Shown: piece by piece, positions 1 through 64,000 of the stretch
Numbering within the stretch: the first letter of the stretch is position 1
Layout of the letters: every line of letters begins with the position of its first letter
The notes under the pieces: model-generated
What the model saw: the letters and a program-made list of their open reading frames with translations, nothing else
Told to the model about the DNA's origin: nothing
Database searches by the model: none
Source: a virus
Virus record (IMG/VR): IMGVR_UViG_3300023174_002543
Coordinates: 187,664 to 251,663 of that record
Length of the DNA: 64,000 nucleotides
Direction: 5' to 3' (one strand)
Position numbers and translations under genes: made by a program

Positions 1-1285
1 ATGTGTCATTAAATTCACTACGGTCAAAGAATACATCTACCCAATGATTATCTACTGTAGAATGAAATAGGCTGCGCTTTCTTTTGTTATTGGGTTTATA
101 TTCACTAGGACTATCACCTAATTCAGTAAGTTGTTTTTGTGGTTTGATACGTGTTAATGTATAGATCGCGGCACTGGGATAATCTTTTCTTGTCAAATCG
201 TAACCGGTACCAGTGATATATCTTTGAAGCATTCTATCATACAGTCTAGCTCTACTGCCTGTAGGGTCATCATCTTTTTCTGCACTGAAATTCAACATCA
301 CCGGTTTACGCTTGGCAATGAATTGTTGCATGGCAGTCAACACAGTGGCAAACACACGCGGAGCATCGCCTTCTCCGGTGATCTCCATGTTTTCATCACG
401 CTCAAACTCCACCATCCAGCTGTTGTCGCCCTGGGCCATGAACAGTACAACTAATTCACTGCCGTCATCTAAGTCGGATGTAGCATGCCAGTCACCATTT
501 GTTTTTTCCCAATGAACATTATAAGGTTGGTTAAAGGCTTCTAGTATACCTTGTTCTTTAAGTTGCGGTATCGGAACATATGCTAGTATATCTTTTTTAT
601 TCATTAACTCGGCAGCGGCCCATGCTCTATGTGTACCATCTAATATATAACCTCTTGTATCTATAACAATAGGTCTCTTGTCTATATGATGCATACTATA
701 TTCACCTGCATGTCTAAAGTCTACAAATCTGCCACGACCGTATGGATCATATGTATCAGGTTCTTGTTCTGCATCATCATACTCTTGGTCAGGTATATGT
801 AGACTAGATAAAGGAACACGCTTCAATTGATATTGCGGATGACGCATTATTAATCTCTTTAAGAATCCACCACCTTGTTGGTCTTTAGGATGTATATCAC
901 CTACATAATTCCATACTTCTATATTGGATACAACATTAGAATTTGTTTCTTCCCAAACACGAACTTCTTCTCCACGGTGTTTATTCCAGAAACCTGCACC
1001 TGCATCAGTTTGGTCATAACTTCTAACAATCTTATAGCCAAGTTTTTTGATATAATCATACATCACTTTAGCAATACCTTGACCTTGATATTTTTCATTA
1101 ACCCACAGGTCTTGTGGATCTAGCTCTTTGTCATCACCCATATAGAATGTAACATGACCTAATACGTTATTACCCCAGTCATCAAGGGCATCAACCATTA
1201 ACTCATAGTCATTCTTGGTTACTTTTAGTGTTATGCCTTCGTAGTCTACTAGTTTGGCTTCTGTTATAAATTCACTTGCTCTCAT
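1..1285 (-). CDS. Partial (3' end beyond window) large protein starting MRASEFITEA (T4 CTS-like leader); GNAT acetyltransferase-like motif (KYQGQGIAKVMYDYIKKLGY), ParB/Srx-like motif (IVIDTRGYILDGTHRAWAAAELM) and a second copy of the 'EAFxQPY...ITGEGDA..FATVL' domain found at the N-terminus of the next gene
   Basis: Manual reverse translation from ATG at 1285-1283 (ORF track omits it because it runs off the window); start overlaps upstream stop as ATGA; 28-nt DNA identity with 3207-3235. Confidence 0.5.
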   Translation of the reverse strand, partial: MRASEFITEAKLVDYEGITLKVTKNDYELMVDALDDWGNNVLGHVTFYMGDDKELDPQDLWVNEKYQGQGIAKVMYDYIKKLGYKIVRSYDQTDAGAGFWNKHRGEEVRVWEETNSNVVSNIEVWNYVGDIHPKDQQGGGFLKRLIMRHPQYQLKRVPLSSLHIPDQEYDDAEQEPDTYDPYGRGRFVDFRHAGEYSMHHIDKRPIVIDTRGYILDGTHRAWAAAELMNKKDILAYVPIPQLKEQGILEAFNQPYNVHWEKTNGDWHATSDLDDGSELVVLFMAQGDNSWMVEFERDENMEITGEGDAPRVFATVLTAMQQFIAKRKPVMLNFSAEKDDDPTGSRARLYDRMLQRYITGTGYDLTRKDYPSAAIYTLTRIKPQKQLTELGDSPSEYKPNNKRKRSLFHSTVDNHWVDVFFDRSEFNDT

Positions 1286-3231
1286 AGTACTGCCAAATAT
1301 TCTTTAAATTTATTGTGTCTATCTTGTAGTCCACTTAGACCGGGATTGATTGCATTGGTTACTTCTTTTGTGTTGCTAAAATTACTAACATTGGGTCTAA
1401 CTTGATTCTTCCAGAACCATAGTGCAATTTGAGCACCTACATCTAGATTACTAGCCAGGTCGGGGTTTTTTACCAATCTATCATCTCCGAATATTTGCTT
1501 GCTTGCTCGGGTATAATTGTCACGTCCAGTCAACTGAATAAAGCCACGACCTTTAAATAGTTCTCCGTCGCCTTTTACTTTGTTACCTAATTGTCTTGCC
1601 TTGCGCGGAGCTTCATATTTGGCAAATCTTTTTTTATTGCCCACTTCCTTCATCTTACCAAAGTCCCAACTCTCATGCCGAGTCTGAGCCATGAATTGTG
1701 CCAGTTCTACTCCATTGAGTCCTGCGGCTTTAGCAGCAGTTTGTAGTGCAGCTTCAGCATCACTATTGTCACTTAATAATGTTACACCTTTTTCTTCTTC
1801 TTTGTCATCACGTGAAAACTTTGGAATCATTGATGTAAGTTTATCTTTAAATGAAGTTGTTGGTTGTGCAACTGGTTGTGCAACTTTAGTAGGCTCTTGC
1901 TTAAGAGTAGGCTTTACAGTAGCGGGCATTTTACTAATAGGTTTAGAATAATCAGGTACTATAACTTTTTGTCCTATTTCTAACTTAGTATTACGACCCA
2001 TCTTGTTGAGTTTGTATATCTCTAATGGATTTACATTGTTTTGTCTTGCTATACTGTAAACGGTATCTCCGGGTTCAACTATTTGTTGAACCATTTGAGG
2101 AGCCTTTGCATTAGCACCCATTGCCATCGCACCTGCCATAGCACCTGTTGCTAGTGCAGATTTCCAATCTTCTTCTAACTCATTTTCTGTTACACCTTGC
2201 TTACTTTCATTCATACCCTCTGCACCATAATGAGCAATTTTACCTGCTTTGTGCATGTTTTTTACTTGTTTGAATACTTTATCTAAATCATCAGTAACAC
2301 GGACTATCCACCCTTGACTAGCGATATATTTAAATGGATCACCGATGGGCATTTGTTTAATAGGCTTACTAGGATTTTCACTAAACCATTCACCTGTTGG
2401 TAATTGTCTGAAATCGCCAGCATCAAACACAGTTAAGTAAGTTTTACGACTACGCATTGCTGGCAAATCTTTTTGGTCAAAATAAACAATAGGTTGACCG
2501 TTTTGCGTAAACTCTACATAGCGTGTTTCATGTGCATTGCCTGTAGCGTACAGTGCTGTTCTACGCGGATCACCGGCAAACAATCCTTTAGTAGTGTTAG
2601 TTTTAAGATTTTTGTTTTTCCAATAACTATCGTCACCTGTATCTAAACCACTCTGACTCCAATCATCCGTATGCTTGTATGCTTTGAGGCCAGACACAAA
2701 ATCTGTGACAGGTTTAGAATCAATTCGTGTTACTGTTGCACCTTCCGCCACACCTTGTTTTAATCTACTCAATTCATATATAACTAAATCACCATTATCT
2801 GCACGAAAAGCCCTATAACCCCAGGCTTTGGCATAACGAATCACCAGTCTGTCATACAACTTGGCACGACTCTCAGGATTTGGTTGAGGCTGGTCAGGCT
2901 CATAATATATTGTTGGATCAGTTGCTTTAATAGCTGAAAAACTCAATCTTGAAGGTTTGTATTTTTTGATGTATTTTTGTATAGCGTTTAACACCGTGGC
3001 AAAGATACGCTGTGCATCACCTTCGCCTGTGACTTCTTGGCTGTTGTTTCTATAAAATTCAACCTGCACTACTTCTTTGCCTTCGTCATCTTGTTGATTG
3101 TTGAACATGATGCTTAAATTTGTTCCGTCGGGCAATTTTGTGTTTAAATCAACGTCACCGTAATCGCTTTTTTCCCATTTGCCTTTATAGGGTTGGTCAA
3201 AGGCCTCTGTTATAAATTCACTTGCTCTCAT
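1282..3231 (-). CDS. CTS-like leader (MRASEFITEAF) + duplicated N-domain + LysM (GDTVYSIARQNNVNPLEIYKLN) + C-terminal GH19 chitinase-like lysozyme domain (GRGFIQLTGRDNY); probable virion/injected peptidoglycan hydrolase. ORF-track start 3282; internal Met at 3231 preferred
   Basis: Motifs read from translation; GH19 signature GxGxIQLTGxxNY; LysM consensus. Confidence 0.6.
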   Translation of the reverse strand: MRASEFITEAFDQPYKGKWEKSDYGDVDLNTKLPDGTNLSIMFNNQQDDEGKEVVQVEFYRNNSQEVTGEGDAQRIFATVLNAIQKYIKKYKPSRLSFSAIKATDPTIYYEPDQPQPNPESRAKLYDRLVIRYAKAWGYRAFRADNGDLVIYELSRLKQGVAEGATVTRIDSKPVTDFVSGLKAYKHTDDWSQSGLDTGDDSYWKNKNLKTNTTKGLFAGDPRRTALYATGNAHETRYVEFTQNGQPIVYFDQKDLPAMRSRKTYLTVFDAGDFRQLPTGEWFSENPSKPIKQMPIGDPFKYIASQGWIVRVTDDLDKVFKQVKNMHKAGKIAHYGAEGMNESKQGVTENELEEDWKSALATGAMAGAMAMGANAKAPQMVQQIVEPGDTVYSIARQNNVNPLEIYKLNKMGRNTKLEIGQKVIVPDYSKPISKMPATVKPTLKQEPTKVAQPVAQPTTSFKDKLTSMIPKFSRDDKEEEKGVTLLSDNSDAEAALQTAAKAAGLNGVELAQFMAQTRHESWDFGKMKEVGNKKRFAKYEAPRKARQLGNKVKGDGELFKGRGFIQLTGRDNYTRASKQIFGDDRLVKNPDLASNLDVGAQIALWFWKNQVRPNVSNFSNTKEVTNAINPGLSGLQDRHNKFKEYLAVL

Positions 3232-3782
3232 AGACTCTTGCCCCAACGTGTATTGATGACATTCCAGTTTATGATCTTCCATTGTTCACGCAAATACTTC
3301 TTTTTATCGGCTCCGTAGTCAAGTGTCCAGGCATGTTCCCACCAATCAATTAATAACAATATATCATTACGAACTTCATGGTTTTTGATTGTTTTGAGTT
3401 TGCCATCACTTGCTAGATAAATCCAACCACTACCCTGTATAGTCATAGCCTCAGTCTCAATACTATCTTTGAGACCGTCGTAACTTCCATAATGCTTGTT
3501 TATAAATCCAAGCATAGGGCCGTTGGGCTTGTTATTGTTGCGTACCTCACGGAACTGAGGGAACAGAGTATTGTGTAGGAAAGCACCTGCGTAGTTAAAT
3601 TCTTTATCACCTTCACCCTTGTTATATCTATCAGCATATCCATGTGCTAGTTTACCAAAGTGCAAGTCTAAGGCACCGGCACTGAATACAGGCTTTACAT
3701 CCTTATATTCAAAATTTAACGGAATGATTTCTATATCTTGAGGCTTGTTTTTATCCTCAAGAAGGCTGATTATATCTCGCAT
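3228..3782 (-). CDS. Fe/Mn superoxide dismutase-like protein (C-terminal DWWEHAW..LDY motif = DxWEHAYY metal-ligand motif; H-x3-K-x2-H N-terminal region)
   Basis: Motif match in translation; 184 aa slightly short for SodA/B. Confidence 0.5.
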   Translation of the reverse strand: MRDIISLLEDKNKPQDIEIIPLNFEYKDVKPVFSAGALDLHFGKLAHGYADRYNKGEGDKEFNYAGAFLHNTLFPQFREVRNNNKPNGPMLGFINKHYGSYDGLKDSIETEAMTIQGSGWIYLASDGKLKTIKNHEVRNDILLLIDWWEHAWTLDYGADKKKYLREQWKIINWNVINTRWGKSL

Positions 3783-3813
3783 ACTTATATTTATCGTATG
3801 CGAGATATGTTTA

Positions 3814-6153
3814 TCAGAAGCGTACTGCTAATTGAATTTGTGCTATATCAGCAACGACTCCATTTTGTCTTTGTTGACCTATTTTTAGTATCATAGTAGA
3901 GTTGTTTTGTGCGTTATACATCAATGTTCCGTAAGCAGTAGATAGATTTTTATTGTTTTGTGCTACTTCCCCGGATACTGCCCAATTTTGATTAAATTGG
4001 TGTTCATAGCGCATTCCATACTCTGTAGTATCAACTGTTTGCTTTAGGTTAGTATAGTCAACTGCTGTTAGTGAAGAACCAGTTTCCATAACATAGTCAC
4101 GTGAATTATGTTCTTTTCTAGCACCAACGAAAGGTCTGAATCCCTTCATAGCAGGGGTATATACACGCAAATGCGCCCAGGTATCCTGACCATGTGTATT
4201 AGCATTGTTACTCATACTTAATTCAGGTAATGTATGGAATGTATTATAAGTATTTTTGGATTGTCCTACATCAGTTTTAAATATCCAATCATTATGTACA
4301 TATAGGTTATAGATAGTAAGTGCTTCTTTGTATAAACTACCGCCACTGTTAGTGCCATCTAATACAGTGCTTATTCGGTTGTATTGTAAACCTAACAATG
4401 AAGAACGACTAATTCTATGCTCTGCACCAAATGTATCTATTGTTGCAGTATAACTATACCCATCTGATAAGTTAGACTTTGTTTTTGAACCATGTATATA
4501 AATGTTAATATCACGGTCATCAAAACTACGGTTAGAGATTCTATCGTCTTTAACTAAGTTTCTACTTAATGGATCACTTAATAAACTATAGTTGATTCTA
4601 GTATTGGTTTCAGATAGTTTATCCATTTGGTCAATGCGTGTAGTATAGTTTTGATCCGTTGAGGTAATCTGAACATCATCTACAATAGTTGTAGTTGTTG
4701 TCACATCATTTCTTGTAGTAACTACGGTTACAGGAGTATCTGTTGTAGTAGTTGTTGTACCATCACTCCAAGTAGTAACTGAAGTAGGAGTTGTAACGGT
4801 AGTTATAGTTACCGGTGTTGTATTAGTAACCACAGTAGTTACAGGTGTTGTACTAGTTAGTGTGGTAGTACGAATGATATTGAGTTCTCTTACACCACGC
4901 TCACCTCTAGTATTAGCATATGTAGTAACATCAACGGTTGAACCCCTTGTTATATTACTTGTTGTTACTGTTGTACCTGGTGTTTCTGTTACTACAACCG
5001 ATGATGTGCCCGGTGTAGTACTGACTACTGTAGGTGCAGGTGTAGACATACTGCTTACAGAGCCTGCGGTTCCTGGATTAGCAATAGAACCAACTAATGT
5101 ACTTGTGCTGGTTGATGTGTTATTACTATCATAGTAATAGGTAACTTCACCTATCTGTACGCTATCACATGCTAATGTACCTAATGCTGATTGACAACCT
5201 GATATTGAACCATACGTATCAATAGCCTTAATGCTAGGGAATGTTATAAAGTAATAAACATATGGATTATTATTATTAATAGTAATCATACTTGTTTGAG
5301 TATAACGACCGCTGACATTTTCTAATGTTGTACTTTGATTTGCAGTAATCTCAGTCCAAGTACGACCATCATTACTACCATACAAGGTAAACTTAGTAGG
5401 ATCTCTTGGTACAAAGTCGTTAGCAGTAGTAAATTTAATACCATTGATGACTTTACCTGCATTCAATGTAATTGTAAATCCTGCATTAGCACGGTCAAAG
5501 TTTAAATATTTCGTACCACTACTTCCGTCAACTGCCTTAGTTGCACCTTCACCACTTGGACTATTACTACTTGTAGGAGTAACAGTACTGATAATGCTAC
5601 TTGTAACTGCTGTATAGTTTACAGTAGGTGCAACAGTTTGTCCTGCGGCTAATGGAGTAGTTGAACCACCTACACTCAATGCATTAACTTGTGATAATGT
5701 TGGATTGCGTGTTCCAGTCCATGACAACCCACTAGTGTTAGCAAAACCTTGTGTCATACTAAACAACTGACCGGTGTTGTTATCATTGCCCACAAAGAAG
5801 AAATAGTCTGTGCCCATATTAATAATATGCCCAGTGCCCATTACTGCTTTTTGAACGCCTGCTGAATTATATTGAATAGCATTGTATGGATTTGTGCTGT
5901 TACCTGTAGCTACAAATTTAATATAGTCTCCGGAAGACCAACTTAGTTGACCACTTGTCCATGGAATCTTATATGCTGTTCCAGGATTTTTACTATAGAT
6001 TTGACAAGTGGTCGTATTCATACAAGCATTAACATTCCACTGACTATCTGCTATCTGTGCTTGACCAAATTGTAAATCTGTAAAATCTGCACTTGCATTT
6101 ACGCTCATGGCGGTAAGCAGAGCCATAATGGCTCCCTTTAAAAATCTTATCAT
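3814..6153 (-). CDS. Secreted/outer-membrane protein: Sec signal peptide (MIRFLKGAIMALLTAMSVNASA), F5/8 type C (discoidin) domain (KAVDGSSGTKYLNFD...), long Thr-rich linker, C-terminal autotransporter-like beta-barrel ending in ...LAVRF
   Basis: Signal peptide and terminal aromatic residue seen in translation; Thr-codon repeats 4690-5100. Confidence 0.5.
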   Translation of the reverse strand: MIRFLKGAIMALLTAMSVNASADFTDLQFGQAQIADSQWNVNACMNTTTCQIYSKNPGTAYKIPWTSGQLSWSSGDYIKFVATGNSTNPYNAIQYNSAGVQKAVMGTGHIINMGTDYFFFVGNDNNTGQLFSMTQGFANTSGLSWTGTRNPTLSQVNALSVGGSTTPLAAGQTVAPTVNYTAVTSSIISTVTPTSSNSPSGEGATKAVDGSSGTKYLNFDRANAGFTITLNAGKVINGIKFTTANDFVPRDPTKFTLYGSNDGRTWTEITANQSTTLENVSGRYTQTSMITINNNNPYVYYFITFPSIKAIDTYGSISGCQSALGTLACDSVQIGEVTYYYDSNNTSTSTSTLVGSIANPGTAGSVSSMSTPAPTVVSTTPGTSSVVVTETPGTTVTTSNITRGSTVDVTTYANTRGERGVRELNIIRTTTLTSTTPVTTVVTNTTPVTITTVTTPTSVTTWSDGTTTTTTDTPVTVVTTRNDVTTTTTIVDDVQITSTDQNYTTRIDQMDKLSETNTRINYSLLSDPLSRNLVKDDRISNRSFDDRDINIYIHGSKTKSNLSDGYSYTATIDTFGAEHRISRSSLLGLQYNRISTVLDGTNSGGSLYKEALTIYNLYVHNDWIFKTDVGQSKNTYNTFHTLPELSMSNNANTHGQDTWAHLRVYTPAMKGFRPFVGARKEHNSRDYVMETGSSLTAVDYTNLKQTVDTTEYGMRYEHQFNQNWAVSGEVAQNNKNLSTAYGTLMYNAQNNSTMILKIGQQRQNGVVADIAQIQLAVRF

Positions 6154-6241
6154 TGTAGAACTCCTTTGTTATTTTTATTATTGTTTGTCTACAATAATAT
6201 TTAACTAAAGAGTTGGTGCAATCAATGCTAGTATTTATTTT

Positions 6242-7135
6242 TTAGCAGTTGTACACGCCTGGATCCATAACTATAGTACCATTACCGTCTGAATTATACC
6301 AACTACCTCCGCCAGCACCAGCACCACTGTATGGGCTATCCGAACTACGTGATAATCCTATGAAGGTTAACTGGTGTCCTACTGCACTGTTATCTTCTGC
6401 TAATGTAGGATTTCCATACCCAAGTGATTGAATCAATGCGATACAATTTGAAACAGCAGGTAATGGTGCAGTTGGAACTGTAATTGTACTTGATGTTGGA
6501 TTATATACATACGAATTTGAAACTATGCGAATATCTGTTTGATAACCTACAAAAGGTAAACCATCTTGCGGATTTGGCCAACCATTACCAATAGTCAATG
6601 AATTAGATTCATACACTATATTGTCTGTTTGCGTACCACCGCAACGAACTCCGTTAACCCAAACGGCCTCTACATTACTATTGGCAGCATTTCTACTTAC
6701 TGCAATATGATACCAAACATTTTTTACAAAATTTGTACTAGGTACATATATATTTTGACCAACAAAATATCCATCTACTCTTATGTTTGAATTATTAACT
6801 GTTTGACTACCGTCCCAATAATTATCATTAACATATATTCCTAGATAGTGCGGTTGTCTTGTGGTATCGCTTGGACTACCTATAAAAGTACCTACGCATC
6901 TACTAGCACTATTATCCCATTTAACCCATCCCTCTACTGTAAATGAACGGGTAGTAGTTGGTCTTGCTTTACCAGTTATGAGATTATAAGGTCCGGTATA
7001 ATCTGTGTTATTTACGATAGCGTCATTTGGAGTAGAACCGGATCCACCTCCACCTCCGCCTGTGCCGGCTCCGAATGTGATCCCTTTGCCTATTGTTAGG
7101 CCTGCGTGTAATGTTAATGTTAATGGTGCAACCAT
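6242..7135 (-). CDS. Gly-rich protein with LamG/ConA-like jelly-roll features (TFTVEGWVKWD...); possible fibre/adhesin component
   Basis: Weak motif-level similarity only. Confidence 0.3.
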   Translation of the reverse strand: MVAPLTLTLHAGLTIGKGITFGAGTGGGGGGSGSTPNDAIVNNTDYTGPYNLITGKARPTTTRSFTVEGWVKWDNSASRCVGTFIGSPSDTTRQPHYLGIYVNDNYWDGSQTVNNSNIRVDGYFVGQNIYVPSTNFVKNVWYHIAVSRNAANSNVEAVWVNGVRCGGTQTDNIVYESNSLTIGNGWPNPQDGLPFVGYQTDIRIVSNSYVYNPTSSTITVPTAPLPAVSNCIALIQSLGYGNPTLAEDNSAVGHQLTFIGLSRSSDSPYSGAGAGGGSWYNSDGNGTIVMDPGVYNC

Positions 7136-7171
7136 GATAATCCTTTTTAATTATCACGTATTTATCTCTTT

Positions 7172-7387
7172 TTAACGTCTACGGGTAATTCTGCCCTTAG
7201 ATAAATCATAGGGGCTAAACTCTACCTCTACAGTATCGCCTAATAATATCTTAATATCGTGCTTACGCATTCTACCACTAATATAGCCCATTATGATATT
7301 ACTACCGGGCATCTCTATCCTAAACATAGCGTTGGGTAATACTTCTACTACCTTCCCGTCTAGTTTAATACCTTCTTCTTTTGCCAT
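7172..7387 (-). CDS. infA: Translation initiation factor IF-1
   Basis: 71 aa; near-colinear with E. coli InfA (MAKE..NAMFR.E...[27 protein letters not shown]). Confidence 0.85.
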
Positions 7388-7777
7388 TTATCTCCTCATT
7401 TTACTGATATCTTGAGCCTCTTCATCACTAAAGATGGGTACTGCATTGCTCTTATGCATAGTACCGATACCAATAATTTTAGTACCTGTGTATTTTGGAA
7501 TTTGTTTTACACTTGCAATACCATCACCCGTGTTACGACTTGGAATATGTGTAGTTGTGCGACCTGCAGGGGCGGATAATTTATATGTGAGTGGCTCGGC
7601 TTTTAACGCACGTTTACGTTTCTTGTCGTCCTGCTCTACTTCCCAACGCTTTTGCAATTCTTTCCAAGAGGCGTCTAGTTCACGTGCCTTACGTGCTTCC
7701 TCTGCATTACGGAATTTGAATTTACCCTTACGCTTACCGGTCAATGTTAGAGCCGGACCTACTAAGTGCATAGTCAT
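7388..7777 (-). CDS. Hypothetical basic Lys/Arg-rich protein (ORF-track start 7819 overlaps promoter; internal Met preferred)
   Basis: ORF in minus-strand array; no recognisable domain. Confidence 0.35.
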   Translation of the reverse strand: MTMHLVGPALTLTGKRKGKFKFRNAEEARKARELDASWKELQKRWEVEQDDKKRKRALKAEPLTYKLSAPAGRTTTHIPSRNTGDGIASVKQIPKYTGTKIIGIGTMHKSNAVPIFSDEEAQDISKMRR

Positions 7778-7807
7778 AATGATAATTGTTGAGTTGACAT
7801 AGTTGTT

Positions 7808-7836
7808 AGTATAGCACAAATAGGATTTATTGTCAA
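7808..7836 (-). promoter_or_regulatory. sigma70-type promoter TTGACA-N17-TATACT
   Basis: Hexamers read directly; 17-nt spacer. Confidence 0.5.
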
Positions 7837-7838
7837 CC

Positions 7839-8249
7839 TTATTTTTTTAAGATTTTCCACATTTCTTCCGCATGTAATATCTCTTTTTCCATTTCGCGGT
7901 ACTCATCACCCAATTTCTTGAGTTTTTCCCACTTTTCTTCTAACTTTTCATTTGGGTGTAATATAGCTAATCTTTTTTCTATGTTATCTATTAACTTAGT
8001 AAGGCTTTTACCTTTTATTTTAACATCACCTTCAAACTCAGCATCACCGCCAACTAGTAATGATGCACCCTTAAGGTTAGGATCTGCACTTATAGTGTAA
8101 GGGCCAGAACCAGTACTTACAGTCCACGGGCTTGTGTTTGTAGTTGTTGTAGTTCCCCAGGTAATTGTGCTACTTGCACCGTTACTCATTAATACTTGTC
8201 CTGATGTGCCTGTGATAGGGCTAGTATATGTATATGTGGGACTACTCAT
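7839..8249 (-). CDS. Hypothetical protein, Thr/Ser-rich N-terminus, coiled-coil C-terminus
   Basis: ORF only. Confidence 0.35.
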   Translation of the reverse strand: MSSPTYTYTSPITGTSGQVLMSNGASSTITWGTTTTTNTSPWTVSTGSGPYTISADPNLKGASLLVGGDAEFEGDVKIKGKSLTKLIDNIEKRLAILHPNEKLEEKWEKLKKLGDEYREMEKEILHAEEMWKILKK

Positions 8250-8440
8250 TATTTCTTAGCCTTACTGATAATATAACGACCTTTATCATCAACACTAAAC
8301 TCTAGCGTATCACCCTCTTTCCAACCTAGTTTACGTAATAATGGAGGGGGTAATGGGATAACTACATCCCCGTTCTCGTCAAATGTAGTTACTTCATAAC
8401 TTTCTTTACTAGGAACGAAATTCTTTGATGATTTTGTCAT
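8249..8440 (-). CDS. AbrB/MazE/SpoVT-type swapped-hairpin DNA-binding domain protein (VIPLPPPLLRKLGWKEGDTLEFSVDDKGRYIISK)
   Basis: Motif pattern 'ip.elrkklglkeGd.lev.vedg.iil.p'. Confidence 0.45.
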   Translation of the reverse strand: MTKSSKNFVPSKESYEVTTFDENGDVVIPLPPPLLRKLGWKEGDTLEFSVDDKGRYIISKAKK

Positions 8441-8463
8441 TTGTGTATTATAGTACTTTTTTC

Positions 8464-9018
8464 TTAGATAGTCAAATCTCTTTTACCCACATATGGATTA
8501 TAGATTTTTTCTAATTGTTGTATAGTGTGACCAGTACTTTCATCACTATGTTTAACTGCAATGCCACCTGCACTAGCCCAAGCACTCAAGTACTTTCCGA
8601 AGTCATCTACTAATACTTGTGGTTTACCGTTTTTAGTAGCATATTTATATTTTGCACTTGTAAAGATAGCATTACTGCTAGTACCCGGATTGTAAGTGTC
8701 TAACCATTCACGCTTACCTTTGATGCTTGCTTGCCCCTCCATTCTAAGAGGAGCACTTAATACAGTAAAAGGTATTTTGTTTCTATGTAACCAAGCAATG
8801 ATTACCTGTCCACCAGGTAATGGATCTAAGTCTCTAAAAAAATGATATACATTTTCGGGACCTGATTTTGCCAATCTAACGATTGCTTCCTCAGGGTTTG
8901 TGATATCTTTATAATGTTTAACTTTTTCTATCTCAGCCCAACGACCAAAGAAGTCGGCTTGAACTCCATCCATATCAAGGTATAAATGGGGCATTGATTC
9001 GATTTCTTGGATTTTCAT
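8464..9018 (-). CDS. HAD-superfamily 5'(3')-deoxyribonucleotidase-like (NT5C family; LYLDMDGVQADF motif I). True start may be Met9 (8994)
   Basis: DxDGV motif near N-terminus. Confidence 0.55.
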   Translation of the reverse strand: MKIQEIESMPHLYLDMDGVQADFFGRWAEIEKVKHYKDITNPEEAIVRLAKSGPENVYHFFRDLDPLPGGQVIIAWLHRNKIPFTVLSAPLRMEGQASIKGKREWLDTYNPGTSSNAIFTSAKYKYATKNGKPQVLVDDFGKYLSAWASAGGIAVKHSDESTGHTIQQLEKIYNPYVGKRDLTI

Positions 9019-9024
9019 ATTAAT

Positions 9025-9053
9025 AGTATACTATATTGTATTTAGTATGTCAA
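9025..9053 (-). promoter_or_regulatory. sigma70-type promoter TTGACA-N17-TATACT; only 6 nt between -10 and the first ATG (9018)
   Basis: Read directly. Confidence 0.5.
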
Positions 9054-9122
9054 TATTTATTTGACCAAAATCAAATAAATACTAATAAGAAGTATTATAA
9101 CTAAAGTATAAGGAGTCAATCT

Positions 9123-9899
9123 GTGGATCCATTAACACTGTTTGCGTTAGCCAACGGGGCAGTAGCCGCTGTTAAGAAAGGGTGTCAATTATATAAGGAC
9201 ATCAAAGGCGCCGCGGGTGATGTTAAAGCAGTATTAAAGGATCTTGACGAACAGTTTAGTAAAGCACATCCACCAGAAAAGCCAGCAAGTCCTGAGGCAC
9301 GTAAACAGTTCATAGAAGAAAAAAATCGTGTTATTGAATTGAATAAACGTGACGGTGAAACTGCCGGTATATACACCGAACTAGGTGAACATCTAGGTGC
9401 ATACTATGACAACTACTACAAGTGCATGGCTGTGTTTGAGGAAGAAGAAAAACGTGCAAAGACTGAGGTTTATCACGGAGATGCTAGTTTAGGTAAACGC
9501 GCCTTACAACGTGTTTTAATGCGTAAACAACTAGAACAGATGGGTGTGGAATTACGTGAGATAATGGTCTATCAAAGTCCAGCCGAATTGGGTGCGTTGC
9601 ACACTGAAGTTGAAGAAATGATGAAAGAAATGGGCAAACAACAAAAAATTCTAATTGCCCAGCAAATGCAACGTGACCGTGCCATGGCAATTAAAAGACG
9701 TAAAAAAAATGAAAATCTTTGGATACAGGCAACATGGGGAGTAGGCGCAATTATAATCATTGCAGCATTTAGCATAATGTTAGCAATGGTAGTAGAATCA
9801 CGTAGGAATTTATATCCTCAATTAGGCAATCAATGGATACCTAAAACAGAACAACAACGTAAAAAAGAAGCAGAACCACAAATATACATAGGAAGGTAA
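9123..9899 (+). CDS. Hypothetical protein with C-terminal transmembrane segment; GTG start with AAGGAG RBS
   Basis: RBS 8 nt upstream of GTG 9123; plus-strand island. Confidence 0.45.
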   Translation: MDPLTLFALANGAVAAVKKGCQLYKDIKGAAGDVKAVLKDLDEQFSKAHPPEKPASPEARKQFIEEKNRVIELNKRDGETAGIYTELGEHLGAYYDNYYKCMAVFEEEEKRAKTEVYHGDASLGKRALQRVLMRKQLEQMGVELREIMVYQSPAELGALHTEVEEMMKEMGKQQKILIAQQMQRDRAMAIKRRKKNENLWIQATWGVGAIIIIAAFSIMLAMVVESRRNLYPQLGNQWIPKTEQQRKKEAEPQIYIGR

Positions 9900-9909
9900 C
9901 CATGATAAT

Positions 9910-10068
9910 ATGGCAGATAATAATAAAAAAGAAGAATACGAATCCTTATGGGAATCATTTGTTGATATGGGAATTAAAAAGGCTTTATTACTAGTATGGT
10001 CTGTGTATATAGTAGCATATATTGCAGCCATGGCTATATTGTATTGGGCCCACAAACATTATAGATAA
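9910..10068 (+). CDS. Small (52 aa) membrane protein, not in ORF track
   Basis: Manual translation MADNNKKEEYESLWESFVDMGIKKALLLVWSVYIVAYIAAMAILYWAHKHYR. Confidence 0.3.
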   Translation: MADNNKKEEYESLWESFVDMGIKKALLLVWSVYIVAYIAAMAILYWAHKHYR

Positions 10069-10117
10069 AATAAATAATTATATGAAATTATCACTATATA
10101 CAATTAATACACATCAT

Positions 10118-10140
10118 GCCCCTATTTTGGGGCTTTTTTT
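10118..10140 (+). terminator. Rho-independent terminator GCCCC-TATTTT-GGGGC-TTTTTTT
   Basis: Perfect 5-bp GC stem + 7 T. Confidence 0.65.
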
Positions 10141-10153
10141 AGGAGGAAAACCT

Positions 10154-10291
10154 ATGAGTTGGTTTAATAGAAAACCCAGATTAAGAGAACCAAGCAGACC
10201 TTCTGCGCCACATCGCACTAGTCCAGTCTCAGAAAAAATATTAAAAGAAGCAAAAAAATTAGGTCCAAAGAAAAAACTAAAAAAAGAATGA
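10154..10291 (+). CDS. Small (45 aa) Lys/Pro-rich basic protein; AGGAGG RBS 8 nt upstream
   Basis: Terminator at 10118-10140 lies inside the longer ORF-track ORF 10022..10291, so the downstream ATG 10154 with consensus SD is preferred. Confidence 0.45.
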   Translation: MSWFNRKPRLREPSRPSAPHRTSPVSEKILKEAKKLGPKKKLKKE

Positions 10292-10344
10292 AGTATTAGT
10301 TTACCCAAGTTTTATCTTTATAAATATATACAAAGGTAACTTAT

Positions 10345-10536
10345 ATGATAACAAAAATGATATGTAGGTTGCGTAAACTTTTAATATATGTATTCAAGGA
10401 AATACCAATTATATTGTTACTTGAGATATGGACTATCGCTAGGGTGTTGTCAACCTTAACGATAGTATTCTATATTATAATTAACAATTTTTTGAAAAAT
10501 AATGTTGATGCTTGTATATTAAGTTTTTTTAAATAG
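10345..10536 (+). CDS. Hypothetical small hydrophobic protein
   Basis: ORF only. Confidence 0.25.
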   Translation: MITKMICRLRKLLIYVFKEIPIILLLEIWTIARVLSTLTIVFYIIINNFLKNNVDACILSFFK

Positions 10537-10543
10537 GCTATTT

Positions 10544-10852
10544 ATGAAATTTTTATACACACTTTTACTATTATCAGTTATGACAACTGCAAATGCTCAA
10601 GTCTCAGAAACTATTACAACCGTTATGCCATGCGGTGAAACAAAACTTATTACTGATAAGTTAAAAAACAGTTATAATGAGAACCCTATTATAATCGGTA
10701 TAGCCGATGATGAGGTTAATAGTTTAATGTCATTGTGGGCTAATACTAAAACCGGTAGTTGGACACTAGTTGCATCTAGTCAAGGACTAAGTTGCATTAT
10801 AGGTACTGGAAAAAATTTAAAGGTTGTCGAGTCTGCTGGCAAGACTATTTAA
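10544..10852 (+). CDS. Small secreted protein (signal peptide MKFLYTLLLLSVMTTANA|Q)
   Basis: Signal peptide pattern. Confidence 0.45.
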   Translation: MKFLYTLLLLSVMTTANAQVSETITTVMPCGETKLITDKLKNSYNENPIIIGIADDEVNSLMSLWANTKTGSWTLVASSQGLSCIIGTGKNLKVVESAGKTI

Positions 10853-11214
10853 AACACCATTGTCAATATAAACAAGTATGTTATCTGATGTGCCATTTGG
10901 TCTAATCCCAAGTGATTCCAAAATTGAATTTTTGACACATCTGTCTCCCCATAATTCATTTTAGTCCAGTCAATGTGATAATGCAATAAACTGTCAATAA
11001 TTGCCAATATCATAGCATATAAAAAGTAACCTTGACCAGTAATCGCTAGTATACAGAATAAAGTAGCTATACCATGTTTGATGCTATGTGTCATACCTTG
11101 CATACTACCATAGATGCCCTTATGTTCCAACTCGCTTTTGGTTTGTGCGGCAAAATCAATATACCAATGTTTGATTTGCAATAGTATGTATAGTGTGATT
11201 AATTCAACTGACAT
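10849..11214 (-). CDS. Hypothetical polytopic membrane protein
   Basis: Hydrophobic segments. Confidence 0.4.
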   Translation of the reverse strand: MSVELITLYILLQIKHWYIDFAAQTKSELEHKGIYGSMQGMTHSIKHGIATLFCILAITGQGYFLYAMILAIIDSLLHYHIDWTKMNYGETDVSKIQFWNHLGLDQMAHQITYLFILTMVF

Positions 11215-11222
11215 GTTTTTCC

Positions 11223-11474
11223 TTATTTTCTGATGGGTGTATAATCAACGTTTGGGGTGGGTGAATAATCTTTGGTAAAGCTATTACGCATCTCATCACC
11301 ATACTTTAATGTGATATAACTAAAGAGTGTATCTTTACCTTCATTTATTCCTATACGCAAATAGTTTAGCCACTTGATTTTTTCATGGATATGCTTTTTA
11401 AGATTGATATCTTTTAGTATATCATCAAAGTTATTTGATTCACGGTAAAAAGTAATGTACTTCATTTTTTCCAA
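11223..11474 (-). CDS. Hypothetical protein
   Basis: ORF. Confidence 0.3.
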   Translation of the reverse strand: MEKMKYITFYRESNNFDDILKDINLKKHIHEKIKWLNYLRIGINEGKDTLFSYITLKYGDEMRNSFTKDYSPTPNVDYTPIRK

Positions 11475-11671
11475 AGTATAAAGTTTATATAGTCTGTCTC
11501 TGATTCAAAATAGAATGTATATTTGCCGGGAAGTAATCCTGCCATACCTTGTATATCATAACCCCAATCTGCAATGCATTGGTTTTGACACCAATTCATT
11601 ATAGGTGCAAGCTGACCAAACTTAATGTCAATTTCAGTCTTGTACTGTGTGTTGGGTGACATTGACTCCAC
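11462..11671 (-). CDS. Hypothetical protein
   Basis: ORF. Confidence 0.3.
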   Translation of the reverse strand: MESMSPNTQYKTEIDIKFGQLAPIMNWCQNQCIADWGYDIQGMAGLLPGKYTFYFESETDYINFILWKK

Positions 11672-12152
11672 TCTTATTTAAGAAATTTATACCATCATCG
11701 CTACGATAAGTGTTACGGTATAAAACGTTGTTAATACCACTTTGGTAGATAAGTTTGGCACAGTCCAAACATGGAGCATGGGTAATAAACAAAGTAGCAC
11801 CCACACCAGATTCGTTAGATTTAGCAAGTTTCGCAATCGCATTCGTTTCAGCATGTAATACCTCGGGCTTAGTTTTTAGTCCGTAACGCACATCACGTTG
11901 GACACTATCGTGCCATTCTTCATACGGATACTTTTCTGCAAACTCATCTGGATCCAACCATCCGCCTGCTCCAGGATCATAAACTTTGTCTTCACAGTTA
12001 TTATCCCAACCACTGGGCATACCGTTATACCCAATAGATATGATTCTATCATCTTTAACAATGATGGCACCAACTTTCAATCGTATAGCATGGCTTAACT
12101 GACTTGTACGTTCGGCTACATCCATGAAATAGTTAATAAACTTTTGTTTCAT
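11634..12152 (-). CDS. cd: dCMP deaminase (HAETNAI...ATLFITHAPCLDCAKLI zinc-binding motifs)
   Basis: H-A-E and P-C-x2-C cytidine/dCMP deaminase motifs. Confidence 0.8.
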   Translation of the reverse strand: MKQKFINYFMDVAERTSQLSHAIRLKVGAIIVKDDRIISIGYNGMPSGWDNNCEDKVYDPGAGGWLDPDEFAEKYPYEEWHDSVQRDVRYGLKTKPEVLHAETNAIAKLAKSNESGVGATLFITHAPCLDCAKLIYQSGINNVLYRNTYRSDDGINFLNKSGVNVTQHTVQD

Positions 12153-12388
12153 TTAACATAAAATGTTTTAATATGGTCTCTGGCTGCTTTGTTGTTTAAT
12201 ATACTTAGCACGTGATTGGTCTCGTTATATTTTTCACAAAAATATTGACCTAATTTTTTATCACCTTTGATTTGTTCAAATAAGAAGCCCTTGAAAAATT
12301 GTTCAAACTCTTGTTCATCAATTTTGAAATTGCTCCTATTTTTACCCAATGATTGTAATTCTAATTGTTTTGCTAAATTATCAAACAT
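12149..12388 (-). CDS. Hypothetical protein (ORF-track start 12430; Met15 preferred)
   Basis: ORF. Confidence 0.3.
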   Translation of the reverse strand: MFDNLAKQLELQSLGKNRSNFKIDEQEFEQFFKGFLFEQIKGDKKLGQYFCEKYNETNHVLSILNNKAARDHIKTFYVK

Positions 12389-12389
12389 A

Positions 12390-12926
12390 TCAATCCCACA
12401 AGTTACGATAATACTTACCAAACAAATCAAGACCTTCTTGTATGCGGTCTTCGTGTTTCTTGTGTCCTACATGGTCATACCAATGTTCATCTGGATTTTT
12501 ATCAACCATTTGATATGTCGCTTCCATTACACCTGTTATAGGATTAGGATAAAGTTTATCAGTTTCTTTCCAATCATACTTTGCCTCACCGTGATGATAC
12601 TTACTATCGTAGTCTCCGTCAGCAATTTGCTGAAAGCTCCAAATCATTTTGTCTAATGCATCGTCCCATGATTTGATTCGTTCATTGAATAGTTCGTCAA
12701 CATTTTCTTTGTAAAAATCAAAACTATCTTGATTGTTATAACTCTCACCGCCTACTTCTGAGAAGTCATGGGGCACACCGTGCTTTGTTGCTTTCAGTTG
12801 TAACAACATGGGGTAGATAATCATAGCCAGGGTATGATCCATATTCCATGTATCATATTTGTCTATTTGTATATCAACTTTTCTATTCCCATTGCCTTTA
12901 GGAAAAGGACCAATTTTAATCTTCAT
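12390..12926 (-). CDS. Hypothetical protein
   Basis: ORF. Confidence 0.35.
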   Translation of the reverse strand: MKIKIGPFPKGNGNRKVDIQIDKYDTWNMDHTLAMIIYPMLLQLKATKHGVPHDFSEVGGESYNNQDSFDFYKENVDELFNERIKSWDDALDKMIWSFQQIADGDYDSKYHHGEAKYDWKETDKLYPNPITGVMEATYQMVDKNPDEHWYDHVGHKKHEDRIQEGLDLFGKYYRNLWD

Positions 12927-13308
12927 GCTTTACTTTTTCTATAACTTCGCCGTCATAGTGATATGCTTGTTTATCATGGAAGACGAACACATCTGTTAAT
13001 TTTGTATATTCTCTGCACCGTTTACAAAGTTCCTCTAATGTAGAAGCCTGACATACAAAGTTGCTTTGGTCTACTGTGTACAAATACAATTCATCATTAA
13101 TAGTTTCCGTTTTAAACATCATCGACCTTGCGACTTCTAACACATGTTCATCTTCTGTATTAAGTCTCTCAATATCTTCTATTTCAATTTCTCTTCCGGT
13201 CATTTTTTCAAATAGGCTAAGCATACGCATTACTGCCATAAACTCGCCTACATGATACCCTACTATAAGGATAAGGATAATTTCAAGTAGTGTGTAAAAG
13301 TCTTCCAT
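12916..13308 (-). CDS. Hypothetical protein with N-terminal TM helix
   Basis: ORF. Confidence 0.35.
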   Translation of the reverse strand: MEDFYTLLEIILILIVGYHVGEFMAVMRMLSLFEKMTGREIEIEDIERLNTEDEHVLEVARSMMFKTETINDELYLYTVDQSNFVCQASTLEELCKRCREYTKLTDVFVFHDKQAYHYDGEVIEKVKHED

Positions 13309-13325
13309 AGAATATACCTCTACTT

Positions 13326-13622
13326 TTATTTATTAATTGTAAGATTAGACCATTGTTTCAATTTTTCAAACTTCTTCATTTTGGCTTCAAAGATGCCTTG
13401 ATCGGTTATGCCAACTTTACAGTCAACTAATAATTCAACCATAGCCATCAAGTCACCAATTTCTTCTTCAAGCATACTAAGATTAGTTCGTTCTTTACCT
13501 GGCTTTAGTTGGTCAGGGCCAAAACGAAAACACTTACTAATTGCTTGTGTTACTTCTGCACACTCTTCCATAAGGATGAGTAATGTTTCTCTCAAATCTT
13601 CATTCATTTTTATTTGTCCCAT
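13326..13622 (-). CDS. mazG: MazG-like nucleoside triphosphate pyrophosphohydrolase (EExxE...EEIGDLM motifs)
   Basis: Small MazG-family acidic motifs. Confidence 0.55.
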   Translation of the reverse strand: MGQIKMNEDLRETLLILMEECAEVTQAISKCFRFGPDQLKPGKERTNLSMLEEEIGDLMAMVELLVDCKVGITDQGIFEAKMKKFEKLKQWSNLTINK

Positions 13623-13825
13623 GTATTCAATTCAGTAACAATGTGTTCTAAAGCCTCTGTAACTTCCCATGTACCATGCGGGGGTGCATAGACGAATGTT
13701 ACATTTTCTAATATACCGTTTTCTCTTGTAATTGTGTTAGTGTAGATAGATATAATTTCAGTAATTTTAATTGCTACTTTATTACCCTTATGGGCTTCAG
13801 TTGCATTTGTCAATGTTATAAACAT
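13610..13825 (-). CDS. Hypothetical protein
   Basis: ORF. Confidence 0.3.
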   Translation of the reverse strand: MFITLTNATEAHKGNKVAIKITEIISIYTNTITRENGILENVTFVYAPPHGTWEVTEALEHIVTELNTWDK

Positions 13826-14292
13826 TATTTTATTCCTTGTAAATATTCTTCGTGTTGTATCCAGTCTGATTTTTTATCAGAACCTTTTAAGAAACCCCAA
13901 TCACGTTGTTGTGGTCCCATGAAGAATAATGTAGTAGCAGGTCCAACATTCTCATCAAGTTCTAACCAGTGATAGTCTTTTGCACCTCGTATAATAACAG
14001 AGCCTGGCCTACGCCACACTTGGAACTCTGCAATCTTTTTGCCCTCGTTATTAAAGACAGGAGTGTGTTCCCAGTATCCACCTTTGATGATAACTGTCAT
14101 ATAGGGCCAGGGATGGTCATGAAAGATTGGATCATCACTAATCAATATTTTATGTAATGTGACATTAAATGGGAACCATTTGCGGTCTTTAAGAAAGACA
14201 TAGTATCTATGCATATAGTCACGACCTGTTCTGCGGTCTGGGATTAAACGATAGCGACCTAACTTATCCATTACTCGGTGAAACCAACTCAT
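13825..14292 (-). CDS. Hypothetical protein (possible cupin-like fold, HDH motif)
   Basis: Weak. Confidence 0.3.
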   Translation of the reverse strand: MSWFHRVMDKLGRYRLIPDRRTGRDYMHRYYVFLKDRKWFPFNVTLHKILISDDPIFHDHPWPYMTVIIKGGYWEHTPVFNNEGKKIAEFQVWRRPGSVIIRGAKDYHWLELDENVGPATTLFFMGPQQRDWGFLKGSDKKSDWIQHEEYLQGIK

Positions 14293-14340
14293 AACATCTC
14301 CTATAGAGTATTATAGCACATAAATGATTTTATGTAAACA

Positions 14341-14365
14341 GAAAAAGGGCATTAAATGCCCTTTT
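14341..14365 (-). terminator. Hairpin terminator AAAGGGCAT-TAA-ATGCCCTTT followed by T-run on minus strand (bidirectional)
   Basis: 9-bp perfect stem. Confidence 0.55.
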
Positions 14366-14382
14366 CTTAGTGCTAGTCTAAA

Positions 14383-14733
14383 TTAGACTTGCTCTGCCAA
14401 CGCACGATAGCCAGCGGCTACAACTGCACGGCTAGGAGTACCCAAACGGTACTTGGTAAAAGTTTGACCAAGACGATTAGTACGCTTGTTAGCGTAAATT
14501 GCAAAACCGTTAAAACGCAATGCGCTAACAGATGCAGTTGGGTTAGCAATACCAAAACGATGGGTAATTTGCTTTGCGGTGAGTTCTTCACCTTTACGTA
14601 GTGCCTCTAAGAGGGCTTGTGATTTAGTCACGTTCATTTTATTTTCCTTAAATGTTTCATTGTTCTCACAATGTACAAAGATTATACGATATTCTTTGCG
14701 CTTATGCAATACATATTGGACACCTTGTTTCAC
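14383..14733 (-). CDS. Small basic putative DNA-binding protein (possible real start MNVTK at ~14637)
   Basis: ORF; followed by terminator. Confidence 0.3.
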   Translation of the reverse strand: MKQGVQYVLHKRKEYRIIFVHCENNETFKENKMNVTKSQALLEALRKGEELTAKQITHRFGIANPTASVSALRFNGFAIYANKRTNRLGQTFTKYRLGTPSRAVVAAGYRALAEQV

Positions 14734-15582
14734 TTAAATGTCCAAATATTTTAACTGAAAACTATCAGCATGTTCATCGTGGCCCTTATATCCTCTTGGA
14801 TTGCACACAATACGTGTGTTACCAATCATATAATCAAATGGTTCATGCGTATGACCATGAGTCCACAATGCAATTTGTGGGTGATTCAAAATGAATTCAC
14901 TCAACTCACTATGGTATCCACCATTCATCAACATATCACCTTTGTATCTATCATGGATTGATTGGTGACTTGGTGTATGGTGACCTACAATAACACACTT
15001 CTGGTCTTTTCTATCGGCTAGAACATTTTTAAAGTAACTCATTGTTTGCGAATGGCGATACATTGTTTGTGCCGGTCGTAACTTAGTGAAACCTTTTTCA
15101 TCATTGCGAATAATGCGATAGTCATTCATCATGTCCGTTAGTGCATGAAGTGTTAGTGGATCACCTTTATTACAATCAGTCCACAATGTAGCACCAATGA
15201 ATGTTACATCATTGATAACTTTCAAATCGTTTTCTAAAAAGTAAACGTTGGGAAACTTAGCACATTCTTCTCGCAAATGGTCCAAACTAGCCTTCCAACG
15301 ACCATGATAGAATTCGTGATTACCTGCAATGTAAATCACATGTGGGAATTGAAAACTACAGCGGCTAAGGAAGTCACGGAAGCGCAACGCTACGACCTGT
15401 CTACGACCAAGGTCAGCAAGATTAATGTTACTATACATTCCATAACTCATTTCCGGATGATTATGTAAATCTTCCGCAATCATAATATCACCGCCGAGGA
15501 TAAGTACCTCCGCACCTTCTTCGTTTTTAAGGTTGATATCTTCAAATTCTAAATGTAGGTCACTACATACTGCTATTTTCAT
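14734..15582 (-). CDS. Calcineurin-like metallophosphoesterase (DLHLE, GGDI, GNHEF, GHHTP motifs)
   Basis: Metallophosphoesterase motif series. Confidence 0.6.
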   Translation of the reverse strand: MKIAVCSDLHLEFEDINLKNEEGAEVLILGGDIMIAEDLHNHPEMSYGMYSNINLADLGRRQVVALRFRDFLSRCSFQFPHVIYIAGNHEFYHGRWKASLDHLREECAKFPNVYFLENDLKVINDVTFIGATLWTDCNKGDPLTLHALTDMMNDYRIIRNDEKGFTKLRPAQTMYRHSQTMSYFKNVLADRKDQKCVIVGHHTPSHQSIHDRYKGDMLMNGGYHSELSEFILNHPQIALWTHGHTHEPFDYMIGNTRIVCNPRGYKGHDEHADSFQLKYLDI

Positions 15583-15929
15583 TTTAATCCTTCAACGTGT
15601 TTGCACTTGCCCCTAAATACAAATCCAGGGCATGAACATGTATGTCCATTTTCTTCTTCAGTAACAGTATATTCGTTGCCTTTACTACCTTTAACTATCC
15701 ATGACTTTGATACTTGTTTAAGTTCGTCAATATGGATATAACCATATGTATTTGGGATTTCTTTGAAAGTACGACCGCGTGTGTCAATACGAATAAAATT
15801 CTTTAATGTACGAACCTCTTTCGAACCATGCGGTACATAAGCATACAATTTAGTTTTGTCATCACTCAAGTAATAAGCATGGTTGGGACAATCAACATCC
15901 CATTTAGTAGTTTCTTGAAATAACTTCAT
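15579..15929 (-). CDS. SWIM zinc-finger protein (CSCPGFVFRGKCKHV)
   Basis: CxCx(n)CxH SWIM pattern. Confidence 0.5.
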   Translation of the reverse strand: MKLFQETTKWDVDCPNHAYYLSDDKTKLYAYVPHGSKEVRTLKNFIRIDTRGRTFKEIPNTYGYIHIDELKQVSKSWIVKGSKGNEYTVTEEENGHTCSCPGFVFRGKCKHVEGLK

Positions 15930-15996
15930 AACATCTCCCTTTGATATCTTATTATAGTACCAAAAGGAGATATTGTCAACATCTTACTTGTTGTTT

Positions 15997-16602
15997 TTAT
16001 ACAACATTATTTGTAATACGTTTTTCTAACACTTTATCCGCTAGCCCATACTCCACTGCTTGGGTAGCACTCATAAAATTATCACGTTCCATATCAGCAG
16101 ATAATTGTTCAAATGTTTTACCCACACTATTATGCTTAACATAAATGTTAGTGAGGTTCTTTTTCATCTCAATAATTTCATTTACCTGAATAAGCATATC
16201 AGTTGCTTGCCCACGTGCGCCACCTGATGGCTGGTGAATCATGTGTCGTGCATTGGGAAGAATAAAACGCTTACCGGGGGAGCCTGCTTGTGCAAGTAAA
16301 CTACCCATTGAACATGCCTGACCCATAACAATTGTATGTACATCTGGTCCGATAAATTGCATTGCATCATAGATAGCCATACCAGCAGTTACACTACCAC
16401 CTGGGCTATTGATGTAAACTGAAATGTCTTTATTGCTATCTTCGCTTTCTAAGAATAACAATTGGGCAACAATAAGATTTGCCATTTGGTCATGAACCTC
16501 ACCCTCAAGTAAGATAACACGGTCACGCATTAATCGACTATAAATGTCGTAACTACGTTCACCCTTTGATGTTTGTTCAATAACGATTGGTACTAATGCC
16601 AT
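15997..16602 (-). CDS. clpP: ATP-dependent Clp protease proteolytic subunit ClpP (Ser GQACSMGS, His MIHQPSGG, Asp ERD)
   Basis: Catalytic triad motifs in order. Confidence 0.85.
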
Positions 16603-16626
16603 ATAACTTCCTATAAAATAGTAATT

Positions 16627-16655
16627 ATTATATAAGAAATTTACTTGATTGTCAA
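16627..16655 (-). promoter_or_regulatory. sigma70 consensus promoter TTGACA-N17-TATAAT upstream of clpP; -35 embedded in palindrome CTTGATTGTCAAG
   Basis: Read directly. Confidence 0.55.
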
Positions 16656-16663
16656 GTGTTTAG

Positions 16664-18259
16664 TTATCTTTTTTTGACCACTGATTGCTTGCTGCGACCC
16701 ACATTACCGCCTGCTTTAACCTGTTGTGATAGTTTGGTAACTTTATCGGGTTCGGCTATACTTTGTGAAATTTCGGGTTCGTCAATATCTACATCTGGCG
16801 TAGTGTCAACATCAATATATGGACCGTCTGGGCCCATATCTTCATAGTCACTTGCGTTACGACCTAACTTGAAACTAAACCCAGCACTACTTGGTTCTAC
16901 TGCACTAGATTTGTTTTCCATAGTTACAACGCCTTCAAGTTTTGAGGGCCATTGTGTAGCAAATGTTATCTCACCATTAGAATTGTAATCGGTGTATTGT
17001 TGAATAAAGTTCATTTCTAAAACTTGTAGAATAGTATCTGCAAATTCTGGAACAACTGCTTTACTGTTAACTAACTGTGCAATGGTTTTCTTAATCTTAT
17101 AAACCATTTTACCACCGTCACTAGCCTTCTCACTGTTAACATCATTTATTAAAGGTTGATATACTTGCGGTAATTGTAATGATTGTATACCCTTTTCATT
17201 CTTTTGACCCTTGATACTATTAATACTTGCAATACATTGTTGTTGTAGTTTAGGAGCCTTGCTTTCAAATGGTAAAAATTTATGCCAAACTTTTGGTACA
17301 CCGTTTGGACTAACTGAATATAAGAAATCCATAATCTTAAATGCCTGTACAATAGTACTTGGACCAGTCTCATCTTTACCTGCCTGACATAATTCAATTA
17401 ATCTAACTGCATTCTTTAATTTTGCATTACGTTTGATATCTGGACTTATCTTCAACCCTGATATTGCAGGAGCTGCTCCACCACCGGTACCTTTACTACT
17501 GATATTCAAACTATGGCTTGTATTTGGATTTTTAATAACTGCATAACTATCAGCAATGTTATTGTTAGCCGCACTAGGGAAGTTCAATGTTAACTCACCG
17601 ATATCACCACCTAGCCACTCTAAGAACTGTTGCTTTCTTGGGAAGCGACTACGACCATATAATAATGCCAGTACACCCAAGTATTCACCTGCATAATCAA
17701 CAATTGCTTTGCGTTCTGATTCTTTTGCTTTTTCTAAATATTCAGGTGGTAATTGACAATATTCACCTGCAATAATATATTGTGCTAGTTGAATAACTAC
17801 TCTACCATAGTCTGTACTTTGAAGTACTTGATTGCCTGCAATTTGTTCGTATAAATCCGTAGCAGGAATATCTCTGTCTGTAATCTTAATTAAACTTGGT
17901 TTCAGTAATACGGATTCTTTTGTACTACCGCCAAATTCTTCATTCTTGGCCAATTGTGACATCGGAATTTCTTGTCCGTCTTTAGTTAAGATAGTTGTTT
18001 TCTCACCCTTGAACGTACCGTCCTTCTTCATTTTAGTTAGACGCTTTGCCTCATTTGGATCAATAAAGATTTGGTCACCTGTTACATTGTCAATGAAGGG
18101 TTGATTTGTGGATATCTTTTGAATCAATAACGTCCAACGTGCAGGGTCTTTGTTTATTTGGGTGGGGGTTAAGCCGTTAGCAAAAAGAGTTTGAGGAGCA
18201 TTAGGATCCTTCTTTGTTGCTTCTTCTAAATTTTCTAGTATTGTTAATAAATCACGCAT
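16664..18259 (-). CDS. Hypothetical 531-aa protein, no recognised domain
   Basis: ORF. Confidence 0.4.
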   Translation of the reverse strand: MRDLLTILENLEEATKKDPNAPQTLFANGLTPTQINKDPARWTLLIQKISTNQPFIDNVTGDQIFIDPNEAKRLTKMKKDGTFKGEKTTILTKDGQEIPMSQLAKNEEFGGSTKESVLLKPSLIKITDRDIPATDLYEQIAGNQVLQSTDYGRVVIQLAQYIIAGEYCQLPPEYLEKAKESERKAIVDYAGEYLGVLALLYGRSRFPRKQQFLEWLGGDIGELTLNFPSAANNNIADSYAVIKNPNTSHSLNISSKGTGGGAAPAISGLKISPDIKRNAKLKNAVRLIELCQAGKDETGPSTIVQAFKIMDFLYSVSPNGVPKVWHKFLPFESKAPKLQQQCIASINSIKGQKNEKGIQSLQLPQVYQPLINDVNSEKASDGGKMVYKIKKTIAQLVNSKAVVPEFADTILQVLEMNFIQQYTDYNSNGEITFATQWPSKLEGVVTMENKSSAVEPSSAGFSFKLGRNASDYEDMGPDGPYIDVDTTPDVDIDEPEISQSIAEPDKVTKLSQQVKAGGNVGRSKQSVVKKR

Positions 18260-18268
18260 AATATGTAT

Positions 18269-18760
18269 TTAGCACTTGAACAAATCTTGGTGTTTAAACC
18301 AACGTTTTTGTCCATGACTAGTTTTTAGCGCAATACCGTGTTTAGCTAATTTGTCACGGAATACAAAGAAACTAGGACCGTGACTTAGAATGAAATCTTT
18401 ACCTTTTCTATAACGCTTGGGTCCATCTATATCCCATTGATATTGATGACACATTTCATGTGCTAGTGTAGTTACCATCCACTGCGGGCAGAACCATTTA
18501 TCCATCATTTTTATAGTACAGTAACTCCCTGTATAGTTTATTGAAGTTTCTGCTATACACATGCCCCAGTATTTCTTACAATGACTAGCTAAAACTAACT
18601 TTGGCATATGTAGTTTATTGTCAAAAATTAACCAATTCAGTTGTTCATATACATGTCTAATATCACTTTTTGAGGGTCTATAGGGTAATTTTCTCTGTAA
18701 ATAAACAGGGGGAAGAGGAAAATCCATTATTTCTTCTAAGGAGTAGTTAATGAGTTTCAT
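18269..18760 (-). CDS. SprT-like/WLM-type zinc metallopeptidase (LAHEMCHQ HExxH motif)
   Basis: HEMCH motif. Confidence 0.4.
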   Translation of the reverse strand: MKLINYSLEEIMDFPLPPVYLQRKLPYRPSKSDIRHVYEQLNWLIFDNKLHMPKLVLASHCKKYWGMCIAETSINYTGSYCTIKMMDKWFCPQWMVTTLAHEMCHQYQWDIDGPKRYRKGKDFILSHGPSFFVFRDKLAKHGIALKTSHGQKRWFKHQDLFKC

Positions 18761-18829
18761 ACATATATTTATGAAAAATATACTACTTTAGTGCAAACCA
18801 ACTAAATAATAGTACAAGGAGAATTTATC

Positions 18830-19111
18830 ATGGAATTGATTATTGGAATCGCAGTTATTGCAGTTGTTGGTTATTTTGTTTTACGCAAAAAACCAGAAGT
18901 AGTGCAAGAAATCGTTGAGGAAGTTAAAGAAGTCGAGAAAAAAGCTGAAGTAGCAGTTGCTAAGGTTGAAGCAGAAGTTAAAGAAGTTGCTAAAAAGACT
19001 ACCACCCGTGTTAAAAAAGCATTGGATGTTAATCAAGATGGCAAGGTCAATGCTAAAGACGCAGTTGCTGCCGTTAAAAAAGCACGTAAACCACGTGCCC
19101 CTAAGGCGTAA
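18830..19111 (+). CDS. Small membrane-anchored Lys/Val/Glu-repeat protein
   Basis: AAGGAG RBS; plus-strand island. Confidence 0.4.
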   Translation: MELIIGIAVIAVVGYFVLRKKPEVVQEIVEEVKEVEKKAEVAVAKVEAEVKEVAKKTTTRVKKALDVNQDGKVNAKDAVAAVKKARKPRAPKA

Positions 19112-19134
19112 TTCTTTAATTAAACATTAACGGA

Positions 19135-19156
19135 AATAGGGCTACGGCCCTATTTT
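19135..19156 (+). terminator. Hairpin AATAGGGC-TACG-GCCCTATT + T-rich tail
   Basis: 8-bp stem. Confidence 0.45.
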
Positions 19157-19159
19157 ACT

Positions 19160-19855
19160 ATGATTTTTGGCTTTGATATAATTAGTGATTTAAACCTAAC
19201 AGAGAATGATATCTTTGATTGGGAAGGAAAGCCAACAAGTCTTTATTGTGTGCTTGCAGGTAACATATCTAGCGACCTGCACGTACTCTATAAAACTATC
19301 AAACATTTGAGTAAGTTATATCAAGGTGTTTTTTATATAGATGGTTTTATAGAAAATAGCCAAATAGAAGATAAAGACCGCGTTATAGATGAAATATCAA
19401 AAATATTCACTGGTATGAAAAATGCAGTATATCTACATAACAATGTAGTTGTAGTAGAGGGAGTAGCATTAGTAGGAGTGAATGGGTGGTACGGAAATCA
19501 AGCCACTACACAAGGAGACACACTCAATCTAAGAATGAATAGGTATGATGATTTGGCATACCTGCAAAAAACAATAGAGAAATTGCAACTTCATATAGAT
19601 GTAAAACAAATCGTAATAATTTCTAATAGTATACCTTCTATTGAATTGTATTTTGGTGAGAAACCTAATATAGATCCAGCTGAGATAAATCTAAATTATG
19701 TGTTAGATACTGATACTGAGAGTAAAATAACTACTTGGGTATTCGGAACACATAAAAAAATAGTTGACACCAAAATTAACGGTGTCAACTATTTTAATAA
19801 CCCTTGTCTTACTAAGATTCCTTATTACCCTAAAAGAATCAATATAGAAGTTTAA
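19160..19855 (+). CDS. Hypothetical protein
   Basis: ORF. Confidence 0.35.
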   Translation: MIFGFDIISDLNLTENDIFDWEGKPTSLYCVLAGNISSDLHVLYKTIKHLSKLYQGVFYIDGFIENSQIEDKDRVIDEISKIFTGMKNAVYLHNNVVVVEGVALVGVNGWYGNQATTQGDTLNLRMNRYDDLAYLQKTIEKLQLHIDVKQIVIISNSIPSIELYFGEKPNIDPAEINLNYVLDTDTESKITTWVFGTHKKIVDTKINGVNYFNNPCLTKIPYYPKRINIEV

Positions 19856-20163
19856 ACTTCGCTTTCAATTTTGACTTGTAAGGGGAAACCTTCTTGTCTT
19901 GCATCAAGTGTAACTTCAATTCCCTTTTGTTCTGCAATCTCGTATGGCAATACTGCAACTACAGCACTTCCTTGTTCATGTATACCTACTGTGATATTTT
20001 GTGCGGTATCACTGGTATAATTAAAGTGATCCACTAAACTACGTACTACAAAATCCATAGAAGTTAGTTCATCATTTAAATAGATAACCTTGAACATAGG
20101 GGGTTCTTGGATAGCTAGATTAGGCTTGATTTTAATTTTTGTATCTATATGTGTTGATGCCAT
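19852..20163 (-). CDS. clpS: ClpS adaptor protein
   Basis: Colinear with E. coli ClpS core (K.I.LND..T.M.FV...L...F.....A......H..G.AV). Confidence 0.75.
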   Translation of the reverse strand: MASTHIDTKIKIKPNLAIQEPPMFKVIYLNDELTSMDFVVRSLVDHFNYTSDTAQNITVGIHEQGSAVVAVLPYEIAEQKGIEVTLDARQEGFPLQVKIESEV

Positions 20164-20224
20164 TTTAAACCCTTAAAGTTAGTAGTGCATATTTCTATAC
20201 ACTACTTTTATTTACAATAAATGT

Positions 20225-20253
20225 ATTATACTATTTAGTGTAGTTTATTGCAA
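20225..20253 (-). promoter_or_regulatory. Promoter TTGCAA-N17-TATAAT upstream of clpS
   Basis: Read directly. Confidence 0.5.
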
Positions 20254-20698
20254 TACTCTTGGGTTTTTTGTCTTCCGGGACTAAACGTTCGCATGTAATA
20301 GTCAAAATACCGTTATTATGCTCGGCATTTTTAACTTCCATGTGTTCTCCTAAGATAAATTCACGTTGGAAGTTTCTATAACTAATACCACGGTGTAGAT
20401 ATTCTTTTGGTTTATCCAAATCCTGAATTTTGTTACCAGTGACAGTAAGCATACGATTTTCTATCTCAATAGAAATTTCCCCTTGAGTAAATCCTGCAAC
20501 TGCAATTTCAATTGCAAAATTGTCCTCAGAGATTTGTACCACATTGTACGGTGGGTAATTATTATTTGTTTGTGTTGCATTCATACGCATCAATTCGTCT
20601 AACATAGAATCAAATCCTATGCCAAATCTATGAATTGCAGGTATGTCTAATGAACGTAATGATAATGTGTTTGTCATGTTTTTCTCCTTATTAAGCAA
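20231..20698 (-). CDS. Small heat-shock protein Hsp20/IbpA family (alpha-crystallin domain)
   Basis: Size and ACD pattern (GISYRNFQREF..). Confidence 0.7.
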   Translation of the reverse strand: MLNKEKNMTNTLSLRSLDIPAIHRFGIGFDSMLDELMRMNATQTNNNYPPYNVVQISEDNFAIEIAVAGFTQGEISIEIENRMLTVTGNKIQDLDKPKEYLHRGISYRNFQREFILGEHMEVKNAEHNNGILTITCERLVPEDKKPKSIAINYTK

Positions 20699-20708
20699 GT
20701 ATATGACA

Positions 20709-20760
20709 AGCGGGCCTCGAAAGCGCCCGCTATCTTTATAGAATCTTATTTAGATTCTTT
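20709..20760 (-). terminator. Two tandem hairpins (AGCGGGC..GCCCGCT and AGAATCT-TATTT-AGATTCT) immediately after dnaK stop
   Basis: Inverted repeats read directly. Confidence 0.4.
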
Positions 20761-22677
20761 TACCTCTGCATCAACCACTGTTGACTCATCAACGGGTTTT
20801 GCAGTTTCTTCTGTAGTAGCAGTTGGATTTGCTGCCTCTTCAGCCTTCTTCTTGGCTTCTTCTTCCTCATACTTAAACTTAGTAATTGGACCGATAGCCT
20901 CGTATAACTTAGGAATACTATCTTGGATTGCTTTAGGATCATCACCTTCCATAGCAGTTTCAACAGCCTTAATAGCTTCGTCTGCTTTGTTGCGTTCTTC
21001 TTCGGTGACCTTATCCTTATAAGCCTCAAAGTCTTTCTTAAAGCCAAACAATGTACCTTCAGCACTATTACGTGCTTGTACTAATTCAACATGTTTCTTA
21101 TCGGCTTCAGCATTCAACTCACCATCTTTAACCATTTGTTGAATTTCTGCTTCACTTAATCCTGAATTAGCCTTGATAGTGATTTTGTTCTCTTTACCAG
21201 TACCTTTGTCCTTAGCGGACACTTTGAGAATACCGTTAGCATCAATATCTAATGTAACTTCAATCTGTGGTTGACCACGTGGTGCTGGTGGAATGTCACC
21301 CAAACTAAACTCACCCAATACTTTATTATATTGGAATAGTTCACGTTCACCTTGACCTACTTTAATAGTAACTGCCGGCTGATTGTCATCCGCAGTACTA
21401 AAAGTTTGTGAATGTTTAGTTGGGATAGTTGTATTCTTGTTAATCAATTTAGTGAATACACCACCGACTGTTTCGATACCAAGACTCAATGGAGTAACGT
21501 CAAGTAATAGAACGTCACTACGGCCACCACTCAATACATCACCCTGAATAGCAGCACCTGCGGCAACTGCTTCGTCTGGGTTAACATCTTTGCGTGGTGC
21601 CTTGCCGAATAATGATTCAACAACTTCTTGCACCTTAGGCATACGTGTCATACCGCCAACTAAGATAACTTCATCAATGTCACCTGCACTAACATTAGCA
21701 TCTTGCATAGCCTGACGACATGGAGCCAAACTACGTTGGATTAACTCGTCAACCAATTGTTCTAATTTAGAACGTGATAGTTTAACGTTCATGTGCTTAG
21801 GACCATTTGCATCGGCTGTAATATATGGCAAGTTAACATCTGTTTGTGCTGAACTTGATAATTCAATCTTAGCCTTTTCTGCGGCTTCTTTTAGTCGTTG
21901 TAGTGCCAACACATCTTTACTTAAATCAACTCCGTTGTCTTTCTTAAACTCATCAATTAAGAAATCCATAATACGTTGGTCAAAGTCTTCACCACCTAAG
22001 AATGTATCACCGTTCGTAGACAATACTTCGATTTGTTTGTCACCGTCAACATCTGCTAATTCAATGATAGATACGTCAAATGTACCACCACCTAAGTCAT
22101 AGACTGCAATTTTACGGTCACGTTTTTCTTGTTTATCAACACCATATGCTAGTGCGGCCGCTGTTGGCTCGTTAATAATACGCAATACTTCTAAGCCTGC
22201 AATTTTACCTGCATCCTTAGTTGCTTGACGTTGACTATCGTTAAAGTAAGCAGGAACTGTAATAACTGCTTGGGTTACATCATGTCCAAGATAGTCTTCG
22301 GCAGTCTTTTTCATCTTGCGTAGTACTTCGGCACTAATTTGCGGGGGTGCTAACTTTTCATCATTAACTTGTACCCATGCATCACCGTTATCGTTCTGTA
22401 CGATTTTGTATGGCATTAGGTCAATATCTTTTTGCACAGCCTGTTCATTAAACTTACGTCCAATTAAACGTTTGCTTGCATAGATTGTGTTCTTTGGATT
22501 TGTAACTGCTTGGCGTTTGGCGCTTGCACCAACCAAGATTTCATCGTTTGCGTAGGCAACGATTGAGGGTGTAGTTCTAGCACCTTCTGAATTTTCAATT
22601 ACTTTGGGGATTCCGTTTTCGATAACGGCTACGCATGAATTTGTGGTACCCAAATCGATACCGATGACTTTGCTCAT
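20746..22677 (-). CDS. dnaK: Hsp70 chaperone DnaK
   Basis: [25 protein letters not shown], full-length 643 aa. Confidence 0.9.
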
Positions 22678-22783
22678 TTTTTTCTCCTTTAAAAAGCAAG
22701 ATGTTTATATAGACCTGACTATCAGCGTCCATATGTATTTATATATTTTACATTGTTGCGTAAAATATTTGTATATTATTGGG

Positions 22784-23002
22784 TTAATATTGTTTAGGGG
22801 GAAGTGTTTGGTCACGCAAATACTTTTTCCAACGACTCTTTGCTTTACTCTTATCTATCTTACGCTTAGTAGTGGGTTTTACAAATTCTTGTCTATCACG
22901 GATTTCTTGGATTAATCCTGACTCTAAGATTTTTTTTTTGAATTTACGTAATGCTTTTTCAACATTTCCGTCTGGTCCTACTATTACTTTTCTTCCTGGC
23001 AT
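22784..23002 (-). CDS. rpsU: Ribosomal protein bS21
   Basis: MPxxKV....ALR.FK......G...E.R.R..F.KPT..RK motif, 72 aa. Confidence 0.8.
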   Translation of the reverse strand: MPGRKVIVGPDGNVEKALRKFKKKILESGLIQEIRDRQEFVKPTTKRKIDKSKAKSRWKKYLRDQTLPPKQY

Positions 23003-24192
23003 ATGATTGGTGTTGGTTTAATAATCTGCTCCCTACTTATATTTATCTTTTTAACATTAAACTTACGATATTCACGTGTCCGATACATATGGCACATTAA
23101 TGCTTTTTCAATTTCAGTGTGCAAGCCCCTAGCACCGGTCTTTAGTGCTAGTGTATTTTCTGCTAATTGATCCAATGCATCTTCTGTAAAGGTCAAATCA
23201 ATTTCATCTAATTTAAGCAAATATTGATATTGACTGATATAGTTGTTTTTCACATCTGTAAGAATATGTATTAATTGTTCTTTAGTGAGGTTTTTTACAC
23301 TAATAGTGGTTGTAAAACGACCTACAAATTCCGGAATTAATCCAAACTTAGTCAAGTCATCAGGGGTGACTTCTGACAAATCACCTTCTATTTTACTATC
23401 TTTAATGTCTGCGGCAAATCCAATACTAGTACCATTGGTGCGTTTTGCTATAATTTCTTTTAATCCTACAAATGCACCACCTGCAATGAATAATATATTT
23501 TTAGTATCAATCTCAACCATGTCTGAACCAGGGTGTTTACGTCCACCTTGATTAGGTACACGACAAACTGTACCCTCAACTAACTTAAGCAATGCTTGCT
23601 GTACGCCCTCACCTGACACATCACGGGTAATGCTAGTACTTTCACTTTTACGGGCAATTTTGTCAATTTCATCAATGAATACGATACCCTTTTCAGCTAA
23701 AGATTTGTCTCCTCCAGCCGCGTTAAGCAACATACTAATCATTGATTCAACATCATCACCTACATATCCGGCTTCGGTTAAACTAGTAGCATCGGCAACA
23801 ACAAACGGAACCTTTAAATACTTGGCGGCAGTTTTAGCCAATAGTGTTTTACCACTACCAGTTGGACCAACTAACAATACATTGCCTTTTTGAATTTCTA
23901 AGTCTTTGGGAGGACGACTAATACGCTTATAATGATTAGTGATTGCGACACTTAACACTATTTTAGCACTATCTTGACCCACAATATGTTGGTCCAAATA
24001 TTCTTTAATACTTTCAGGATCATATTGGGGTTCTTCTTGTGGACCTGAGGTTTCATCAACTATTAATTCTTGGCAAAGTTCAACACAATCGCTACAGATT
24101 GCTACACTTTCACCTACGATTAATTTTTTGACTGTTTCTTTACTAGTACCACAAAAACTACAATGAGTGAGTTGTTTATTTTCTTCTGTCAT
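22984..24192 (-). CDS. clpX: ClpX ATP-dependent unfoldase (N-terminal C4 zinc-binding domain CSFCG..CSDC; Walker A GPTGSGKT)
   Basis: ZBD + AAA+ motifs. Confidence 0.85.
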
Positions 24193-24228
24193 TATAATAC
24201 TTATCTAAGTACAAATACTTGATAGAAT

Positions 24229-25200
24229 TTATACTTTACCTAAGCATACATTTCTGTTAGAAGTCATATATACGTTAACATGATCCATGCGTTTTAGGTC
24301 ATTGAATGTTTTACTATCCTTAGGAATAGTATATGCGGCATTAACAGTAAAAGGATCAATCATACCAATTGCACTAAAATTAGGGTAATCACCGCAACCA
24401 CGAATGATAGAATTACCATTTACATCTACTACTTCAACTACGGAGAACATGGTGATGAATATAGACTCAAATGTTTTCTTGTAAATTTTTTCATCATTGA
24501 TAAACAATTCAAGTTTTTCATCAAATGCACTAAATGATGATTTAGGTTTACGCCATATTGAAATTTTTCTATATGTAGATTTACCATCATCACTTACTCT
24601 GTTTAAATTTTCAACCAATGAATCTACCCATTTTGGATTCCAAGTAACAACGGCAGATATCTCAATAATCATATCTCGGTCATTGTTTAATTTAATTTTA
24701 GTGGATGTTACATTAGAATTGAATGCACTTTTCGGGTATCCATTGAGAAGATTACCTATTAATTTTTCCGCATCGTCACGTTCTTTACTATAAGAATCAT
24801 ATTGTGCATATATCCTAGACGAATCTAATACACCTTTTTTATTACCGGTACTTAAAATTACATCAGCAATTTGACTGTTCTTAACTTTAACATCCATAGT
24901 AATACTATAACCCAAACTAGTGTGTGATTGGTCAATGAGTTTGAAATCATCGACATAACCACTGCTATGTTTTAGAATTTGGTCACGTACTAGTACGTTA
25001 TTGGTTGCTTGTTTTTCAGTTATTACTATCGCACCAACAGCCATTTCAACTGCTAATTGAAATCCATTACGTCTAGCCTCTTCTACTGTTTTACCAGTAC
25101 CGAGCACTCGTACATAACCATTTTCTACTTTGGCTTCTTTAGAAGGTGTGCTTGCACAGGCCGAAAGTATCAGCACTAGCACTATGGCTAGATATTTCAT
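24229..25200 (-). CDS. Lipoprotein (lipobox LSAC), LPP20-like N-terminal domain
   Basis: Signal peptide + Cys. Confidence 0.45.
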   Translation of the reverse strand: MKYLAIVLVLILSACASTPSKEAKVENGYVRVLGTGKTVEEARRNGFQLAVEMAVGAIVITEKQATNNVLVRDQILKHSSGYVDDFKLIDQSHTSLGYSITMDVKVKNSQIADVILSTGNKKGVLDSSRIYAQYDSYSKERDDAEKLIGNLLNGYPKSAFNSNVTSTKIKLNNDRDMIIEISAVVTWNPKWVDSLVENLNRVSDDGKSTYRKISIWRKPKSSFSAFDEKLELFINDEKIYKKTFESIFITMFSVVEVVDVNGNSIIRGCGDYPNFSAIGMIDPFTVNAAYTIPKDSKTFNDLKRMDHVNVYMTSNRNVCLGKV

Positions 25201-25823
25201 TTCATTCTATTGGCAAGTTGATTACGAACGGCTTCGCTATCCAAATCCCAACGAATGGTAACTGCTACTTCTTGAGGACCAATTACTTCTTCTTTGATTT
25301 TTATAAAACCTTTAAGTATTGCACTTGAGTTTGTTTTGATTGTTTCAGTTAATTGAACAACCGTATCGTTTTGGTTCTCACGCAAACTAGTATTTGCGGC
25401 TTCTTTATCAGTCATTTCAACTGTTGAACCATCTGCATTACCGGATTTAACAACATCTTTTGCTTTTTCAATGTTCTTGGCAATAGTAGTGTTAACACGG
25501 TTAGTACTAATTTCTTTATTTAAGAATTCACTTACATTGCTATTCGCCCTCATTTCGGCAATAGTCAACGCATTTTTACGGTTGCTAGTTGTAGCACCGA
25601 ATGTTGGTGCAGTACCGGTTGACTCAATGGCAACAATCTTACAATTACTACCTAAACCAAACCATTCACATTTGGTTTCAACTTTGATTTTTTCACTTAC
25701 AAAGTTGGTAGACAATTTTTGACTTGTGATGGGTCCGGAACTATTAGCACCGTCTACCGACTTCATACTAGAACATGCAGACAAAAGTACTACAATTGCT
25801 ACTGCTGAAAGTTTGAGTTTCAT
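25197..25823 (-). CDS. Lipoprotein (lipobox LSAC)
   Basis: Signal peptide + Cys; ATGA overlap with downstream gene. Confidence 0.45.
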   Translation of the reverse strand: MKLKLSAVAIVVLLSACSSMKSVDGANSSGPITSQKLSTNFVSEKIKVETKCEWFGLGSNCKIVAIESTGTAPTFGATTSNRKNALTIAEMRANSNVSEFLNKEISTNRVNTTIAKNIEKAKDVVKSGNADGSTVEMTDKEAANTSLRENQNDTVVQLTETIKTNSSAILKGFIKIKEEVIGPQEVAVTIRWDLDSEAVRNQLANRMK

Positions 25824-25853
25824 AAAAACCTCTCTGAGTTAAACTATGAACAT

Positions 25854-25882
25854 AGTATAACATTATTCGGAATTATTGTCAA
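25854..25882 (-). promoter_or_regulatory. Promoter TTGACA-N17-TATACT
   Basis: Read directly. Confidence 0.5.
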
Positions 25883-25886
25883 CCTT

Positions 25887-27686
25887 TTAGATGGTATTTT
25901 TGTCTTCTTTTATGTATTGGGCAATTGCGTCTTGTTCAGCAGGAGTCAAATGATCCGGATCATATTCTCCGCTAGCAATTTTCTCAATTAAATGTTGGAT
26001 ATAACCATCTTCAGATAGATGACTATCAGTATTTTCACGGTTTACTTCTATCCATTTTCTACCGTTAAATTTAAAAATTCTATGCGGAATAACATCAATA
26101 CGGGTAAACATATCACCTAAAGCTGGTACTTTGGGAAAATTATCACCGAATGTAACGTTTGGTTCAGTAGGATCATCAACTTTTAATTTTAAATCATTGA
26201 CAAGATGTAAGTCGGGGCGCAAATCAGAGAGAACACTTTTATGCATTCTTTTCCCACCGTATACTATGTAATCGCCGGGACTGTCTTTTAGTAGATTACT
26301 TAACTCAATGTCTTCTTCTTTTGGAGCTTCAAAAGCAGGTCCTGTTTGTACCCATTCGCCTGTTGTTAAATCTTTAAAGCCTTCAAAGTTAGGTGTATCA
26401 TCCTTTTTAACTTCTGGTTCCTCTATTTGCTCACGTATAGTCATAGTGTGTTGCTTTAAGAAACCTACAGATACTGAATCATCCTCTTTAGTTGTAATAA
26501 CTGGGTCTGTATAATCTGGTTCGTGATCCTCTTCTACAAACTTGTATTCAATATCAATTGCAGGTGTTTTAGACGTAACAGGTTCTTCTACCTTTTCTTC
26601 AACTACAGGAATGTTGTCAGCAGGATTTGAGTTAGTGACTACCAGTTGAATAGGTTCAGAACCATCAAAGGGCCCATCTAATACATCACACTCTTTATTT
26701 GGACAGAATAATCCAATGCCAGGTGCCTTAACAAGAGGAGTATTGCAAATATGGCAATTAATTGGATCATCTAATTCTTTAACTACATCTTCATCTATCG
26801 GAAATAATTCGTCTTTGTTAGTAAGTTCACCTGTTGGTAAATCTTCTTTGGCACGTTCACGTAATGCCGCTAGTGCTTCCTCATTAATTGGACCGTCATC
26901 TTGTTCGTATTTGTGTTTGTCTTCTTTTTCTTCTTTAAGCCAACCAAATGTCATTTGAGCCGCTAATAGCATAACAATTGCTAACGGGTCAAACACAATA
27001 ACAATAAGAATAATAACCCAAGTTACTGCACGTTCTAACACATTAGTATCAGGGTTGTCACCATAGACAAATGCCGCTATGTACTTGATTGGCCCTACTT
27101 CTGCTTCAACCTTACGAACCTCGGCTGCGATGGGTGCCCTTTCTTCGCTAAGGGCGGCAACAGTTTTCTGTTCGGTCGCAATCTCAGATTGAAGGCGGAC
27201 ACGTTCTTTTTGCTGTGCTCTTCGGATTTGAACAGCTTTCTCGGCACCTTTTTCATCATTGCTTCGACCCATAACTTGGTCCACAGCCTCATCCATTTGT
27301 TTAAGCGCCTTCCGGTTCGCATCTATGTTGTCCTTTGCTGTTTTGATTTTTTCGTCATATACTGCAATCTTACTTTGTACATCACCACTTACTAATGTTT
27401 GGTCACTATGTGCTTTGCTTAAAAAACCAAAAATACCTAAACTAGTAATAACCATTAAAATAACAACGGCAATAATAGCATATGACTTCATTAAAAATGG
27501 AGCTTGTGTCCATCGTGCTTTTACCCAACTTGCAATAACAAGTTTACCTACCTCAAGACTGATACCCATAACCATGATAGGTATTGCCGCGGCAGAGAAT
27601 ATCGCAACCAAACCTGCGACAGAATAATAAATGGCAACCGCTGAAATAGTTAAGCCGGAAAGTAGGAGTAATATAGCTAGGATCAT
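25887..27686 (-). CDS. Membrane protein (3-4 TM helices), long coiled coil, C4 zinc ribbon (CHICNT..CPNKEC), large C-terminal domain
   Basis: Hydrophobic segments and Cys pairs. Confidence 0.4.
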   Translation of the reverse strand: MILAILLLLSGLTISAVAIYYSVAGLVAIFSAAAIPIMVMGISLEVGKLVIASWVKARWTQAPFLMKSYAIIAVVILMVITSLGIFGFLSKAHSDQTLVSGDVQSKIAVYDEKIKTAKDNIDANRKALKQMDEAVDQVMGRSNDEKGAEKAVQIRRAQQKERVRLQSEIATEQKTVAALSEERAPIAAEVRKVEAEVGPIKYIAAFVYGDNPDTNVLERAVTWVIILIVIVFDPLAIVMLLAAQMTFGWLKEEKEDKHKYEQDDGPINEEALAALRERAKEDLPTGELTNKDELFPIDEDVVKELDDPINCHICNTPLVKAPGIGLFCPNKECDVLDGPFDGSEPIQLVVTNSNPADNIPVVEEKVEEPVTSKTPAIDIEYKFVEEDHEPDYTDPVITTKEDDSVSVGFLKQHTMTIREQIEEPEVKKDDTPNFEGFKDLTTGEWVQTGPAFEAPKEEDIELSNLLKDSPGDYIVYGGKRMHKSVLSDLRPDLHLVNDLKLKVDDPTEPNVTFGDNFPKVPALGDMFTRIDVIPHRIFKFNGRKWIEVNRENTDSHLSEDGYIQHLIEKIASGEYDPDHLTPAEQDAIAQYIKEDKNTI

Positions 27687-27697
27687 AGTGTATATAT

Positions 27698-27910
27698 TTA
27701 GTCTTTAAATAAATGTCCGAATGTATTGTTAAACTCGTCTAGTTGCATAACTAGTTTTCTAGGTAAACTAGCATTCATTGAAATAAAATAATGAACCCAT
27801 AATCCATCTTCTCTTTCTTTAAGTTGGATTATCTCAATCATTGCCCCGTCTTCAAACGAAAACTTCTTACCTATTAAATCTAAATAATCATCCATTGTTA
27901 ACATCTTCAA
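27698..27910 (-). CDS. Hypothetical protein
   Basis: ORF. Confidence 0.3.
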   Translation of the reverse strand: MKMLTMDDYLDLIGKKFSFEDGAMIEIIQLKEREDGLWVHYFISMNASLPRKLVMQLDEFNNTFGHLFKD

Positions 27911-28736
27911 CTAATGAACCACATTCTGGACAAGTATCCTCACCATCATCGTTAGATTTTGTGTCGGTCCAATCACCGGTCCATTTACACTCTGTACACT
28001 TCATGGGAACTACATCACTTGTCGCTACTAATTCATCAAACTCACGTTTCAATTCTTCTAATGCGTTTTCTAATTCTGTTTCATCGACCGGTTCTTCCTC
28101 ACGACTATCCATCATTACCCAACCTTCATGGCAATCAGGACAATGATATTGCCCACTCAATTCAGGCAAGTCACTTTCTTTATGCATAGCACCACAACTA
28201 AAACAAGGAACTTCTTCCTCAGCGTCTTTGGCTTCTTTGGCCCATCGTGCGGAACGTTCATCAGATTCTTTTTTATCTTTGATGCCTGCTTCGGTTAACT
28301 CAGTGTCACTATCACACATTGGGCAAACTTTCTTTGGTTCATCAAGGTCTTTGCCATCACTGTCTTGCCATTGCCAATCAGCATCATAATTCTGACCAAC
28401 CCATTTACATTTAGTACACTTGTGTGTTGGTTCGGGTGGAGAAGGTTCGTGATGGTAACTATCTTCATCACCATATTCGTAAGTAACCTCATACCCGCCT
28501 TTACGGTCAGTCCAACAATCATCATATTGGAATTCCCAATCTATTTCAATATCATTTTCCCAGGCTTCATTGATGATATCCTCAATATCAGCTTCACCAT
28601 TTTCAAGTTGCTCTAACAAACTAGCAATTTCATCTTCATCCATATCAGGATAAATTTCACTCAATATATCTTCATCAAGTTCATAAGTATATTGGCGGTC
28701 TGTGCTATGCCATTCATGTTTTACGATAGTTACCAT
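27888..28736 (-). CDS. Highly acidic protein with six CxxC pairs (three predicted zinc ribbons)
   Basis: CTKCKW, CPMCDS, CFSCGA, CPDCHEGW, CTECKW, CPECGS. Confidence 0.4.
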   Translation of the reverse strand: MVTIVKHEWHSTDRQYTYELDEDILSEIYPDMDEDEIASLLEQLENGEADIEDIINEAWENDIEIDWEFQYDDCWTDRKGGYEVTYEYGDEDSYHHEPSPPEPTHKCTKCKWVGQNYDADWQWQDSDGKDLDEPKKVCPMCDSDTELTEAGIKDKKESDERSARWAKEAKDAEEEVPCFSCGAMHKESDLPELSGQYHCPDCHEGWVMMDSREEEPVDETELENALEELKREFDELVATSDVVPMKCTECKWTGDWTDTKSNDDGEDTCPECGSLVEDVNNG

Positions 28737-28761
28737 TTGTAATCCTTAAAAGTTTAACTTA

Positions 28762-29376
28762 TTATATGCTACTATTTAAATCTTGTACAGACAATCGGGA
28801 AAGAATTTCTTCTTGGGTATCCAAATCTTCTGGCTTAGTATGTAAGTCACATGCCGTATACAACCATCCAACACCCCTGCGTCTTCCTGGATTCCCGCAA
28901 TTTTCACATGTCCTACTTGAAAATCCCTCAGCCATACTTACCAAGCCTCTAATGTAGTCATCACCACCATTATAATAAAACCTCAATGTACCAAACTTTT
29001 CTTTAATTTGACTTGCAACTACTTGGTGTGGTGCTTCCGGAACTTGTCTTGGTTGATTTCTTTTAATTTCAAACTCTACGTTCTCATAAGTCTTTTCGTT
29101 TGGGCTATCTCCATAAGTAAAATATTTGACTAACCCAGATTTATCACCCTTCAGTGCCTTAGCCAGCAAACGATTATATTTTAATGCACGGACACGTTGA
29201 TTACGTTTCCAATCAATATGATGTTGTATCTGATTACACAATAAATCTAATATGTTGTACCATCCTGTGCCACATTCAAAACCCCAACACATTGCGGTTT
29301 CTTGCATAGGTTTATATCTATCTCTAAAAATTTTAGGATACTTTTTAACTAAGTCATCATCTAGTTTAGAATTCAT
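28762..29376 (-). CDS. Hypothetical protein with C-terminal zinc ribbon (CENCGNPGRRRG)
   Basis: ORF. Confidence 0.35.
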   Translation of the reverse strand: MNSKLDDDLVKKYPKIFRDRYKPMQETAMCWGFECGTGWYNILDLLCNQIQHHIDWKRNQRVRALKYNRLLAKALKGDKSGLVKYFTYGDSPNEKTYENVEFEIKRNQPRQVPEAPHQVVASQIKEKFGTLRFYYNGGDDYIRGLVSMAEGFSSRTCENCGNPGRRRGVGWLYTACDLHTKPEDLDTQEEILSRLSVQDLNSSI

Positions 29377-29636
29377 TGGTTCTTCCTTCTTTTAACCTCA
29401 TGTATTACGCGCCTTACATGGTCTACTATTTTGTTGTAATCTTCGGATCCTTCTACAGGCCAAGTTTTTTCTCTGAAATATTCACCCTCTGCGATAACTC
29501 CGATAAATGCCATAATCACACACATGAAAATCATCATTGGTTGTGTATACACTATACCAAAAAATATACCTACTGTACTAACCGTATACAGTAGGTAAAA
29601 TCCATATTGTATGAATTTATCTTTTTTATCCTTCAT
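29373..29636 (-). CDS. Small membrane protein
   Basis: ORF. Confidence 0.3.
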   Translation of the reverse strand: MKDKKDKFIQYGFYLLYTVSTVGIFFGIVYTQPMMIFMCVIMAFIGVIAEGEYFREKTWPVEGSEDYNKIVDHVRRVIHEVKRRKNQ

Positions 29637-29830
29637 ACCTTATCTCTTGGTAGGCACTGATAACTTCGGTTAGCATTGATTGATTGTTTCATACGAACAA
29701 CCATACATTCTTTTTTAGTATTAAAATAATCAACCACGTCATATTCAACTTTAGCAATACCATTTATATTAGTCATAAAAATTGCAACTAATACCCACTC
29801 ATTCATACAACACGTCCTAATCCTAACCAA
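29633..29830 (-). CDS. Hypothetical small protein
   Basis: ORF. Confidence 0.25.
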   Translation of the reverse strand: MVRIRTCCMNEWVLVAIFMTNINGIAKVEYDVVDYFNTKKECMVVRMKQSINANRSYQCLPRDKV

Positions 29831-30024
29831 ATTAACTGCTCAAGTTCAGTTTGATAGTCCTGTCCAATCCTACGTTTTTGATAAATGGACTCTAGTATTT
29901 CTTTACCATCTCCATAGTCCGTGACTCCCGATCCACGTGACTCCAATTCTTCAATCAAATCATCGGTATCAAAGTCACCCAAGTCAACGTCAACTTCTAC
30001 TTCTGTGTAAATTGTTTTATACAT
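29803..30024 (-). CDS. Hypothetical small acidic protein
   Basis: ORF. Confidence 0.25.
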   Translation of the reverse strand: MYKTIYTEVEVDVDLGDFDTDDLIEELESRGSGVTDYGDGKEILESIYQKRRIGQDYQTELEQLIWLGLGRVV

Positions 30025-31361
30025 TATTTGTCATCCCTAAATCTAACAAAGCGAGGGAAACGTAAACTATACGTACCATCACGATTTTGTGTAATCACAT
30101 CGCACATGATTTCAGCAGTACGACCAATGATGTGATTAGTGTTAGCCCAAAACTCATCACGATCATCATCGCTAAAACCACTTCCCACATTGACGGAGAT
30201 TTCTTTTCCGTCATCGAATCCCGAACAAACCAGTGCACCAAGTCGTCCTTCATTTCTTCCAGTACCTTCTTCGACACCTATGACCTCCAAGTCTACAGTA
30301 ATGACAGGCTTCCACTTCATCCAGTCTGTACTACGCTTACAGACATATGGCGCATCAACATTCTTAATCATAATGCCCTCGAATCCAAGATTCACTTGAT
30401 CCTTAGCATATCGTTCTAATTGATTTTTACCTGCCGCTGTATCCAAATCAACCATGATATGTGGTAACAATTCAACATTAGGCATGTCATCAATGATACT
30501 ACGCATATCTTCTAAAATGTTAATGCGTTTGTGTAGTTGTGCATTCCAATGACCTTCACGGAAAGCATCAATTGGTAGAATGTCAAATACATTAAACACA
30601 CTATCCTCTGCTTGTACATCAGTCTTGCGGCGCGCCTGACGCATAAGTTCTTGGAATGTATTACCAATCACTTCACCATCCATCACAAAGCCCATGCTCA
30701 AGTTACTACTTGCGGCTTTATGTGTAAGTTTTACAAAGTTCTCACGTATTTGATTTTCAATATGACCAAAGTTGTCAAACTGTTTACCATTGCGACTGAA
30801 ACAAATAGTGACAATATTGCCATCCTCATCAGGGATAGCTGTCAACAACACACGAACGCCGTCAAGTTTAGGCTCAAGACGTTTGATGCCTTTCATCTCT
30901 GGACGACCTTCACTATTAGTTGCTAGTTGACAACCAAAGATTGGTACTTCATATTCAGTACCTTTACAAATCTTATTGATTGTCTTATCACTGATACCTG
31001 CTCGTAAGTCTCTACGCAACACTGGTGCTAAGAATGTGTTCCATTCAATACTATCAAACCGCTCAGACATATTTTGTACAGCATCACGTGCCGCATGACC
31101 TGTCAATTTACGTTGGCTAAGTTGATACATCAACATATTGAATTCATCCCAGGGATTTTCTGCGTCAACAATACCTACAGTATCGGGTACTTGACGAATA
31201 CCAAATGTAACATAGGGATTATAACAGGCGTTGGTAAAACCCAAGAAAATTTGACTATTGCGACTGCCTAGGACACTTGCCTCAAGAGCCTGCAAAATTA
31301 CATCTTCTTTATGAAGGCGACTATCGCTCTCGTTTAATTTATTAATCCAACTTGCACTCAT
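30024..31361 (-). CDS. ATP-dependent DNA ligase (KLDG motif I, EGIMIK motif IV, LRFPRF motif VI)
   Basis: Nucleotidyltransferase motifs in order. Confidence 0.8.
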   Translation of the reverse strand: MSASWINKLNESDSRLHKEDVILQALEASVLGSRNSQIFLGFTNACYNPYVTFGIRQVPDTVGIVDAENPWDEFNMLMYQLSQRKLTGHAARDAVQNMSERFDSIEWNTFLAPVLRRDLRAGISDKTINKICKGTEYEVPIFGCQLATNSEGRPEMKGIKRLEPKLDGVRVLLTAIPDEDGNIVTICFSRNGKQFDNFGHIENQIRENFVKLTHKAASSNLSMGFVMDGEVIGNTFQELMRQARRKTDVQAEDSVFNVFDILPIDAFREGHWNAQLHKRINILEDMRSIIDDMPNVELLPHIMVDLDTAAGKNQLERYAKDQVNLGFEGIMIKNVDAPYVCKRSTDWMKWKPVITVDLEVIGVEEGTGRNEGRLGALVCSGFDDGKEISVNVGSGFSDDDRDEFWANTNHIIGRTAEIMCDVITQNRDGTYSLRFPRFVRFRDDK

Positions 31362-31369
31362 TTATATCT

Positions 31370-31547
31370 CCTATGCCATTTTGTCAATGTTACTACCTTT
31401 GTCAAGGTCTTGCGGTCTAATTTGTTCTAATTCACGTTGTCTATCTTTGATAACTTTAATCTGTTGTTGTTTAATTGTTTCTTGATGGGCAAGTTTCTGT
31501 AACTCAATTTTATGAGCCATTGCTGGATTAATTCTATCAACCTTCAT
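31370..31547 (-). CDS. Small (59 aa) coiled-coil protein, not in ORF track; GGAG RBS
   Basis: Manual translation MKVDRINPAMAHKIELQKLAHQE... Confidence 0.3.
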
Positions 31548-31597
31548 CTATGTCACTCCTATGTTATAGTCAGTGTCAAAATAAAGCAGATAGGTTT

Positions 31598-32392
31598 TCA
31601 TTTTGGCATCATCAATGCATTGAAGTTTGAAGGAACAACAATAGTCTGTACTTGACCGTTCTTGATACCTTCACTGATATTCAACATGGCTTGTGCTTGC
31701 ATGAATGCAATACTAGCACCTGAGTTATTAGCCAATGCTGCCATTCTGCGACTTTCTGCTTCGGCAGTTTTTACTTCAACTTCCTTTTGCTTGAGTTCGT
31801 TTTTGCTACGAACCAATGCATTTGCAGATTCAACCACTGTATCGCTAGGCAACACATTACGAATCATCACTTGACTGATTGTGATACTGCCATCTAGTTT
31901 TTCTTCGGCAAGATTGCGAGTAATCTCATCCTTGATGTAGTTCTCCATGTCAGTGCGATTGTCTGCCATGTCCAGTGCTTCGTGCTTGCGGGCTGATTTG
32001 TAAATAGCATTGCGGGCATTTTGCACAATGTAGTTATACATCACATAAGTGTCACCACGAAACTCAGCGTGAAAACTCTTGTTCTTGGTTGCGTACAACT
32101 CACTTACTTGTTGTGGGTTGATGTTGTAAACAACTACAGCATCAAAGTCTTTCATTGTAGAATTGTCTTTAGCAACAGGAGTCATGTTCTCCAATGTCAC
32201 ATTAACGTCCTTGATAGGGAATGTAAGCACATCACCGATCAATGTTTGATTGAATGATCCGGGCATCAATTCACCTGGCTGAACCTGTCTATCAAAGCCA
32301 ACTCGCACGCCAACTTCACCTGTTTCAATACGTGTACAACCTGTTGCCAAAACTGCAGCAGCAAGAATAGAGAGGGTGAAAATACGTTTCAT
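31598..32392 (-). CDS. SPFH/Band-7 (HflC/stomatin-like) lipoprotein (lipobox LATGC)
   Basis: SPFH core and coiled-coil tail. Confidence 0.55.
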   Translation of the reverse strand: MKRIFTLSILAAAVLATGCTRIETGEVGVRVGFDRQVQPGELMPGSFNQTLIGDVLTFPIKDVNVTLENMTPVAKDNSTMKDFDAVVVYNINPQQVSELYATKNKSFHAEFRGDTYVMYNYIVQNARNAIYKSARKHEALDMADNRTDMENYIKDEITRNLAEEKLDGSITISQVMIRNVLPSDTVVESANALVRSKNELKQKEVEVKTAEAESRRMAALANNSGASIAFMQAQAMLNISEGIKNGQVQTIVVPSNFNALMMPK

Positions 32393-32405
32393 TATGTTTC
32401 CTTAA

Positions 32406-32579
32406 AATAAAATAACAATCAACATTAACAGCACTATTGCTGTCAATGCACATAGTATACTATAACCAAGCAATTTTGTCAATGCCCATTTGTCTTTCCC
32501 GGACAAATCCCTGTAGCCTTTTATGCCAAAATAAAACACGAAAAACACAAACAAAAATGCCAATATAATTTTAATCATT
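32406..32579 (-). CDS. Small (57 aa) membrane protein, not in ORF track
   Basis: Manual translation MIKIILAFLFVFFVFYFGIKGYRDLSGKDKW... Confidence 0.3.
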
Positions 32580-32773
32580 CTTCAACTCCAAATGTATTTT
32601 TAAAATCTTTAACGCAAAACAATATACTGTTAGCATTTTGTTTAGTAACCTCTGATTGAAGTTCATGTTGAAAAGCCACGCATTGACTAAAAGTATCATG
32701 CTTGCCCAATTCACCTAGAGGGAAAGACTGCTCAAAGGGTTCAAACAAAACTAAAATCAATGACCACATGATA

Positions 32774-33181
32774 TTACCAGCTACTGTTGTAAAAGACTTT
32801 CAATCCTAAAAATATTTCTGCTTTGGCTTCAATACAGAATTTTAAATCATCGTGATAATAAATGTTATCTGCAGGATTACCAAAAAAGAAACCTGTTGTA
32901 TTAGGCAAATGTCTTTTCTTAATGTCTTTTTCAAGCCTACTAATATCTTCCCATGATAATTCAAGTTCAATACCATTGAAGGTTTTAGTACCACCTTTTT
33001 CACGATATAGATTTTCCATCCAGCCATGTAGGTTAGGATGCTTACGCCAATATGCTAATTCACGCGGTTTGGTTATAGTGCTTGAATCTTTTTCCCAATC
33101 ATAGTTTTCATAATATTCTTTCATCTTGTCGGCTTTAGAGGCGACATAAGCATACATATCTAAACCCATATTAATCTCCAA
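32774..33181 (-). CDS. Hypothetical protein
   Basis: ORF. Confidence 0.35.
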   Translation of the reverse strand: MEINMGLDMYAYVASKADKMKEYYENYDWEKDSSTITKPRELAYWRKHPNLHGWMENLYREKGGTKTFNGIELELSWEDISRLEKDIKKRHLPNTTGFFFGNPADNIYYHDDLKFCIEAKAEIFLGLKVFYNSSW

Positions 33182-33445
33182 AAACTAAAATTATAATTGC
33201 TAAAAATAATGACCAGCCAAGATGACCTAGCATCAACAACATGAGTACACCAATCCAAGCCATTTATTTTGCCTGCTCAATCGCAATTGCTTTTGTTTTC
33301 TCAATACTGTTGTCCACCATTTTAGCAATACCGCTAAAACCTACGGTAGCGACTACAATACCAAAAACTGTACCAATGATAAAAGTCTTCATACGAACTC
33401 CTGTGTGTAAAGATGATTATAGTATACTATATTGCGTAATATATG

Positions 33446-34099
33446 TCAAGTTAATTTGACCCGACTCAATTGGGTACTATTGTCACGGTGTGCTTTAACA
33501 GTACCATTGACAATGATATTTTGTCCAACTGGGATACTTTCTTTGTAAGAAAAAAACACTACCTCATCTGCGGGTGTAACTCCGGTAATAAAATTCACAT
33601 TATATCTATGTGAGAAAATAGATTTTAGTACTTCCAATTTAATTAGTGTAGCCTTTAATCCGGGCTTGCTAATGTAGCCACCTTGTGCAAATTTAATACG
33701 TTGGTCAACATTATCCCGTGCAACCGCACGTACATAAGAATTGGGCAAACTTGCAATAACTGCTAGGTCAAAGTTTTCGGTGATAACATCACGATTGCTA
33801 ATCAACATAACATTATTATCAAAGTCATTAAGTTTGATACCTTTAAGAACCTTGAATGTAAGACCTTGATAATATTGACGAACCTTTTTACCTTGCTCAC
33901 GGTTTTCATCAGTAATTTGGGTAGTATCTTCCATCAATGATACTATGATTTCACGATTAGCACGTGTACCATTCGTAAGTTGGTCGCTAGTTAATTCATT
34001 TAATTTTATATAACTGCCGTTAACTTGTTGAGCCTGACATGCTGCGGCCCAAACATCATTGGCATTATAATTCAGTACAGGTTTTTTATGTACAGCCAT
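33446..34099 (-). CDS. Hypothetical protein
   Basis: ORF. Confidence 0.4.
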   Translation of the reverse strand: MAVHKKPVLNYNANDVWAAACQAQQVNGSYIKLNELTSDQLTNGTRANREIIVSLMEDTTQITDENREQGKKVRQYYQGLTFKVLKGIKLNDFDNNVMLISNRDVITENFDLAVIASLPNSYVRAVARDNVDQRIKFAQGGYISKPGLKATLIKLEVLKSIFSHRYNVNFITGVTPADEVVFFSYKESIPVGQNIIVNGTVKAHRDNSTQLSRVKLT

Positions 34100-34581
34100 T
34101 ATACAGTCTCCACTTGTTTCAATGCAAACTCTAAACTAACCAATTCAGTCATGTCGCCGCTAGTAACATACCAAACATCGTCACGCATGATGTACATAAA
34201 CTCACAACCCATATCTTGGTAGTATTCAACTGCCTCAGAAAATTTAGTAAATGTTTTATAGCCTTGGTCTTCTTCGCCGCGGTCACGACCATAGAATGTA
34301 GACCAACCTTTAGATTCTGCTTCCTCATACAAAGCAATAAGGGCATCAACGTCGGGCGACTTGTCGTTGATTTCAAATTTGCTAAATGGGTGTTGTTCGC
34401 CGATATTAGGACGCAAACTAGAAAGATTACCAAGTGCTACCAGATAATTTGCTTTGGGACTATCATAATGCTTTTGCAAAATTTCACCATTGTGTTCCAA
34501 GTAACCGTCCCAATGACAGTATACCATTTTGCAGTTATCACCATGCATCACACCAATTGCTGAACGTGTAGCCATTTGCAA
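34099..34581 (-). CDS. Hypothetical protein
   Basis: ORF; preceded by consensus promoter. Confidence 0.4.
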   Translation of the reverse strand: MQMATRSAIGVMHGDNCKMVYCHWDGYLEHNGEILQKHYDSPKANYLVALGNLSSLRPNIGEQHPFSKFEINDKSPDVDALIALYEEAESKGWSTFYGRDRGEEDQGYKTFTKFSEAVEYYQDMGCEFMYIMRDDVWYVTSGDMTELVSLEFALKQVETV

Positions 34582-34609
34582 ACTCCTTTAATTAACTGAT
34601 TAAGACTCT

Positions 34610-34638
34610 ATTATATACCCAAAGTGATTTATTGTCAA
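34610..34638 (-). promoter_or_regulatory. Consensus promoter TTGACA-ATAAATCACTTTGGGTA-TATAAT
   Basis: Perfect -35/-10, 17-nt spacer. Confidence 0.65.
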
Positions 34639-34826
34639 CCTTTTTCGACCACGGTCAAATCGTTGACCCACTCTAGTTCCATCAATGCATCTTCCTCATT
34701 ATCAAACCCTACCGCATCATGTCCTGATGCATAGTGTTTAATGTAGAATTTTCCGTTGCCCGGGCTTGCCTCAGTATCGATACCAACTTCACCGACACCT
34801 TCAACTATTCTAACAATGAAATCCAT
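34635..34826 (-). CDS. Hypothetical small protein
   Basis: ORF. Confidence 0.3.
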   Translation of the reverse strand: MDFIVRIVEGVGEVGIDTEASPGNGKFYIKHYASGHDAVGFDNEEDALMELEWVNDLTVVEKG

Positions 34827-34827
34827 G

Positions 34828-35100
34828 TTATACTCCTACTCTATACGTATTATAATTACGGATTTTGCTTTGGCGATTAGTATGGCTTTCGTTGAAACGG
34901 ATTTCATAGCCACGTTCACGCAGGGCAGTAATCAATACTGACAAATCACAATCCTCTTCCAAGAAAGCATTCTCACCTTTTTGATAACTATAAGTAGAGA
35001 TTTTATCAGCGATACCAAGTTTCACCAATTTGGACTTAGCAATACGTGCCCAAGCATGACCTGGATCTGCAAAAACTTTGATAGAGATTTTTTTAGTCAT
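34828..35100 (-). CDS. Hypothetical small protein
   Basis: ORF. Confidence 0.35.
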   Translation of the reverse strand: MTKKISIKVFADPGHAWARIAKSKLVKLGIADKISTYSYQKGENAFLEEDCDLSVLITALRERGYEIRFNESHTNRQSKIRNYNTYRVGV

Positions 35101-35109
35101 TTGTACTCC

Positions 35110-35382
35110 TTAGACCAAATCAACTTGTACTTGTTTGCCACGGAAAGTGTCACCGAGACCTGTTGGAATCGTTTCGTTTTTGCGTTTGGCTTCATAACGC
35201 AAATAAGACAATTTAATCATTGCGTCCCAGCAAAGTGAGCGGGCGTTAACTGTAGCAAATTGCTCGGTCATTTGCTGGATTGTCATATAAAAACCAACGT
35301 CATTTTCACTACCGTCACCCTTGAAAATGATACGGAATTTTTGTGAATTTTTGAAACCGTCAATGATAGTTTTTGTACGCAT
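35110..35382 (-). CDS. Hypothetical small protein
   Basis: ORF with promoter+RBS. Confidence 0.4.
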   Translation of the reverse strand: MRTKTIIDGFKNSQKFRIIFKGDGSENDVGFYMTIQQMTEQFATVNARSLCWDAMIKLSYLRYEAKRKNETIPTGLGDTFRGKQVQVDLV

Positions 35383-35415
35383 TTTGTAGTCCTTTTCTTT
35401 ACTGTCTAAGATTCT

Positions 35416-35444
35416 ATTATATACCCAAATCCATTTATTGTCAA
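35416..35444 (-). promoter_or_regulatory. Consensus promoter TTGACA-ATAAATGGATTTGGGTA-TATAAT
   Basis: Read directly. Confidence 0.65.
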
Positions 35445-35785
35445 GCCATTTTGTATGATTTTATGAATTCAGGACCAACATCTAGACTAACAAAAGTATC
35501 ACCTTGCATACCTTGCTCAGAATAAGAAACATCAGTACCTAATTCTAGTCTAGAAAGTAATACTTTTACATTACTTAAAAATTCTTTATCCGTATAGATG
35601 AGGCCGTAAACATTCACATTCCAAGTATCAGGGCTAAAGTGTACCCTTAGTTCACCAAACTCCCAATCATCAGATGTATACGAAAGTTCTAATCCGGTAA
35701 CTAGTACTGTTTTAGCCAGGTTAGACCAATAACCAGAACCATCTGTACTCAACTTTGTATTAACTTTAATCATTAATTGCTCCAA
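35441..35785 (-). CDS. Hypothetical protein
   Basis: ORF. Confidence 0.35.
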   Translation of the reverse strand: MEQLMIKVNTKLSTDGSGYWSNLAKTVLVTGLELSYTSDDWEFGELRVHFSPDTWNVNVYGLIYTDKEFLSNVKVLLSRLELGTDVSYSEQGMQGDTFVSLDVGPEFIKSYKMA

Positions 35786-36063
35786 AAAGATTCGCTAGAG
35801 GGTGAACAGAAATACGGGGTATCATACCGTTCCTTGTATGTCTTACCAGTCATTAAATTTTGCTTAATTTCATAAGTTTGGAACATCTCAACAATGAAGC
35901 CCAACTTGCGTTTTGATTCAGCAACAGCCTCGATATAGTCTTTAGTAGAAGGGGCAAAATCTTCTTTTTTAATAAGACGTTTACCTTCTTTGACACGTTT
36001 GTCAGATTTGTAAATTTCAAGTGTGTAGCAAAGCATTTGTGACATTTGTGTTCCTTTAATCAA
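35773..36063 (-). CDS. Hypothetical protein
   Basis: ORF with promoter. Confidence 0.4.
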   Translation of the reverse strand: MIKGTQMSQMLCYTLEIYKSDKRVKEGKRLIKKEDFAPSTKDYIEAVAESKRKLGFIVEMFQTYEIKQNLMTGKTYKERYDTPYFCSPSSESFWSN

Positions 36064-36074
36064 TCAATACAAGT

Positions 36075-36103
36075 ATTATATACCCAAATCCATTTATTGT
36101 CAA
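36075..36103 (-). promoter_or_regulatory. Consensus promoter TTGACA-ATAAATGGATTTGGGTA-TATAAT (identical to 35416-35444)
   Basis: Read directly. Confidence 0.65.
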
Positions 36104-36105
36104 CC

Positions 36106-36480
36106 TCAGGCCGCTTTTCTAAAGTAATTATAGGGCAATCCCTGAGTAAAGCAAAAGTATTCATAATCACCGTTAGCACCCTCAGCATCCATCAACCAAG
36201 CAATCACACGTTCACGATTGGTACCAGTGTGCATGAGGTTAGTAATAGTATCCTCAAACTTAGCAATAGCCGCTGCCTCAGCAATTTTACGTTGGGCATC
36301 CTCTTGTTCAATAGCAGTAGCCAATGAAGCAAACTCTGCTTCAAATACCTCAAGGGTCCAACCAGAAGTGTCAACACCGCGAGGGCGAACGCCATAAGCA
36401 TCCTTGTACATATCCCAATATGTGCATTGGGCTTGTTCCAACTCAGACATTTCTTCCCAAGATTTGAATTCGTTTGACAT
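36106..36480 (-). CDS. Hypothetical acidic protein
   Basis: ORF with promoter and AAAGGAG RBS. Confidence 0.4.
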   Translation of the reverse strand: MSNEFKSWEEMSELEQAQCTYWDMYKDAYGVRPRGVDTSGWTLEVFEAEFASLATAIEQEDAQRKIAEAAAIAKFEDTITNLMHTGTNRERVIAWLMDAEGANGDYEYFCFTQGLPYNYFRKAA

Positions 36481-36513
36481 TTTGTACTCCTTTAATCAAC
36501 TAACTAAGACTCT

Positions 36514-36542
36514 ATTATATACCCAAATCCATTTATTGTCAA
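36514..36542 (-). promoter_or_regulatory. Consensus promoter TTGACA-ATAAATGGATTTGGGTA-TATAAT (third identical copy)
   Basis: Read directly. Confidence 0.65.
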
Positions 36543-36775
36543 GTTTTGGATTTCTCAGCACCGACGATTTCCCAATGATTTCCGTCACATTTGACAAAAA
36601 TCTTACGACCGAAAACTGTCACAAAACCATACTCACCGTCTTGGTAGACGTTGACCGGATCAGGGATAATGGTCACCGTGCGGGGTGTCTCACAGTAATC
36701 CCAACGCCTAGTAGGAAGTTTGTTTTTGAAATACATGTAATTCTGACTACCTGTAACAAAAAGTTTTACCTTCAT
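36539..36775 (-). CDS. Hypothetical small protein
   Basis: ORF. Confidence 0.35.
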   Translation of the reverse strand: MKVKLFVTGSQNYMYFKNKLPTRRWDYCETPRTVTIIPDPVNVYQDGEYGFVTVFGRKIFVKCDGNHWEIVGAEKSKT

Positions 36776-36805
36776 AACTAGCTCCTTTAATCAATCAATA
36801 CAAGT

Positions 36806-36834
36806 ATTATATACCCAAACCGATTTATTGTCAA
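36806..36834 (-). promoter_or_regulatory. Consensus promoter TTGACA-ATAAATCGGTTTGGGTA-TATAAT
   Basis: Read directly. Confidence 0.65.
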
Positions 36835-36848
36835 ATTTTGGGTTGTTG

Positions 36849-37049
36849 TTATTCTGCAACAGGAGCAAACATTTTTGCGCCCTCAACCATAAATATCCTA
36901 TACGCTTGCATGGTCTTTTCGCTATAGACCATTCGACCGTCTTTTTGAATGTCAGCTAAAAGTTCTAATAGACCTAGACCCAAAAATTCTTGTTCTTTTT
37001 TAAGTTGGGCTATTGCAGTTTCAATTTTCATAACAACTCCTTTAATCAA
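36849..37049 (-). CDS. Hypothetical small protein
   Basis: ORF. Confidence 0.35.
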   Translation of the reverse strand: MIKGVVMKIETAIAQLKKEQEFLGLGLLELLADIQKDGRMVYSEKTMQAYRIFMVEGAKMFAPVAE

Positions 37050-37060
37050 TCAATACATGT

Positions 37061-37089
37061 ATTATATGCCCAAAATGATTTATTGTCAA
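37061..37089 (-). promoter_or_regulatory. Consensus promoter TTGACA-ATAAATCATTTTGGGCA-TATAAT
   Basis: Read directly. Confidence 0.65.
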
Positions 37090-37096
37090 GCCGTGG

Positions 37097-37121
37097 AAAA
37101 GCCCCGACTAGCAGGGCTTTT
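37097..37121 (-). terminator. Hairpin AAAAGCCC-N9-GGGCTTTT after gene 37135..37407, immediately followed by next promoter
   Basis: 8-bp stem incl. T-run. Confidence 0.55.
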
Positions 37122-37134
37122 GAAACTAAAAGTA

Positions 37135-37407
37135 TTACTTTTTAGTTGTAGTACTTTGATTTACAAAACCATACATTTTTTCTGCGGTTTCTAAAATCTG
37201 CTCTAATCCAGGAAACTCTGGTGCGGCAACTGAATTAACAAGTTGTCCTGTTGCAGGATCTTTCTTTGCAGTTAGTTCCCAACCAGCAAATTTCATGCTG
37301 TATTCTTTTTCTACAAAATCTTTAGCCATTCCAAGAACATCGCTGCGAATTTCGTATCCGTTTTTACTGAATTTTACTTCAGGCATTTTTGGTGTAAAAT
37401 CTGACAT
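37135..37407 (-). CDS. Hypothetical small protein
   Basis: ORF with promoter, GGAG RBS and terminator. Confidence 0.45.
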   Translation of the reverse strand: MSDFTPKMPEVKFSKNGYEIRSDVLGMAKDFVEKEYSMKFAGWELTAKKDPATGQLVNSVAAPEFPGLEQILETAEKMYGFVNQSTTTKK

Positions 37408-37431
37408 ATTGTCTCCTGTGTTTGTGTGTAA

Positions 37432-37460
37432 ATTATATAGCCATTAAGATTGAAAGTCAA
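37432..37460 (-). promoter_or_regulatory. Promoter TTGACT-N17-TATAAT; -35 inside palindrome AGATTGAAAGTCAATCT
   Basis: Read directly. Confidence 0.55.
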
Positions 37461-37492
37461 TCTAGTTTGGGTTTATCTACCCTTTAAACTAG
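37461..37492 (-). terminator. Imperfect hairpin CTAGTTTGGGT..ACCCTTTAAACTAG downstream of 37553..37738
   Basis: Inverted repeat with internal bulge. Confidence 0.3.
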
Positions 37493-37552
37493 AATCGTTT
37501 CTATGTTTTTTAATAGCTTGGATGGCTTCTAAGATGCTTAGAATAAATTTTT

Positions 37553-37738
37553 TCATAGTATACCTCTAGATATTTTCATGTTGTATTCAACTGTAAGACG
37601 TTCCACATCACCTGAATGTTGTGGGTTACGCTCAGTAATATATTGTTCTAAACTAGAACCATATGAAGTGTCGTTTGAAATTTTGGCAACTTTATAACCG
37701 GCATAAGCCAATGCTACAATAAGTAGAGTTATTAACAT
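37553..37738 (-). CDS. Small membrane protein (N-terminal TM helix)
   Basis: ORF. Confidence 0.35.
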   Translation of the reverse strand: MLITLLIVALAYAGYKVAKISNDTSYGSSLEQYITERNPQHSGDVERLTVEYNMKISRGIL

Positions 37739-37739
37739 A

Positions 37740-38027
37740 TTACTTTGTTTTCTTGCTTGCAGCTTTAGCAGGTGCTGTTGGTGCGAATTTATCTAAACCA
37801 TATGCTGAAATAAGGTCTTTAACAAAGTCTTTCTTTGTAACAAGTGTACCAAAATTCAACATTGTTTCAATGTTTGTGTCTAATACTGATTTAGTGTATT
37901 CTGTTTGGGCTTGAACGAATTTAGTCATCGTTTCTGCTAGACCTTCGTGTTTAACGAAAGCTGAAACGAATTGTAGTTTACCCTTTTGTACCGCATCAAC
38001 GGCATCGTGTGTGAAAGATTGAATCAT
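37740..38027 (-). CDS. Hypothetical small protein
   Basis: ORF. Confidence 0.35.
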   Translation of the reverse strand: MIQSFTHDAVDAVQKGKLQFVSAFVKHEGLAETMTKFVQAQTEYTKSVLDTNIETMLNFGTLVTKKDFVKDLISAYGLDKFAPTAPAKAASKKTK

Positions 38028-38299
38028 AATTTTCTCCTATGTGTGTGTATGATTTTGGGTTTTTATACAGAACCCATAACTGCACAAGTATTTATGCCTG
38101 TGAATTTTTATTATAACATACTTCTCTGTATTTGTGTAGAGCCTTGACTCTAATTAGAGCCAATCGTATTGTTACATAATCTGATAACGGTTCATCATCA
38201 ATTTCATGATGGACTATCTTCGGGCGATCAAACCCTCTTTGTAAGTCTAGTTCGTCTGGTCCGGGCGGACCGTTACCTTCATCATCAATGTCAAATATT

Positions 38300-38509
38300 T
38301 TATTTGGATGCCTTACTATCTTTAGCAGGTTTCTTTGCGTCCTTGGCAGTGCTAGAACTTTTACTGGGACTTTTGGTGGTGTCCACCTTTGCATCCTTAC
38401 TGTGGTCTTTTTTCTTTGCCAATTTAACACCCGAATCAGTTACGGTTGGTTCATTTGCATATGCTACGAATGTGAATGTTGCTAGAATGATTGCGATAAG
38501 TTGTTTCAT
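38300..38509 (-). CDS. Small secreted Lys-rich protein (signal peptide MKQLIAIILATFTFVAYA|N)
   Basis: Signal peptide; overlaps alternative frame ORF 38092..38430. Confidence 0.35.
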   Translation of the reverse strand: MKQLIAIILATFTFVAYANEPTVTDSGVKLAKKKDHSKDAKVDTTKSPSKSSSTAKDAKKPAKDSKASK

Positions 38510-38542
38510 TTTATGTTCCTTTAAAAATATTACTCATATATA

Positions 38543-38563
38543 TAACGCGGTAGCCCGCGTTAT
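38543..38563 (-). terminator. Hairpin ATAACGCGG-TAGC-CCGCGTTAT
   Basis: 9-bp perfect stem. Confidence 0.4.
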
Positions 38564-38576
38564 CGTTGACAAGTAT

Positions 38577-38753
38577 TTATCCGCCTCTACCACTTCGTCT
38601 TACTACACTAGCACCACCGAATCCCTTTGTATTTGCTTTTGGCCCTTGTTTCTTTGGTGCTTTACCTAATCCAGGATGCTCGCCTTGATTTTTCTTTTTA
38701 GCATCGTTAGCCATATTGATGAATGGGTTCTTGCTTTTCTTTTCTTCTGTCAT
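38577..38753 (-). CDS. Small (58 aa) basic Gly/Lys-rich protein, not in ORF track
   Basis: Manual translation MTEEKKSKNPFINMANDAKKKNQGEHPGLGKAPKKQGPKANTKGFGGASVVRRSGRGG. Confidence 0.25.
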   Translation of the reverse strand: MTEEKKSKNPFINMANDAKKKNQGEHPGLGKAPKKQGPKANTKGFGGASVVRRSGRGG

Positions 38754-39193
38754 TATCGTACCTTTACTGATTTAAGATATTCTGATATGTTACCATACAG
38801 ACTAACCAACATAGCAATCTTACTGTCATATAATCTTATGAAAGGTTTCTTGCTATCTTCTACTTTATTTACGCCTATGTAGTAGGGACATTTTAATTTT
38901 TTATTTAACTCTAATAGATAATTATGCCAGCCGCCACCAGACTTGGTATCTATTGTAAAATCGTAATTATAAAATTCTATTTTGGCATACCTGAATGATA
39001 AATCACCGATATCAGATAATCGTAGTCCGCCATCTGGTCTTTGAACCATCCACCATTTTTTCATGGCTTCTTCTTGTGTCCAAGTAGGACCGTCTATATC
39101 TAATTCTTTGATAATTTGTTGTGTGACTAATTCTTTATAAGATAGTTTAGTCATCTGGATAAACTCTAGTGCCGGTAGATAGAAACACGACAC
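38753..39193 (-). CDS. Hypothetical protein
   Basis: ORF. Confidence 0.35.
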   Translation of the reverse strand: MSCFYLPALEFIQMTKLSYKELVTQQIIKELDIDGPTWTQEEAMKKWWMVQRPDGGLRLSDIGDLSFRYAKIEFYNYDFTIDTKSGGGWHNYLLELNKKLKCPYYIGVNKVEDSKKPFIRLYDSKIAMLVSLYGNISEYLKSVKVR

Positions 39194-39446
39194 TAAATTT
39201 ATCTGTTTTGAATTGGTTGTTTAATTTGCGACAGAGATTTCTGGCGTGCCCTGGATTACTAAAACTAGTCTTCTTATATTTGGGCACAGTATTGCTATCT
39301 AAGTAATGTGAACTTTTTAAATTGATAGGTTGGTCATCATAGAAGACTGCCCATATTCCACTGGCTTCTACGATTTGGTCACATTTATAACTTGTTTTAT
39401 CTACTATCTCTAATAGAACTTTTGGTTGTGTTCTACTCATTACCAA
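39147..39446 (-). CDS. Hypothetical protein
   Basis: ORF. Confidence 0.3.
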   Translation of the reverse strand: MVMSRTQPKVLLEIVDKTSYKCDQIVEASGIWAVFYDDQPINLKSSHYLDSNTVPKYKKTSFSNPGHARNLCRKLNNQFKTDKFSVVFLSTGTRVYPDD

Positions 39447-39628
39447 CGCTCCCCTCTCATAACTACTTGTATGTTATCATCTACTGTATGTCCACGCTGG
39501 TCTAACATGATTTTCATAATATCGTCACGTAATTGTTTAGCTTCATTTAACGGTAATACAACTTGTACCGCGTTGCGGGTTTCTGCTAACGCAACTTTGT
39601 CAATAAACTTTTTTACATTTATCATCAA
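39440..39628 (-). CDS. Hypothetical small protein
   Basis: ORF. Confidence 0.3.
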   Translation of the reverse strand: MMINVKKFIDKVALAETRNAVQVVLPLNEAKQLRDDIMKIMLDQRGHTVDDNIQVVMRGERW

Positions 39629-40080
39629 GTATTTATGCTACTATTTAACTCATCCTCGGTATTAAATGGCCCGAGATACTCATATCTACATACAAAAATG
39701 TACTTTGGACAAAAAATATTGACAAATTCTGTATTTTGTTTGACTGCAAACCAGCCGGCTGCATGATAGCATTTGCTTTTTGGTTCTTTAGTAAACAAAT
39801 GTAGTTTGCGTTTTACATCAAATACACTATTATAAACTTTACTTTTTCCTGTAGGAAAATTAGAAAATGTAACTGCTACTGTATCTTGTGGTTTACGAAA
39901 TTTTTCAAATTCAATCTTTTTGAATTTTTCAATTTGTTTAGTACTGTTATAATGTTCAATATTGTTTCCAATCTTTACATCAAATCCTGTACCTTGACTC
40001 TCTACGTTTCCTATTTTTTTATCACCGTCCGTGATAACCCAATATTGATTTTTGATAATTGGTTTTGCTACTAAGTTCAT
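39625..40080 (-). CDS. Hypothetical protein (ORF-track start 40110 gives poly-Arg N-terminus; Met11 preferred)
   Basis: ORF. Confidence 0.35.
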   Translation of the reverse strand: MNLVAKPIIKNQYWVITDGDKKIGNVESQGTGFDVKIGNNIEHYNSTKQIEKFKKIEFEKFRKPQDTVAVTFSNFPTGKSKVYNSVFDVKRKLHLFTKEPKSKCYHAAGWFAVKQNTEFVNIFCPKYIFVCRYEYLGPFNTEDELNSSINT

Positions 40081-40541
40081 TCTTCGTCCTCTTCTTCGTC
40101 TTCTTCCCAACCAAATTCATCTGATATGAATTCTTTGTATTCTTCTGGGTCTTCGTCTTGGGTAAGCGTATCATCATCAAAGTACTCGCCGTCCCAATCA
40201 GCCACACCTGCAAATCCTATACCTGGTTCAAAATACTTTAATTTAAATATACAATCAGGGTTTTCTTCACCCCATGATTTGAATGCCTCAATAGGCGGGG
40301 ACCATGCAGTATCAAATGATATAGTAAGTACCTTATCATCTTCTGACACATCGAATTGTGCATCACTTACTTCCCACTTAGTACCCCATGCATTAATTTG
40401 CTTATGATACCATTCAGGATCATTCTCCTCCATTGGAACTAAATGATTAAGTAATTTATCTTTTTCGATAGCATCAACTAATGCTTTGATTTTTTCAACA
40501 GGTGCTATAATAGTAACCTGATTCATACACCAATTAGGCAT
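40077..40541 (-). CDS. Hypothetical strongly acidic protein (C-terminal EEDEEEDEE)
   Basis: ORF. Confidence 0.35.
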   Translation of the reverse strand: MPNWCMNQVTIIAPVEKIKALVDAIEKDKLLNHLVPMEENDPEWYHKQINAWGTKWEVSDAQFDVSEDDKVLTISFDTAWSPPIEAFKSWGEENPDCIFKLKYFEPGIGFAGVADWDGEYFDDDTLTQDEDPEEYKEFISDEFGWEEDEEEDEE

Positions 40542-40740
40542 TTACAATCTCCTTGAGTTCTCTTACACGATATGCAACAATCACCGGACCATTACGCCAT
40601 GCCCTGCCACCATCAATCTTTTTATTCCACATATCACATCTAGCATTAGCCTCTTCTAATGTATCACAGAGGTTGTGTATCTCCCAACGCTCAGGTACTG
40701 TTTTGAATTTTAACAATCTATCTATTGCATAATTAGACAT
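40534..40740 (-). CDS. Hypothetical small protein
   Basis: ORF. Confidence 0.3.
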   Translation of the reverse strand: MSNYAIDRLLKFKTVPERWEIHNLCDTLEEANARCDMWNKKIDGGRAWRNGPVIVAYRVRELKEIVNA

Positions 40741-41194
40741 TGTTATGATCCTTTGTTAGTTCTGCTAGAAATAAAAAATGTTCGTATGCCTTTTTAACTG
40801 CAGGTACAGACAACAACTTGTCTGCCTCTATTTGCATTACTTTAACTGCATCTTCGGCTACTTCTCTAGCACTAGGCCATTCTAACATACGTGCATCTTC
40901 ACCGAATTCTTTTACTAGATTTTCCCAAGCCTCTTGTTGCCCTTTAGTAATAGGTGCTCGTTTAGGGCGCATATCACTGGCCTTTCTTATTGCCTCACTA
41001 ATCTTATCTTCTGCTACACGACCTGCGGCAATCATCGGTGCATATGCAGGATTTACATTATAACGTGTGCTTTGCCCGCCTGGATAGCAAATTACCAAAT
41101 GACTACCTTTAGGAAACGAATCCATAAGTGTCTGGTCATACTCATGCACAGGAACATACCTGCGCCCAACTTTTTTGTAAAAAATTTCCTTCAT
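40733..41194 (-). CDS. Hypothetical protein
   Basis: ORF. Confidence 0.35.
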   Translation of the reverse strand: MKEIFYKKVGRRYVPVHEYDQTLMDSFPKGSHLVICYPGGQSTRYNVNPAYAPMIAAGRVAEDKISEAIRKASDMRPKRAPITKGQQEAWENLVKEFGEDARMLEWPSAREVAEDAVKVMQIEADKLLSVPAVKKAYEHFLFLAELTKDHNNV

Positions 41195-41403
41195 AGCCTA
41201 AATTTCTTTAGATATTCTTTAACAAAACTCAAATCTTCACAATCATATGAGGGTTTTCTAGGGGCCACTGGGATATCACTTAAATCGTCTAAGCCATAAT
41301 TCTCAGCATAGTATTCAACTAGACTATCAATCACTGCGGCAAGCATACGCTCATCCATCATCTTTAATGCGTCAAGGTTAACTCTAATTTCTTTATCATT
41401 CAT
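41191..41403 (-). CDS. Hypothetical small acidic protein
   Basis: ORF. Confidence 0.3.
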   Translation of the reverse strand: MNDKEIRVNLDALKMMDERMLAAVIDSLVEYYAENYGLDDLSDIPVAPRKPSYDCEDLSFVKEYLKKFRL

Positions 41404-41404
41404 G

Positions 41405-41635
41405 TTACTCTCCTAGTTTATCCCAAATATATTCTGATTCTTTTACGTATGCTACTGGGTTAATCCAACCTCTGTCAATACACTCAGCTAAAATCAAACC
41501 ATATTCACGTGGGCAACTTTTAGAAACTTCAAAACCTGCACGTGGTGTAATTGTTATTCCGTTCTTGATGTACCAACCAGGATCACCTATTTTGATAGTT
41601 TTAATTTTCTGTTTTGGTTCAGTGATTTTAATCAT
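41405..41635 (-). CDS. Hypothetical small protein
   Basis: ORF. Confidence 0.3.
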   Translation of the reverse strand: MIKITEPKQKIKTIKIGDPGWYIKNGITITPRAGFEVSKSCPREYGLILAECIDRGWINPVAYVKESEYIWDKLGE

Positions 41636-41901
41636 TTGTAAGCCTTAACATCTTTATGTTTAACTCGAATAAAGTTATAAACTTTATCTTCAAATTTGAT
41701 AGGTAAATCTAAGTGTACACTAATATATGGACCTTCAATTTCATTAAGTTGCGTATCATTACCTACTGTACCTACAAATGGAATACCATTCCATTTACCT
41801 ATGATACGATCACCTATGTTCCATTTAGCCTTGTATCTGTTTAGTGAAAAATAATCTGCTAAACTTGGCATAGTACCCCCTTGTATGGATTGTTTAACCA
41901 C
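41632..41901 (-). CDS. Hypothetical small protein
   Basis: ORF. Confidence 0.3.
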   Translation of the reverse strand: MVKQSIQGGTMPSLADYFSLNRYKAKWNIGDRIIGKWNGIPFVGTVGNDTQLNEIEGPYISVHLDLPIKFEDKVYNFIRVKHKDVKAYK

Positions 41902-42863
41902 TTGCTATATGTCTCGGCATTCTGTGATATCTTCTCAAGTTCGTACTTACCACAGAATTTCATCAAGTGAATGCCTACTTGAGGTGTAGTTTCAAGCCTA
42001 ACACCAGTTTTAATAGCATTGTCAACATTAGTCTTTACCCAATCAGGCTGACATGTCAAGTCAATCAATTGACGATTGCGCTCATAGTCGTCCTTAACAC
42101 GATGCTCGACACCATCATGGTCAACCCAGCGTTGCAGCATCATGTTATTCCAATTAAAACCTTGCTTAGTACGATCCTCGTATGCTTCCATCAAGCCGAT
42201 TTTGTTCTTAGTACCTTTCTCACGCACACCTGGATATGCCGAAAACACATTGTCGCTTGAATCACCGCGCATACATTTTTTGAAAAGCAACCATTGAGGA
42301 TCTTCTAAGAGTTTGGGCTCTTTAGTTTTCTTATCAACGATTAGTTTTCCTTTATCATCAAAATATCCATCTGGGGTGATAAGTTGGTTAGTGATTCCAT
42401 TGTACTGATGTACTGTATCTGATATAAGCTGGATATAATCGCCATCAGAACTAATAATAAAAATTTTATCATTTGGGTGTAAGTGTATAAATCTTGCAAT
42501 TAAATCGTCAGCCTCTGCTTGCGGTTCACGCAATACGCTAACGTTCGTTTTCTCTTTTAGAAATGTAGTGAACTTTTCATAAGTATCCCAAAACATTTCC
42601 GATTCTTCTTTTTCTGCCTCAGTCAATGCCTGATTAGCAACTGCTCGTTGTGCCTTGTAGGGCTTGTATAGGTCTTTGCGAAACGACCTACCTTCTAAGC
42701 AAAACACAACGTGGTCAATGCCAAATTTGCGTACAATCTGATTGACACTCGCAAGTGTCAAGTGTAGTGCCATTCCCACTTTCTCCCACGGGTCACTATT
42801 ACGTGATGCAACGTGACGGGCACGGAAGAAAGTGTTGGCAGTGTCGATAAGTGCGTAGTTCAT
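41859..42863 (-). CDS. rnh: T4-type RNase H / 5'-3' flap endonuclease (LIDT..., EADDLIA, ISSDGDYIQL, RGDSSDNV motifs)
   Basis: FEN acidic-residue motifs colinear with T4 Rnh. Confidence 0.75.
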   Translation of the reverse strand: MNYALIDTANTFFRARHVASRNSDPWEKVGMALHLTLASVNQIVRKFGIDHVVFCLEGRSFRKDLYKPYKAQRAVANQALTEAEKEESEMFWDTYEKFTTFLKEKTNVSVLREPQAEADDLIARFIHLHPNDKIFIISSDGDYIQLISDTVHQYNGITNQLITPDGYFDDKGKLIVDKKTKEPKLLEDPQWLLFKKCMRGDSSDNVFSAYPGVREKGTKNKIGLMEAYEDRTKQGFNWNNMMLQRWVDHDGVEHRVKDDYERNRQLIDLTCQPDWVKTNVDNAIKTGVRLETTPQVGIHLMKFCGKYELEKISQNAETYSKWLNNPYKGVLCQV

Positions 42864-42869
42864 GTGTGT

Positions 42870-42898
42870 ATTATATACGTATATTTAGATTTTGTCAA
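42870..42898 (-). promoter_or_regulatory. Consensus promoter TTGACA-N17-TATAAT only 6 nt upstream of rnh ATG
   Basis: Read directly. Confidence 0.55.
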
Positions 42899-42899
42899 G

Positions 42900-43691
42900 T
42901 TATTTCAATTTAATTTGGGCAACGTTTAATCGTGCAAACACATCGTGCCCAAATTCCCAGCCTTCCGGCATACTTGTTTGTAAGTCTAATTCATTGTCTA
43001 ATAACTCTGCCTCTTCATTTGTAATCAATACTATTGCTAAATTATTTTTAATCATTTGTGCAATTTCGGTCACGCTATGTTTTTCCATAGTCATTGTTAC
43101 CGCTTGATTATAGATAAGGATACAAGGAACAATATGTTCACGGTAGGTGTTTTCTTTAGTACGATTAACTGATTCACCAATTGTAATCAAATAGTCAATA
43201 CTATCTCCCTCAAGCAATGCTCGGGTATTTTCTAAGCCAAATCCATCTTCACTGTCAATAAAGTATTTGAAACGTTTGGCAATCTTTTCAAAGATATTAC
43301 GTTCACTTACCTCACGTGCAATTGGCTTAATTGCCTGACCTCGTACCTTACGTACAATAGTAGTAATGGATTCGATGATTCCAACTAGAACCCAAAAGTT
43401 TTCGAGTACATCTCCGTCAAAGTGTACATTGATAAAATCTTTTTCGTCCTTGCGCTTTTCACTACGCTTGCCTTTTTTCTCAACAAACCCTGCATCAATA
43501 AATTGTTGACGCATAGTAGCAACATCTTCTGGTCTTGCTAACCAGCCTATTGTATAGTGATTCTTTTTAATCTCGCATTTGATTCCGTTATTGGAATATA
43601 ATACGTATACCCCGCGGTCATGGTATATGCGTTCAGTATAACCACGATCCTCACAGGACTGTTTGAACAAGTCAAAAGAGATTTCGGACAT
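42900..43691 (-). CDS. Hypothetical protein
   Basis: ORF with promoter. Confidence 0.4.
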   Translation of the reverse strand: MSEISFDLFKQSCEDRGYTERIYHDRGVYVLYSNNGIKCEIKKNHYTIGWLARPEDVATMRQQFIDAGFVEKKGKRSEKRKDEKDFINVHFDGDVLENFWVLVGIIESITTIVRKVRGQAIKPIAREVSERNIFEKIAKRFKYFIDSEDGFGLENTRALLEGDSIDYLITIGESVNRTKENTYREHIVPCILIYNQAVTMTMEKHSVTEIAQMIKNNLAIVLITNEEAELLDNELDLQTSMPEGWEFGHDVFARLNVAQIKLK

Positions 43692-43715
43692 AATAACTTT
43701 CTGAGTTTATGTTTT

Positions 43716-43744
43716 ATTATACACCCAAACTAGTTACTTGTCAA
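43716..43744 (-). promoter_or_regulatory. Consensus promoter TTGACA-AGTAACTAGTTTGGGTG-TATAAT (same family as 34.6-37.1 kb copies)
   Basis: Read directly. Confidence 0.6.
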
Positions 43745-43749
43745 CCTTT

Positions 43750-44667
43750 TTATGTCAATTCAAAAAGAGTACTAAAGAGTGCGTTTTGTTGGGCAAGTTT
43801 TTCCGCTTTTCTCTCAGCGGCCCGGCGTCTGTGCCCTTCAGCAATTTTTTGCTTCGTTTCCTCGCTTCTAGGTTTACCCTTAAGTGCTTCACTGATTTTT
43901 TTATTAGCAATGGGGTCAAAGGGTTTTGGTTTTTTCTTCAAGCCTTTCATTGCTGCACTAACTGCGGCTCGATGTTCCGGTGATAATGGACCTCTAGGTT
44001 TCTGCTTCTTACCTCTCAAAGCATCACCAATTTTTTTCTTAGTTTCTTCGGAATGAACTGCGGGAGGTCTTTGTTTATTATTCTCTAGTCTAGTTTTAAC
44101 TCGTTTATCTATAACTTCCTGTGGTATAGTTGACCCTAAATTTCTTTCCCGCAGTCGTTGAATTGCGAGTGCAGACGGTTTTCTTCCCATTTGTCTCTTG
44201 CTAATATTTTTGCAAAATTCTTCAGTACGAATTTTACCTTTATTTCCCTCACCAATTTTTTTTCTAGTTTCAAGAGATACTGGTTTACCTTTTCTGCCTA
44301 TAATACCCAATCTGTTTAGTTCACTTAATCTTTCCCTAGTCTCCGGTGACGGATTACTCATTCCCTCACCACCATCTGTTCGATTTAACAAAACACCGGT
44401 TTTAAGGTCTTTTCGCCCCCACCATCTAATCATTCTTCGTTCTAATGCAAATGCACCTAATTCAGTTAGATTATCTTCTAATATAACTATTCGAGATAAT
44501 TCTTTGGGTTTAGAACCATTGGTATGTTTGTTATCAACTGCACGATTTCCCTTACCTTTTCCTATGTAGTAGGGGGTTCCGGCGGTTGCTGTTATTGAGG
44601 TGTAGGCACGAATATACGCATAAATATAAAATCCTTTAGGAGGATTGTTTTTATCGTATATACGCAT
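43750..44667 (-). CDS. GIY-YIG homing endonuclease with four NUMOD3 DNA-binding repeats (Seg-like, free-standing)
   Basis: [18 protein letters not shown]; repeats [67 protein letters not shown]. Confidence 0.75.
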
Positions 44668-45089
44668 TAACTTACTTCTGTGCGTCCATCACCTAAATCA
44701 CGTGTTCTAATGGGGCGGACATCCCTATTTGTAGGATCTGCTACTACTTGTTCATAGACCTCAAGTGCTATATTGCGACAAACTACTTGAAACCAACGAT
44801 CGGCTATAACATCATCAGTGTCAGTATCTTTTTGTTTGTATCCCGCTTTTATCAAATTGATAATAAACTTATCATTCCAGTCAAGTTCAAATGCACCGTT
44901 GTGCATATCATTGGGATCAATATCTACTTTAGTAATTGCAATATAGGGTTCACCTGCTAATGTTGCTTTTTCTTTGTCTGATAACTCAAGTGCAACCTTA
45001 GGTTCTTTTGGCTTGCGTGGTTTCTTTGGTTTAGGCTCAACCTTTACAGGCTCTGGCTTTTTAAAAATACTTTTAATCTTATCAAACAT
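44667..45089 (-). CDS. Hypothetical protein with Lys/Pro-rich N-terminus
   Basis: ORF. Confidence 0.35.
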
Positions 45090-45095
45090 AGTATA

Positions 45096-46205
45096 CTATT
45101 TACTGAAAACGTAAATGCCTTCAAATTTTTCTCTACCTTCATTACGAAAGTTACCAACACCTGGTCTAGTGTTTAATATCATTTTGATTGTCTTACGATA
45201 TTTGAATCCTAAACTTTCAGCAGTACTTATCCATTTATCAACTACAAAGAACTCGCCACCTATACCCTTGTAGTCAGCAATGTTAGTAGCAAACAATCCA
45301 TCAACATTCAACCCATTATATATATTACGCATAGTTGGGACTACATAACCATCAAACCATTCATCCAATGTAGTATAACGATTCATACATTGTGTTGGTT
45401 CGTCACAATACTTTTCTAAGTTAAAGTAAGGCGGACTACTGAATGCTAAGTCAATATTTTCTGGTTGATAGTCTTCACTAACAGTATTGTATAACTCCAC
45501 ATCATTGTCACAAAACTTTTGTAGATAGTTAAGATATTTAAATGTTTCTGTATTTGGGTCTATACCTATATAGGTATAGTGCATATTACTAAGACTAGTG
45601 CCTAGCATTCGTCCACCGTATCCTGAACTATAATCATATATACGACCGAACATAGTAGGGCATAGATGTTCAATGATACTACGTGCGTTTAATGATTTAA
45701 AGTTTTGTATGTTCTCACCGGTTACTAACTCTAATGCAGTTCTAATTAATGTAGGATAAACTAATCTTGCGCCACCACTACGATGTTCAAAGCAAATACG
45801 AATGGCTCTATCTAGTTTAGTATCGTTTAAGAACCTATCACGCAAACTATTACCTGCACGACCTTTTGGTAATGCAGTTAACATATTAGGGAATAAGAAA
45901 CGATTGATTGTCTGTCCACCATTGTTACCTAAAGGTAGTATATCGTTATGTATCTCGTTATACTTTCTATCTTTTAGTGTGTTAATTTCATCTATTAATC
46001 CCTGTTCGGTGTAGTAATACATTGGAACAAGATTAATACTACGATATAGTTCTAGTATTTGTTTACGTACACCTTCTGGATCTTTAGCATAAACTTCTTC
46101 TGTAAACTTATCAAACTCAGGGTATAGGCTTTCATAACCAGTAAACTTGTCACCGTGTATATGTTCAGGCTTTACACCCCAAATTTGATATAGTTCATCT
46201 ATCAC
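45096..46205 (-). CDS. DNA amino-methyltransferase (N6-adenine or N4-cytosine; motif I IYDYSSGYGGR, motif IV SSPPY)
   Basis: SPPY catalytic motif. Confidence 0.7.
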   Translation of the reverse strand: MIDELYQIWGVKPEHIHGDKFTGYESLYPEFDKFTEEVYAKDPEGVRKQILELYRSINLVPMYYYTEQGLIDEINTLKDRKYNEIHNDILPLGNNGGQTINRFLFPNMLTALPKGRAGNSLRDRFLNDTKLDRAIRICFEHRSGGARLVYPTLIRTALELVTGENIQNFKSLNARSIIEHLCPTMFGRIYDYSSGYGGRMLGTSLSNMHYTYIGIDPNTETFKYLNYLQKFCDNDVELYNTVSEDYQPENIDLAFSSPPYFNLEKYCDEPTQCMNRYTTLDEWFDGYVVPTMRNIYNGLNVDGLFATNIADYKGIGGEFFVVDKWISTAESLGFKYRKTIKMILNTRPGVGNFRNEGREKFEGIYVFSK

Positions 46206-47206
46206 TTACAATATTTTTCGTAAAAGTCAATGCTAGCCAAGTTCTTAGCCTTAGACTCGCACATGATATCAAAGTTCTCATTGAAACTAGCCGCCCACTT
46301 GTTAACTTCAACATTCCAGTAGTAGTCACTATGGGCACGTAGTTTTTGTTTGTTATGACCTTCAGTTAATAGTTGTGCATGATTGGGTCTAGTCTTTGTA
46401 TCATGACCAACTAGAATGTCTTCACGACTAACGCTATAGTGGAGAGTAGGACGCATTCCGCGCCAACTATCAATAACACGAATAACCCTAGAGTCCAAAG
46501 GGTCGATGTATTCACCTTCTCGGATCCAATGATGATGTATGTCAAGAACAATAGGCACCAAATCGGAAAGCTGCAAACAAGTATCCAATCCATGACTCAT
46601 CTCCTCGTTCTCTATAGTTAAACAATTACGTGCCTCGGGACTTAGGCGGGTATATGCTTTACGAATACCATCAGGACCTTGACGACCACTAATATGTACA
46701 TTGATTTTCATGTCTTGAAATTTACGACCATAGCCCATCCAGCGAGCCATATCACAATGATATTCAAATTCACGTATGCTATTAGTAACAACTTCTTCAC
46801 GTTCGCTTGCTAGTACAACAAACTGGTCAGGGTGAAAACTAACACGAATGTCATTAGCACGTGCAGTCTCACCTAATGGTGCAAACCATTTAGACAACAT
46901 ATTTTGTACGTCAGATGATTGCCAGAAGTAAAGATAATCGGGGTGCGTATAGAAACTAAGCATATCGCTAGTTAGTCGTAACATACGTAGTTCAGGAGGA
47001 AGTGTTGCAACTTTCTTAATCAATGCATGTGTGTTAAGAATATTTTTCTTAGCCACTTCAATGATTTTTTCTTCAACCATTTGCTTGTTATTGCGTTTTG
47101 CCCATGCCATTGTAGTGCCACCGGTGTTAAGACCCTCAGCACTAACAATCTCACCTTTTTTATTAATCTCTGCCCATTTGCAAGCAAAGCCTACACGTTT
47201 AGTCAT
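46202..47206 (-). CDS. uvdE: UV damage endonuclease UvdE
   Basis: Colinear with B. subtilis UvdE (FHPDQF, NVHISG, TIENEE, LDIHHH, RAHSDY). Confidence 0.7.
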   Translation of the reverse strand: MTKRVGFACKWAEINKKGEIVSAEGLNTGGTTMAWAKRNNKQMVEEKIIEVAKKNILNTHALIKKVATLPPELRMLRLTSDMLSFYTHPDYLYFWQSSDVQNMLSKWFAPLGETARANDIRVSFHPDQFVVLASEREEVVTNSIREFEYHCDMARWMGYGRKFQDMKINVHISGRQGPDGIRKAYTRLSPEARNCLTIENEEMSHGLDTCLQLSDLVPIVLDIHHHWIREGEYIDPLDSRVIRVIDSWRGMRPTLHYSVSREDILVGHDTKTRPNHAQLLTEGHNKQKLRAHSDYYWNVEVNKWAASFNENFDIMCESKAKNLASIDFYEKYCK

Positions 47207-47237
47207 AAAGTATTACCGTTATAGTTAGTCATACTGT

Positions 47238-47266
47238 AGTGTAGCATAGTTGTGATTATTTGTCAA
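47238..47266 (-). promoter_or_regulatory. Promoter TTGACA-N17-TACACT upstream of uvdE
   Basis: Read directly. Confidence 0.45.
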
Positions 47267-48086
47267 TCTTTAATAAATCCTTAATATCATAAAGATGTTT
47301 CATGTACTCACTAACATTTCCCAACACACTAACTGCAATATCACCTTCTCTACGAGGTCCATACTTAACGTCAATGGTAAGGTTGTTAACTGTTTCAAAT
47401 ATACTAACCATTTCTTTAACGGTATAACCTACACCATGACCCAAACATTCAATATTATTGCTAGGTGTTTCTATGGCAGTACGCAATGCATCGCATATTT
47501 CATTCACGTGTACATAATCACGTACACAAGTACCATCCCAACTTTCATTGTAGTTTTTCCCAAAGATAGTAAATTCACCAGTGTCTTTTGCCTTGAATAA
47601 ATTGTACATTAATCCATCAGGGTTAGTAGGTGCAAATCCATCACTACCAATTACATTGTAAAATCTAAAGATAGTATATGGTATGTTTCTGTATTCACAC
47701 ATTTCTTTAATACAATCTTCAGCCGCTTTCTTACTTGTACCGTATGCGCTTTCGCATTTTTCGGCTGCACCTGTACTAGCAAAAATAAAATTATCTGTAT
47801 CTACCCAAGTTAATAGATTCAATGAACCAATCATATTAGTCAAATAATAATCAGTGGGTGTCCTTTGACTTTCACCTACATTGACTAATGCGGCTAGATG
47901 TATAACTGCATCAAAATGTTCTTTCTTTAATGTAAACTGGTTTTTGATATTTCTATTAAAGTGTCTACTAACTTTATATTGAGGATCTTTGATATCTAAT
48001 CCCACAATCTCATACTCACCATCTAACATCTTACAAAGATGTGATCCTATGTAACCACTGTTACCTGTTATTAATATTTTTTTCAT
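47256..48086 (-). CDS. NAD-dependent epimerase/dehydratase (short-chain Rossmann; ILITGNSGYIGSHL)
   Basis: GxxGxxG N-terminus, YxxxK implied. Confidence 0.6.
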   Translation of the reverse strand: MKKILITGNSGYIGSHLCKMLDGEYEIVGLDIKDPQYKVSRHFNRNIKNQFTLKKEHFDAVIHLAALVNVGESQRTPTDYYLTNMIGSLNLLTWVDTDNFIFASTGAAEKCESAYGTSKKAAEDCIKEMCEYRNIPYTIFRFYNVIGSDGFAPTNPDGLMYNLFKAKDTGEFTIFGKNYNESWDGTCVRDYVHVNEICDALRTAIETPSNNIECLGHGVGYTVKEMVSIFETVNNLTIDVKYGPRREGDIAVSVLGNVSEYMKHLYDIKDLLKIDK

Positions 48087-49435
48087 ACTAGTTCAAATAA
48101 TCCTAATCCTGTTACTTCCTCTAATGGTTCATAGCTAGGATCCTTGGTTAGATAAGTTTCCTTGTCTGTATAGATTATACGATACTTGTGTTTATTTGTC
48201 AATACACTACGAATGTCATCAATGCAAATTAAACTACGACCCAAATCTTTAATGTAATCACTATGTTTGACCGTAGTGTTCTCTAATATTTTGGCTGTGT
48301 TACTGTTTGATTGCTTTGGCTTAAACTCATTGAAACATTCATTCCATTTATGAAATACATCTGATTCTAAATTTTGTGTATCTCGCAATGCATTTTTGTC
48401 ATACCAAGATTTAGCAGTTGGGTAAGCGTGATATGCATCCTTAACATCTTCTGCCATTTGTTTTTTATTAGTTACAAAGAAGAATCTACCTTTAAAATTA
48501 TTAGTCCAACGTTGATTCTCTAAACAGAACGTGGGTAGTTGTGTAATCTGTTCATAGAAAGCCATACCATAACTCTCAACAATACTAGGATTGAATGCAA
48601 CTCTTGCACTTGTAATGAAATCTACTTTTTCTTGACCAATAATACCTACTTTTATTTCATAAGGTACACCAATCTTCTTTAATCGTTCTTCAAATTTCTT
48701 AGCACCATTTGCGCTAGTCATTACCTTAGCGGGTAGTTTAGTTTGTTCAATCAGTTCTAAGAATAGTTCAGGGTTTTTGCCTTCTTCCCAACGACCAACA
48801 AACAATATACCCTCACGTGGCTTGTGATGTTCTTCTAGCAATCCTTGTTCTGTAATTGGAATAGGTAAATGATAAGATGATTCATCTAGGTTAAGCCAAT
48901 TGTATTTGCTTTGTGTACCAACATATACACCGGGAGTACTAAGTTGTTGACGCATCAACACATTGGTATTATATAAGAAAGGATTCTTTGTATCCTTAAA
49001 GATTTGACTTTCTAAATGAGTATATGCAATAACTTGAATACAATCTTCAAGTCCCATTGTAATAGCAACCTGCACTGTTTCGTATGTGTTACAAATGAAT
49101 GCATCATATAAATTATGTTCTAATGCTTCTACAATACTATTTCGGAAGTTAGCCATACGTTCATAGTTGAATGTATCACCATACATAAAGATATTACTAT
49201 GTGTTGTATAGGCTAATGACACTTTAGGATATATAATATTTGCCTTCAATGATTTAACAAACTCATTGTCTTTGGGTTCTTTATCAGTGATTATATCAAC
49301 TTTAATGTTATGGCTATCCATCAATTCGCAAAAACTCTTTGCAAATTGCCCTATACCACCATGAGGTATAAGAGTTTGATAACTTACTAAGAAGCCAATT
49401 CTTTTATCATATGTTCTCATTGTTTTAATTTCCAA
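48083..49435 (-). CDS. GT-B fold glycosyltransferase-like protein (ILFVGRWEEGKNPELFLELIE)
   Basis: GT4-like C-domain motif. Confidence 0.45.
   Translation of the reverse strand: MEIKTMRTYDKRIGFLVSYQTLIPHGGIGQFAKSFCELMDSHNIKVDIITDKEPKDNEFVKSLKANIIYPKVSLAYTTHSNIFMYGDTFNYERMANFRNSIVEALEHNLYDAFICNTYETVQVAITMGLEDCIQVIAYTHLESQIFKDTKNPFLYNTNVLMRQQLSTPGVYVGTQSKYNWLNLDESSYHLPIPITEQGLLEEHHKPREGILFVGRWEEGKNPELFLELIEQTKLPAKVMTSANGAKKFEERLKKIGVPYEIKVGIIGQEKVDFITSARVAFNPSIVESYGMAFYEQITQLPTFCLENQRWTNNFKGRFFFVTNKKQMAEDVKDAYHAYPTAKSWYDKNALRDTQNLESDVFHKWNECFNEFKPKQSNSNTAKILENTTVKHSDYIKDLGRSLICIDDIRSVLTNKHKYRIIYTDKETYLTKDPSYEPLEEVTGLGLFELV
48174..48202 (-). promoter_or_regulatory. Consensus promoter TTGACA-N17-TATAAT located inside the 3' end of the glycosyltransferase gene, ~88 nt upstream of the epimerase ATG
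   Basis: Read directly. Confidence 0.5.
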
Positions 49436-49650
49436 ATAATATGTTCATGTTTATCATGCCATTTACATTCAAAGACAGTGGCACCAGGTCCAGTATATAA
49501 TGCAGTAAGTTTATAACCAAACTCTAACCATATAGGTTTATCTGATATGTTACACTTTACTGGAAACCAAGCAAATTTTAACTCTGTACCTACTAATTTA
49601 TTATAAAACATTTCGTCTAGTGTCGTTGGTCTATACCCCGTGCCCATCAT
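49417..49650 (-). CDS. Hypothetical small protein
   Basis: ORF. Confidence 0.3.
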   Translation of the reverse strand: MMGTGYRPTTLDEMFYNKLVGTELKFAWFPVKCNISDKPIWLEFGYKLTALYTGPGATVFECKWHDKHEHIIWKLKQ

Positions 49651-49961
49651 TTTTTACCACCAGTGACCCATTTAGTGTATGCTTCCACAAATAGTTTTTC
49701 ACGTTCAGGATTATTAAGTTGTTTTACGTGTTCAACGAATCTAGGTACACCTCGATCGGCTGAGATTATCTCTAACAATCCTACATCAAGTTCAGTCAAT
49801 GCAATTTTATTAGTAATATCAATAAACTTACCACTTGAATCTTTTTCCTGAGCAACCACTACATCAAGTTCAACCGTAACACCGTGAATCGTGCCTCTAC
49901 CGGTGAGTGGCACTTTCATTACTGCACCCATGTCATTGTCTAAAATGCGTGTACTAATCAT
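49647..49961 (-). CDS. Hypothetical protein
   Basis: ORF. Confidence 0.3.
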   Translation of the reverse strand: MISTRILDNDMGAVMKVPLTGRGTIHGVTVELDVVVAQEKDSSGKFIDITNKIALTELDVGLLEIISADRGVPRFVEHVKQLNNPEREKLFVEAYTKWVTGGKK

Positions 49962-49975
49962 TTAATATTTTCTTG

Positions 49976-50608
49976 TTATTCATTCATTCTCCATTTGTTC
50001 TCTGGTAATCCATAGTCCCACTTTGAATCCATTTCAACATTCCATCTAGTAGTAGCAACATTGAAATCTGGTATCTTCATTTCTTTAGGGTTAGATGCCG
50101 GTTCTAAAATAACAATACGATTATTTGGTTGTGCAGCAAACTGTCCATTATCGCACTTGATAAAGTTAAAGGACTTATGATCCTCAACGTCTTCACTGTG
50201 TCCACAATCAAGAGTATTAAAATCGGGATGTGAGGAATCAACAGTAAAAAGATATTCACCCTCTAACCATGAACCATCTTTCATTTTAATTTTACATCTC
50301 ATATTTGCTATCATTGCTTTTTTAATTACAGTGATATCATAAGACATGCTGTTCCATAATTGTAAAAAATCTAAAGGATACGGATCACCTTCTATAGGTT
50401 TCCAGCAGTAAGCATGTAATGGAAGTTTATCATATAACGCACCATAGTGATTTAAGTACGATTCAATTCTAAATGCTTGGCTACGTTGAGACTTTATTGA
50501 TATCCACCAACATGGTTCAAGTTCCCCTTGACCCTTCTCAAAATCATACAAAAATTCTCTGCGAATAAAACATTTTACTGGTGGCAAGTTTGCTACTAAA
50601 AAACTCAT
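49976..50608 (-). CDS. Hypothetical protein
   Basis: ORF. Confidence 0.35.
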   Translation of the reverse strand: MSFLVANLPPVKCFIRREFLYDFEKGQGELEPCWWISIKSQRSQAFRIESYLNHYGALYDKLPLHAYCWKPIEGDPYPLDFLQLWNSMSYDITVIKKAMIANMRCKIKMKDGSWLEGEYLFTVDSSHPDFNTLDCGHSEDVEDHKSFNFIKCDNGQFAAQPNNRIVILEPASNPKEMKIPDFNVATTRWNVEMDSKWDYGLPENKWRMNE

Positions 50609-50609
50609 T

Positions 50610-51260
50610 TTAATATTTTCCTGATGCCAATACTATTTTACAAATATGTTCTAATCGTTCAATGTGTTCATAGGCACGCCATGGACTTGTGTCAATAGCA
50701 ACTACTCCATGTCCTTTGATACCTACAATGTCATATGCGATGTTTCCATAGTCATCTAATTCTAATCTATAGTGACACTGGTCAGCAAGTTCTTGGCTAA
50801 TTGGTTTCACATCTCCTACATTGGGCGCTACCTTTGTATAACGATTAAGTTCTGGAAAACTATCACTAATTGTACTTAAATCAATACCGGCATGCATCGC
50901 AGCAATACAATATGTAGGATGAACGTGTACGACTACCCGCACATCGTCTGTATGTTGTCCCATTTCTTTTTGCAATCCAAAGTGTAAGGGGAGTTCTCCG
51001 CTGGGCTTTAAGTTAGCACTTATATCGGTATAAAATTCTTCCTGCCAAGATTTTGTTAAGAAAGGCGGGGAGGCACTGATATTATCAACTAATTTAATTT
51101 TCTTAAATTGATCGGGCTGTAATGTTTGCTTACGTACACCACTCGGGGTGATGTAGAAATGGTCACGGTCATGATGCCGAATACTCACATTGCCGTCACG
51201 ACTTGTAATCCAATTACGCTTGTAGGCGTCTTCTAATACTTCACATATTGTTTCTAACAT
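50610..51260 (-). CDS. Class II aldolase/adducin-domain protein (GNVSIR...FYITPSG; HVHPTY)
   Basis: Class II aldolase N-terminal motifs. Confidence 0.5.
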   Translation of the reverse strand: MLETICEVLEDAYKRNWITSRDGNVSIRHHDRDHFYITPSGVRKQTLQPDQFKKIKLVDNISASPPFLTKSWQEEFYTDISANLKPSGELPLHFGLQKEMGQHTDDVRVVVHVHPTYCIAAMHAGIDLSTISDSFPELNRYTKVAPNVGDVKPISQELADQCHYRLELDDYGNIAYDIVGIKGHGVVAIDTSPWRAYEHIERLEHICKIVLASGKY

Positions 51261-51436
51261 ATTTTAGGTTCCCCATTTTACGTTGAGCCATACTCGTTCA
51301 TGTATGTAATGTAATACAGTTAACACTATATTAGCCCATATTGCCCCACTCCACCCTGCCCAAATTGCAGTTACGCATGTAGCTATTATACGCCATACTA
51401 TGGCTCTTACTATTGTTCTTTTGTGTGTTTCTGACA

Positions 51437-52294
51437 TTAAGTTCCCCACTCGTTTTTGAATAGTGGCACTTGTAATCTATCACTGTACCGCCAGCCTTTT
51501 TGCATTGCCATTTCTGCCACTGCACGATTGTTAAGGGAATACACCCGCTCAACACCACCGACAGGCATAAGATACACGCTACCTTTAAAACCATTTTTAC
51601 GGTACTCATTTACTGCTCTTTCTGCATCTTTTACATCATGTTCAGTAGCAACTACCAATTTTAAATAAGTATGACCAACATCTTGGTATTGACACACAAC
51701 ATCTGGTTTGATAGCATCACTCCAACTTTCACCACTGCAAGGTAGTTTAGCACTTACACTAAATGTTAATGCATTGTATCCTCGTTCTTTATTGCCTAGA
51801 GTCCAGTTCAATAAATAGTGTCTGAAATCAGGTGTAAGAAGTTGTGTACCGTTTGTTTCAAAGGTCAATTCTTTGAGTGATTTCATCTTATCATTTTGTA
51901 ATAAATCTATAAATGATTTTTGCCATCCGAGAAGAGGTTCACCGCCTGTAATAACTAGATGTTCATCTATCCAACGCTCATGAGGGAGCATATCCATAAT
52001 TCCATCTACGATAGCATCAGTAGAGATAACAGCACTAAGATGTTTAAACCTAGGATCCCAACTAGCATAACTATCGCAACCAGTACTGACTAAAGGTAAT
52101 TCCTTATAATTATTATATAAGTGTACTACTTGTGCAATTTCTTCTGCCTCAGCACTTAACATACCACCGGGCATACCAAATCCCGCACATTTAAAATTAC
52201 AACCGAATGTACGAAGGAATACGCTAGGCACACCCATGTATCTACCTTCACCTTGTATACTATAAAACAACTCTGCGATTTTAATTTTGCTCAT
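51437..52294 (-). CDS. queE: 7-carboxy-7-deazaguanine synthase QueE-like radical SAM protein ([33 protein letters not shown]); cluster motif is CxxxCxxF, third Cys absent
   Basis: N-terminal QueE signature; verified codon by codon. Confidence 0.6.
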
Positions 52295-52475
52295 TTTTAA
52301 TCCATAGTTCTAATGCTTTTGCCGGATAAATCTGAACAGAGCCTTTTTCAGTATCGCTTTCAACTGCATAGCCTTCAGGTGTCAATTCAGTTGAATATGT
52401 ACCAACAACAACAACACCGTGCCATTGTGACCCGGAAACTTTTTTTACTAAATCACCTAATTTAAATTTACTCAT
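52281..52475 (-). CDS. Hypothetical small protein
   Basis: ORF. Confidence 0.3.
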
Positions 52476-52692
52476 CTTGTTCCAACCAATTTGTTACTTG
52501 ATCCTCTGCATCTACTTGGCTGGATGCATATACGGTAAATGTTGCAACACCATTGCGGCATCTAACATTGAACGGGACAGTACCATTAGGTAACCATCCG
52601 GTTTCTACTTCACGTTTTACTTCATAGAATTGCATGTCACTAGATTTAATTCTACCGAATAATTCATCGGCTATTTGTTTTGCTGTTTTCAT
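52468..52692 (-). CDS. Hypothetical small protein
   Basis: ORF. Confidence 0.3.
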
Positions 52693-52701
52693 TATTGATC
52701 C

Positions 52702-52862
52702 TTACCAATGTCTTATCACACCTGCTATGATAAAAAAGTTTGTTATTACATATATTAACACAATACAGGTGCGGATGCAAGCAATACGGTCAGCTTCCTG
52801 ATCTGTATCACCTGACTTCTCTCCTAAACTTTTAGCCCAAAGTCTCCACATTTTTTTCATTT
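52702..52862 (-). CDS. Small (53 aa) membrane protein, not in ORF track
   Basis: Manual translation MKKMWRLWAKSLGEKSGDTDQEADRIACIRTCIVLIYVITNFFIIAGVIRHW. Confidence 0.25.
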
Positions 52863-53050
52863 TTTACCTGTGGATAATAATATGTACAATCACTACGGCG
52901 TATGTCCCAACTGCTGCCTAGACCACCTAGGTGTTGTAGGGCCCATCTAGCACGGTCATGTGCTTGTGGCACTGCCATTGGCCAGGGCGTATTGTTGCGG
53001 CACTGAATGTACTGCTTTAGATAAACATAACTTTGTTCACGTGCCCACAT
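52832..53050 (-). CDS. Hypothetical small protein (overlaps by ATGTGGGCACGTGA with a 41-aa ORF 53050..53173)
   Basis: ORF. Confidence 0.25.
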   Translation of the reverse strand: MWAREQSYVYLKQYIQCRNNTPWPMAVPQAHDRARWALQHLGGLGSSWDIRRSDCTYYYPQVKNEKNVETLG

Positions 53051-53176
53051 GTCTGCCCCTAATTTTACGCCACACTATTTCAAATGTGTCAGGCCTGATA
53101 AACACTTCCCATCCTTTGGGAATATGCTCAGGAAAAAGACTTGCCTTACCGTTACTGTGTTTATACAGTTTCATTC

Positions 53177-53626
53177 TTAACCTTCGTAAATAGCACTATT
53201 AGCACCGTGTTCTGCACATTCTACTTTAACGCAATAGCAACGGTTATTGGTATTAGCTCTAATTAAATTGTCAGCAAATGTGAAAGCATGTTGGGCAAAC
53301 TTCTCTGCACCAACACCATCAAAAATTCTAATCTCTGCTAGATCCAATGCTTCTAGTTCTTTAAATTTAGATAGATGTGGATCTGATTTATCCAGTGCCA
53401 GCTTATGGTCGAAATGGTCTTCTAGCCATGCCTTAAGCATTTTAAGTCCACCGAAGTCTACTGCCCAATTTTTATCATCTAGTGTGTCACATCCAAATGT
53501 AAATGTAAAGGCTAGACTGTAACCATGTAGTAAATGACAATGACTGTGGTCTGCATTGGGTTGTCTAAATACAGCACTTAGTCCAATGTTGTGTCCGTAA
53601 TGTTTTGTTGAATAATATTTTGCCAT
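53177..53626 (-). CDS. queD: 6-carboxy-5,6,7,8-tetrahydropterin synthase QueD (HCHLLHGY motif)
   Basis: CxxxHGH-type PTPS motif. Confidence 0.7.
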   Translation of the reverse strand: MAKYYSTKHYGHNIGLSAVFRQPNADHSHCHLLHGYSLAFTFTFGCDTLDDKNWAVDFGGLKMLKAWLEDHFDHKLALDKSDPHLSKFKELEALDLAEIRIFDGVGAEKFAQHAFTFADNLIRANTNNRCYCVKVECAEHGANSAIYEG

Positions 53627-53702
53627 GTTAATTCTCCTATGTTAATTATAGCATAGGACGCAGAATTTGTATACCGGGATGAGCCCATAAGGCCGGTTAT
53701 CT

Positions 53703-54170
53703 TTATTTACCTTTTTTGGCTTCTGCCTGATAAACACGTTTACGTAAACTTGTACTACTGAAACTATGGTCACGCCCATTAAATACAATTTCAATGCCAC
53801 GCTGAAAACATGCTTGATCTCCAGTAAATTGTTTACCTTCATATTCAATACCTAGTATACGAACATTAAGAGGTAATATCAATAACAAGTCAACCAAGTC
53901 TTGTTCAGTTTGATATACAACTACCTCATCAACATAGCGGCATGCACTTAGTTGAATTTGTCGTTCTACAATGCTTTGAATAGGTTTGTTCTTTGTATCA
54001 GGTCTATCAAGTGTTGGATCAGTTTGTAATCCCGCAATCAAATAATCACAATGATTTTTTGCCTCACTAAGCATTGCAATATGACCTGCATGTAACATAT
54101 CAAAAGTACTAAAGGTAATTCCAATTCGTTTACCATCTTTGTTAAGTTTTTTAATTTTATTGAATATCAT
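53703..54170 (-). CDS. Cytidylyltransferase-family nucleotidyltransferase (TagD / HldE-domain-II-like; FSTFDMLHAGHIAML, RYVDEV)
   Basis: (H/T)xGH motif and RYVDEV identical to TagD. Confidence 0.6.
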   Translation of the reverse strand: MIFNKIKKLNKDGKRIGITFSTFDMLHAGHIAMLSEAKNHCDYLIAGLQTDPTLDRPDTKNKPIQSIVERQIQLSACRYVDEVVVYQTEQDLVDLLLILPLNVRILGIEYEGKQFTGDQACFQRGIEIVFNGRDHSFSSTSLRKRVYQAEAKKGK

Positions 54171-54433
54171 TCTAACTCCGTAATTTCTTCTACTATTGGA
54201 TCCGGTTCACCTTCTTCACTAAACCCATATGTAACTTCATATTCTCTACCTATATAATGAAATGTTTCAGTAAAGGTTCTTTGGTTGTTACTAGAATCTG
54301 TTGGACCAATCAATGCTAAAACTAATAGCATGTGTTCACGTTCAGTCCCCAGTAAAGTTCTGCGTTTTTTCATGCCTATACTTTTTAAAAATTCAAGTGC
54401 TTCCTCTTGATTTCTGAAGGGTGAACGATTCAT
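54167..54433 (-). CDS. Hypothetical small protein
   Basis: ORF. Confidence 0.3.
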   Translation of the reverse strand: MNRSPFRNQEEALEFLKSIGMKKRRTLLGTEREHMLLVLALIGPTDSSNNQRTFTETFHYIGREYEVTYGFSEEGEPDPIVEEITELE

Positions 54434-54666
54434 CTTTTTAATATCTCAATTATCTTTTCTTGTTCTTTTAGTTTGAGCCATTCTTCTTCTGGTGCAAATG
54501 TACTACATTTTCTTAATGATTCATCAATCAACCATTTAAGTTCGTATAGTTCTTGTTTAACACCCCAAGACACAAATCCATCATTACGTGGATTTGTGCA
54601 TTCATAACGCATGGCCCATATGCCATGTTTAATAGCATTTAAGTCCCAGTCTTTACGAAAGCCCAT
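54430..54666 (-). CDS. Hypothetical small protein
   Basis: ORF. Confidence 0.3.
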   Translation of the reverse strand: MGFRKDWDLNAIKHGIWAMRYECTNPRNDGFVSWGVKQELYELKWLIDESLRKCSTFAPEEEWLKLKEQEKIIEILKR

Positions 54667-54896
54667 TATTCAACTCCCATACGGTCTTTAATGTAATCAC
54701 TTATCCTACTAGAATGACTACGAATTTCTTTATCATTGAGAGATTGTATATTATTGTTAAAGGTTAATGCATGTTTGGCACATTCCTGAACAATCAACTC
54801 GGCGAACTTAGACATAAAGGCAGTTTGTTCTTCCCAACTATCGCCAAAGTTTGATTTGGCCGCCTCAGACCAAAGTTGTTTAACTCGTTCGTTCAC
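54666..54896 (-). CDS. Hypothetical small protein
   Basis: ORF. Confidence 0.3.
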   Translation of the reverse strand: MNERVKQLWSEAAKSNFGDSWEEQTAFMSKFAELIVQECAKHALTFNNNIQSLNDKEIRSHSSRISDYIKDRMGVE

Positions 54897-55576
54897 TTAC
54901 AACCTTGTCGGGCAATTTGATAGAATTCAGCACGTGCAGCTGAATCAGTTTTGAACCCGCCACCTAATCGTGTAGTTACTGTTGAACTACCTGTATCCTC
55001 AACACCACGTGACTTTACACAATAATGTTGGGCGTCAATCATAACTGCGACATCCTCTGTCTCTAAGATGAACTGTAAGGTGTGAAATACTTGTTCAGTT
55101 AGCCGTTCCTGTATTTGTGGACGCTTGCTGAAATATTCTACAATCCTGTTAATCTTACTAAGCCCTAAGACTTTATCTTTAGGGACATAAGCTACTGTCG
55201 CTAATCCATCTATGACCACAAAGTGATGTTCACAGTTAGATTGAACACTTACGTTACGCTCACATACCATTTCGTTGTACTTCATCTTATTATCGACTGT
55301 TGTACATTTTGGAAATGCCTCGTAATCTAAACCCCAGAAAATCTCATTCACATACATCTTAGCTACTCGCTTTGGTGTATCAATCAGACTATCATCAGTT
55401 AGGTCTAAACCTAATACTTCCATGATGCCTTGAAAATGACTTTCAATTAACTCAATCTTACCCTTACGATCCATATGACCTGTATAAGTAGTTGGTGTTT
55501 CAACTCCCATCTTAACTAGATGTTCGTGTACTTTTAATCCTAATTCAGGATCCGTTTTTGTTTTATTATAACTCAT
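54893..55576 (-). CDS. folE: GTP cyclohydrolase I FolE (CEHHFVVIDG)
   Basis: CEHH zinc motif and overall colinearity. Confidence 0.8.
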   Translation of the reverse strand: MSYNKTKTDPELGLKVHEHLVKMGVETPTTYTGHMDRKGKIELIESHFQGIMEVLGLDLTDDSLIDTPKRVAKMYVNEIFWGLDYEAFPKCTTVDNKMKYNEMVCERNVSVQSNCEHHFVVIDGLATVAYVPKDKVLGLSKINRIVEYFSKRPQIQERLTEQVFHTLQFILETEDVAVMIDAQHYCVKSRGVEDTGSSTVTTRLGGGFKTDSAARAEFYQIARQGCK

Positions 55577-55635
55577 AGATAACCTTCCTTTGTGATGGTT
55601 TTGTTTTGATATTTTGTAACCGTTGTGTTACATAC

Positions 55636-56190
55636 TTATTTATCTGTTTCTTCAATACTATTAAAAATATTCGCATTTGATGATGGACCAAACGGCCATG
55701 CAGCATTTGGATTTAACGGGGGACGTTCTTTTAATTCGATATTCTCTTTGATTATTGTTCCGTAATCATCTGTATAATCAATTTGAAATGGTGCAGCAAT
55801 CATAACATATTCGTCTTCAAATTGCCAATCGTGATTACCTTCATGTAACCAGGCAGCACCACCTCGTTCGTATTCATCATCTTCATCACCATCAAAGTAA
55901 CAAGTCTTGATACGTTCTTGTTCTTCTTCAGTGATATCATCACTAAATTCCCAATCAACATTAATGCTATCATCAAATTCAGTGCCCCAGCCTATGTCAG
56001 TTTTGCAATAAGCAAGATTAGTATCTTTATATGGAAGGTCAGTTTCTTCTTCAACAAACCCTTGTCCCCAACGATAAAGTTCTTCCATATTAAACCAGCT
56101 AGTAGTACCATCTGGATTTTCACGATACATTTCTACTCGCCAATAGACGCTTTTCTTTTCTAACGGTTTAATACAATAAACATTACCCAT
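55636..56190 (-). CDS. Acidic protein with C-terminal NAAWPFGP motif (paralog of 57368..57940)
   Basis: Shared WPFGP motif. Confidence 0.35.
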   Translation of the reverse strand: MGNVYCIKPLEKKSVYWRVEMYRENPDGTTSWFNMEELYRWGQGFVEEETDLPYKDTNLAYCKTDIGWGTEFDDSINVDWEFSDDITEEEQERIKTCYFDGDEDDEYERGGAAWLHEGNHDWQFEDEYVMIAAPFQIDYTDDYGTIIKENIELKERPPLNPNAAWPFGPSSNANIFNSIEETDK

Positions 56191-56191
56191 G

Positions 56192-56968
56192 TTATTTCCT
56201 TATACGATTGTTGGCATTTTCAACTGCTTCTAGTATACCAATGCTATTATCAGTTCGTTGCAATAAATCAATTATAGCACGAACATCTTTAGGAAAGCAA
56301 GCACCACCGTACCCTAAACTTCCATCTGGTCCAGGTACATCTAAATGGCTATCACCCATTCTAGTATCTGTTTTCAACATACCTGTAAAGTGTTCCCAAT
56401 TTCCACCTAGACTATCAACTAATATCTTATATTGATTCATCATAATAACCTTGTTAGCTAGGAAGGTATTCATAAAATACTTTACTAAACTAGCAGTTAT
56501 CAAATCAGTAAACAAAATAGGTCCTGTAGTATTGATAGCACTTTGCGCTAACATATCTAATAAAAATAAATTGTCACCAGTGCCACCTATAAAGATGAAT
56601 TTTGGATTAAGATAATCATGTATGGCGGTTTTTGCTACAAGAAATTCTGGTATGTGCCATAGATTTTCAACACCCTCATACTGTTTCCAGAATACAGGGT
56701 CAGTTGTACTTTTTACAACAATATGTCCTTTATACGATGCTAATTTATTTAGGGTAGTTCTTACTATAGAAGTATCACAACTACCGTCGGGATTACTTGG
56801 TGTAGGTACACATACAAAAATTACATGCGGCTCACTATCAAGTAATTCTTGTATTGATACTGAACCACTAATAATCGGATCGTGAAATAATACAGTATTG
56901 TCAGTGCCTAACCAGCTAGCCTGTACTGCTTTACCCACATATCCTAAACCAACAATACCCACTCGCAT
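56192..56968 (-). CDS. UDP-glucose/GDP-mannose 6-dehydrogenase-like, N-terminal NAD and central catalytic domains only (MRVGIVGLGYVG; GGACFPKD); UDP-binding C-domain absent
   Basis: Motifs seen; length 258 aa vs ~390-450 for full UGDH. Confidence 0.5.
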   Translation of the reverse strand: MRVGIVGLGYVGKAVQASWLGTDNTVLFHDPIISGSVSIQELLDSEPHVIFVCVPTPSNPDGSCDTSIVRTTLNKLASYKGHIVVKSTTDPVFWKQYEGVENLWHIPEFLVAKTAIHDYLNPKFIFIGGTGDNLFLLDMLAQSAINTTGPILFTDLITASLVKYFMNTFLANKVIMMNQYKILVDSLGGNWEHFTGMLKTDTRMGDSHLDVPGPDGSLGYGGACFPKDVRAIIDLLQRTDNSIGILEAVENANNRIRK

Positions 56969-56970
56969 TA

Positions 56971-57159
56971 TTAGGCCTTAGCTTCTTTACGTGCGGCTTT
57001 CTCAGCAGTAATTTCATTACGGCGTGCTTTGATTGCTTTAGCCATTTCTGCTAATGCTTTGCGGGCACGTGTGCCTGCTGCCGCGTTACCTTTTTCAAAT
57101 TTTTCATGTTCTGCTAGGTAGGCTTCTAGTTGTGTGTTAATATCATTATGTGCGCTCAT
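56971..57159 (-). CDS. Small basic helical protein
   Basis: ORF. Confidence 0.3.
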   Translation of the reverse strand: MSAHNDINTQLEAYLAEHEKFEKGNAAAGTRARKALAEMAKAIKARRNEITAEKAARKEAKA

Positions 57160-57368
57160 AGTTTCTCCTTTGATTTACGCTTTGGTTTTGCCTCAGTAAT
57201 TGTTACCGATGCAATTGCTTCTCTTACTTCTTTTAATAGTTGTTCATCATCCCAAACAAGTTCAGTTGAACCATCCTCAAAAGTTTTTACAGTCAAATGC
57301 GTACCTTGATTAATCAAGGGCCAGCCACCTGATGGTACGTTTTCTGTTTTCTTTTTACGTGTTGCCAT
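57156..57368 (-). CDS. Hypothetical small protein
   Basis: ORF. Confidence 0.3.
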   Translation of the reverse strand: MATRKKKTENVPSGGWPLINQGTHLTVKTFEDGSTELVWDDEQLLKEVREAIASVTITEAKPKRKSKEKL

Positions 57369-57940
57369 TAATCTTCCTCTTTAGGACCTTCTTTTGGTCT
57401 ATCAAAGGGCCATTTGACTGTTTCAATAGTAGACGCAAGTTCGGGTCCAAACGGCCACTGAGTGGGTTTTTCTAGCATTGCTCTTGCCTCAGCCTCAGAA
57501 GTTATAACCTCTAGTTGATTGTTAATTTCTTCTTCAGTCTGACCTGTGTGTATGATTTGCTCAGTATCACCATCAACACGTTCAATGATTAAATCACAAT
57601 CAATAATCATTTCGGTATCACCTTGTGACCAATCATGTTCCTCTAAATCGTAATATGAATTTTCTTCTAAGAATTCTTCGAGCCATTCTTCTAGGTCTTC
57701 ATCATCAACAGTGACTTCTTCCCAGCAACCATCATTAGTTTCTACTAACTCAGTTTCATAATCACAATTATAGATATCCACACCTGCTTCAATATCAGGG
57801 GGATTATCATCATCTGTATAAACAATAAATTCTCCCCAACGCCAGCCCGTTTCTGCTGTGATAGTTGCACCATCTTTGTGATAGTAATTACGTTCAATAA
57901 TTGATTTTTTCCACTGGGGTTTTACGCTCCATTCAGCCAT
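57368..57940 (-). CDS. Strongly acidic protein with C-terminal TQWPFGP...WPFDRP motif
   Basis: ORF. Confidence 0.35.
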   Translation of the reverse strand: MAEWSVKPQWKKSIIERNYYHKDGATITAETGWRWGEFIVYTDDDNPPDIEAGVDIYNCDYETELVETNDGCWEEVTVDDEDLEEWLEEFLEENSYYDLEEHDWSQGDTEMIIDCDLIIERVDGDTEQIIHTGQTEEEINNQLEVITSEAEARAMLEKPTQWPFGPELASTIETVKWPFDRPKEGPKEED

Positions 57941-57941
57941 T

Positions 57942-59135
57942 TTAGTATTTTCCTTCTCTAGTATGTTTACGATAATCTGTACTCATTCTAAGCATTGTAT
58001 CACCTTTGCCTTCAAGTACGTCAATGATTCGGTCAATCGTGCCGTCGTTGTAGTCACTAATCTTACCTATATGTTCACTCGGTTTCGCTAATAACTTTTC
58101 TAATTTGTCTAGTGCATCTTCTATTGACCAAGGAACATATAATCTGGAATAATCATTGGCAAAAGTTTCAGGAAAACTCCGGTAAGCAGGATAAAGAACA
58201 TTACAACCCAAAGCATCTGCTTCCGAGACAGTATTACTGACCCAATCTTGTAACGCACAATTAAATACAACACGACTATCATTAACAATATTGTAATAAT
58301 CATTTTTATCTAAATCCTCATTTAACGTTAATAGCCCTTTTGATTGTAAATCATGTGTTCGTTGCATGTAACTAAGATTGTTGCTTTTTAGTTTTGCACC
58401 ACTACATACACAAAATTCTACATATGTATTTGGATGGCGCACGTTCCATGCTTCAATGAGGTCCATATAAAAGTCTGGTTGTTTCTCTTGGTCCCATCTT
58501 GCACTAAACACAACACGATGTTTGCGTTCATTGAATGGTTTGATAGAACTAACCCGAGACCTCACCTCTTCTTTACCGAATGCAAGACCTGATATATTAT
58601 AGATTGGGGCTTCCCAGCCTGCAATCTTCATGTGCATTACCATTTCTTCATTCGTAGCGAGTACACCATCGACAAAGCTATCCACCATCTTTTCATAATG
58701 CCCCATAAATTTAGACATATTCCATACGTGAACAAAATCATCAGGATCAATGGATTGAGCAAGACAGCGAACAAAAATCCTAGGACGATTAATGCTGTCG
58801 ATTTGATTAAGTATATAAGGAAGGCTCTCGATACCGGGTTGAAACATGTCCTCAAAGTAGATAACATCTTCATTATTAAGTTCTCCTGCTTTCATCATAC
58901 GAATCAAATTCATTAGTTGCGACATACCGAAATATGTGCGACCATGTGCATCTAATACTTGCCCAGTAACAATCGCTTGGTCGTTACTTAGTGTTTCACC
59001 GGGGACAATGACATAATCAATGCCCCGTTTCTCAAAGACAACACGATTCCACTCTTGTAATTGTAGAGTGTACCTTGCTTTATAAGGCTCTAGCCCCATA
59101 TAGTAAAATTTACGCATGTCTACGTGCGTCCTCAT
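57942..59135 (-). CDS. GT-B glycosyltransferase-like protein (RVVFSARWDQEKQPDFYMDLIE; SEADALGCNVLYP)
   Basis: GT4-like motifs. Confidence 0.4.
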   Translation of the reverse strand: MRTHVDMRKFYYMGLEPYKARYTLQLQEWNRVVFEKRGIDYVIVPGETLSNDQAIVTGQVLDAHGRTYFGMSQLMNLIRMMKAGELNNEDVIYFEDMFQPGIESLPYILNQIDSINRPRIFVRCLAQSIDPDDFVHVWNMSKFMGHYEKMVDSFVDGVLATNEEMVMHMKIAGWEAPIYNISGLAFGKEEVRSRVSSIKPFNERKHRVVFSARWDQEKQPDFYMDLIEAWNVRHPNTYVEFCVCSGAKLKSNNLSYMQRTHDLQSKGLLTLNEDLDKNDYYNIVNDSRVVFNCALQDWVSNTVSEADALGCNVLYPAYRSFPETFANDYSRLYVPWSIEDALDKLEKLLAKPSEHIGKISDYNDGTIDRIIDVLEGKGDTMLRMSTDYRKHTREGKY

Positions 59136-59322
59136 CCCAACTGTTCTTTGCTGGCTTTCCAGTCATATACTTGTTGAATTGCCTAAATACATAACTACGC
59201 ATATCGTACAATGTTGCCTCATCATACTTATAACCATAATCTACGCAAAATTCTAAATACTTTTCTAAATCTTCAAAAATTTGACGAACTCTGTGGTTAG
59301 GTTGAAATGATTGTTTTGCCAT
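59110..59322 (-). CDS. Hypothetical small protein
   Basis: ORF. Confidence 0.3.
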   Translation of the reverse strand: MAKQSFQPNHRVRQIFEDLEKYLEFCVDYGYKYDEATLYDMRSYVFRQFNKYMTGKPAKNSWDEDARRHA

Positions 59323-59337
59323 TTGTTTTTTTCTCTC

Positions 59338-59934
59338 TTAGATTACAATACTATTGTATGGTTTTGTTGTGTTATAATAAATCGTAGCACCGTTTTCACC
59401 GTCTTCTGAAACAGTAATTTCAATGTCACGATCAGGGTACCGTGTTGCGATAGTTTGATATAAATCATCACTTATCATTTCACAGCTTTTGTTATTCAAT
59501 TCAAGTATGCCTTTACCGAATAAATTTTCGATCCAGCGTTTGAATTGAATGAACTCAATGTCACGATTATTGTGGAACACTTGAATGCCCACAGTAAAGT
59601 GAAATATATGACGATGCGGCATTCCTAAGAAACTCACATCATATTCGTCTCCCGTCTTTAGTGCGGGGTCATGATTGGCATCATAATATGCATGAATGCC
59701 TTCACGGCGTAGTGTAACCCATATCATACGCTTTGCCGCATCACTGATACGTGTGCGTTGTTCTGCTAAAGCCATTTGTCGTGGGTCAAATACTTCTTCT
59801 ACTACTGTAGATTCTTGTACTACTTCTGTTACTTTAGTCTTTTTTGGTCTTGCCATTTTAAAATGTCCTATTAAGTGTGGCCCATGTGAGCCATTGATGA
59901 AAGGTTTTGTAAACTGATTCTGCTTCACGTTCAT
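59338..59934 (-). CDS. Hypothetical protein
   Basis: ORF. Confidence 0.35.
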   Translation of the reverse strand: MNVKQNQFTKPFINGSHGPHLIGHFKMARPKKTKVTEVVQESTVVEEVFDPRQMALAEQRTRISDAAKRMIWVTLRREGIHAYYDANHDPALKTGDEYDVSFLGMPHRHIFHFTVGIQVFHNNRDIEFIQFKRWIENLFGKGILELNNKSCEMISDDLYQTIATRYPDRDIEITVSEDGENGATIYYNTTKPYNSIVI

Positions 59935-60094
59935 CTTGCGGCACTTTTACACCACGAACATAAAAGCCTTCTTGTGTAATTTTTAGCATTTCGTCAGACG
60001 CATCATTAGCATAAAATGTTACTGTGTTTTTTGTTTCCATGTATGTAGCACCTTTATTATCTGTGATCCAAGTTAAAATTTGATTAGACTTCAT
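59858..60094 (-). CDS. Hypothetical small protein
   Basis: ORF. Confidence 0.25.
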   Translation of the reverse strand: MKSNQILTWITDNKGATYMETKNTVTFYANDASDEMLKITQEGFYVRGVKVPQDEREAESVYKTFHQWLTWATLNRTF

Positions 60095-61655
60095 TTAAGA
60101 TTTTTTCCATCTCATCATCACTATCTTCTATCACTTCTTCAAATTCAACTTCTTCTGTATTTGCTTTTACTTCTTCAAACAATCCTGATTCTATGATAGA
60201 AATTGTATTAGTAGTTTTCTTACCACTCATACCTTGACTACCGCTTTTAAATTGTTCCCATAACTTTTCATGTTTTTCAATTAAAGCAATTGATTCATCT
60301 TTAGTTTTACACGCAAATACTTGGTCAATGATATCTTTGAAAAGAATCTTTTCAAAACGCTGACTCATTAACATACTTGGAATTACACCTTGTTCATACT
60401 TACGATTAGCCTCTTGTACAGCATTCATGTGCATCCAAACATTATGACTTTGAATCAATGTATAACTCAATGTATCCCAACTTGTTTTAGTTTCTTTACC
60501 ATGCTGACCTAAGAAACCTTGACCACGATAACACATATCCTTAAGTACTAGTTTATCAGTTATTGGACTATCTGTAAAGACTTTATGGATACCTTCAGCC
60601 ACAACTGCATCACTATATTTGCGAGTGTCATTTGCATACGACTTTTTCTCCGCAGTCTTTTCCATACTATATGACCACTTCTTGTTGTGTTCAATACTAG
60701 TATTAAAATATGCTAAGCCTTTTGCCGCGCCAAAGAATGGGCTTGCACAATCAAATGTAATTTTGAGATTTGAGTTATGATATTTGCGTATTGCTTTTTG
60801 AATATCAGTAAATAATACCGCATACTCCATAATACTTGTACCCAAACAATGAATCAAATCGTGTTTTCCTGGTTGTAGTAAACCATCATGAATTATACCA
60901 ACCATGCGTTTAAGCATTAACTCAACATCAATCTTATTCTGTCCACCAAATGCCCAACCGTTAAAGTGATTGTCTGGATAGATATTTGGGTCACAATACT
61001 TTTTCATTTCTTCATACCAACTATCACTTTGTGTATGAGTACGACCTTGCAATACGTTTAAGAACTTACAACTACCATTGCGATTCTTAATGAAGTATTC
61101 ATTATTGATATGTGTTGCTTTAATAGCATCTTCAATAGTTTTAATACCATGCGCTGATGTTTTAGTCTTTGGGTCTTGAATATGATAAGTTGTCAATGAC
61201 TGTGAAGGAATATCTAAACACATACCGTAGTTCATGTATGTATCCATCCATGTCAATACTTGTTGACGTTTCTTCATAGCACGGGGACAGTTAGGATCTT
61301 TCCAATCAGCGGGCCATTGTGCTTTAAGAATTTGGAAACCACCTGAATCACCTAACATAAATGTGTTAGGGTCACGTTTACGAATAATTGATTCGTTATT
61401 GTCATCCTTAGTTACATCTAAGTTTGCATGACCTGCACTATACAAGCCCCACTTATAATAGTAAAGACCTTTTTGTGCGTTTAAAAAGTTAAGACATTCA
61501 ACATCACCATTGAACTGTGCAGGGATACGTGCAGCATCAAAATAGTTCTCGCCTTCACGTTGTTTACCTAAGCCAGCAATATAAAAACTACTAATAGCAG
61601 GCAAGAATGTTGCCCACTCATCATTATGTTTTTGTGATAAATTGTCTTGTTCCAT
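60084..61655 (-). CDS. dpdA: DpdA-like DNA-guanine transglycosylase (TGT superfamily: FMLGDSGGFQ; KITFDCASP nucleophile region; no CxCxxC..H zinc site; ~100-aa acidic C-terminal extension)
   Basis: TGT catalytic motifs without zinc subdomain. Confidence 0.6.
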   Translation of the reverse strand: MEQDNLSQKHNDEWATFLPAISSFYIAGLGKQREGENYFDAARIPAQFNGDVECLNFLNAQKGLYYYKWGLYSAGHANLDVTKDDNNESIIRKRDPNTFMLGDSGGFQILKAQWPADWKDPNCPRAMKKRQQVLTWMDTYMNYGMCLDIPSQSLTTYHIQDPKTKTSAHGIKTIEDAIKATHINNEYFIKNRNGSCKFLNVLQGRTHTQSDSWYEEMKKYCDPNIYPDNHFNGWAFGGQNKIDVELMLKRMVGIIHDGLLQPGKHDLIHCLGTSIMEYAVLFTDIQKAIRKYHNSNLKITFDCASPFFGAAKGLAYFNTSIEHNKKWSYSMEKTAEKKSYANDTRKYSDAVVAEGIHKVFTDSPITDKLVLKDMCYRGQGFLGQHGKETKTSWDTLSYTLIQSHNVWMHMNAVQEANRKYEQGVIPSMLMSQRFEKILFKDIIDQVFACKTKDESIALIEKHEKLWEQFKSGSQGMSGKKTTNTISIIESGLFEEVKANTEEVEFEEVIEDSDDEMEKILNEV

Positions 61656-62044
61656 TAGCTTCCCATCATTTCTACTGGCTCATTACCTGGACTCTTAATA
61701 AGGGTTCTAATCATTTTGATTTGGTATTTTTTCTTTTCAATATCATTAACTAAGTCTTTGATACTAGGATGTTCTTGGGCTAATGCTTGTAATTCAAGTT
61801 CTTCAATACGTTTTTGTCTAGCCCAGTCAAGTAGACTTTCTGCTTCACCCGTGAGTCCTATGCTTGGCATAGCCATATTAAGCATGACCCAATTACTACC
61901 ATCAAACACTTCCATATTTTGCGAACTAGTATTGTATCGCATGTTACCCACACCTTGCAATCCTGAGTGCCCATTTACATAGGTACTAGCTATAGAATTG
62001 GTAACTGTTATATAACGCCCGAATGGTGTAATACTCTTAATCAT
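61655..62044 (-). CDS. Hypothetical protein
   Basis: ORF. Confidence 0.3.
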   Translation of the reverse strand: MIKSITPFGRYITVTNSIASTYVNGHSGLQGVGNMRYNTSSQNMEVFDGSNWVMLNMAMPSIGLTGEAESLLDWARQKRIEELELQALAQEHPSIKDLVNDIEKKKYQIKMIRTLIKSPGNEPVEMMGS

Positions 62045-62763
62045 TTTGTGTGTGCTGGCAATAAGTAACTGTAATTAGCAAGACCGCTATCAACTGTAAT
62101 CTCTAATGCACCTGCACCATTGATACGGAATACTTTGTCACCGGGAAGATTCAAAATACTGATTACATGCGTAATAGGCCACTTGAGTTTCTTTGACAAT
62201 GAACCAGTAACACCACTTTGGAATACAAAATTACCATTGTGTGTACTTACATCACCGAAGTCAAAATACAAATTACCATTTGCAATACGTGTTGCAAATG
62301 TTTCTTCTTCGCTATGCACCTGTGATTGTTTCTTTAGTCGCAGAATACTTTCTACGCTAGGAACAAATTCAACGTCCCAGTCTTTACCTTTGTATGCAAA
62401 AATCTTTACTTGGTCATCTGCAATTTCTTTGCTCATTAAACGATAGTCGTTTACAAAGTCACCGTTTTTGCTTTCAAAGTGAATACACTCTGGTAACGTT
62501 GCAGCATTGCGAACCATTGAGATTTTACTATCTTCACCATACTCGTCAAAACTCAAAATAGTTTTTAGTTTAGGTAGATTAGGCATACCGAATGTACCAA
62601 TGAAGTCTGGGCTAGCGTTTTTGAACGTTCCAGTAATCATTACTGTTTGTTTTTCACTACTAGCATTGATTTTAGTTTCTTGTTCAGTGCCAGTTACCTT
62701 AATAAGGTCAATAAATCCCAATGCACTTGTGTGTGCAATCATGTCTTGCAAATAATCTTTCAT
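62041..62763 (-). CDS. Possible gp45-like sliding clamp (size ~240 aa, acidic, directly downstream of DNA polymerase)
   Basis: Position and size only; weak C-terminal resemblance. Confidence 0.25.
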   Translation of the reverse strand: MKDYLQDMIAHTSALGFIDLIKVTGTEQETKINASSEKQTVMITGTFKNASPDFIGTFGMPNLPKLKTILSFDEYGEDSKISMVRNAATLPECIHFESKNGDFVNDYRLMSKEIADDQVKIFAYKGKDWDVEFVPSVESILRLKKQSQVHSEEETFATRIANGNLYFDFGDVSTHNGNFVFQSGVTGSLSKKLKWPITHVISILNLPGDKVFRINGAGALEITVDSGLANYSYLLPAHTK

Positions 62764-62852
62764 GTGTTTCCTTTAATTTGTTAACTATTTAAATAGTTTG
62801 ATTGTGTATTATAGATGGCTTTAATGAATAAGTCAACATCAGTTTAACCATA

Positions 62853-64000
62853 TTAGGCTAAACTGAATAAATCATCGAAGGTTGTGCTTACATCTGTATT
62901 CTCACGGATCTTCCAATCCAATACACCGAGTAAGTTATCAATCTTTTCATCCACTAATGTTTGTTCCATTGCGTCATCGTCAAATGGTAAGTCTTTGAAC
63001 CATTTTGGTAATCGTAGTTCATCAGTTGGATAAGCAATACTTGTATAGCCAAGAGGATTACTTCTTAGTTTACATACAACTACTTTCATACCATCGACAA
63101 TTTTCATACTATACTGGTCACCATTCATGTTACGCAAATAGTTATAGTTGATTGCCGCACGAACGTGTCCGGGCATGTTTGTTTTGCCTTCACGCTTTTC
63201 TTTTTCGGCATACATCGTCAACTTGTTTACTGATTTAGGTGAGCCTTTAGTCCAACTTTCTTGCTCTGATAGAACACGTTTAAACTCTTTTACCTTTTCA
63301 ATGACTTCTTCACGACCATAACCATCTTGAATTACCATGCACAATACACTCATTAAGAACTCTTGCACATATTTAGGTGTGTCAGCACGTTTCAAGTCAA
63401 GACCCATAGCCTTAACATCACCCTTGTTACCATCCTTATCCTTACGTTTACCTTCTTTATCAAAGATATTGATAGCATAGCGTTTCTTTGTAATAAAGAT
63501 ACTACGATCACCGATCAGTTCACGACCAGCCTTAATGATTGAACCATTTTTGCGAGGTGTATGAAATGCACGTTCCATGAATGCAGGGAAACTTTCGTTA
63601 GTTTCTTCGGCAATACTATCGTATAACTGAATACAAACATCTTTGTCCCAGACTAATTCACCATCGTCTATTTGTTTTTTAAGTGATGGGAGTGCAGTAA
63701 AATAGCAACTATCAGTATCACCATAAACAATAGCATCACCGTCATGTGTATACTTGCCTGTTACAATCTCATTGATTTGGCTCATCATATGACGAACAAT
63801 TTGACGACCACACAATGTAACACTTTGACCAATACGCTTGTCATAGAAACGACAATGCTCATTCAACAATGCACCATAAGCAGAATTCAATAAAATTTTA
63901 CGAACCAATTGTCGCTTATCCCAATATTCACGGTCTTCATCAGTAGTTGATTCACGCAATTTCTTTTGCATTTCTTTTCTATCACTATACCAACGACTCA
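62853..64000 (-). CDS. Family B DNA polymerase, C-terminal part (KILLNSAYG motif B region, YGDTDS motif C); N-terminus beyond window end
   Basis: Frame open past 64000; polB motifs. Confidence 0.8.
   Translation of the reverse strand, partial: SRWYSDRKEMQKKLRESTTDEDREYWDKRQLVRKILLNSAYGALLNEHCRFYDKRIGQSVTLCGRQIVRHMMSQINEIVTGKYTHDGDAIVYGDTDSCYFTALPSLKKQIDDGELVWDKDVCIQLYDSIAEETNESFPAFMERAFHTPRKNGSIIKAGRELIGDRSIFITKKRYAINIFDKEGKRKDKDGNKGDVKAMGLDLKRADTPKYVQEFLMSVLCMVIQDGYGREEVIEKVKEFKRVLSEQESWTKGSPKSVNKLTMYAEKEKREGKTNMPGHVRAAINYNYLRNMNGDQYSMKIVDGMKVVVCKLRSNPLGYTSIAYPTDELRLPKWFKDLPFDDDAMEQTLVDEKIDNLLGVLDWKIRENTDVSTTFDDLFSLA

Follow-up and report, generated by a model that had tools for sequence, protein, structure and literature searches.

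[quoted passage not shown] Another packaged and injected protein of phage T4 is the ADP-ribosyltransferase Alt. It is cut by the prohead protease gp21 at ITE-6 and LTE-619, and the first of these cuts removes a propeptide of six residues (MELITE|LFDE). In phages of the phiKZ and SPN3US type, a gp21-like protease cuts ejection proteins at (S/A/G)-x-E; gp53 and gp54 of SPN3US are an example of a paralogue family with identical N-terminal propeptides. For the polyvalent proteins encoded by phages and conjugative elements, packaging in the head and delivery together with the DNA have been predicted (Iyer, Burroughs, Anand, de Souza, Aravind 2017).

Here we describe two neighboring genes, A and B, in a stretch of 64 kb (the window) from an uncultured giant phage with a 370-kb contig (ENA ERZ27247972, k141_1370133; 369,957 bp), of which ~82 kb could be read. 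Both products start with the decapeptide MRASEFITEA. On the basis of sequence comparisons we consider it likely that this leader is a portable N-terminal propeptide of the T4 CTS type and that its carriers are protease-processed, capsid-packaged and injected polyvalent effectors. If this is true, A and B are part of a class of polyvalent injected effectors carried by jumbo phages of an uncultured clade within the T4 superfamily. In the searchable literature we found no description of the organizing elements seen here, namely a T4-type leader, QGVxE junctions and a hub domain of GNAT fold that is DUF6934-like.

Organization of genes A and B

Gene A (1282..3231, coding 3231..1285, stop codon 1282-1284) encodes a protein of 649 residues, assigned by translation and by Pfam and PHROG matches; the product in the ENA gene call is identical. 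Gene B (1..1285, start at 1285) is truncated by the left edge of the window, where 428 of its 528 residues are visible. The full gene is present in the source contig (L002:11947-13533). Both genes, the superoxide dismutase (SOD) gene upstream of gene A and all protein features given below are on the minus strand. The translations bear out the identical N-terminus noted in the preliminary description. The leader is encoded at 3202..3231 in gene A (residues 1-10) and at 1256..1285 in gene B, with a predicted prohead-protease site at ITE9|A10 in each case. The start codons overlap the stop codon of the upstream gene as ATGA, at 3228-3231 (A) and 1282-1285 (B), in agreement with the earlier reading. 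Around the two start codons 32 of 33 aligned nucleotides are identical. The duplicated block of 28 nt reported previously is real, with coordinates shifted by a few bases: the exact copies are located at 3206..3233 (gene A) and 1260..1287 (gene B). By a rough hand estimate, made without a tool, the chance expectation of an exact 28-nt repeat in 64 kb is ~3e-8.

The two genes had been regarded as tandem paralogs. They are indeed adjacent, but their common parts are limited to the portable leader and one hub domain of GNAT fold, and their resemblance is not a local duplication. The shared domain of ~150 residues aligns between residues 7-158 of A and 247-381 of B with 45% identity (E = 6e-32). 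This alignment also confirms that gene B carries the repeated domain internally, preceded by ILE|A.

In gene A the leader is followed by the hub domain (residues 10-163, 2743..3204), which ends at a predicted junction KQGVAE163|G, and by a DUF6886-like middle module (residues 164-349, 2185..2742), which ends at a predicted junction KQGVTE349|N and matches PF21820 (E = 1e-6, 28.9 bits, cut-off 27). A Gly/Ala-rich hydrophobic segment, SALATGAMAGAMAMGANA (residues 358-375, 2107..2160), was read directly off the sequence; segments of a similar type stand right behind the leader in the leader-GH19 proteins of loci L020, L035 and L189. The protein continues with a LysM peptidoglycan-binding domain (residues 385-426, 1954..2079; PF01476, E = 1.1e-9) and closes with a GH19 domain of the lysozyme/chitinase type (residues ~494-649, 1285..1752; PF00182, 34.6 bits, cut-off 25.5; phrog_181 endolysin, E = 8e-31). 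These scores support both domain calls made earlier. The GH19 domain is 50% identical to that of the leader-GH19 protein in the head module of L189.

The leader of gene B precedes a GNAT acetyltransferase (residues ~11-105, 971..1255) with QGQGIA as motif A. It matches PF00583 (Acetyltransf_1, E = 1.8e-5, 25.4 bits) above the cut-off of 20.7 as well as PF13508 (E = 4.3e-5), so the earlier GNAT call holds. In a further protein, P0002, the same junction as in the leader of gene B (…SITEAKLVDYEG…) is located internally, between a hub domain and this GNAT. For residues 115-246 of gene B (548..943) the proposed ParB/Srx-like domain can be maintained at the level of fold and motif (DGTHRA), the Pfam search having given no match. 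The AlphaFold model of this module has a pLDDT of 83, and the top 20 PDB matches to its fold consist entirely of ParB-N, Noc, PadC and sulfiredoxin structures, at weak E-values (0.01-1.4). Homologous modules occur in 11 other hub proteins; the motif DG-x-HRA is invariant across 10 aligned modules (gene B and 9 segments from 8 hub proteins). A predicted junction EQGILE249|A leads into the first hub copy (residues 250-385; junction and hub at 131..547; hub HMM E = 6e-47). Residues ~400-528, whose onset lies at 1..88 and which run past the window edge, are a weak candidate for a second, degenerate hub copy (hub HMM domain i-Evalue 0.0033; DUF6934 E = 0.039).

Distribution and conservation of the leader

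A degenerate DNA pattern for M-R-A-[STRC]-E-F-I-T-E-A is matched by 51 IMG/VR viral contigs, every time at the start of an open reading frame. The cargos behind it form 11 clusters without detectable mutual similarity; among them are proteins of GNAT, ParB-like and kinase-like type and numerous small basic ones. The full decapeptide is borne by at least 10 cargo families that lack a hub domain altogether. Cargos that share just 45-50% identity still carry a 100% conserved leader, which points to an independent function of the leader. The 57 leader occurrences correspond to 35 distinct 30-mers in which all synonymous codons are used; selection acts on the peptide. Relaxed scans yielded further variants, several per locus (e.g. 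MRAKEFVSEV, MRATEFLTEL and MKINELLNEG).

A third gene of the same phage, gene C, starts with MRATEFITEA and differs in 4 of 30 nt; A and B belong to at least seven leader-type genes in the source phage. Within the window the leader is found at the starts of A and B only, and a six-frame scan detected the peptide EF[ILVM]xE[AGS] nowhere besides these two leaders. The sequences upstream of the leaders are unrelated from contig to contig, and a search for a T4-type late promoter found none. In control T4-like loci totaling 921 kb, none of the 7,911 M-starts had a strict leader. No leader was located near the head module in 120 loci of a sister clade (S77 protease up to 78% identical), and the tag is therefore no general property of the S77 protease family. 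A search for homologues of the leader-bearing families in cultured phages found none.

Comparison with described systems

The leader resembles the tag of the T4 internal proteins (MKTYQEFIAE|A) in its N-terminal position, its length of ~10 residues, its beginning with Met and a basic residue and its end E-F-I-x-E|A, in which the gp21 motif [LI]-x-E comes last. In both systems a conserved leader is attached to unrelated cargos, the genes are often arranged in tandem, many members are small with basic tails, and the phages possess an S77 prohead protease together with a gp23-type capsid protein. Comparable sequences occur in T4 gp22 (MLKEQLIAE A), gp24 (MAKINELLRE S) and gp23 (…FLTE A), where we take the cuts to be MLKEQLIAE|A, MAKINELLRE|S and …FLTE|A. 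However, the T4 internal proteins are small and have a single domain, whereas the cargos here are multi-domain enzymes of up to ~1,700 residues. Features of the present family are junction motifs inside the proteins and a hub domain that recurs among them. Its carriers are uncultured jumbo phages, whose relatives include the jumbo phages Atu_ph07, Phosso and Vibrio phage 2.275.O.

As proposed before, the leader behaves like a T4 capsid targeting sequence: a short conserved N-terminus ending in I-T-E|A on many unrelated cargos. The closer T4 analogue is Alt with its cut at ITE-6, rather than IPI. The present proteins share with Alt the cleavage tripeptide ITE| near the N-terminus, followed by [AVL]-F-D, and a large enzyme cargo; ten T4-like Alt proteins including that of T4 all begin …[LIF]xE|[VL][FL][DE]. 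On the other hand, the leader has nine residues here and six in Alt, and the catalytic module of Alt is an ART while GNAT, ParB and GH19 modules are found here. The hub and the N-terminal domain of Alt are without significant sequence or profile similarity (no match in an HMM search; hhalign E = 0.021, probability 2%). With the phiKZ and SPN3US ejection proteins the present family has in common that many head-internal proteins are, here by prediction, cut after Glu by a T4-related prohead protease, and that identical N-terminal propeptides recur within paralogue families. These phages are of another lineage, no homologous cargo was detected, and their P3 residues are small, in contrast to aliphatic L/I/V/M here and in T4.

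The hub domain and the junction motif

The hub domain occurs in ~3,700 protein clusters with 1–5 copies per protein. For the hub of gene A there are 388 close metagenomic homologues (E <= 0.001); among the 120 listed, identities range from 49 to 95%, mostly 60-90%. Its AlphaFold model (pLDDT 78) gave Foldseek matches in BFVD and the PDB and predicts a GNAT-like, DUF6934-like fold. Residues 3-11 are helical at low confidence, and residues 1-6 have a pLDDT <50. The viral fold matches, which are structure predictions, include three Atu_ph07 proteins. They also provide a further likeness to Alt, with a 681-residue protein of a T4-like Shigella phage, as large as Alt itself, and a protein from an Acinetobacter phage annotated as 'split RNA polymerase ADP-ribosylase'.

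In almost all hub copies examined, at the N-terminus as well as inside the protein, the domain follows [LIVM]-x-E|[AGST]. The earlier suggestion of ILE|A in gene B as a possible second cleavage site fits this general pattern. The junction motif QG[VIL]xE is ~23-fold enriched (109 observed vs 4.7 expected) and stands before differing modules, including the non-hub modules NFADG… and NELEED…. The cargos of 72 hub proteins comprise GNAT (12), deaminase (4), Pol-beta nucleotidyltransferase (4), GH19 (3) and Zeta toxin (2) domains, with NUDIX, ART-PolyVal and others as single cases. This repertoire matches that of the polyvalent proteins (Iyer et al. 2017), which also combine disparate enzymatic domains in one polypeptide; GNAT, ParB-like, lysozyme, ART-PolyVal, Zeta toxin, NUDIX, nucleotidyltransferase and deaminase domains are common to both. 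Hubs of the polyvalent class such as MuF and MPTase were not found in the present proteins.

Head machinery of the carrier phages

The carrier contigs encode a T4-type terminase, sheath, major capsid protein and gp21-type (Peptidase_S77) prohead protease, and gp17 and gp18 homologues are present in many leader-bearing loci. Next to one leader-GH19 gene we found homologues of gp21 (E = 1e-18) and gp23 (E = 8e-44). In a related contig of 251 kb the gene order is Portal_T4, S77, scaffold, Gp23 and MRASEFITEA-GH19. The carrier protease was confirmed as PF03420 (Peptidase_S77) and is 35% identical to T4 gp21, with which its HP, SSRG and PSAP motifs align. In the ~82 kb read of the source contig we found no S77 protease, capsid or portal gene, nor were these identifiable among the best 120 of 8,000 protease homologues; co-occurrence of leader and protease in the same genome is therefore established in relatives only. 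The DNA polymerase of the window and the capsid protein of locus L036 match the same jumbo phages, namely Phosso, Vibrio phage 2.275.O and two closely related Erwinia phages. The polymerase also matches Atu_ph07, which has 16 T4 core homologues according to its published description. Because the same tag recurs in related phages on dozens of enzymes unrelated to one another, it is probably the mark of the proteins that phages of this clade inject into their hosts.

Alternative explanations

The leader continues directly into the hub (…ITEAFDQPY) in gene A and in many homologues, the xE-AF motif is kept in internal hub copies, and the 28 nt identical in A and B suggest that recombination or gene conversion took place at the leader. 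The leader could then be the N-terminal helix of the hub, spread by recombination and devoid of any role in targeting or cleavage. Given the modeled helix at residues 3-11, conservation of [LIV]xE|AF could indeed be partly structural. We consider this explanation unlikely as a whole, for the full decapeptide is also found on the hub-less families and is invariant on diverged cargos, the first six residues are modeled with very low confidence, and QG[VIL]xE also precedes non-hub modules. It is very improbable that the conserved element acts as DNA or RNA, in translation initiation or coupling or as a target of site-specific recombination, with the peptide being incidental. The 28-nt identity does extend over both start codons with their ATGA overlaps, and cassettes of T-even internal proteins are reportedly shuffled by recombination at their leader sequences. 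Across contigs, however, the peptide is invariant while every synonymous codon occurs, the deviating codons of gene C still encode MRATEFITEA, and the upstream sequences are mutually unrelated.

Gene A with its LysM and GH19 domains might also be an endolysin for lysis, in which the Gly/Ala-rich segment would mediate export of the signal-anchor-release (SAR) type and the leader would serve export or activation. The PHROG families matching its C-terminus are annotated as endolysin, the tblastn matches as endolysins or lysin A, and the weakly hydrophobic segment before the catalytic domain resembles SAR domains. This reading is nonetheless improbable, as a related leader–TM–GH19 gene immediately follows the capsid gene within the operon for head morphogenesis, and the leader is also found on GNAT, ParB-like, kinase-like and small basic proteins with no role in lysis. 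In addition, the lysin module of gene A follows 350 residues of hub and second module, which is atypical for an endolysin, and the acidic flank N-terminal to the hydrophobic segment would disfavor an N-in orientation of the SAR type according to the positive-inside rule. Finally, the window encodes a genuine ClpX (zf-C4_ClpX and AAA_2) and DnaK, and jumbo-phage ClpX or ClpA has been speculated to translocate proteins at virion assembly (Iyer et al. 2021). A function of the leader as a recognition tag for ClpX and/or DnaK, either as a degron that keeps toxic enzymes short-lived or as a handle for unfoldase-assisted delivery, would be compatible with packaging and does not exclude it. We judge it quite improbable, because the closest matches of the leader are propeptides of the T4 prohead protease and a terminal degron leaves the internal QGVxE junctions unexplained. 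Moreover, MRASEFITEA does not fit the N-terminal motifs that ClpX reportedly recognizes.

Proposed mechanism

For the preferred reading, a CTS-type propeptide on injected effectors, we infer cleavage, packaging and injection in the following way. During head assembly the leader would attach its protein to the prohead's scaffolding core. The gp21-type (Peptidase_S77) protease would then cut behind the Glu of [LIV]-x-E, i.e. at ITE9|A10 in A and B, and probably also between modules at QGVAE163|G and QGVTE349|N in gene A and at QGILE249|A in gene B. The freed modules would remain in the DNA-filled capsid and reach the host along with the genome. In this manner gene A would deliver a GNAT-fold hub, the DUF6886-like module and a wall-degrading module made up of membrane segment, LysM and GH19. 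From gene B would come an acetyltransferase of the GNAT type, one or two hubs and a ParB/Srx-like module, a nuclease or NTPase. The hub is the structural partner that such cargos have in common; very tentatively, it may serve as a packing module that binds the core or DNA. An anti-defence role of the cargos of A and B is speculation.

The neighboring SOD gene

The SOD-like gene described just upstream of gene A was verified as an Fe/Mn superoxide dismutase (3228..3782; Sod_Fe_C E = 7.5e-22) that shares the ATGA overlap with gene A. Its connection to the leader system is one of position. The N-terminus of the protein, read directly from the sequence, carries an unusual extension of ~19 residues (MRDIISLLED…).

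Genes A and B

Gene A (3231..1285, minus strand, stop codon at 1282–1284) encodes a protein of 649 aa. Gene B starts at 1285 on the same strand and continues past the left window edge; 428 of its residues are visible, and the protein has 528 aa on the ENA metagenome assembly contig ERZ27247972, k141_1370133 (369,957 bp). On that contig the window corresponds to positions of about 98,008–162,007, in reverse orientation. Translation confirmed that both proteins open with the decapeptide MRASEFITEA (the leader), and both start codons overlap the preceding stop codon as ATGA. The preliminary description had also claimed a DNA duplication around the starts. It is present (32 of 33 nt identical), with the exact 28-nt runs a few bases away from where they had been placed, at 1260–1287 and 3206–3233. 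As annotated before, the gene directly upstream of gene A codes for an Fe/Mn superoxide dismutase (SOD) according to Pfam. The two proteins have a domain of about 150 aa in common, which we refer to as the hub (residues 7–158 of A and 247–381 of B, 45% identity, E = 6e-32). In gene B the hub is preceded by …EQGILE|A, where the vertical bar marks a predicted prohead protease cut.

Both polypeptides combine disparate effector domains: B comprises a GNAT domain, a ParB/Srx-like module and the hub, and A the hub, a DUF6886-like module, LysM and GH19. Three of the modules read from the translations were recovered by Pfam above the curated cut-offs. The GNAT domain of gene B (residues ~11–105, PF00583, 25.4 bits with a cut-off of 20.7) contains the acetyl-CoA motif A as QGQGIA; this motif was tested as Q/R-x-x-G-x-G/A in addition to the profile match. 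In gene A, GH19 (PF00182, 34.6 bits with a cut-off of 25.5; phrog_181, E = 8e-31) carries the signature KGRGFIQLTGRDNY, and LysM was matched with 38.5 bits (PF01476, cut-off 20.9). The putative ParB/Srx assignment (gene B, residues 115–246) is supported by motif and, weakly, by fold; in Pfam no match was obtained up to an E-value limit of 10. The DG-x-HRA motif is invariant in 10 homologous modules. The top 20 PDB matches of an AlphaFold model of this module (pLDDT 83) all belong to ParB-N, Noc, PadC or Srx, at weak scores (E = 0.01–1.4, TM about 0.37).

A megablast search with window positions 1–6200 against 50,697 phage records (INPHARED) yielded no match. Scanning the window for the T4 late promoter TATAAATA gave 3 matches versus 10 expected, and scans for sigma-70 promoters and terminators remained at background level.

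The leader and its distribution

The capsid targeting sequence (CTS) of the T4 internal proteins (IPs), MKTYQEFIAE, undergoes a single cut after the glutamate, and foreign proteins fused to it become packaged. T4 Alt starts with MELITE|LFDE; processing at ITE-6 takes off six residues, and a second cut occurs at LTE-619. The proposed likeness to T4 propeptides was borne out by comparison: the leader has E-F-I-x-E-A in common with the IP tag and the tripeptide ITE with Alt. T4 gp22, gp24 and gp67 start with MLKEQLIAEA, MAKINELLRES and MEGLIEA, respectively, and gp23 contains …FLTEAEIGG. The leader of genes A and B is short, N-terminal, and ends in [L/I]-x-E directly before the predicted mature protein. 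Reviews describe the T-even internal proteins as a diverse set with the CTS alone in common. The same pattern of a conserved leader on otherwise unrelated cargos is seen here, as far as sequences can tell.

We scanned the IMG/VR viral contigs with a degenerate DNA pattern for M-R-A-[STRC]-E-F-I-T-E-A. It matched 51 contigs, every time at the start of an ORF. After removal of the leader, the 57 proteins fell into 11 clusters with no detectable similarity between them; these include cargos with the hub, with a Gly/Ala-rich segment and GH19, with a ParB-like module, a kinase-like protein of 372 aa, and small tandem proteins (~130 aa) adjoining a terminase gene. The earlier reading of the two gene starts as a local tandem duplication was given up, the leader being portable across the clade instead. 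The 57 occurrences correspond to 35 distinct 30-mers in which every synonymous codon is used across contigs, and selection therefore acts on the peptide and not on DNA or RNA. The leaders of genes A and B differ at 1 of 30 nucleotides and that of the neighboring gene C at 4 of 30; this near-identity of A and B at the DNA level suggests that the leader recently underwent gene conversion or recombination.

Relaxed scans revealed variants, often several per locus (MRAKEFVSEV, MRATEFLTEL, MRAYEFLIEG, MKIVELLNEA and MKINELLNEG), the last of which resembles the T4 gp24 propeptide. Control T4-like loci (921 kb, 7,911 M-starts) gave no match to the strict regular expression. These 120 sister-clade IMG/VR loci (L069–L188) were chosen by the motif KGICIQGGV of the gp21-type prohead protease (Peptidase_S77, S77); their S77 and capsid proteins are at most 78% and 85% identical, respectively, to those of the leader-bearing contig L036. 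Since no leader-type N-terminus was found near the head module in any of them, the tag would be either clade-specific or carried by genes elsewhere in the sister-clade genomes. Among the matches listed for a DNA-motif scan of IMG/VR for S77, none fell on the 51 leader contigs.

The commonest leader family (L005–L055, e.g. L016:3979–4371 and L015:311–1475) consists of tandem paralogues of ~125–135 aa next to a gp17-like terminase gene. Their C-terminus mostly reads …K[PG]FKGYKK or a close variant, and a tblastn search for this family in cultured phages returned no match.

Within the 64-kb window, no leader was found at a gene start besides those of A and B. Gene C, a third leader gene of this phage, follows directly after gene B (13538–14083 of L002, a locus that reaches beyond window position 1 on the left). 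It encodes 181 aa starting with MRATEFITEAKV, has no match in a Pfam scan, and has homologues with the same leader on two other viral contigs (L049, L051). On the opposite side, positions 8764–20723 of contig L191 are 100% identical to window positions 64000–52041, and this contig extends ~8.8 kb beyond the right end of the window. Beyond position 64000 it contains four more tandem genes with leader-like starts (L191:613–6873). They encode a protein of 547 aa with PF17338 GP88 (MNIIELMEG), one of 488 aa with a LysM trace (MRFSEFNKINEA), one of 499 aa with a DnaJ-type zinc finger (MRAHELEESA / MRAHELEESAVDELK) and one of 310 aa (MRANEFLIEY). In total, this phage carries at least seven leader-type genes in two clusters. 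After the four genes come a DsbA-like gene and the gene for a complete DNA polymerase B (902 aa). A split DNA polymerase was rejected on account of this full 902-aa protein on the identical contig; the window edge therefore merely cuts the polymerase gene.

The hub domain and its junctions

Residues 1–164 of gene A have 388 close homologues (E ≤ 0.001), many of them annotated as PF22028, DUF6934. The best 120 share 49–95% identity, mostly 60–90%. A profile search of 1.84 billion representative proteins retrieved 3,703 clusters (E ≤ 1e-3). Hub proteins reach 1,759 aa and contain one to five copies of the domain. Whether at the N-terminus or inside a protein, nearly every copy examined follows a [LIVM]-x-E|[AGST]-F-[DN]-x-P-Y motif; some of the xE|AF conservation may be due to structure. 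In one protein (P0002) the hub is joined to a GNAT domain of the gene B type via …SITE|AKLVDYEG…, the same junction as that of the gene B leader.

The motif QG[VIL]xE occurs 109 times in 261 proteins versus 4.7 expected (shuffle maximum 13) and is followed by different modules. It lies exactly at predicted domain boundaries in gene A (KQGVAE163|G and KQGVTE349|N) and in gene B (EQGILE249|A). Pfam partner domains in 72 hub proteins were GNAT (12), cytidine/dCMP deaminase (4), Pol-beta nucleotidyltransferase (4), GH19 (3), Zeta toxin (2) and cytidylyltransferase (2), as well as NUDIX, GGACT, LysM, Amidoligase_2 and ART-PolyVal (1 each). The effector repertoire is the same as that of the polyvalent proteins, for which Iyer et al. 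(2017) predicted packaging in the head and injection with the DNA. Pfam families of the anchoring or processing hubs described for polyvalent proteins, such as MuF and the MPTase, were found neither in genes A and B nor in the 72 hub proteins. Many family members of ~210 aa have nothing but a leader, the hub and a very basic tail, and in this they resemble the basic T4 IPs.

A second conserved N-terminus, M[DN][IL]KEL[DNEH]SF[KR]…DA[VI][KT], was noticed on large hub proteins of up to 1,759 aa (P0254, P0283, P0318, P0322, P0323, P0325, P0335, P0338, P0343 and P0346). It may be a further N-terminus with a targeting or structural role. Among cultured phages, the hub was detectable by sequence only in T4-like Vibrio phages of the nt-1 group. 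ORF252 of Vibrio phage nt-1 (L001, NC_021529: 151654–153164) contains an internal hub (…NLTE|AFDKPS…, HMM E = 2e-22), and the adjacent ORF253 starts with MIEFLTE|ADR; both are among genes annotated 'prohead protease inhibitor'.

In an AlphaFold model of the hub (pLDDT 78), the leader is weakly predicted to form an N-terminal helix. Four strands come next, then a long helix behind the TGEGDA loop, and finally a strand, a helix and two further strands. The PDB fold matches are GNAT-like (TM 0.3–0.44) and comprise the regulatory domains of Mtb ICL2 and Rv1916, PatZ, NatC and other GNATs. With its degenerate acetyl-CoA motif A (VTGEGDA), the hub is probably a GNAT derivative devoid of catalytic activity. 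Among viral structure predictions, the hub matched three proteins of phage Atu_ph07 (one of them a Zeta-toxin protein of 778 aa) and a ParB/Srx protein. Foldseek further matched it to a 681-aa, Alt-sized protein of a T4-like Shigella phage (E = 2.5e-6) and to an Acinetobacter phage 'split RNA polymerase ADP-ribosylase' (E = 2.9e-3), the aligned region being unreported in both cases. These matches suggest that the hub may be related to the N-terminal domain of Alt, which comparisons of sequences and profiles did not confirm.

For a comparison at the sequence level, Alt N-termini of 10 T4-like phages including T4 were taken from GenBank, the protein database having provided only two near-identical fragments. 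All 10 Alt proteins begin with …[LIF]-x-E|[VL]-[FL]-[DE], and the hub with …E|A-F-D. BLASTP of the hub against Alt aligned only EFITEAFDQ with ELITELFDE (E = 0.098). The hub HMM did not match the Alt N-terminal domain (~170 aa), and hhalign of the hub profile with the 10 N-termini was not significant (E = 0.021, probability 2%).

Head machinery of the leader-bearing phages

We searched all ORFs of the leader-bearing loci with the T4 head proteins. Homologues of gp17 were found in 12 ORFs and of gp18 in 3. Two contigs, L035 and L036, contain homologues of gp21 (E = 1e-18) and gp23 (E = 8e-44) next to a leader–GH19 gene. The gp21-like protease is a member of Pfam family PF03420 (Peptidase_S77) and is 35% identical to T4 gp21. 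Its …HP…, GVSSRG and PSAP motifs align with those of gp21 and, going by the gp21 structure, presumably include the catalytic residues. S77 and leader genes occur on one contig in four relatives (L035, L036, L189 and L190). In the ~82 kb examined of this phage's own 370-kb contig, no head genes (S77, capsid and portal included) were found, and none of the best 120 of 8,000 matches to the S77 of L036 could be assigned to that contig.

In the 251-kb relative L189, the gene order is Portal_T4, an 80-aa gene, an acidic protein of 283 aa, S77 (L189:10001–10639), scaffold, Gp23 and a leader–GH19 protein of 285 aa. In the latter, encoded directly after the Gp23 gene, MRASEFITEA precedes a Gly/Ala-rich segment and GH19. 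It has the complete decapeptide in common with gene A, although the GH19 domains of the two proteins share only 50% identity. Because this gene A orthologue directly follows the capsid gene, the gene order favors a head-associated role of the leader–GH19 protein over a role as an endolysin. Starts with [L]-x-E were also found on head proteins, namely the protease (MTVLLRE|S), the scaffold (MLE|A) and the capsid protein (MTQQLLE|S). Upstream of the portal gene, a Gly-rich protein of 185 aa (L189:4234–4791) starts with MKSKDILNE|G, which resembles the T4 gp24 propeptide MAKINELLRE|S.

The capsid protein of L036 is closest to those of the jumbo phages Phosso, PA5oct and Vibrio phage 2.275.O, and the DNA polymerase of the window to those of Atu_ph07, Phosso, XaC1, Vibrio phage 2.275.O and RaK2; Phosso and 2.275.O are thus common to both lists. 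For Atu_ph07, 16 T4 core homologues have been reported. The portion of its virion proteome supplement that could be searched as text contained no zeta toxin, acetyltransferase or ParB entries. The window clearly derives from a large phage. Its genes, nearly all of which lie on the same strand, include those for DnaK, ClpX, an ATP-dependent ligase and DNA polymerase B.

Proposed mechanism

We propose the following mechanism of packaging, processing and injection, which as a whole we consider fairly probable. The leader would dock the protein onto the scaffolding core of the prohead. The S77 protease would then cut off the leader, probably together with cleavage at the QGVxE junctions; after removal of the leader, the predicted peptides start at Ala10 with AFDQPYK… and AKLVDYEGITLK…. 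The modules released in this way would stay inside the filled head and reach the cell along with the DNA. There, host proteins or nucleic acids would be the targets of the GNAT and ParB-like modules of gene B, and during entry the cell wall would be that of the membrane-segment–LysM–GH19 module of gene A. The hub may be a packing module that binds the core or DNA.

A more general reading, to which we give slightly less than an even chance, is that an uncultured clade of T4-superfamily jumbo phages uses a sequence-readable sorting code to build polyproteins, from which the prohead protease cuts effectors inside the capsid. In this tentative reading the code would have three parts: a leader of the type MRAxEF[ILV]xE|, the QG[VIL]xE| junctions and the GNAT-fold hub. 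Proteins injected with phage DNA act ahead of any phage gene expression, and are therefore prime candidates for counter-defense and host takeover. They are normally found only via virion proteomics of cultured phages.

If the leader is indeed a capsid-targeting and cleavage signal, it would list the injected effectors of uncultured giant phages from sequence. It would also connect polyvalent proteins with the T4 prohead protease and give an idea of how they are divided into units. A valid sorting code could extend this listing to everything that thousands of metagenomic phages inject, including acetyltransferases, ParB-like nucleases, deaminases, nucleotidyltransferases, Zeta kinases, ADP-ribosyltransferases and wall hydrolases. 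A function could then be proposed for the uncharacterized DUF6934-like domains. The leader could also serve as a tag for packaging foreign proteins in capsids other than that of T4. The T4 CTS, gp21 processing and polyvalent proteins are already known. What appears to be new is the leader family in uncultured T4-superfamily jumbo phages, attached to large polyvalent enzymes, as well as the QGVxE junction motif and the DUF6934-like hub as an organizing domain; in the literature searched we found no description of any of these.

Other genes of the window

The Fe/Mn SOD gene (3228–3782, minus strand) has an N-terminal extension of ~19 aa, MRDIISLLEDKNKPQDIEI, ahead of the canonical SOD start. Its residues L7-L8-E9 occupy the same positions as I7-T8-E9 of the leader. 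That SOD is also a protease substrate or a packaged protein would be pure speculation. Positions 3814–6153 (minus strand) encode a protein of 779 aa that has an apparent signal peptide, an F5/8 type C (discoidin) domain and a long Thr-rich region and ends in …QLAVRF. The terminal Phe resembles the signature of outer-membrane β-barrels, which, if it is one, would be an uncommon feature of a phage gene. A Laminin_G_3 protein (6242–7135) comes after this protein. At about 7172–7387 (minus strand) lies a 71-aa protein labeled IF1/eIF-1a-like by Pfam in the contig gene table. No tRNA genes were found in the 64 kb. A genuine ClpX with zinc finger and AAA_2 domain is encoded at 22984–24192 (minus strand). 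The DnaK gene at 20746–22677 (minus strand) codes for a protein 68% identical to DnaK in records labeled as Pseudomonas and Acinetobacter phage.

Follow-up and report, generated by a model that had tools for sequence, protein, structure and literature searches.

Type V secretion is an established export route in which a protein crosses the inner membrane through Sec, its barrel is inserted by the BAM machinery, and its passenger is threaded to the outside. In type Va autotransporters, a beta-helical passenger with a C-terminal autochaperone is typical but not universal; both are absent in EstA. One member of this class, Ag43 (flu), is encoded in the cryptic prophage CP4-44. Our search of the literature on phage autotransporters turned up nothing beyond trimeric YadA-like virion proteins and no account of type Va export by a phage. 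What phage-borne curli genes do has been called a mystery since 2020 (PMC7029224, PMC9004378), and the papers that describe these genes in pelagimyophages and in phage Melnitz found neither substrates nor an autotransporter. A "sibling capture" aggregation role was earlier proposed for them (PMC7029224). However, the curli-encoding phage Melnitz caused no clumping in culture (PMC9004378), so no phage surface island has an established role in aggregation. Here we describe a gene whose product we read, with a probability of roughly 0.6, as a classical monomeric type Va autotransporter of a huge phage in a diderm host, with a surface lectin head on a stalk that would make the infected cell adhesive or coated.

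The gene lies in a stretch of 64,000 nucleotides (referred to here as the window) belonging to a lineage of ~350-kb phages. The window's own contig is 367 kb, and protein P0001 on a 367,104-bp JGI contig is identical to the window's 779-aa protein. Related loci in IMG/VR (n = 113) are syntenic, many of them on contigs of 200 to 383 kb with recurrent sizes of ~330 to 383 kb. The gene occupies a slot that is conserved in this lineage, downstream of DnaK-HSP20-ClpS (DnaK 75 to 79% identical), and has genes for chaperones, translation, and replication around it. Just upstream is the gene for a ConA-like protein, and two genes downstream that for a LysM+GH19 protein; in the jumbo lineage, a DD-carboxypeptidase gene follows. 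No homologs of csgG, csgF, CHASE2, or PepS11 were detected in the window by tblastn, a tRNA scan of the window found none, and the region had no megablast match among 50,697 phage records.

Because DnaK, ClpX, IF-1, S21, and SOD in the window look cellular and no virion gene was found in its 64 kb, one might suspect that the window is a misassembled contig or of bacterial origin and that the gene encodes an ordinary bacterial adhesin. We regard this as very improbable and set it aside. Besides the IMG/VR synteny and recurrent contig sizes, the window holds PHROG-specific families together with a phage-type DNA polymerase and ligase, and the gene contexts are dense with small ORFs. The protein architecture was absent from the bacterial genomes of 185,579 species, in which only the discoidin segment matched; one MAG carries both passenger domains, in a different order. 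Given this absence and the slot conserved in the phage lineage, one suggestion of the original prediction, a horizontally acquired bacterial adhesin, is also not supported as a recent acquisition.

The autotransporter gene is complete (3814..6153, minus strand; 779 codons plus stop in the ORF list) and begins with ATG. A Shine-Dalgarno sequence, AAGGAG, was read directly 7 nt upstream of the ATG (6161..6166, minus strand), and the ribosome-binding site is strong. Promoter and terminator scans around the gene gave counts equal to the shuffle expectation and so carry no signal for expression timing or operon structure. The encoded protein consists, in order, of a Sec-type signal peptide, an N-domain, a discoidin/CBM32 domain, a 150-aa stalk, and a C-terminal module of 282 aa whose last residue is Phe. 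Searches with the 779-aa protein matched no PDB entry (phmmer, whole protein) and no PHROGs family, structural or other, and a Pfam search found no curlin repeats in it. The predicted signal peptide, MIRFLKGAIMALLTAMSVNASA (aa 1 to 22; 6088..6153, minus strand), was called by direct reading and simple scoring rules (charge, KD, and the residues at −3 and −1) and by comparison with homolog N termini. It contains 2 basic and 0 acidic residues, reaches a hydrophobic maximum over 10 residues of KD 2.22, and places A-S-A, with small residues at −3 and −1, directly before the predicted cleavage site. An equivalent N terminus was present in every full-length homolog read.

AF2 modeled the C-terminal module with high confidence (pLDDT 94.3, pTM 0.86) as one helix and 12 long strands. 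The strands form a predicted outer membrane beta-barrel translocator (aa 532 to 779; 3817..4560, minus strand), identified by the model, by Foldseek, and by homologs. In a Foldseek search of the PDB, the model superposed on the NalP translocator of Neisseria meningitidis (1uyn) with a TM score of 0.83 and an rmsd of 2.8 Å over ~280 residues (E = 3e-13), followed by EstA, AaaA, Hbp, EspP, AIDA-I, and BrkA; all of the best PDB fold matches were type Va autotransporters. The sole PDB match by sequence profile was the barrel of EstA. The barrel is C-terminal and has 12 strands in one chain, and no YadA-like or intimin-like Pfam match was found, which argues against the trimeric (Vc) type, marked by a short trimerizing C-terminal anchor of 4 strands, and the inverse (Ve) type, marked by an N-terminal barrel. 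Immediately before the barrel, a predicted alpha-helix (aa 509 to 523; 4585..4629, minus strand; model residues 12 to 26 by DSSP on the AF2 model) carries a conserved T-R-I-D-Q...N motif. From the superposition of the whole model on NalP, whose pore helix is part of the superposed structure, we infer that this helix would be the pore-spanning linker in the barrel lumen.

A comparison of the C-terminal 254 aa of the window's protein with Pfam and NCBIfam returned nothing up to E = 10 except a spurious VCPO_N match. In contrast, PF03797 was matched by 18 of 25 aligned homologs (31 to 81% identical to the window's protein; best E = 2e-16) and by 13 of 32 further members of the subfamily. Membership of the window's barrel in PF03797 is therefore proposed by transitive homology and predicted structure. 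The protein ends in a putative beta-signal, ...DIAQIQLAVRF (3817..3846, minus strand), for which family statistics are informative: the last position is F or W in 58 of 70 long forms, and 11 more end in F-N. Among the 58 forms ending in F or W, positions −1, −3, and −5 are hydrophobic in 100% and position −7 in 97%, and position −4 is K or R in 54. By sequence, the C terminus follows the canonical OMP beta-signal pattern. Taken together, the barrel model, its superposition on NalP, the type Va matches in the PDB, and PF03797 in the homologs indicate a genuine autotransporter.

Phage fibers and capsids often carry lectin-like and Ig-like domains. A virion protein, either a tail fiber or a capsid decoration whose discoidin domain binds the host, would therefore be conceivable if the "signal peptide" and "barrel" had been misread, and the ConA-like protein encoded just upstream would fit such a protein. 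We consider this reading hardly credible and set it aside. The highly confident barrel model matches only outer membrane translocators, and family members keep both the signal peptide and the beta-signal. The protein matches no structural PHROG family, and its gene has chaperone, translation, and replication neighbors, with no virion gene in the 64 kb. The original prediction had likewise weighed a ~280-aa outer membrane barrel with terminal Phe against a fiber trimerization domain; modeling came down on the side of the barrel.

The passenger was modeled by AF2 as two beta-sandwich-type domains rather than the usual beta-helix, and no autochaperone domain was recognizable in the model or by fold comparison. 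The N-domain (aa 23 to 165; 5659..6087, minus strand; passenger model pLDDT 88) is beta-rich and contains a Cys44-Cys50 pair. It had no Pfam or PDB match, and the best E value of its profile against the PDB, 0.1, is meaningless; a homolog was found in a bacterial adhesin-like repeat protein. Across the family, N-domains fall into three sequence types that share ~30% identity with one another but are well conserved within each. The second domain (aa 166 to 347; 5113..5658, minus strand), with a Cys320-Cys329 pair, is discoidin (F5/8 type C)/CBM32-like by Pfam and Foldseek. PF00754 matched aa 194 to 286, scoring 40.0 bits (cutoff, 28.2; E = 5.1e-10), and the domain shares the beta-sandwich (jelly-roll) fold of several CBM32 structures with target-normalized TM scores of 0.66 to 0.76. 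Among these were 3nng (0.76) and CpGH89 CBM32-5 with galactose (0.73). Some of the matched structures were solved with galactose or GalNAc, and the discoidin domain is probably a CBM32-type lectin domain of the galactose/GalNAc class. All 176 of 176 Cys pairs in family passengers are spaced 1 to 14 residues apart, and Cys is absent from the stalk and barrel in 70 of 70 long forms. The close spacing in the passengers agrees with the rule that autotransporter passengers tolerate only closely spaced disulfides (PMC3546941).

Many type Va passengers are released, including those of the SPATEs and NalP. If the passenger described here were likewise cleaved after translocation, it could become a free glycan-binding or enzymatic protein, used for example in matrix conditioning or scavenging, and the N-domain, having no Pfam or PDB match, leaves room for such a function. 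Nevertheless, we judge a released effector quite unlikely: Pfam detected no protease or catalytic domain in the protein, the long conserved stalk suggests tethering, and the curlin-fused sister forms (see below) would be fiber-bound rather than free.

Between the passenger and the translocator helix lies a conserved Thr/Val-rich stalk (aa 348 to 497; 4663..5112, minus strand), defined by composition and alignment and including a W-S-D-G...T-P-V motif. Over aa 346 to 500, it contains 57 Thr, 23 Val, and 17 Ser per 155 residues (~37% Thr). Against composition-preserving shuffles, stalk alignments scored z = 22 to 43 inside the family and z = 3.9 against cyanophage DSL-LC03, which rules out a mere low-complexity spacer. 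The stalk is kept across the barrel subfamily whichever passenger is attached. At the DNA level, nucleotide repeats had been reported at 4690 to 5100. Short direct repeats are indeed present in the stalk-coding DNA, but they are degenerate (19 to 22 nt, 74 to 91% identity) and accompanied by only a weak 9-nt array at 4955 to 4990 (one instance); they reflect reiterated Thr/Val/Pro coding, not a clean tandem array. With this exception, the structural features named in the original prediction (signal peptide, discoidin domain, Thr-rich stalk, and C-terminal barrel) were borne out, and they make a host-surface protein produced during infection the best reading, as had been proposed.

Comparison with related phages placed the same passenger on three export modules. 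In ~60 of 80 loci, it is fused to curlin repeats, and the homologous gene stands immediately downstream of csgF-csgG-curlin-FecR. Other forms carry the passenger on the window-type barrel or on the different barrel of a third form (L036), which has G-T-x-x-N repeats of the beta-helix kind. Identities per domain are mosaic: the N-domain is 80 to 86% identical to those of curlin forms versus 31% to those of most autotransporter forms. The barrel subfamily (stalk plus barrel) is small. A profile search with the barrel added only 7 proteins, a locus search with the window's barrel alone returned one known locus, and all informative sampled contexts were phage-like. The stalk-plus-barrel unit is common to this lineage and to freshwater cyanomyophages.

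Given these arrangements, we tentatively propose, at clearly less than even odds, that the lineage of ~350-kb aquatic phages possesses a "cell-surface island" comprising csgF-csgG, curlin subunits, an FecR-like protein, a variable surface protein, a CHASE2 cyclase, and a DD-carboxypeptidase. Its lectin-type head would have been recombined onto curlin repeats (type VIII), onto the Thr-stalk autotransporter (which so far has turned up in phage contexts alone and which freshwater cyanomyophages also have), and onto a second autotransporter barrel. The product would be sticky or coated "virocells" that capture new hosts or exclude rivals. If this is true, the phage curli genes, so far unexplained, would acquire a definite cargo and purpose.

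In unrelated phage backbones (DSL-LC03, DSL-LC02, L185, and the window), the barrel subfamily recurrently adjoins peptidoglycan hydrolases. These neighbors, the DD-carboxypeptidase gene that follows in the jumbo lineage, and the lysis-timing role speculated for phage CsgGF (PMC9004378) speak for an envelope or lysis function, in which the barrel protein, as part of an envelope/lysis gene set, would remodel or weaken the outer membrane late in infection. Such a function is nonetheless improbable. Known lysis mechanisms use no autotransporter, the pore is plugged by the helix in the model, and the lectin head and stalk are conserved although membrane disruption would need neither.

For the adhesive or coated autotransporter that we favor, the following sequence of events is envisaged. 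The Sec signal would take the protein into the periplasm, and the 12-stranded barrel, whose beta-signal ends in Phe, would be placed in the host outer membrane by the host BAM machinery. The helix would then occupy the barrel pore while the N-terminal part is threaded outside; the Cys pairs of the passenger are all close-spaced, and the stalk and barrel have no Cys. The surface of the infected cell would subsequently bear a two-domain head (the N-domain and the CBM32-type domain) on its stalk. By binding glycans of neighboring cells, particles, or matrix, this head may render the infected cell adhesive or coated. Surface display of the passenger is well supported by sequence and structure prediction. 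Regarding its biological role, we infer either adhesion and aggregation or superinfection shielding. Most related phages encode the head as a fusion to curlin repeats beside csgF/csgG, which suggests that what matters is the head outside the cell, by any export route. This association with curli genes leans toward adhesion or a surface coat, and the switch of export route for the same head suggests that these viruses deliberately re-dress the infected cell surface.

The same evidence for surface display would serve superinfection exclusion or shielding, an option raised in the original prediction. Here the lectin head, in the manner of the curli coat in the sister phages, would mask receptors by binding surface glycans of the host itself, or it would trap incoming competitor or progeny virions. 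The long infection cycle of a huge phage would thereby be protected, or fewer progeny would be lost to debris and already infected cells. Binding of phage T7 by curli polymers, with protection of the embedded cells, is known (PMC8346279). In addition, the three diverged N-domain types, each conserved within itself, are expected of arms-race or specificity classes. However, a 150-aa stalk would hold the head at a considerable distance from the membrane, a geometry better suited to outward reach than to capping an outer membrane receptor, and neither the protein nor its neighbors matched PADLOC models of known defense or exclusion systems. We therefore think shielding rather unlikely as the primary role.

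If adhesive display is correct, lytic huge phages use the Sec and BAM machinery of their hosts to equip the host outer membrane with adhesin or lectin display, a form of host takeover beyond metabolic reprogramming. As for the phage-borne curli genes, their sister genes encode this head fused to curlin, in exchange for the autotransporter module, and this speaks for a binding head presented at the surface and not for a mere pore or pinholin. Predictions that can be tested directly on expressing cells concern glycan binding, aggregation, and phage adsorption. The compact stalk-plus-barrel unit, so far phage-only and with diverse passengers, could also serve as a natural surface-display scaffold.

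Among known systems, the NalP translocator is the closest in fold, sharing the helix, the 12-stranded C-terminal barrel, and an aromatic beta-signal, although sequence identity is only 9%. The NalP passenger is a released subtilisin, whereas that of the window is a phage-borne lectin-type head on a Thr-rich stalk. EstA of Pseudomonas aeruginosa (3kvn), the sole profile match and third-best fold match, also has a globular passenger that is not beta-helical. However, this GDSL esterase is joined directly through the helix and stays attached, with no Thr-rich stalk or lectin domain. Ag43 and AIDA-I of Escherichia coli (AIDA-I transport unit, 4mee, among the fold matches) are type Va surface adhesins that drive aggregation and biofilm formation alongside curli; their long beta-helix passengers have autochaperone regions and self-associate, in contrast to two small beta-sandwich domains with presumed glycan binding. 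The CBM32 modules of Clostridium perfringens GH89 (CBM32-5, 4a41) and Bacteroides fragilis (F5/8 type C, 3nng) resemble the discoidin domain in fold and in belonging to PF00754. Such bacterial modules are usually appended to glycoside hydrolases, whereas the one in the window has no enzyme domain and would be displayed by an autotransporter.

Automatically annotated phage autotransporter barrels can already be found in databases. WJZ47857.1 of Synechococcus phage DSL-LC03 ([quoted passage not shown]) has a homologous stalk, helix, and barrel (E = 9e-21, 27% identity, aligned from W-S-D-G in the stalk). Three BFVD entries named [quoted passage not shown] (A0A6J5R861, A0A6J5L9T3, and A0A6J5KUW0) likewise have a homologous stalk, helix, and barrel, with TMq of 0.72 to 0.78. 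These four proteins differ in carrying other passengers, with no discoidin domain, and are known from automatic annotation only; no functional study of them was found in the literature. Finally, the csgG/csgF genes of pelagimyophages and the Methylophilales phage Melnitz (PMC7029224, PMC9004378) provide a precedent for lytic aquatic phages that encode outer membrane secretion machinery for surface structures. The relatives of the window's phage differ from them in encoding proteins with curlin repeats as well as a lectin head fused to curlin. In the phage described here, with no csg genes in the window, the same kind of head would instead be exported by a type V route.

The gene at window positions 3814 to 6153 (minus strand) is a single 779-codon open reading frame with an ATG start and the sequence AAGGAG located 7 nt 5' of it. 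The N-terminus of the product, MIRFLKGAIMALLTAMSVNASA, contains two basic residues, no acidic residues, and a strongly hydrophobic core, and A-S-A precedes the predicted cleavage site. In all full-length homologs read, a matching signal-type N-terminus precedes a conserved D-[FI]-T-D motif, bearing out the Sec signal peptide of the original prediction. Searched alone, the last 254 residues gave no match to Pfam or NCBIfam models at E values up to 10, and the whole protein matched no PHROG and no PDB sequence. A deep homolog search detected 1,263 relatives, including ∼70 full-length proteins of ∼775 aa, and the C-terminal 282 residues were aligned across 25 representatives (31 to 81% identity to the window protein). 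PF03797, the autotransporter beta-domain, was matched by 18 of these 25 (best E value, 2e-16), and the EstA autotransporter barrel was the sole PDB match of the family profile. AlphaFold2 modeling from the 25-sequence alignment (pLDDT 94.3, pTM 0.86) yielded a helix at residues 509 to 523 and then 12 long strands. In a Foldseek comparison of this model to the PDB, type Va translocators came out on top: NalP (TM 0.83, rmsd 2.8 Å, E value 3e-13) was followed by EstA, AaaA, Hbp, EspP, AIDA-I, and BrkA, with FadL and porin-type barrels far below. C-terminal residues across the family fit the outer membrane protein beta-signal, with Phe or Trp at −1, hydrophobic residues at −3 and −5 (100%) and −7 (97%), and Lys or Arg at −4 in 54 of 58. 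Taken together, the profile matches and the model identify the C-terminal region as an autotransporter barrel. The outer membrane barrel with a terminal Phe originally proposed (the protein ends in IQLAVRF) is therefore retained, and the modeled fold is not the non-barrel fiber trimerization domain named as its alternative.

The passenger comprises two domains, both beta-rich in the AlphaFold2 model of residues 23 to 347 (pLDDT 88). The predicted F5/8 type C (discoidin) domain was recovered by Pfam at residues 194 to 286 (40 bits versus a gathering score of 28.2). Best small-domain structural matches were an F5/8 type C domain of B. fragilis and CBM32s of C. perfringens (target-normalized TM, 0.66 to 0.76), the latter solved with galactose or GalNAc; on its modeled fold, this second domain is a CBM32-type module. 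The first domain (N-domain, residues 23 to 165) had no relative in Pfam or the PDB and occurs in three sequence types sharing only ∼30% identity. Its sole cellular occurrence seen (31% identity, E value 6e-11) was in an adhesin-like protein of 1,202 aa, secreted and rich in repeats, encoded at positions 3952 to 7560 of locus L126, from a 2.26-Mb contig of a "Mycobacterium sp." metagenome-assembled genome. There the order is reversed, the discoidin domain coming first and the N-domain homolog ∼300 residues later. Apart from this protein, only the discoidin segment was matched among 185,579 species genomes. Cysteine occurs four times in the window protein, at positions that make two close pairs (44/50 and 320/329). 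In the family as a whole, all 176 pairs are spaced 1 to 14 residues apart, and the stalk and barrel are cysteine-free in 70 long forms. This spacing agrees with the literature consensus that, in an autotransporter passenger, disulfides are tolerated only where the cysteines lie close together (PMC3546941).

Between passenger and barrel, the Thr/Val-rich linker was found as described (57 Thr, 23 Val, and 17 Ser among the 155 residues at 346 to 500), though the nucleotide repeats reported within it amounted to no more than direct repeats that are short and degenerate, plus a single weak 9-nt array. Alignment scores of the window stalk against family stalks were 22 to 43 standard deviations above composition-preserving shuffles, and the family consensus keeps the motifs TP-TT-TT-TTP-T, T-Y-S-D-G-T, G-T, and S-T-R-I-D-Q, in that order. 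Judged by these alignments, the stalk is a conserved element. An exhaustive comparison of the barrel profile to 1.84 billion cluster representatives returned only 206 proteins at E values of ≤1e-3 and 57 at ≤1e-30 (450 to 990 aa). The 40 examined have a Thr-rich segment 5' of the barrel and an aromatic last residue; 39 begin with a signal-peptide-like N-terminus, and the other appears 5'-truncated. Their passengers vary and lack Pfam domains. Divergent members occupied the same genomic slot or other phage-like contexts, and no clearly bacterial context was found among those examined.

The whole passenger was encoded at 113 IMG/VR loci, many on contigs of 200 to 383 kb, and a protein identical to that of the window on a 367,104-bp contig. 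Most related loci share the order csgF, csgG, curlin, FecR, passenger gene, CHASE2 cyclase, and DD-carboxypeptidase. At ∼60 of 80 loci, a curlin-like C-terminus takes the place of stalk and barrel behind the passenger. The barrel form lies behind csg genes at some loci and has no csg genes nearby at others, including the window. A third form of ∼1,100 to 1,160 aa (locus L036, 9932 to 13423; likewise L035, L038, and L047) joins the same passenger to long, beta-helix-like G-T-x-x-N repeats and a barrel marginally related to that of the window (hhalign probability, 48%). Identity varies in a mosaic manner from domain to domain: the window N-domain shares 80 to 86% identity with curlin-type proteins versus 31% with most barrel-type proteins. 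The curli cassette (L001, a 353-kb JGI contig, 3235 to 7780 and 10416 to 13328; ∼60 IMG/VR loci among L006 to L084) looks complete, with CsgF, CsgG, two curlin-repeat proteins, and a FecR-domain protein; 3' of its passenger gene lie a CHASE2 plus class III nucleotide cyclase and a PBP5-like DD-carboxypeptidase. A window protein of 102 aa (10544 to 10852, plus strand), which has a signal peptide and conserved Cys, is distantly related (pairwise E value, 2e-5) to the product of the small gene found directly 5' of the passenger gene at loci L001, L005, and L046. The L181 island holds, besides csg genes and the autotransporter, genes for a 447-aa PA14-domain protein (5401 to 6744) and for a periplasmic phosphate-binding-like protein (9438 to 10445), which suggests that the slot holds further surface or periplasmic cargo.

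Because these features fit the established type V pathway, the window protein is predicted to be exported and displayed at the cell surface. A glycan-binding head there would make the infected cell adhesive or coated. We prefer this reading because the head is a lectin-type module, its N-domain is shared with a bacterial adhesin-like protein, sister genes place the same head on curli subunits, and curli and autotransporter adhesins act jointly in bacterial aggregation. For phage curli genes, a role in aggregation ("sibling capture") has been proposed (PMC7029224); clumping was not seen with phage Melnitz (PMC9004378). The main rival is that the displayed head would shield against superinfection, in line with the protection of cells and trapping of phage T7 reported for curli polymers (PMC8346279). 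We consider a lysis or envelope role of the barrel protein improbable, although lysozyme or endolysin genes adjoin recurrently, on four phage backbones. Related-barrel proteins with other passengers lie directly 3' of such genes in Synechococcus phages DSL-LC03 (L165, 5146 to 6795; its protein shares the Thr-stalk as well) and DSL-LC02 (L166, 3921 to 5780) and in a metagenomic contig (L185, 1025 to 3073); the window counterpart is a LysM+GH19 gene two genes 3' of the autotransporter gene.

The 64-kb window contains no virion genes. It encodes a cellular-type ClpX-like ATPase, ribosomal protein S21, DnaK, HSP20, and ClpS (19858 to 24192, minus strand), with IF-1 apart from this cluster (7172 to 7387, minus strand), and also DNA ligase, DNA polymerase, a 5'-3' exonuclease, and a UvdE homolog. 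Against database records of proteobacterial-type DnaK, the window DnaK shows ∼68% identity. The upstream DnaK-HSP20-ClpS block is syntenic among related loci (DnaK identity, 75 to 79%). The genes adjoining the autotransporter gene (ConA-like, IF-1, Fe/Mn superoxide dismutase, and LysM+GH19) are not kept beside it elsewhere, and it therefore lies in a variable island. The gene directly upstream (6242 to 7135, minus strand) encodes a ConA-like/Laminin_G_3 protein of 297 aa, which is Gly-rich at its N-terminus and lacks a signal peptide. The dismutase gene (3228 to 3782, minus strand) lies 31 nt 3' of the autotransporter gene on the same strand, and its sequence is overlapped by the listed start of the LysM+GH19 gene (1282 to 3282, minus strand), whose true start is probably the Met at ∼3228. 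The 666-aa LysM+GH19 product has a chitinase/endolysin-like C-terminus and, in the N-terminal half, a sub-threshold match to DUF6886. Two proteins (48083 to 49435 and 57942 to 59135, both minus strand) gave weak, sub-threshold GT1-family glycosyltransferase matches; a part for them in glycosylating the Thr-rich stalk is pure speculation. The N-terminal tetraspanin-like match of a 599-aa protein (25887 to 27686, minus strand; 25.9 versus a threshold of 32.1 bits) is probably just a multi-pass membrane segment.

Databases already list automatically named phage-encoded autotransporter barrels, namely WJZ47857.1 and three entries in BFVD (TMq of the latter, 0.72 to 0.78), and phage curli genes have been published (PMC7029224, PMC9004378). 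In the literature, we found no paper analyzing a type Va autotransporter of a phage. What is new is a Thr-stalk autotransporter subfamily so far confined to phage contexts among those examined, together with its lectin-type cargo and the swapping of this cargo between export modules of the curli and autotransporter types within one huge-phage lineage. The cultured freshwater cyanomyophages DSL-LC03 and DSL-LC02 carry a related module with another passenger; the alignment of the DSL-LC03 protein to the window protein (pairwise E value, 9e-21) begins within the stalk. Unlike the published pelagimyophage and Melnitz cases, the cassettes of the relatives described here include candidate curlin subunits.

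Follow-up and report, generated by a model that had tools for sequence, protein, structure and literature searches.

The window (the whole 64-kb stretch of DNA that was analysed) has a G+C content of 36.6%, is about 88% coding and carries nearly all of its genes on the minus strand. One of these genes is a short infA-like ORF, the product of which is a homologue of bacterial translation initiation factor IF-1 (Table 1). The preliminary description of this DNA did not give the strand of the ORF, which is minus.

The assignment of the protein is clear. Against the NCBIfam infA equivalog TIGR00008 it scores 99.1 bits (E 9.8e-29; curated cut-off 61.15), and the match spans residues 3-70, i.e., profile positions 1-68 of 69. 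Residues 1-70 align without a gap with solved IF1 chains, among them 1AH9 and 9FCO from E. coli and 2N78 from P. aeruginosa. Identity to E. coli IF1 is about 54-55%, and the phage protein is one residue shorter at the C-terminus. Thus, the product, earlier called near-colinear with InfA, is in fact fully colinear over residues 1-70. PF01176 is the precomputed Pfam family on all IF-1 relatives and the sole Pfam on record; infA is the sole NCBIfam family at E <= 0.01, and no match to the cold-shock domain was found. The AF2 model of the protein is all-beta with six strands and of moderate quality (pLDDT 69, pTM 0.52). When it was searched with Foldseek, the top 13 PDB matches were all bacterial IF-1, with a TM of only 0.42-0.46 and an rmsd of about 10-11 Å. 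Because the model is only moderate, it and the fold search add little beyond the sequence evidence. The gene has neither a frameshift nor a truncation, both of which the preliminary description had left to be checked, and it is intact in many independent assemblies. Independent public assemblies contain the identical IF-1 protein in 47 blocks, from which 24 contigs were examined.

Table 1. Features of the IF-1 locus and the bS21 gene, with positions in the window; conservation is given as the number of 81 viral loci
Feature	Position	Strand	Remarks
Sod_Fe_C-like gene, 184 aa	3228..3782	minus	in relatives mostly the next gene downstream of IF-1
F5/8-type-C protein	3814-6153		variable island between IF-1 and the Sod-like gene
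LamG3 (Laminin_G_3) protein	6242-7135		variable island between IF-1 and the Sod-like gene
IF-1 (infA-like) CDS	7172..7387	minus	71 aa, ATG start, TAA stop; from the ORF list, TIGR00008 and PDB alignment
p129, 129-aa basic protein	7388..7777	minus	phrog_27048 (E 1.7e-28), a PHROG without function; first cistron before IF-1; 76/81
Shine-Dalgarno sequence GAGGAG	7392..7397	minus	4 nt ahead of the IF-1 start codon; within the final codons of p129
Sigma-70-type promoter TTGACA-N17-TATACT	7808..7836	minus	11/12, with an extended -10 (TG); p129 start codon about 30 nt downstream
p136	7839-8249	minus	conserved upstream of IF-1; 76/81
AbrB/MazE-like 63-aa protein	8249-8440	minus	conserved upstream of IF-1; 67/81
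NT5C-type 5'-nucleotidase	8464-9018	minus	Pfam NT5C; same order and strand in 67/81
bS21 homologue, 72 aa	22784..23002	minus	PF01165, 51.5 bits (cut-off 27); phrog_21469

The genes around IF-1 form a module, the order of which is conserved across 81 viral loci: NT5C, the AbrB/MazE-like protein, p136, p129, IF-1 and the Sod_Fe_C-like gene. Its upstream part, 7839..9018, has PHROG matches phrog_661/4681. Directly upstream of IF-1 stands p129, with a median identity of 69%. This protein has no Pfam match, and its AF2 model is uninformative (pLDDT 63.7, pTM 0.29). Homologues of p129 are also present in 156-kb phages without IF-1 (ACP17, PhiW-14, BUCT-ZZ01), where the neighbourhoods are uninformative. 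On the other side, IF-1 is immediately followed by the Sod-like gene in 57 of the 81 loci, at an offset of about 525 nt; in the window a variable island has come between the two, and other relatives bear different cargo at that place.

IF-1 is accompanied in the window by a gene for bS21, which the preliminary description had named as the second translation-initiation component of the element. PF01165 and phrog_21469 confirm the gene. It sits in the order ClpX-bS21-DnaK-Hsp20-ClpS in independent contigs; on its strand, the first promoter-like site that lies upstream is at 25882-25854 and of the early type. The proteostasis set of the window as a whole comprises ClpP, ClpX, ClpS, DnaK, Hsp20 and a SprT-like protein.

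Expression signals

The TAA stop codon of p129 (7388-7390) abuts the ATG of IF-1. The Shine-Dalgarno sequence ahead of this ATG is a strong one, and among the commonest junction sequences in related loci most carry GGAG or AGGAG just before the IF-1 start. The use of such signals is general in the window: a GGAG-type motif stands 4-12 nt before the first ATG of 47 of 101 genes, versus 7 of 101 control positions. The promoter ahead of p129 is also conserved. Of 38 distinct upstream regions of relatives, 37 have a promoter of at least 10/12 at 29-33 nt before the p129 start, and 33 of the 38 read TTGACA-N17-TATAAT or TATACT. No intrinsic-terminator-like site was found in 6000-10000.

Promoters of this kind are abundant in the window. 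Its coding strand holds 20 sigma-70 sites of at least 11/12, all of them with 17-nt spacers and 11 of them a perfect TTGACA-N17-TATAAT, where 2.3 +/- 1.4 such sites are expected in simulated sequence; the other strand has one. The early regions of T4-like phages typically have consensus host promoters this densely spaced. We infer that the host sigma-70 holoenzyme would transcribe p129 and IF-1 early and as one bicistronic message. Since this two-gene unit stands behind a conserved, near-consensus sigma-70 promoter, early expression of IF-1 is likely. The combination of consensus sigma-70 promoters with Shine-Dalgarno use also speaks for a host that has an ordinary sigma-70 and is led by Shine-Dalgarno sequences in initiation, and disfavours a host in the Bacteroidota.

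The element and the origin of its IF-1 gene

Several other genes of the window are recognisable. These include genes for a LysM-GH19 muramidase-like protein, an ATP-dependent DNA ligase, a 5'-3' exonuclease, a NUMOD3 endonuclease, UvdE, glycosyltransferases and a fragment of a family-B DNA polymerase (PolB). The PolB fragment is closest to those of jumbo myoviruses (44-51% identity), with Agrobacterium phage Atu_ph07 at 50.7% and Sinorhizobium phage Phosso at 49.5%; further relatives are found in Xanthomonas phage XaC1, Vibrio phage 2.275.O and Klebsiella phages RaK2/K64-1 (about 46%). Of the contigs that carry the gene, the longest with an identical IF-1 protein (k141_1370133 of ERZ27247972) measures 369,957 bp, relatives with 80-87% identity lie on contigs of 349,679, 353,027 and 362,345 bp, and close relatives overall lie on contigs of 349-364 kb. 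PHROG scans of the window, including ten large unannotated ORFs, gave no convincing capsid, portal or terminase. Because no structural genes were found in the window, the viral assignment rests on PolB, the contigs, the relatives in IMG/VR and the promoters. A megablast search of 5000-12000 against GenBank phages gave no match, so the element has no close cultured relative. It looks like a jumbo myovirus. Its clade, with sizes of about 350-370 kb, is akin to the Atu_ph07/Phosso/RaK2 group, widespread and probably of freshwater origin.

The IF-1 gene itself belongs to a large viral set. At least 295 viral contigs in IMG/VR, up to 524 kb in length, encode relatives, and the best 80 of them are 68-87% identical to the query. 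Bacteria were covered by a pattern-seeded scan of one genome per bacterial or archaeal species (185,579 species), in which the best bacterial IF-1 sequences are 54-66% identical to the phage copy and no species representative exceeds 66%, among the matches listed. These best matches come from unrelated phyla, with Campylobacterota, Omnitrophota, Clostridia, Thermodesulfobacteriota, Rickettsiales and others represented, and among the matches listed no single host lineage is indicated. An alignment of 135 unique sequences, including 61 viral and 73 bacterial ones, gives the same picture: the median identity is 77% between viral sequences versus 58% between viral and bacterial sequences, where the maximum is 70%. 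In a neighbour-joining tree from 72 columns the viral sequences are set apart by a single split, the support of which is moderate (61% bootstrap). In a collection of 5.8 billion proteins, the 142 closest all carry the viral signature described below or a one-residue variant thereof.

The viral IF-1 is under strong purifying selection. The 63 unique viral coding sequences give 804 usable pairs with a median dN/dS of 0.073; for pairs with dS below 1 the median is 0.065, with a maximum of 0.29. Nine contigs with an identical IF-1 protein differ by 6-11 synonymous bases. The gene has a GC content of 0.38 and a GC3 of 0.36, close to those of the other window genes, and there is no compositional break in the region. 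Its setting is also different from that of the bacterial gene. Homologues of L36 (rpmJ), S13 (rpsM) and Adk adjoin infA in 33, 32 and 29 of 80 bacterial loci, respectively, whereas none of these neighbours is found at the 89 viral IF-1 loci, where the gene lies in a viral module instead. On the strength of the sequence comparisons, i.e., the identities to the bacterial matches listed and to viral relatives, the dN/dS of about 0.07 and the conserved synteny, the gene is not recent host DNA.

Another reading is that we are not dealing with a phage gene, and that the window is a bacterial contig or an assembly chimera, or the gene a very recent and functionless pick-up from a host. IF-1, bS21, DnaK, ClpX and ClpP are all typical cellular genes, several of the GenBank "phage" records that match IF-1 resemble host contamination, and the 64-kb window has no identified capsid or terminase gene. 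Each of these points would suit a non-phage source, but the weight of the evidence is on the other side. The module recurs in 81 viral loci and the identical protein in many independent assemblies, the PolB fragment is nearest to jumbo myoviruses, and the 64 kb are devoid of tRNA, tmRNA and rRNA genes and of Rfam families at the gathering score. Moreover, IF-1 is free of ribosomal-protein neighbours, twenty consensus early-type promoters stand on one strand, composition is uniform across the window, and a dN/dS of 0.07 goes together with a bacterial identity of 54-66% at best among the matches listed. On the grounds of recurrence, PolB, neighbourhood, promoters, dN/dS, identity and composition we reject host contamination and recent host DNA, and consider a non-phage origin hardly credible. 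The preliminary description had taken the gene to be phage-encoded, with recent host DNA in a non-viral contig as the outcome that would speak against it. The first of these stands, given the PolB affinity, contigs of up to 369,957 bp, the large number of viral contigs with relatives and the lack of ribosomal-protein neighbours; the second fails on the identities to viral copies versus the bacterial matches listed, the dN/dS and the synteny. We are highly confident that the gene is a viral IF-1 homologue maintained by selection.

Conserved residues and known phage relatives

Bacterial IF-1 has an OB fold (S1/CspA-like), binds at the A site of the 30S subunit, contacts S12 and flips out A1492 and A1493 (PMC4611024). 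The residues that are common to all compared IF-1s are present in the phage protein, without exception for the invariant ones. In the alignment of 135 sequences, L17, P18, N19, F22, G38, R41, G50, D51, P59, Y60, R66 and R70 are 97-100% conserved in the viral clade and bacteria alike. The motifs kept, which bind the 30S subunit, are the LPNAxF loop, SGxMR, GD, PYD, the Arg of GRI and the equivalent of E. coli Arg69, which is R70 in the viral alignment; Arg69 of E. coli IF1 is essential for 30S binding (PMC4611024).

The viral clade also has a signature of its own, composed of residues that are rare or absent in bacteria: G6, G34 (A or C in bacteria), E54 (T or K), F57 (M, L or I) and R69 (aromatic). 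Mostly it has Y35 where bacteria have H, and D44 where bacteria have R, Y or F. The conserved bacterial His30 is lost, with a variable residue instead, and the C-terminus ends in RRR and is one residue shorter, since residue 72 is lost. Since the clade has fixed changes where bacteria are conserved, its activity may differ from that of plain IF-1. In these residues and in its location the phage copy departs from bacterial IF-1 (TIGR00008/PF01176; 1AH9, T. thermophilus 1HR0), to which it is alike in length (71 versus 72 aa) and in the use of a Shine-Dalgarno sequence.

IF-1 genes in phages were noted in the preliminary description as uncommon, and this is correct: by tblastn, 35 of 50,697 GenBank phage records match IF-1. 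Several of these look like host contamination, because they have IF-1 together with DnaK on small unannotated contigs. The phenomenon as such has already been published. IF1 has been reported in huge phages (Al-Shayeb et al. 2020, PMC7162821) and in huge phages from soil (PMC11748809), and a gene of the IF-1/eIF-1A family is a conserved core gene of the gut Jug phages of 360-402 kb (PMC12880540). PHROGs holds a family of phage IF-1, phrog_30201, with no function label. Phage IF-1 is therefore already known, and the present case is a new lineage of a known phenomenon.

The matches among GenBank phages are Phosso (61%), the Lak megaphages (43%), the metagenomic huge phages LR756511/LR756508 (42-49%) and the Bacteroides DAC/SJC phages (43-46%). 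The huge phages of Al-Shayeb et al. resemble the present element in having a genome above 200 kb and IF-1 together with other translation genes, e.g., bS21, and the same role, redirecting host translation, has been proposed for them. The Jug phages share with the present clade the conservation of IF-1 as a core gene. The Lak phages and LR756511/LR756508 are of another phage lineage and have another IF-1 lineage. In addition, the hosts of Lak and Jug phages are Bacteroidota, whereas the hosts of the present clade probably use consensus sigma-70 promoters and Shine-Dalgarno sequences. The closest IF-1 from a cultured phage is that of Sinorhizobium phage Phosso (PV764938, 469 kb), which is annotated as translation initiation factor IF-1. 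Its neighbourhood is different, with a Clp-family ATPase and MutT upstream and no p129/p136/NT5C module. Few of the signature residues occur in the Phosso protein, and its grouping with the present clade in the tree is unreliable (26% bootstrap). Atu_ph07 and the further PolB relatives RaK2/K64-1 and XaC1 have no IF-1 match by tblastn.

The bS21 of phages (Mizuno et al. 2019; Chen et al. 2022, PMC9723584) is a different protein from IF-1. Likewise, it is a small host-type initiation component that large phages carry, and is thought to act on the host 30S subunit. In Chen et al. (PMC9723584) the bS21 gene lies in the structural (late) block of Bacteroidota phages, whereas here it is found between ClpX and DnaK.

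What our analysis adds to these reports is a distinct and abundant viral IF-1 clade with fixed signature residues and strong purifying selection, and a conserved bicistronic arrangement behind an early-type promoter. Phage-borne initiation factors have been catalogued, and our literature search found no experimental test and no functional or expression data on any phage IF-1. The present clade is a good candidate for the first functional test, because the gene is very small, abundant in metagenomes and long resident in viruses, has a defined promoter and ribosome-binding site and fixed substitutions, and is partnered by bS21. The question that such a test would pose is whether large phages merely top up the initiation capacity of the host or reprogram it.

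Proposed role of the viral IF-1 during infection

From the conserved residues and the expression signals, we favor the view that the phage IF-1 supplements or replaces host IF-1 on the 30S subunit during infection, and we consider this reasonably probable. Unmodified host RNA polymerase would transcribe the gene early in infection, and the product would bind in the manner of the host factor, at the A site of the host's 30S subunits. It could thereby sustain or raise the supply of IF-1 and hence the rate at which 30S initiation complexes are formed, and would maintain this supply while host gene expression declines over the long jumbo-phage cycle. The factor would act alongside the phage bS21 and the phage set of chaperones and proteases. 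IF-1, bS21 and the proteostasis set fit the takeover of translation that has been published for huge phages (PMC7162821, PMC9723584).

Alternatively, the protein could be a virus-adapted variant that outcompetes host IF-1 and favours phage messages, perhaps together with the co-translated p129 and the phage bS21. It would do so by altering start-site or mRNA selectivity, the interplay with IF2 and IF3, or its release when the 50S subunit joins. The clade-fixed G34, Y35, D44, E54, F57 and R69, the loss of residue 72 and the replacement of His30 would all be in line with this. E. coli His29 is reportedly involved in the 50S-induced ejection of IF1, a finding ascribed to Gualerzi et al. 1989, and bears on the same idea. 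The tight stop-start junction with p129, which stands upstream in 76 of the 81 loci, and the co-occurrence of bS21 in the window would suit it too, and the idea itself has been proposed for phage bS21 (PMC7162821; PMC9723584). On the other hand, p129 is present in 156-kb phages that lack IF-1 and so is not an obligate IF-1 partner, and the window makes ordinary use of Shine-Dalgarno sequences (47/101 versus 7/101 at control positions), with no unusual initiation signal evident. We regard such an adapted variant as unlikely. That the particular changes seen (A34G, H35Y, D44, E54, F57, R69, the short C-terminus and the lost His30) make up a virus-specialised IF-1 retuned on the 30S subunit, be it in affinity, in its interplay with IF2/IF3 or in its release on 50S joining, seems to us quite unlikely; were it so, then together with p129 and bS21 it might lead the ribosomes of infected cells to prefer phage mRNAs.

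It is also conceivable that the protein works mainly off the ribosome as a small OB-fold RNA chaperone, similar to the cold-shock proteins, and that in cold freshwater hosts it melts mRNA structure or aids antitermination. IF1 of E. coli has RNA chaperone activity, and in B. subtilis overproduced IF1 makes up for the loss of cold-shock proteins. The sample names point to lake metagenomes, as we read them, and the S1/CspA-like OB fold of IF-1 (PMC4611024) would be suited to such a task. But the invariant residues of the phage protein, including the equivalent of Arg69, are the ribosome-binding signature of IF-1, and the protein scores as an infA equivalog and not as a cold-shock domain. We hold a role mainly away from the ribosome to be very unlikely, and the gene co-occurs with that for bS21, itself a ribosomal initiation component.

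Neighbours of the IF-1 gene

The IF-1 gene is translationally abutted to that of p129 (7388-7777 of the window, minus strand; phrog_27048), a basic protein annotated without a function. Searching the metagenome protein collection gives over 8000 relatives for p129. Distant homologues were found only in the ~156-kb Comamonadaceae myoviruses Acidovorax ACP17 and Delftia PhiW-14, the lake Synechococcus phage BUCT-ZZ01 and the unassigned Phage C48C1. In the tblastn survey of GenBank phages, none of these four has an IF-1 match. The 63-aa AbrB/MazE-like protein is kept within the IF-1 module in 67 of the 81 loci. Since no toxin partner is evident adjoining its gene, it is a candidate small early transcription regulator, and may act as such.

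Downstream of IF-1 there is a variable island, whose cargo differs among relatives that are syntenic elsewhere. Its F5/8-type-C protein has a signal-peptide-like N-terminus followed by a long Thr/Ser-rich middle, and the C-terminal region ends in ...LAVRF, similar to the terminal Phe found in outer-membrane beta-barrel or autotransporter proteins.

Two module copies on one contig, and database records

The viral contig IMGVR_UViG_3300027749_002876 (524,565 bp) has two divergent but complete NT5C-AbrB-p136-p129-IF-1 modules, at ~90 kb and ~448 kb (loci L126 and L166). Compared with the query, the two IF-1 copies have 75% and 71% identity; at the DNA level the loci match each other in patches, at 73-90%. 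This arrangement could be a true duplication; more likely, the contig is a chimera in which sequences from two related phages were assembled together.

Some GenBank "phage" records encode IF-1 plus DnaK, and many of their contigs measure 1.5-7 kb. They include OR847427, OR848654, OR847832, OR846589, OR844994 and CAKLQH020000005, among others, and bear names such as Listeria phage LM 4-11-1 / 4-14-1, Enterococcus phage Efs 1-1-1, Staphylococcus phage SA 1306 Kay and Acinetobacter phage MD-2021a. All of these records look like bacterial contamination, and they push up the apparent number of phage IF-1 genes.

Promoters and gene content of the window

The interval 7808-62836 carries 20 near-consensus sigma-70 promoters on the coding (minus) strand, every one with a 17-nt spacer; 11 of them are perfect TTGACA-N17-TATAAT. 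The number expected on this strand is 2.3 +/- 1.4, and the opposite strand has one site. In its promoter density, the window resembles a region of early genes in a T4-like phage. Judged from the promoter sequences, the consensus set implies a host that would possess a canonical sigma-70.

The bS21 gene is embedded in a block of proteostasis genes (15997-24192, minus), and independent contigs repeat the order ClpX-bS21-DnaK-Hsp20-ClpS.

Features of the window
Feature	Position	Strand	Remark
F5/8-type-C (discoidin) protein	3814-6153	minus	779 aa; variable island
Laminin_G_3 protein	6242-7135		same island
AbrB/MazE (SpoVT-AbrB) fold protein	8249-8440	minus	63 aa
Its own sigma-70 promoter	8475-8447	minus	11/12
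ClpP	15997-16602	minus	
SprT-like	18269-18760	minus	
ClpS	19852-20163	minus	
Hsp20	20231-20698	minus	
DnaK	20746-22677	minus	
bS21	22784-23002	minus	
ClpX	22984-24192	minus	19-nt overlap with bS21
NUMOD3 homing-endonuclease-like gene	43750-44667	minus	
Radical SAM, QueE-like	51437-52294	minus	
6-pyruvoyl-tetrahydropterin synthase, QueD-like	53177-53626	minus	
Cytidylyltransferase-like protein	53703-54170	minus	
GTP cyclohydrolase I	54893-55576	minus	
Family-B DNA polymerase, ORF	62853-63971	minus	372 aa; C-terminal part of Pfam model
Sigma-70 promoters (examples)	48202-48174, 43744-43716, 42898-42870, 37089-37061, 36834-36806, 36542-36514, 36103-36075, 35444-35416, 34638-34610, 16655-16627, 15979-15951	minus	

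The genes at 51437-55576 (minus) suggest synthesis of a 7-deazaguanine or queuosine precursor, with DNA or tRNA modification as a possible use. The 372-aa ORF is the only piece of a family-B DNA polymerase in the window. Its N-terminal counterpart is expected past the window end, possibly on a separate ORF, which would make this a split polymerase gene.
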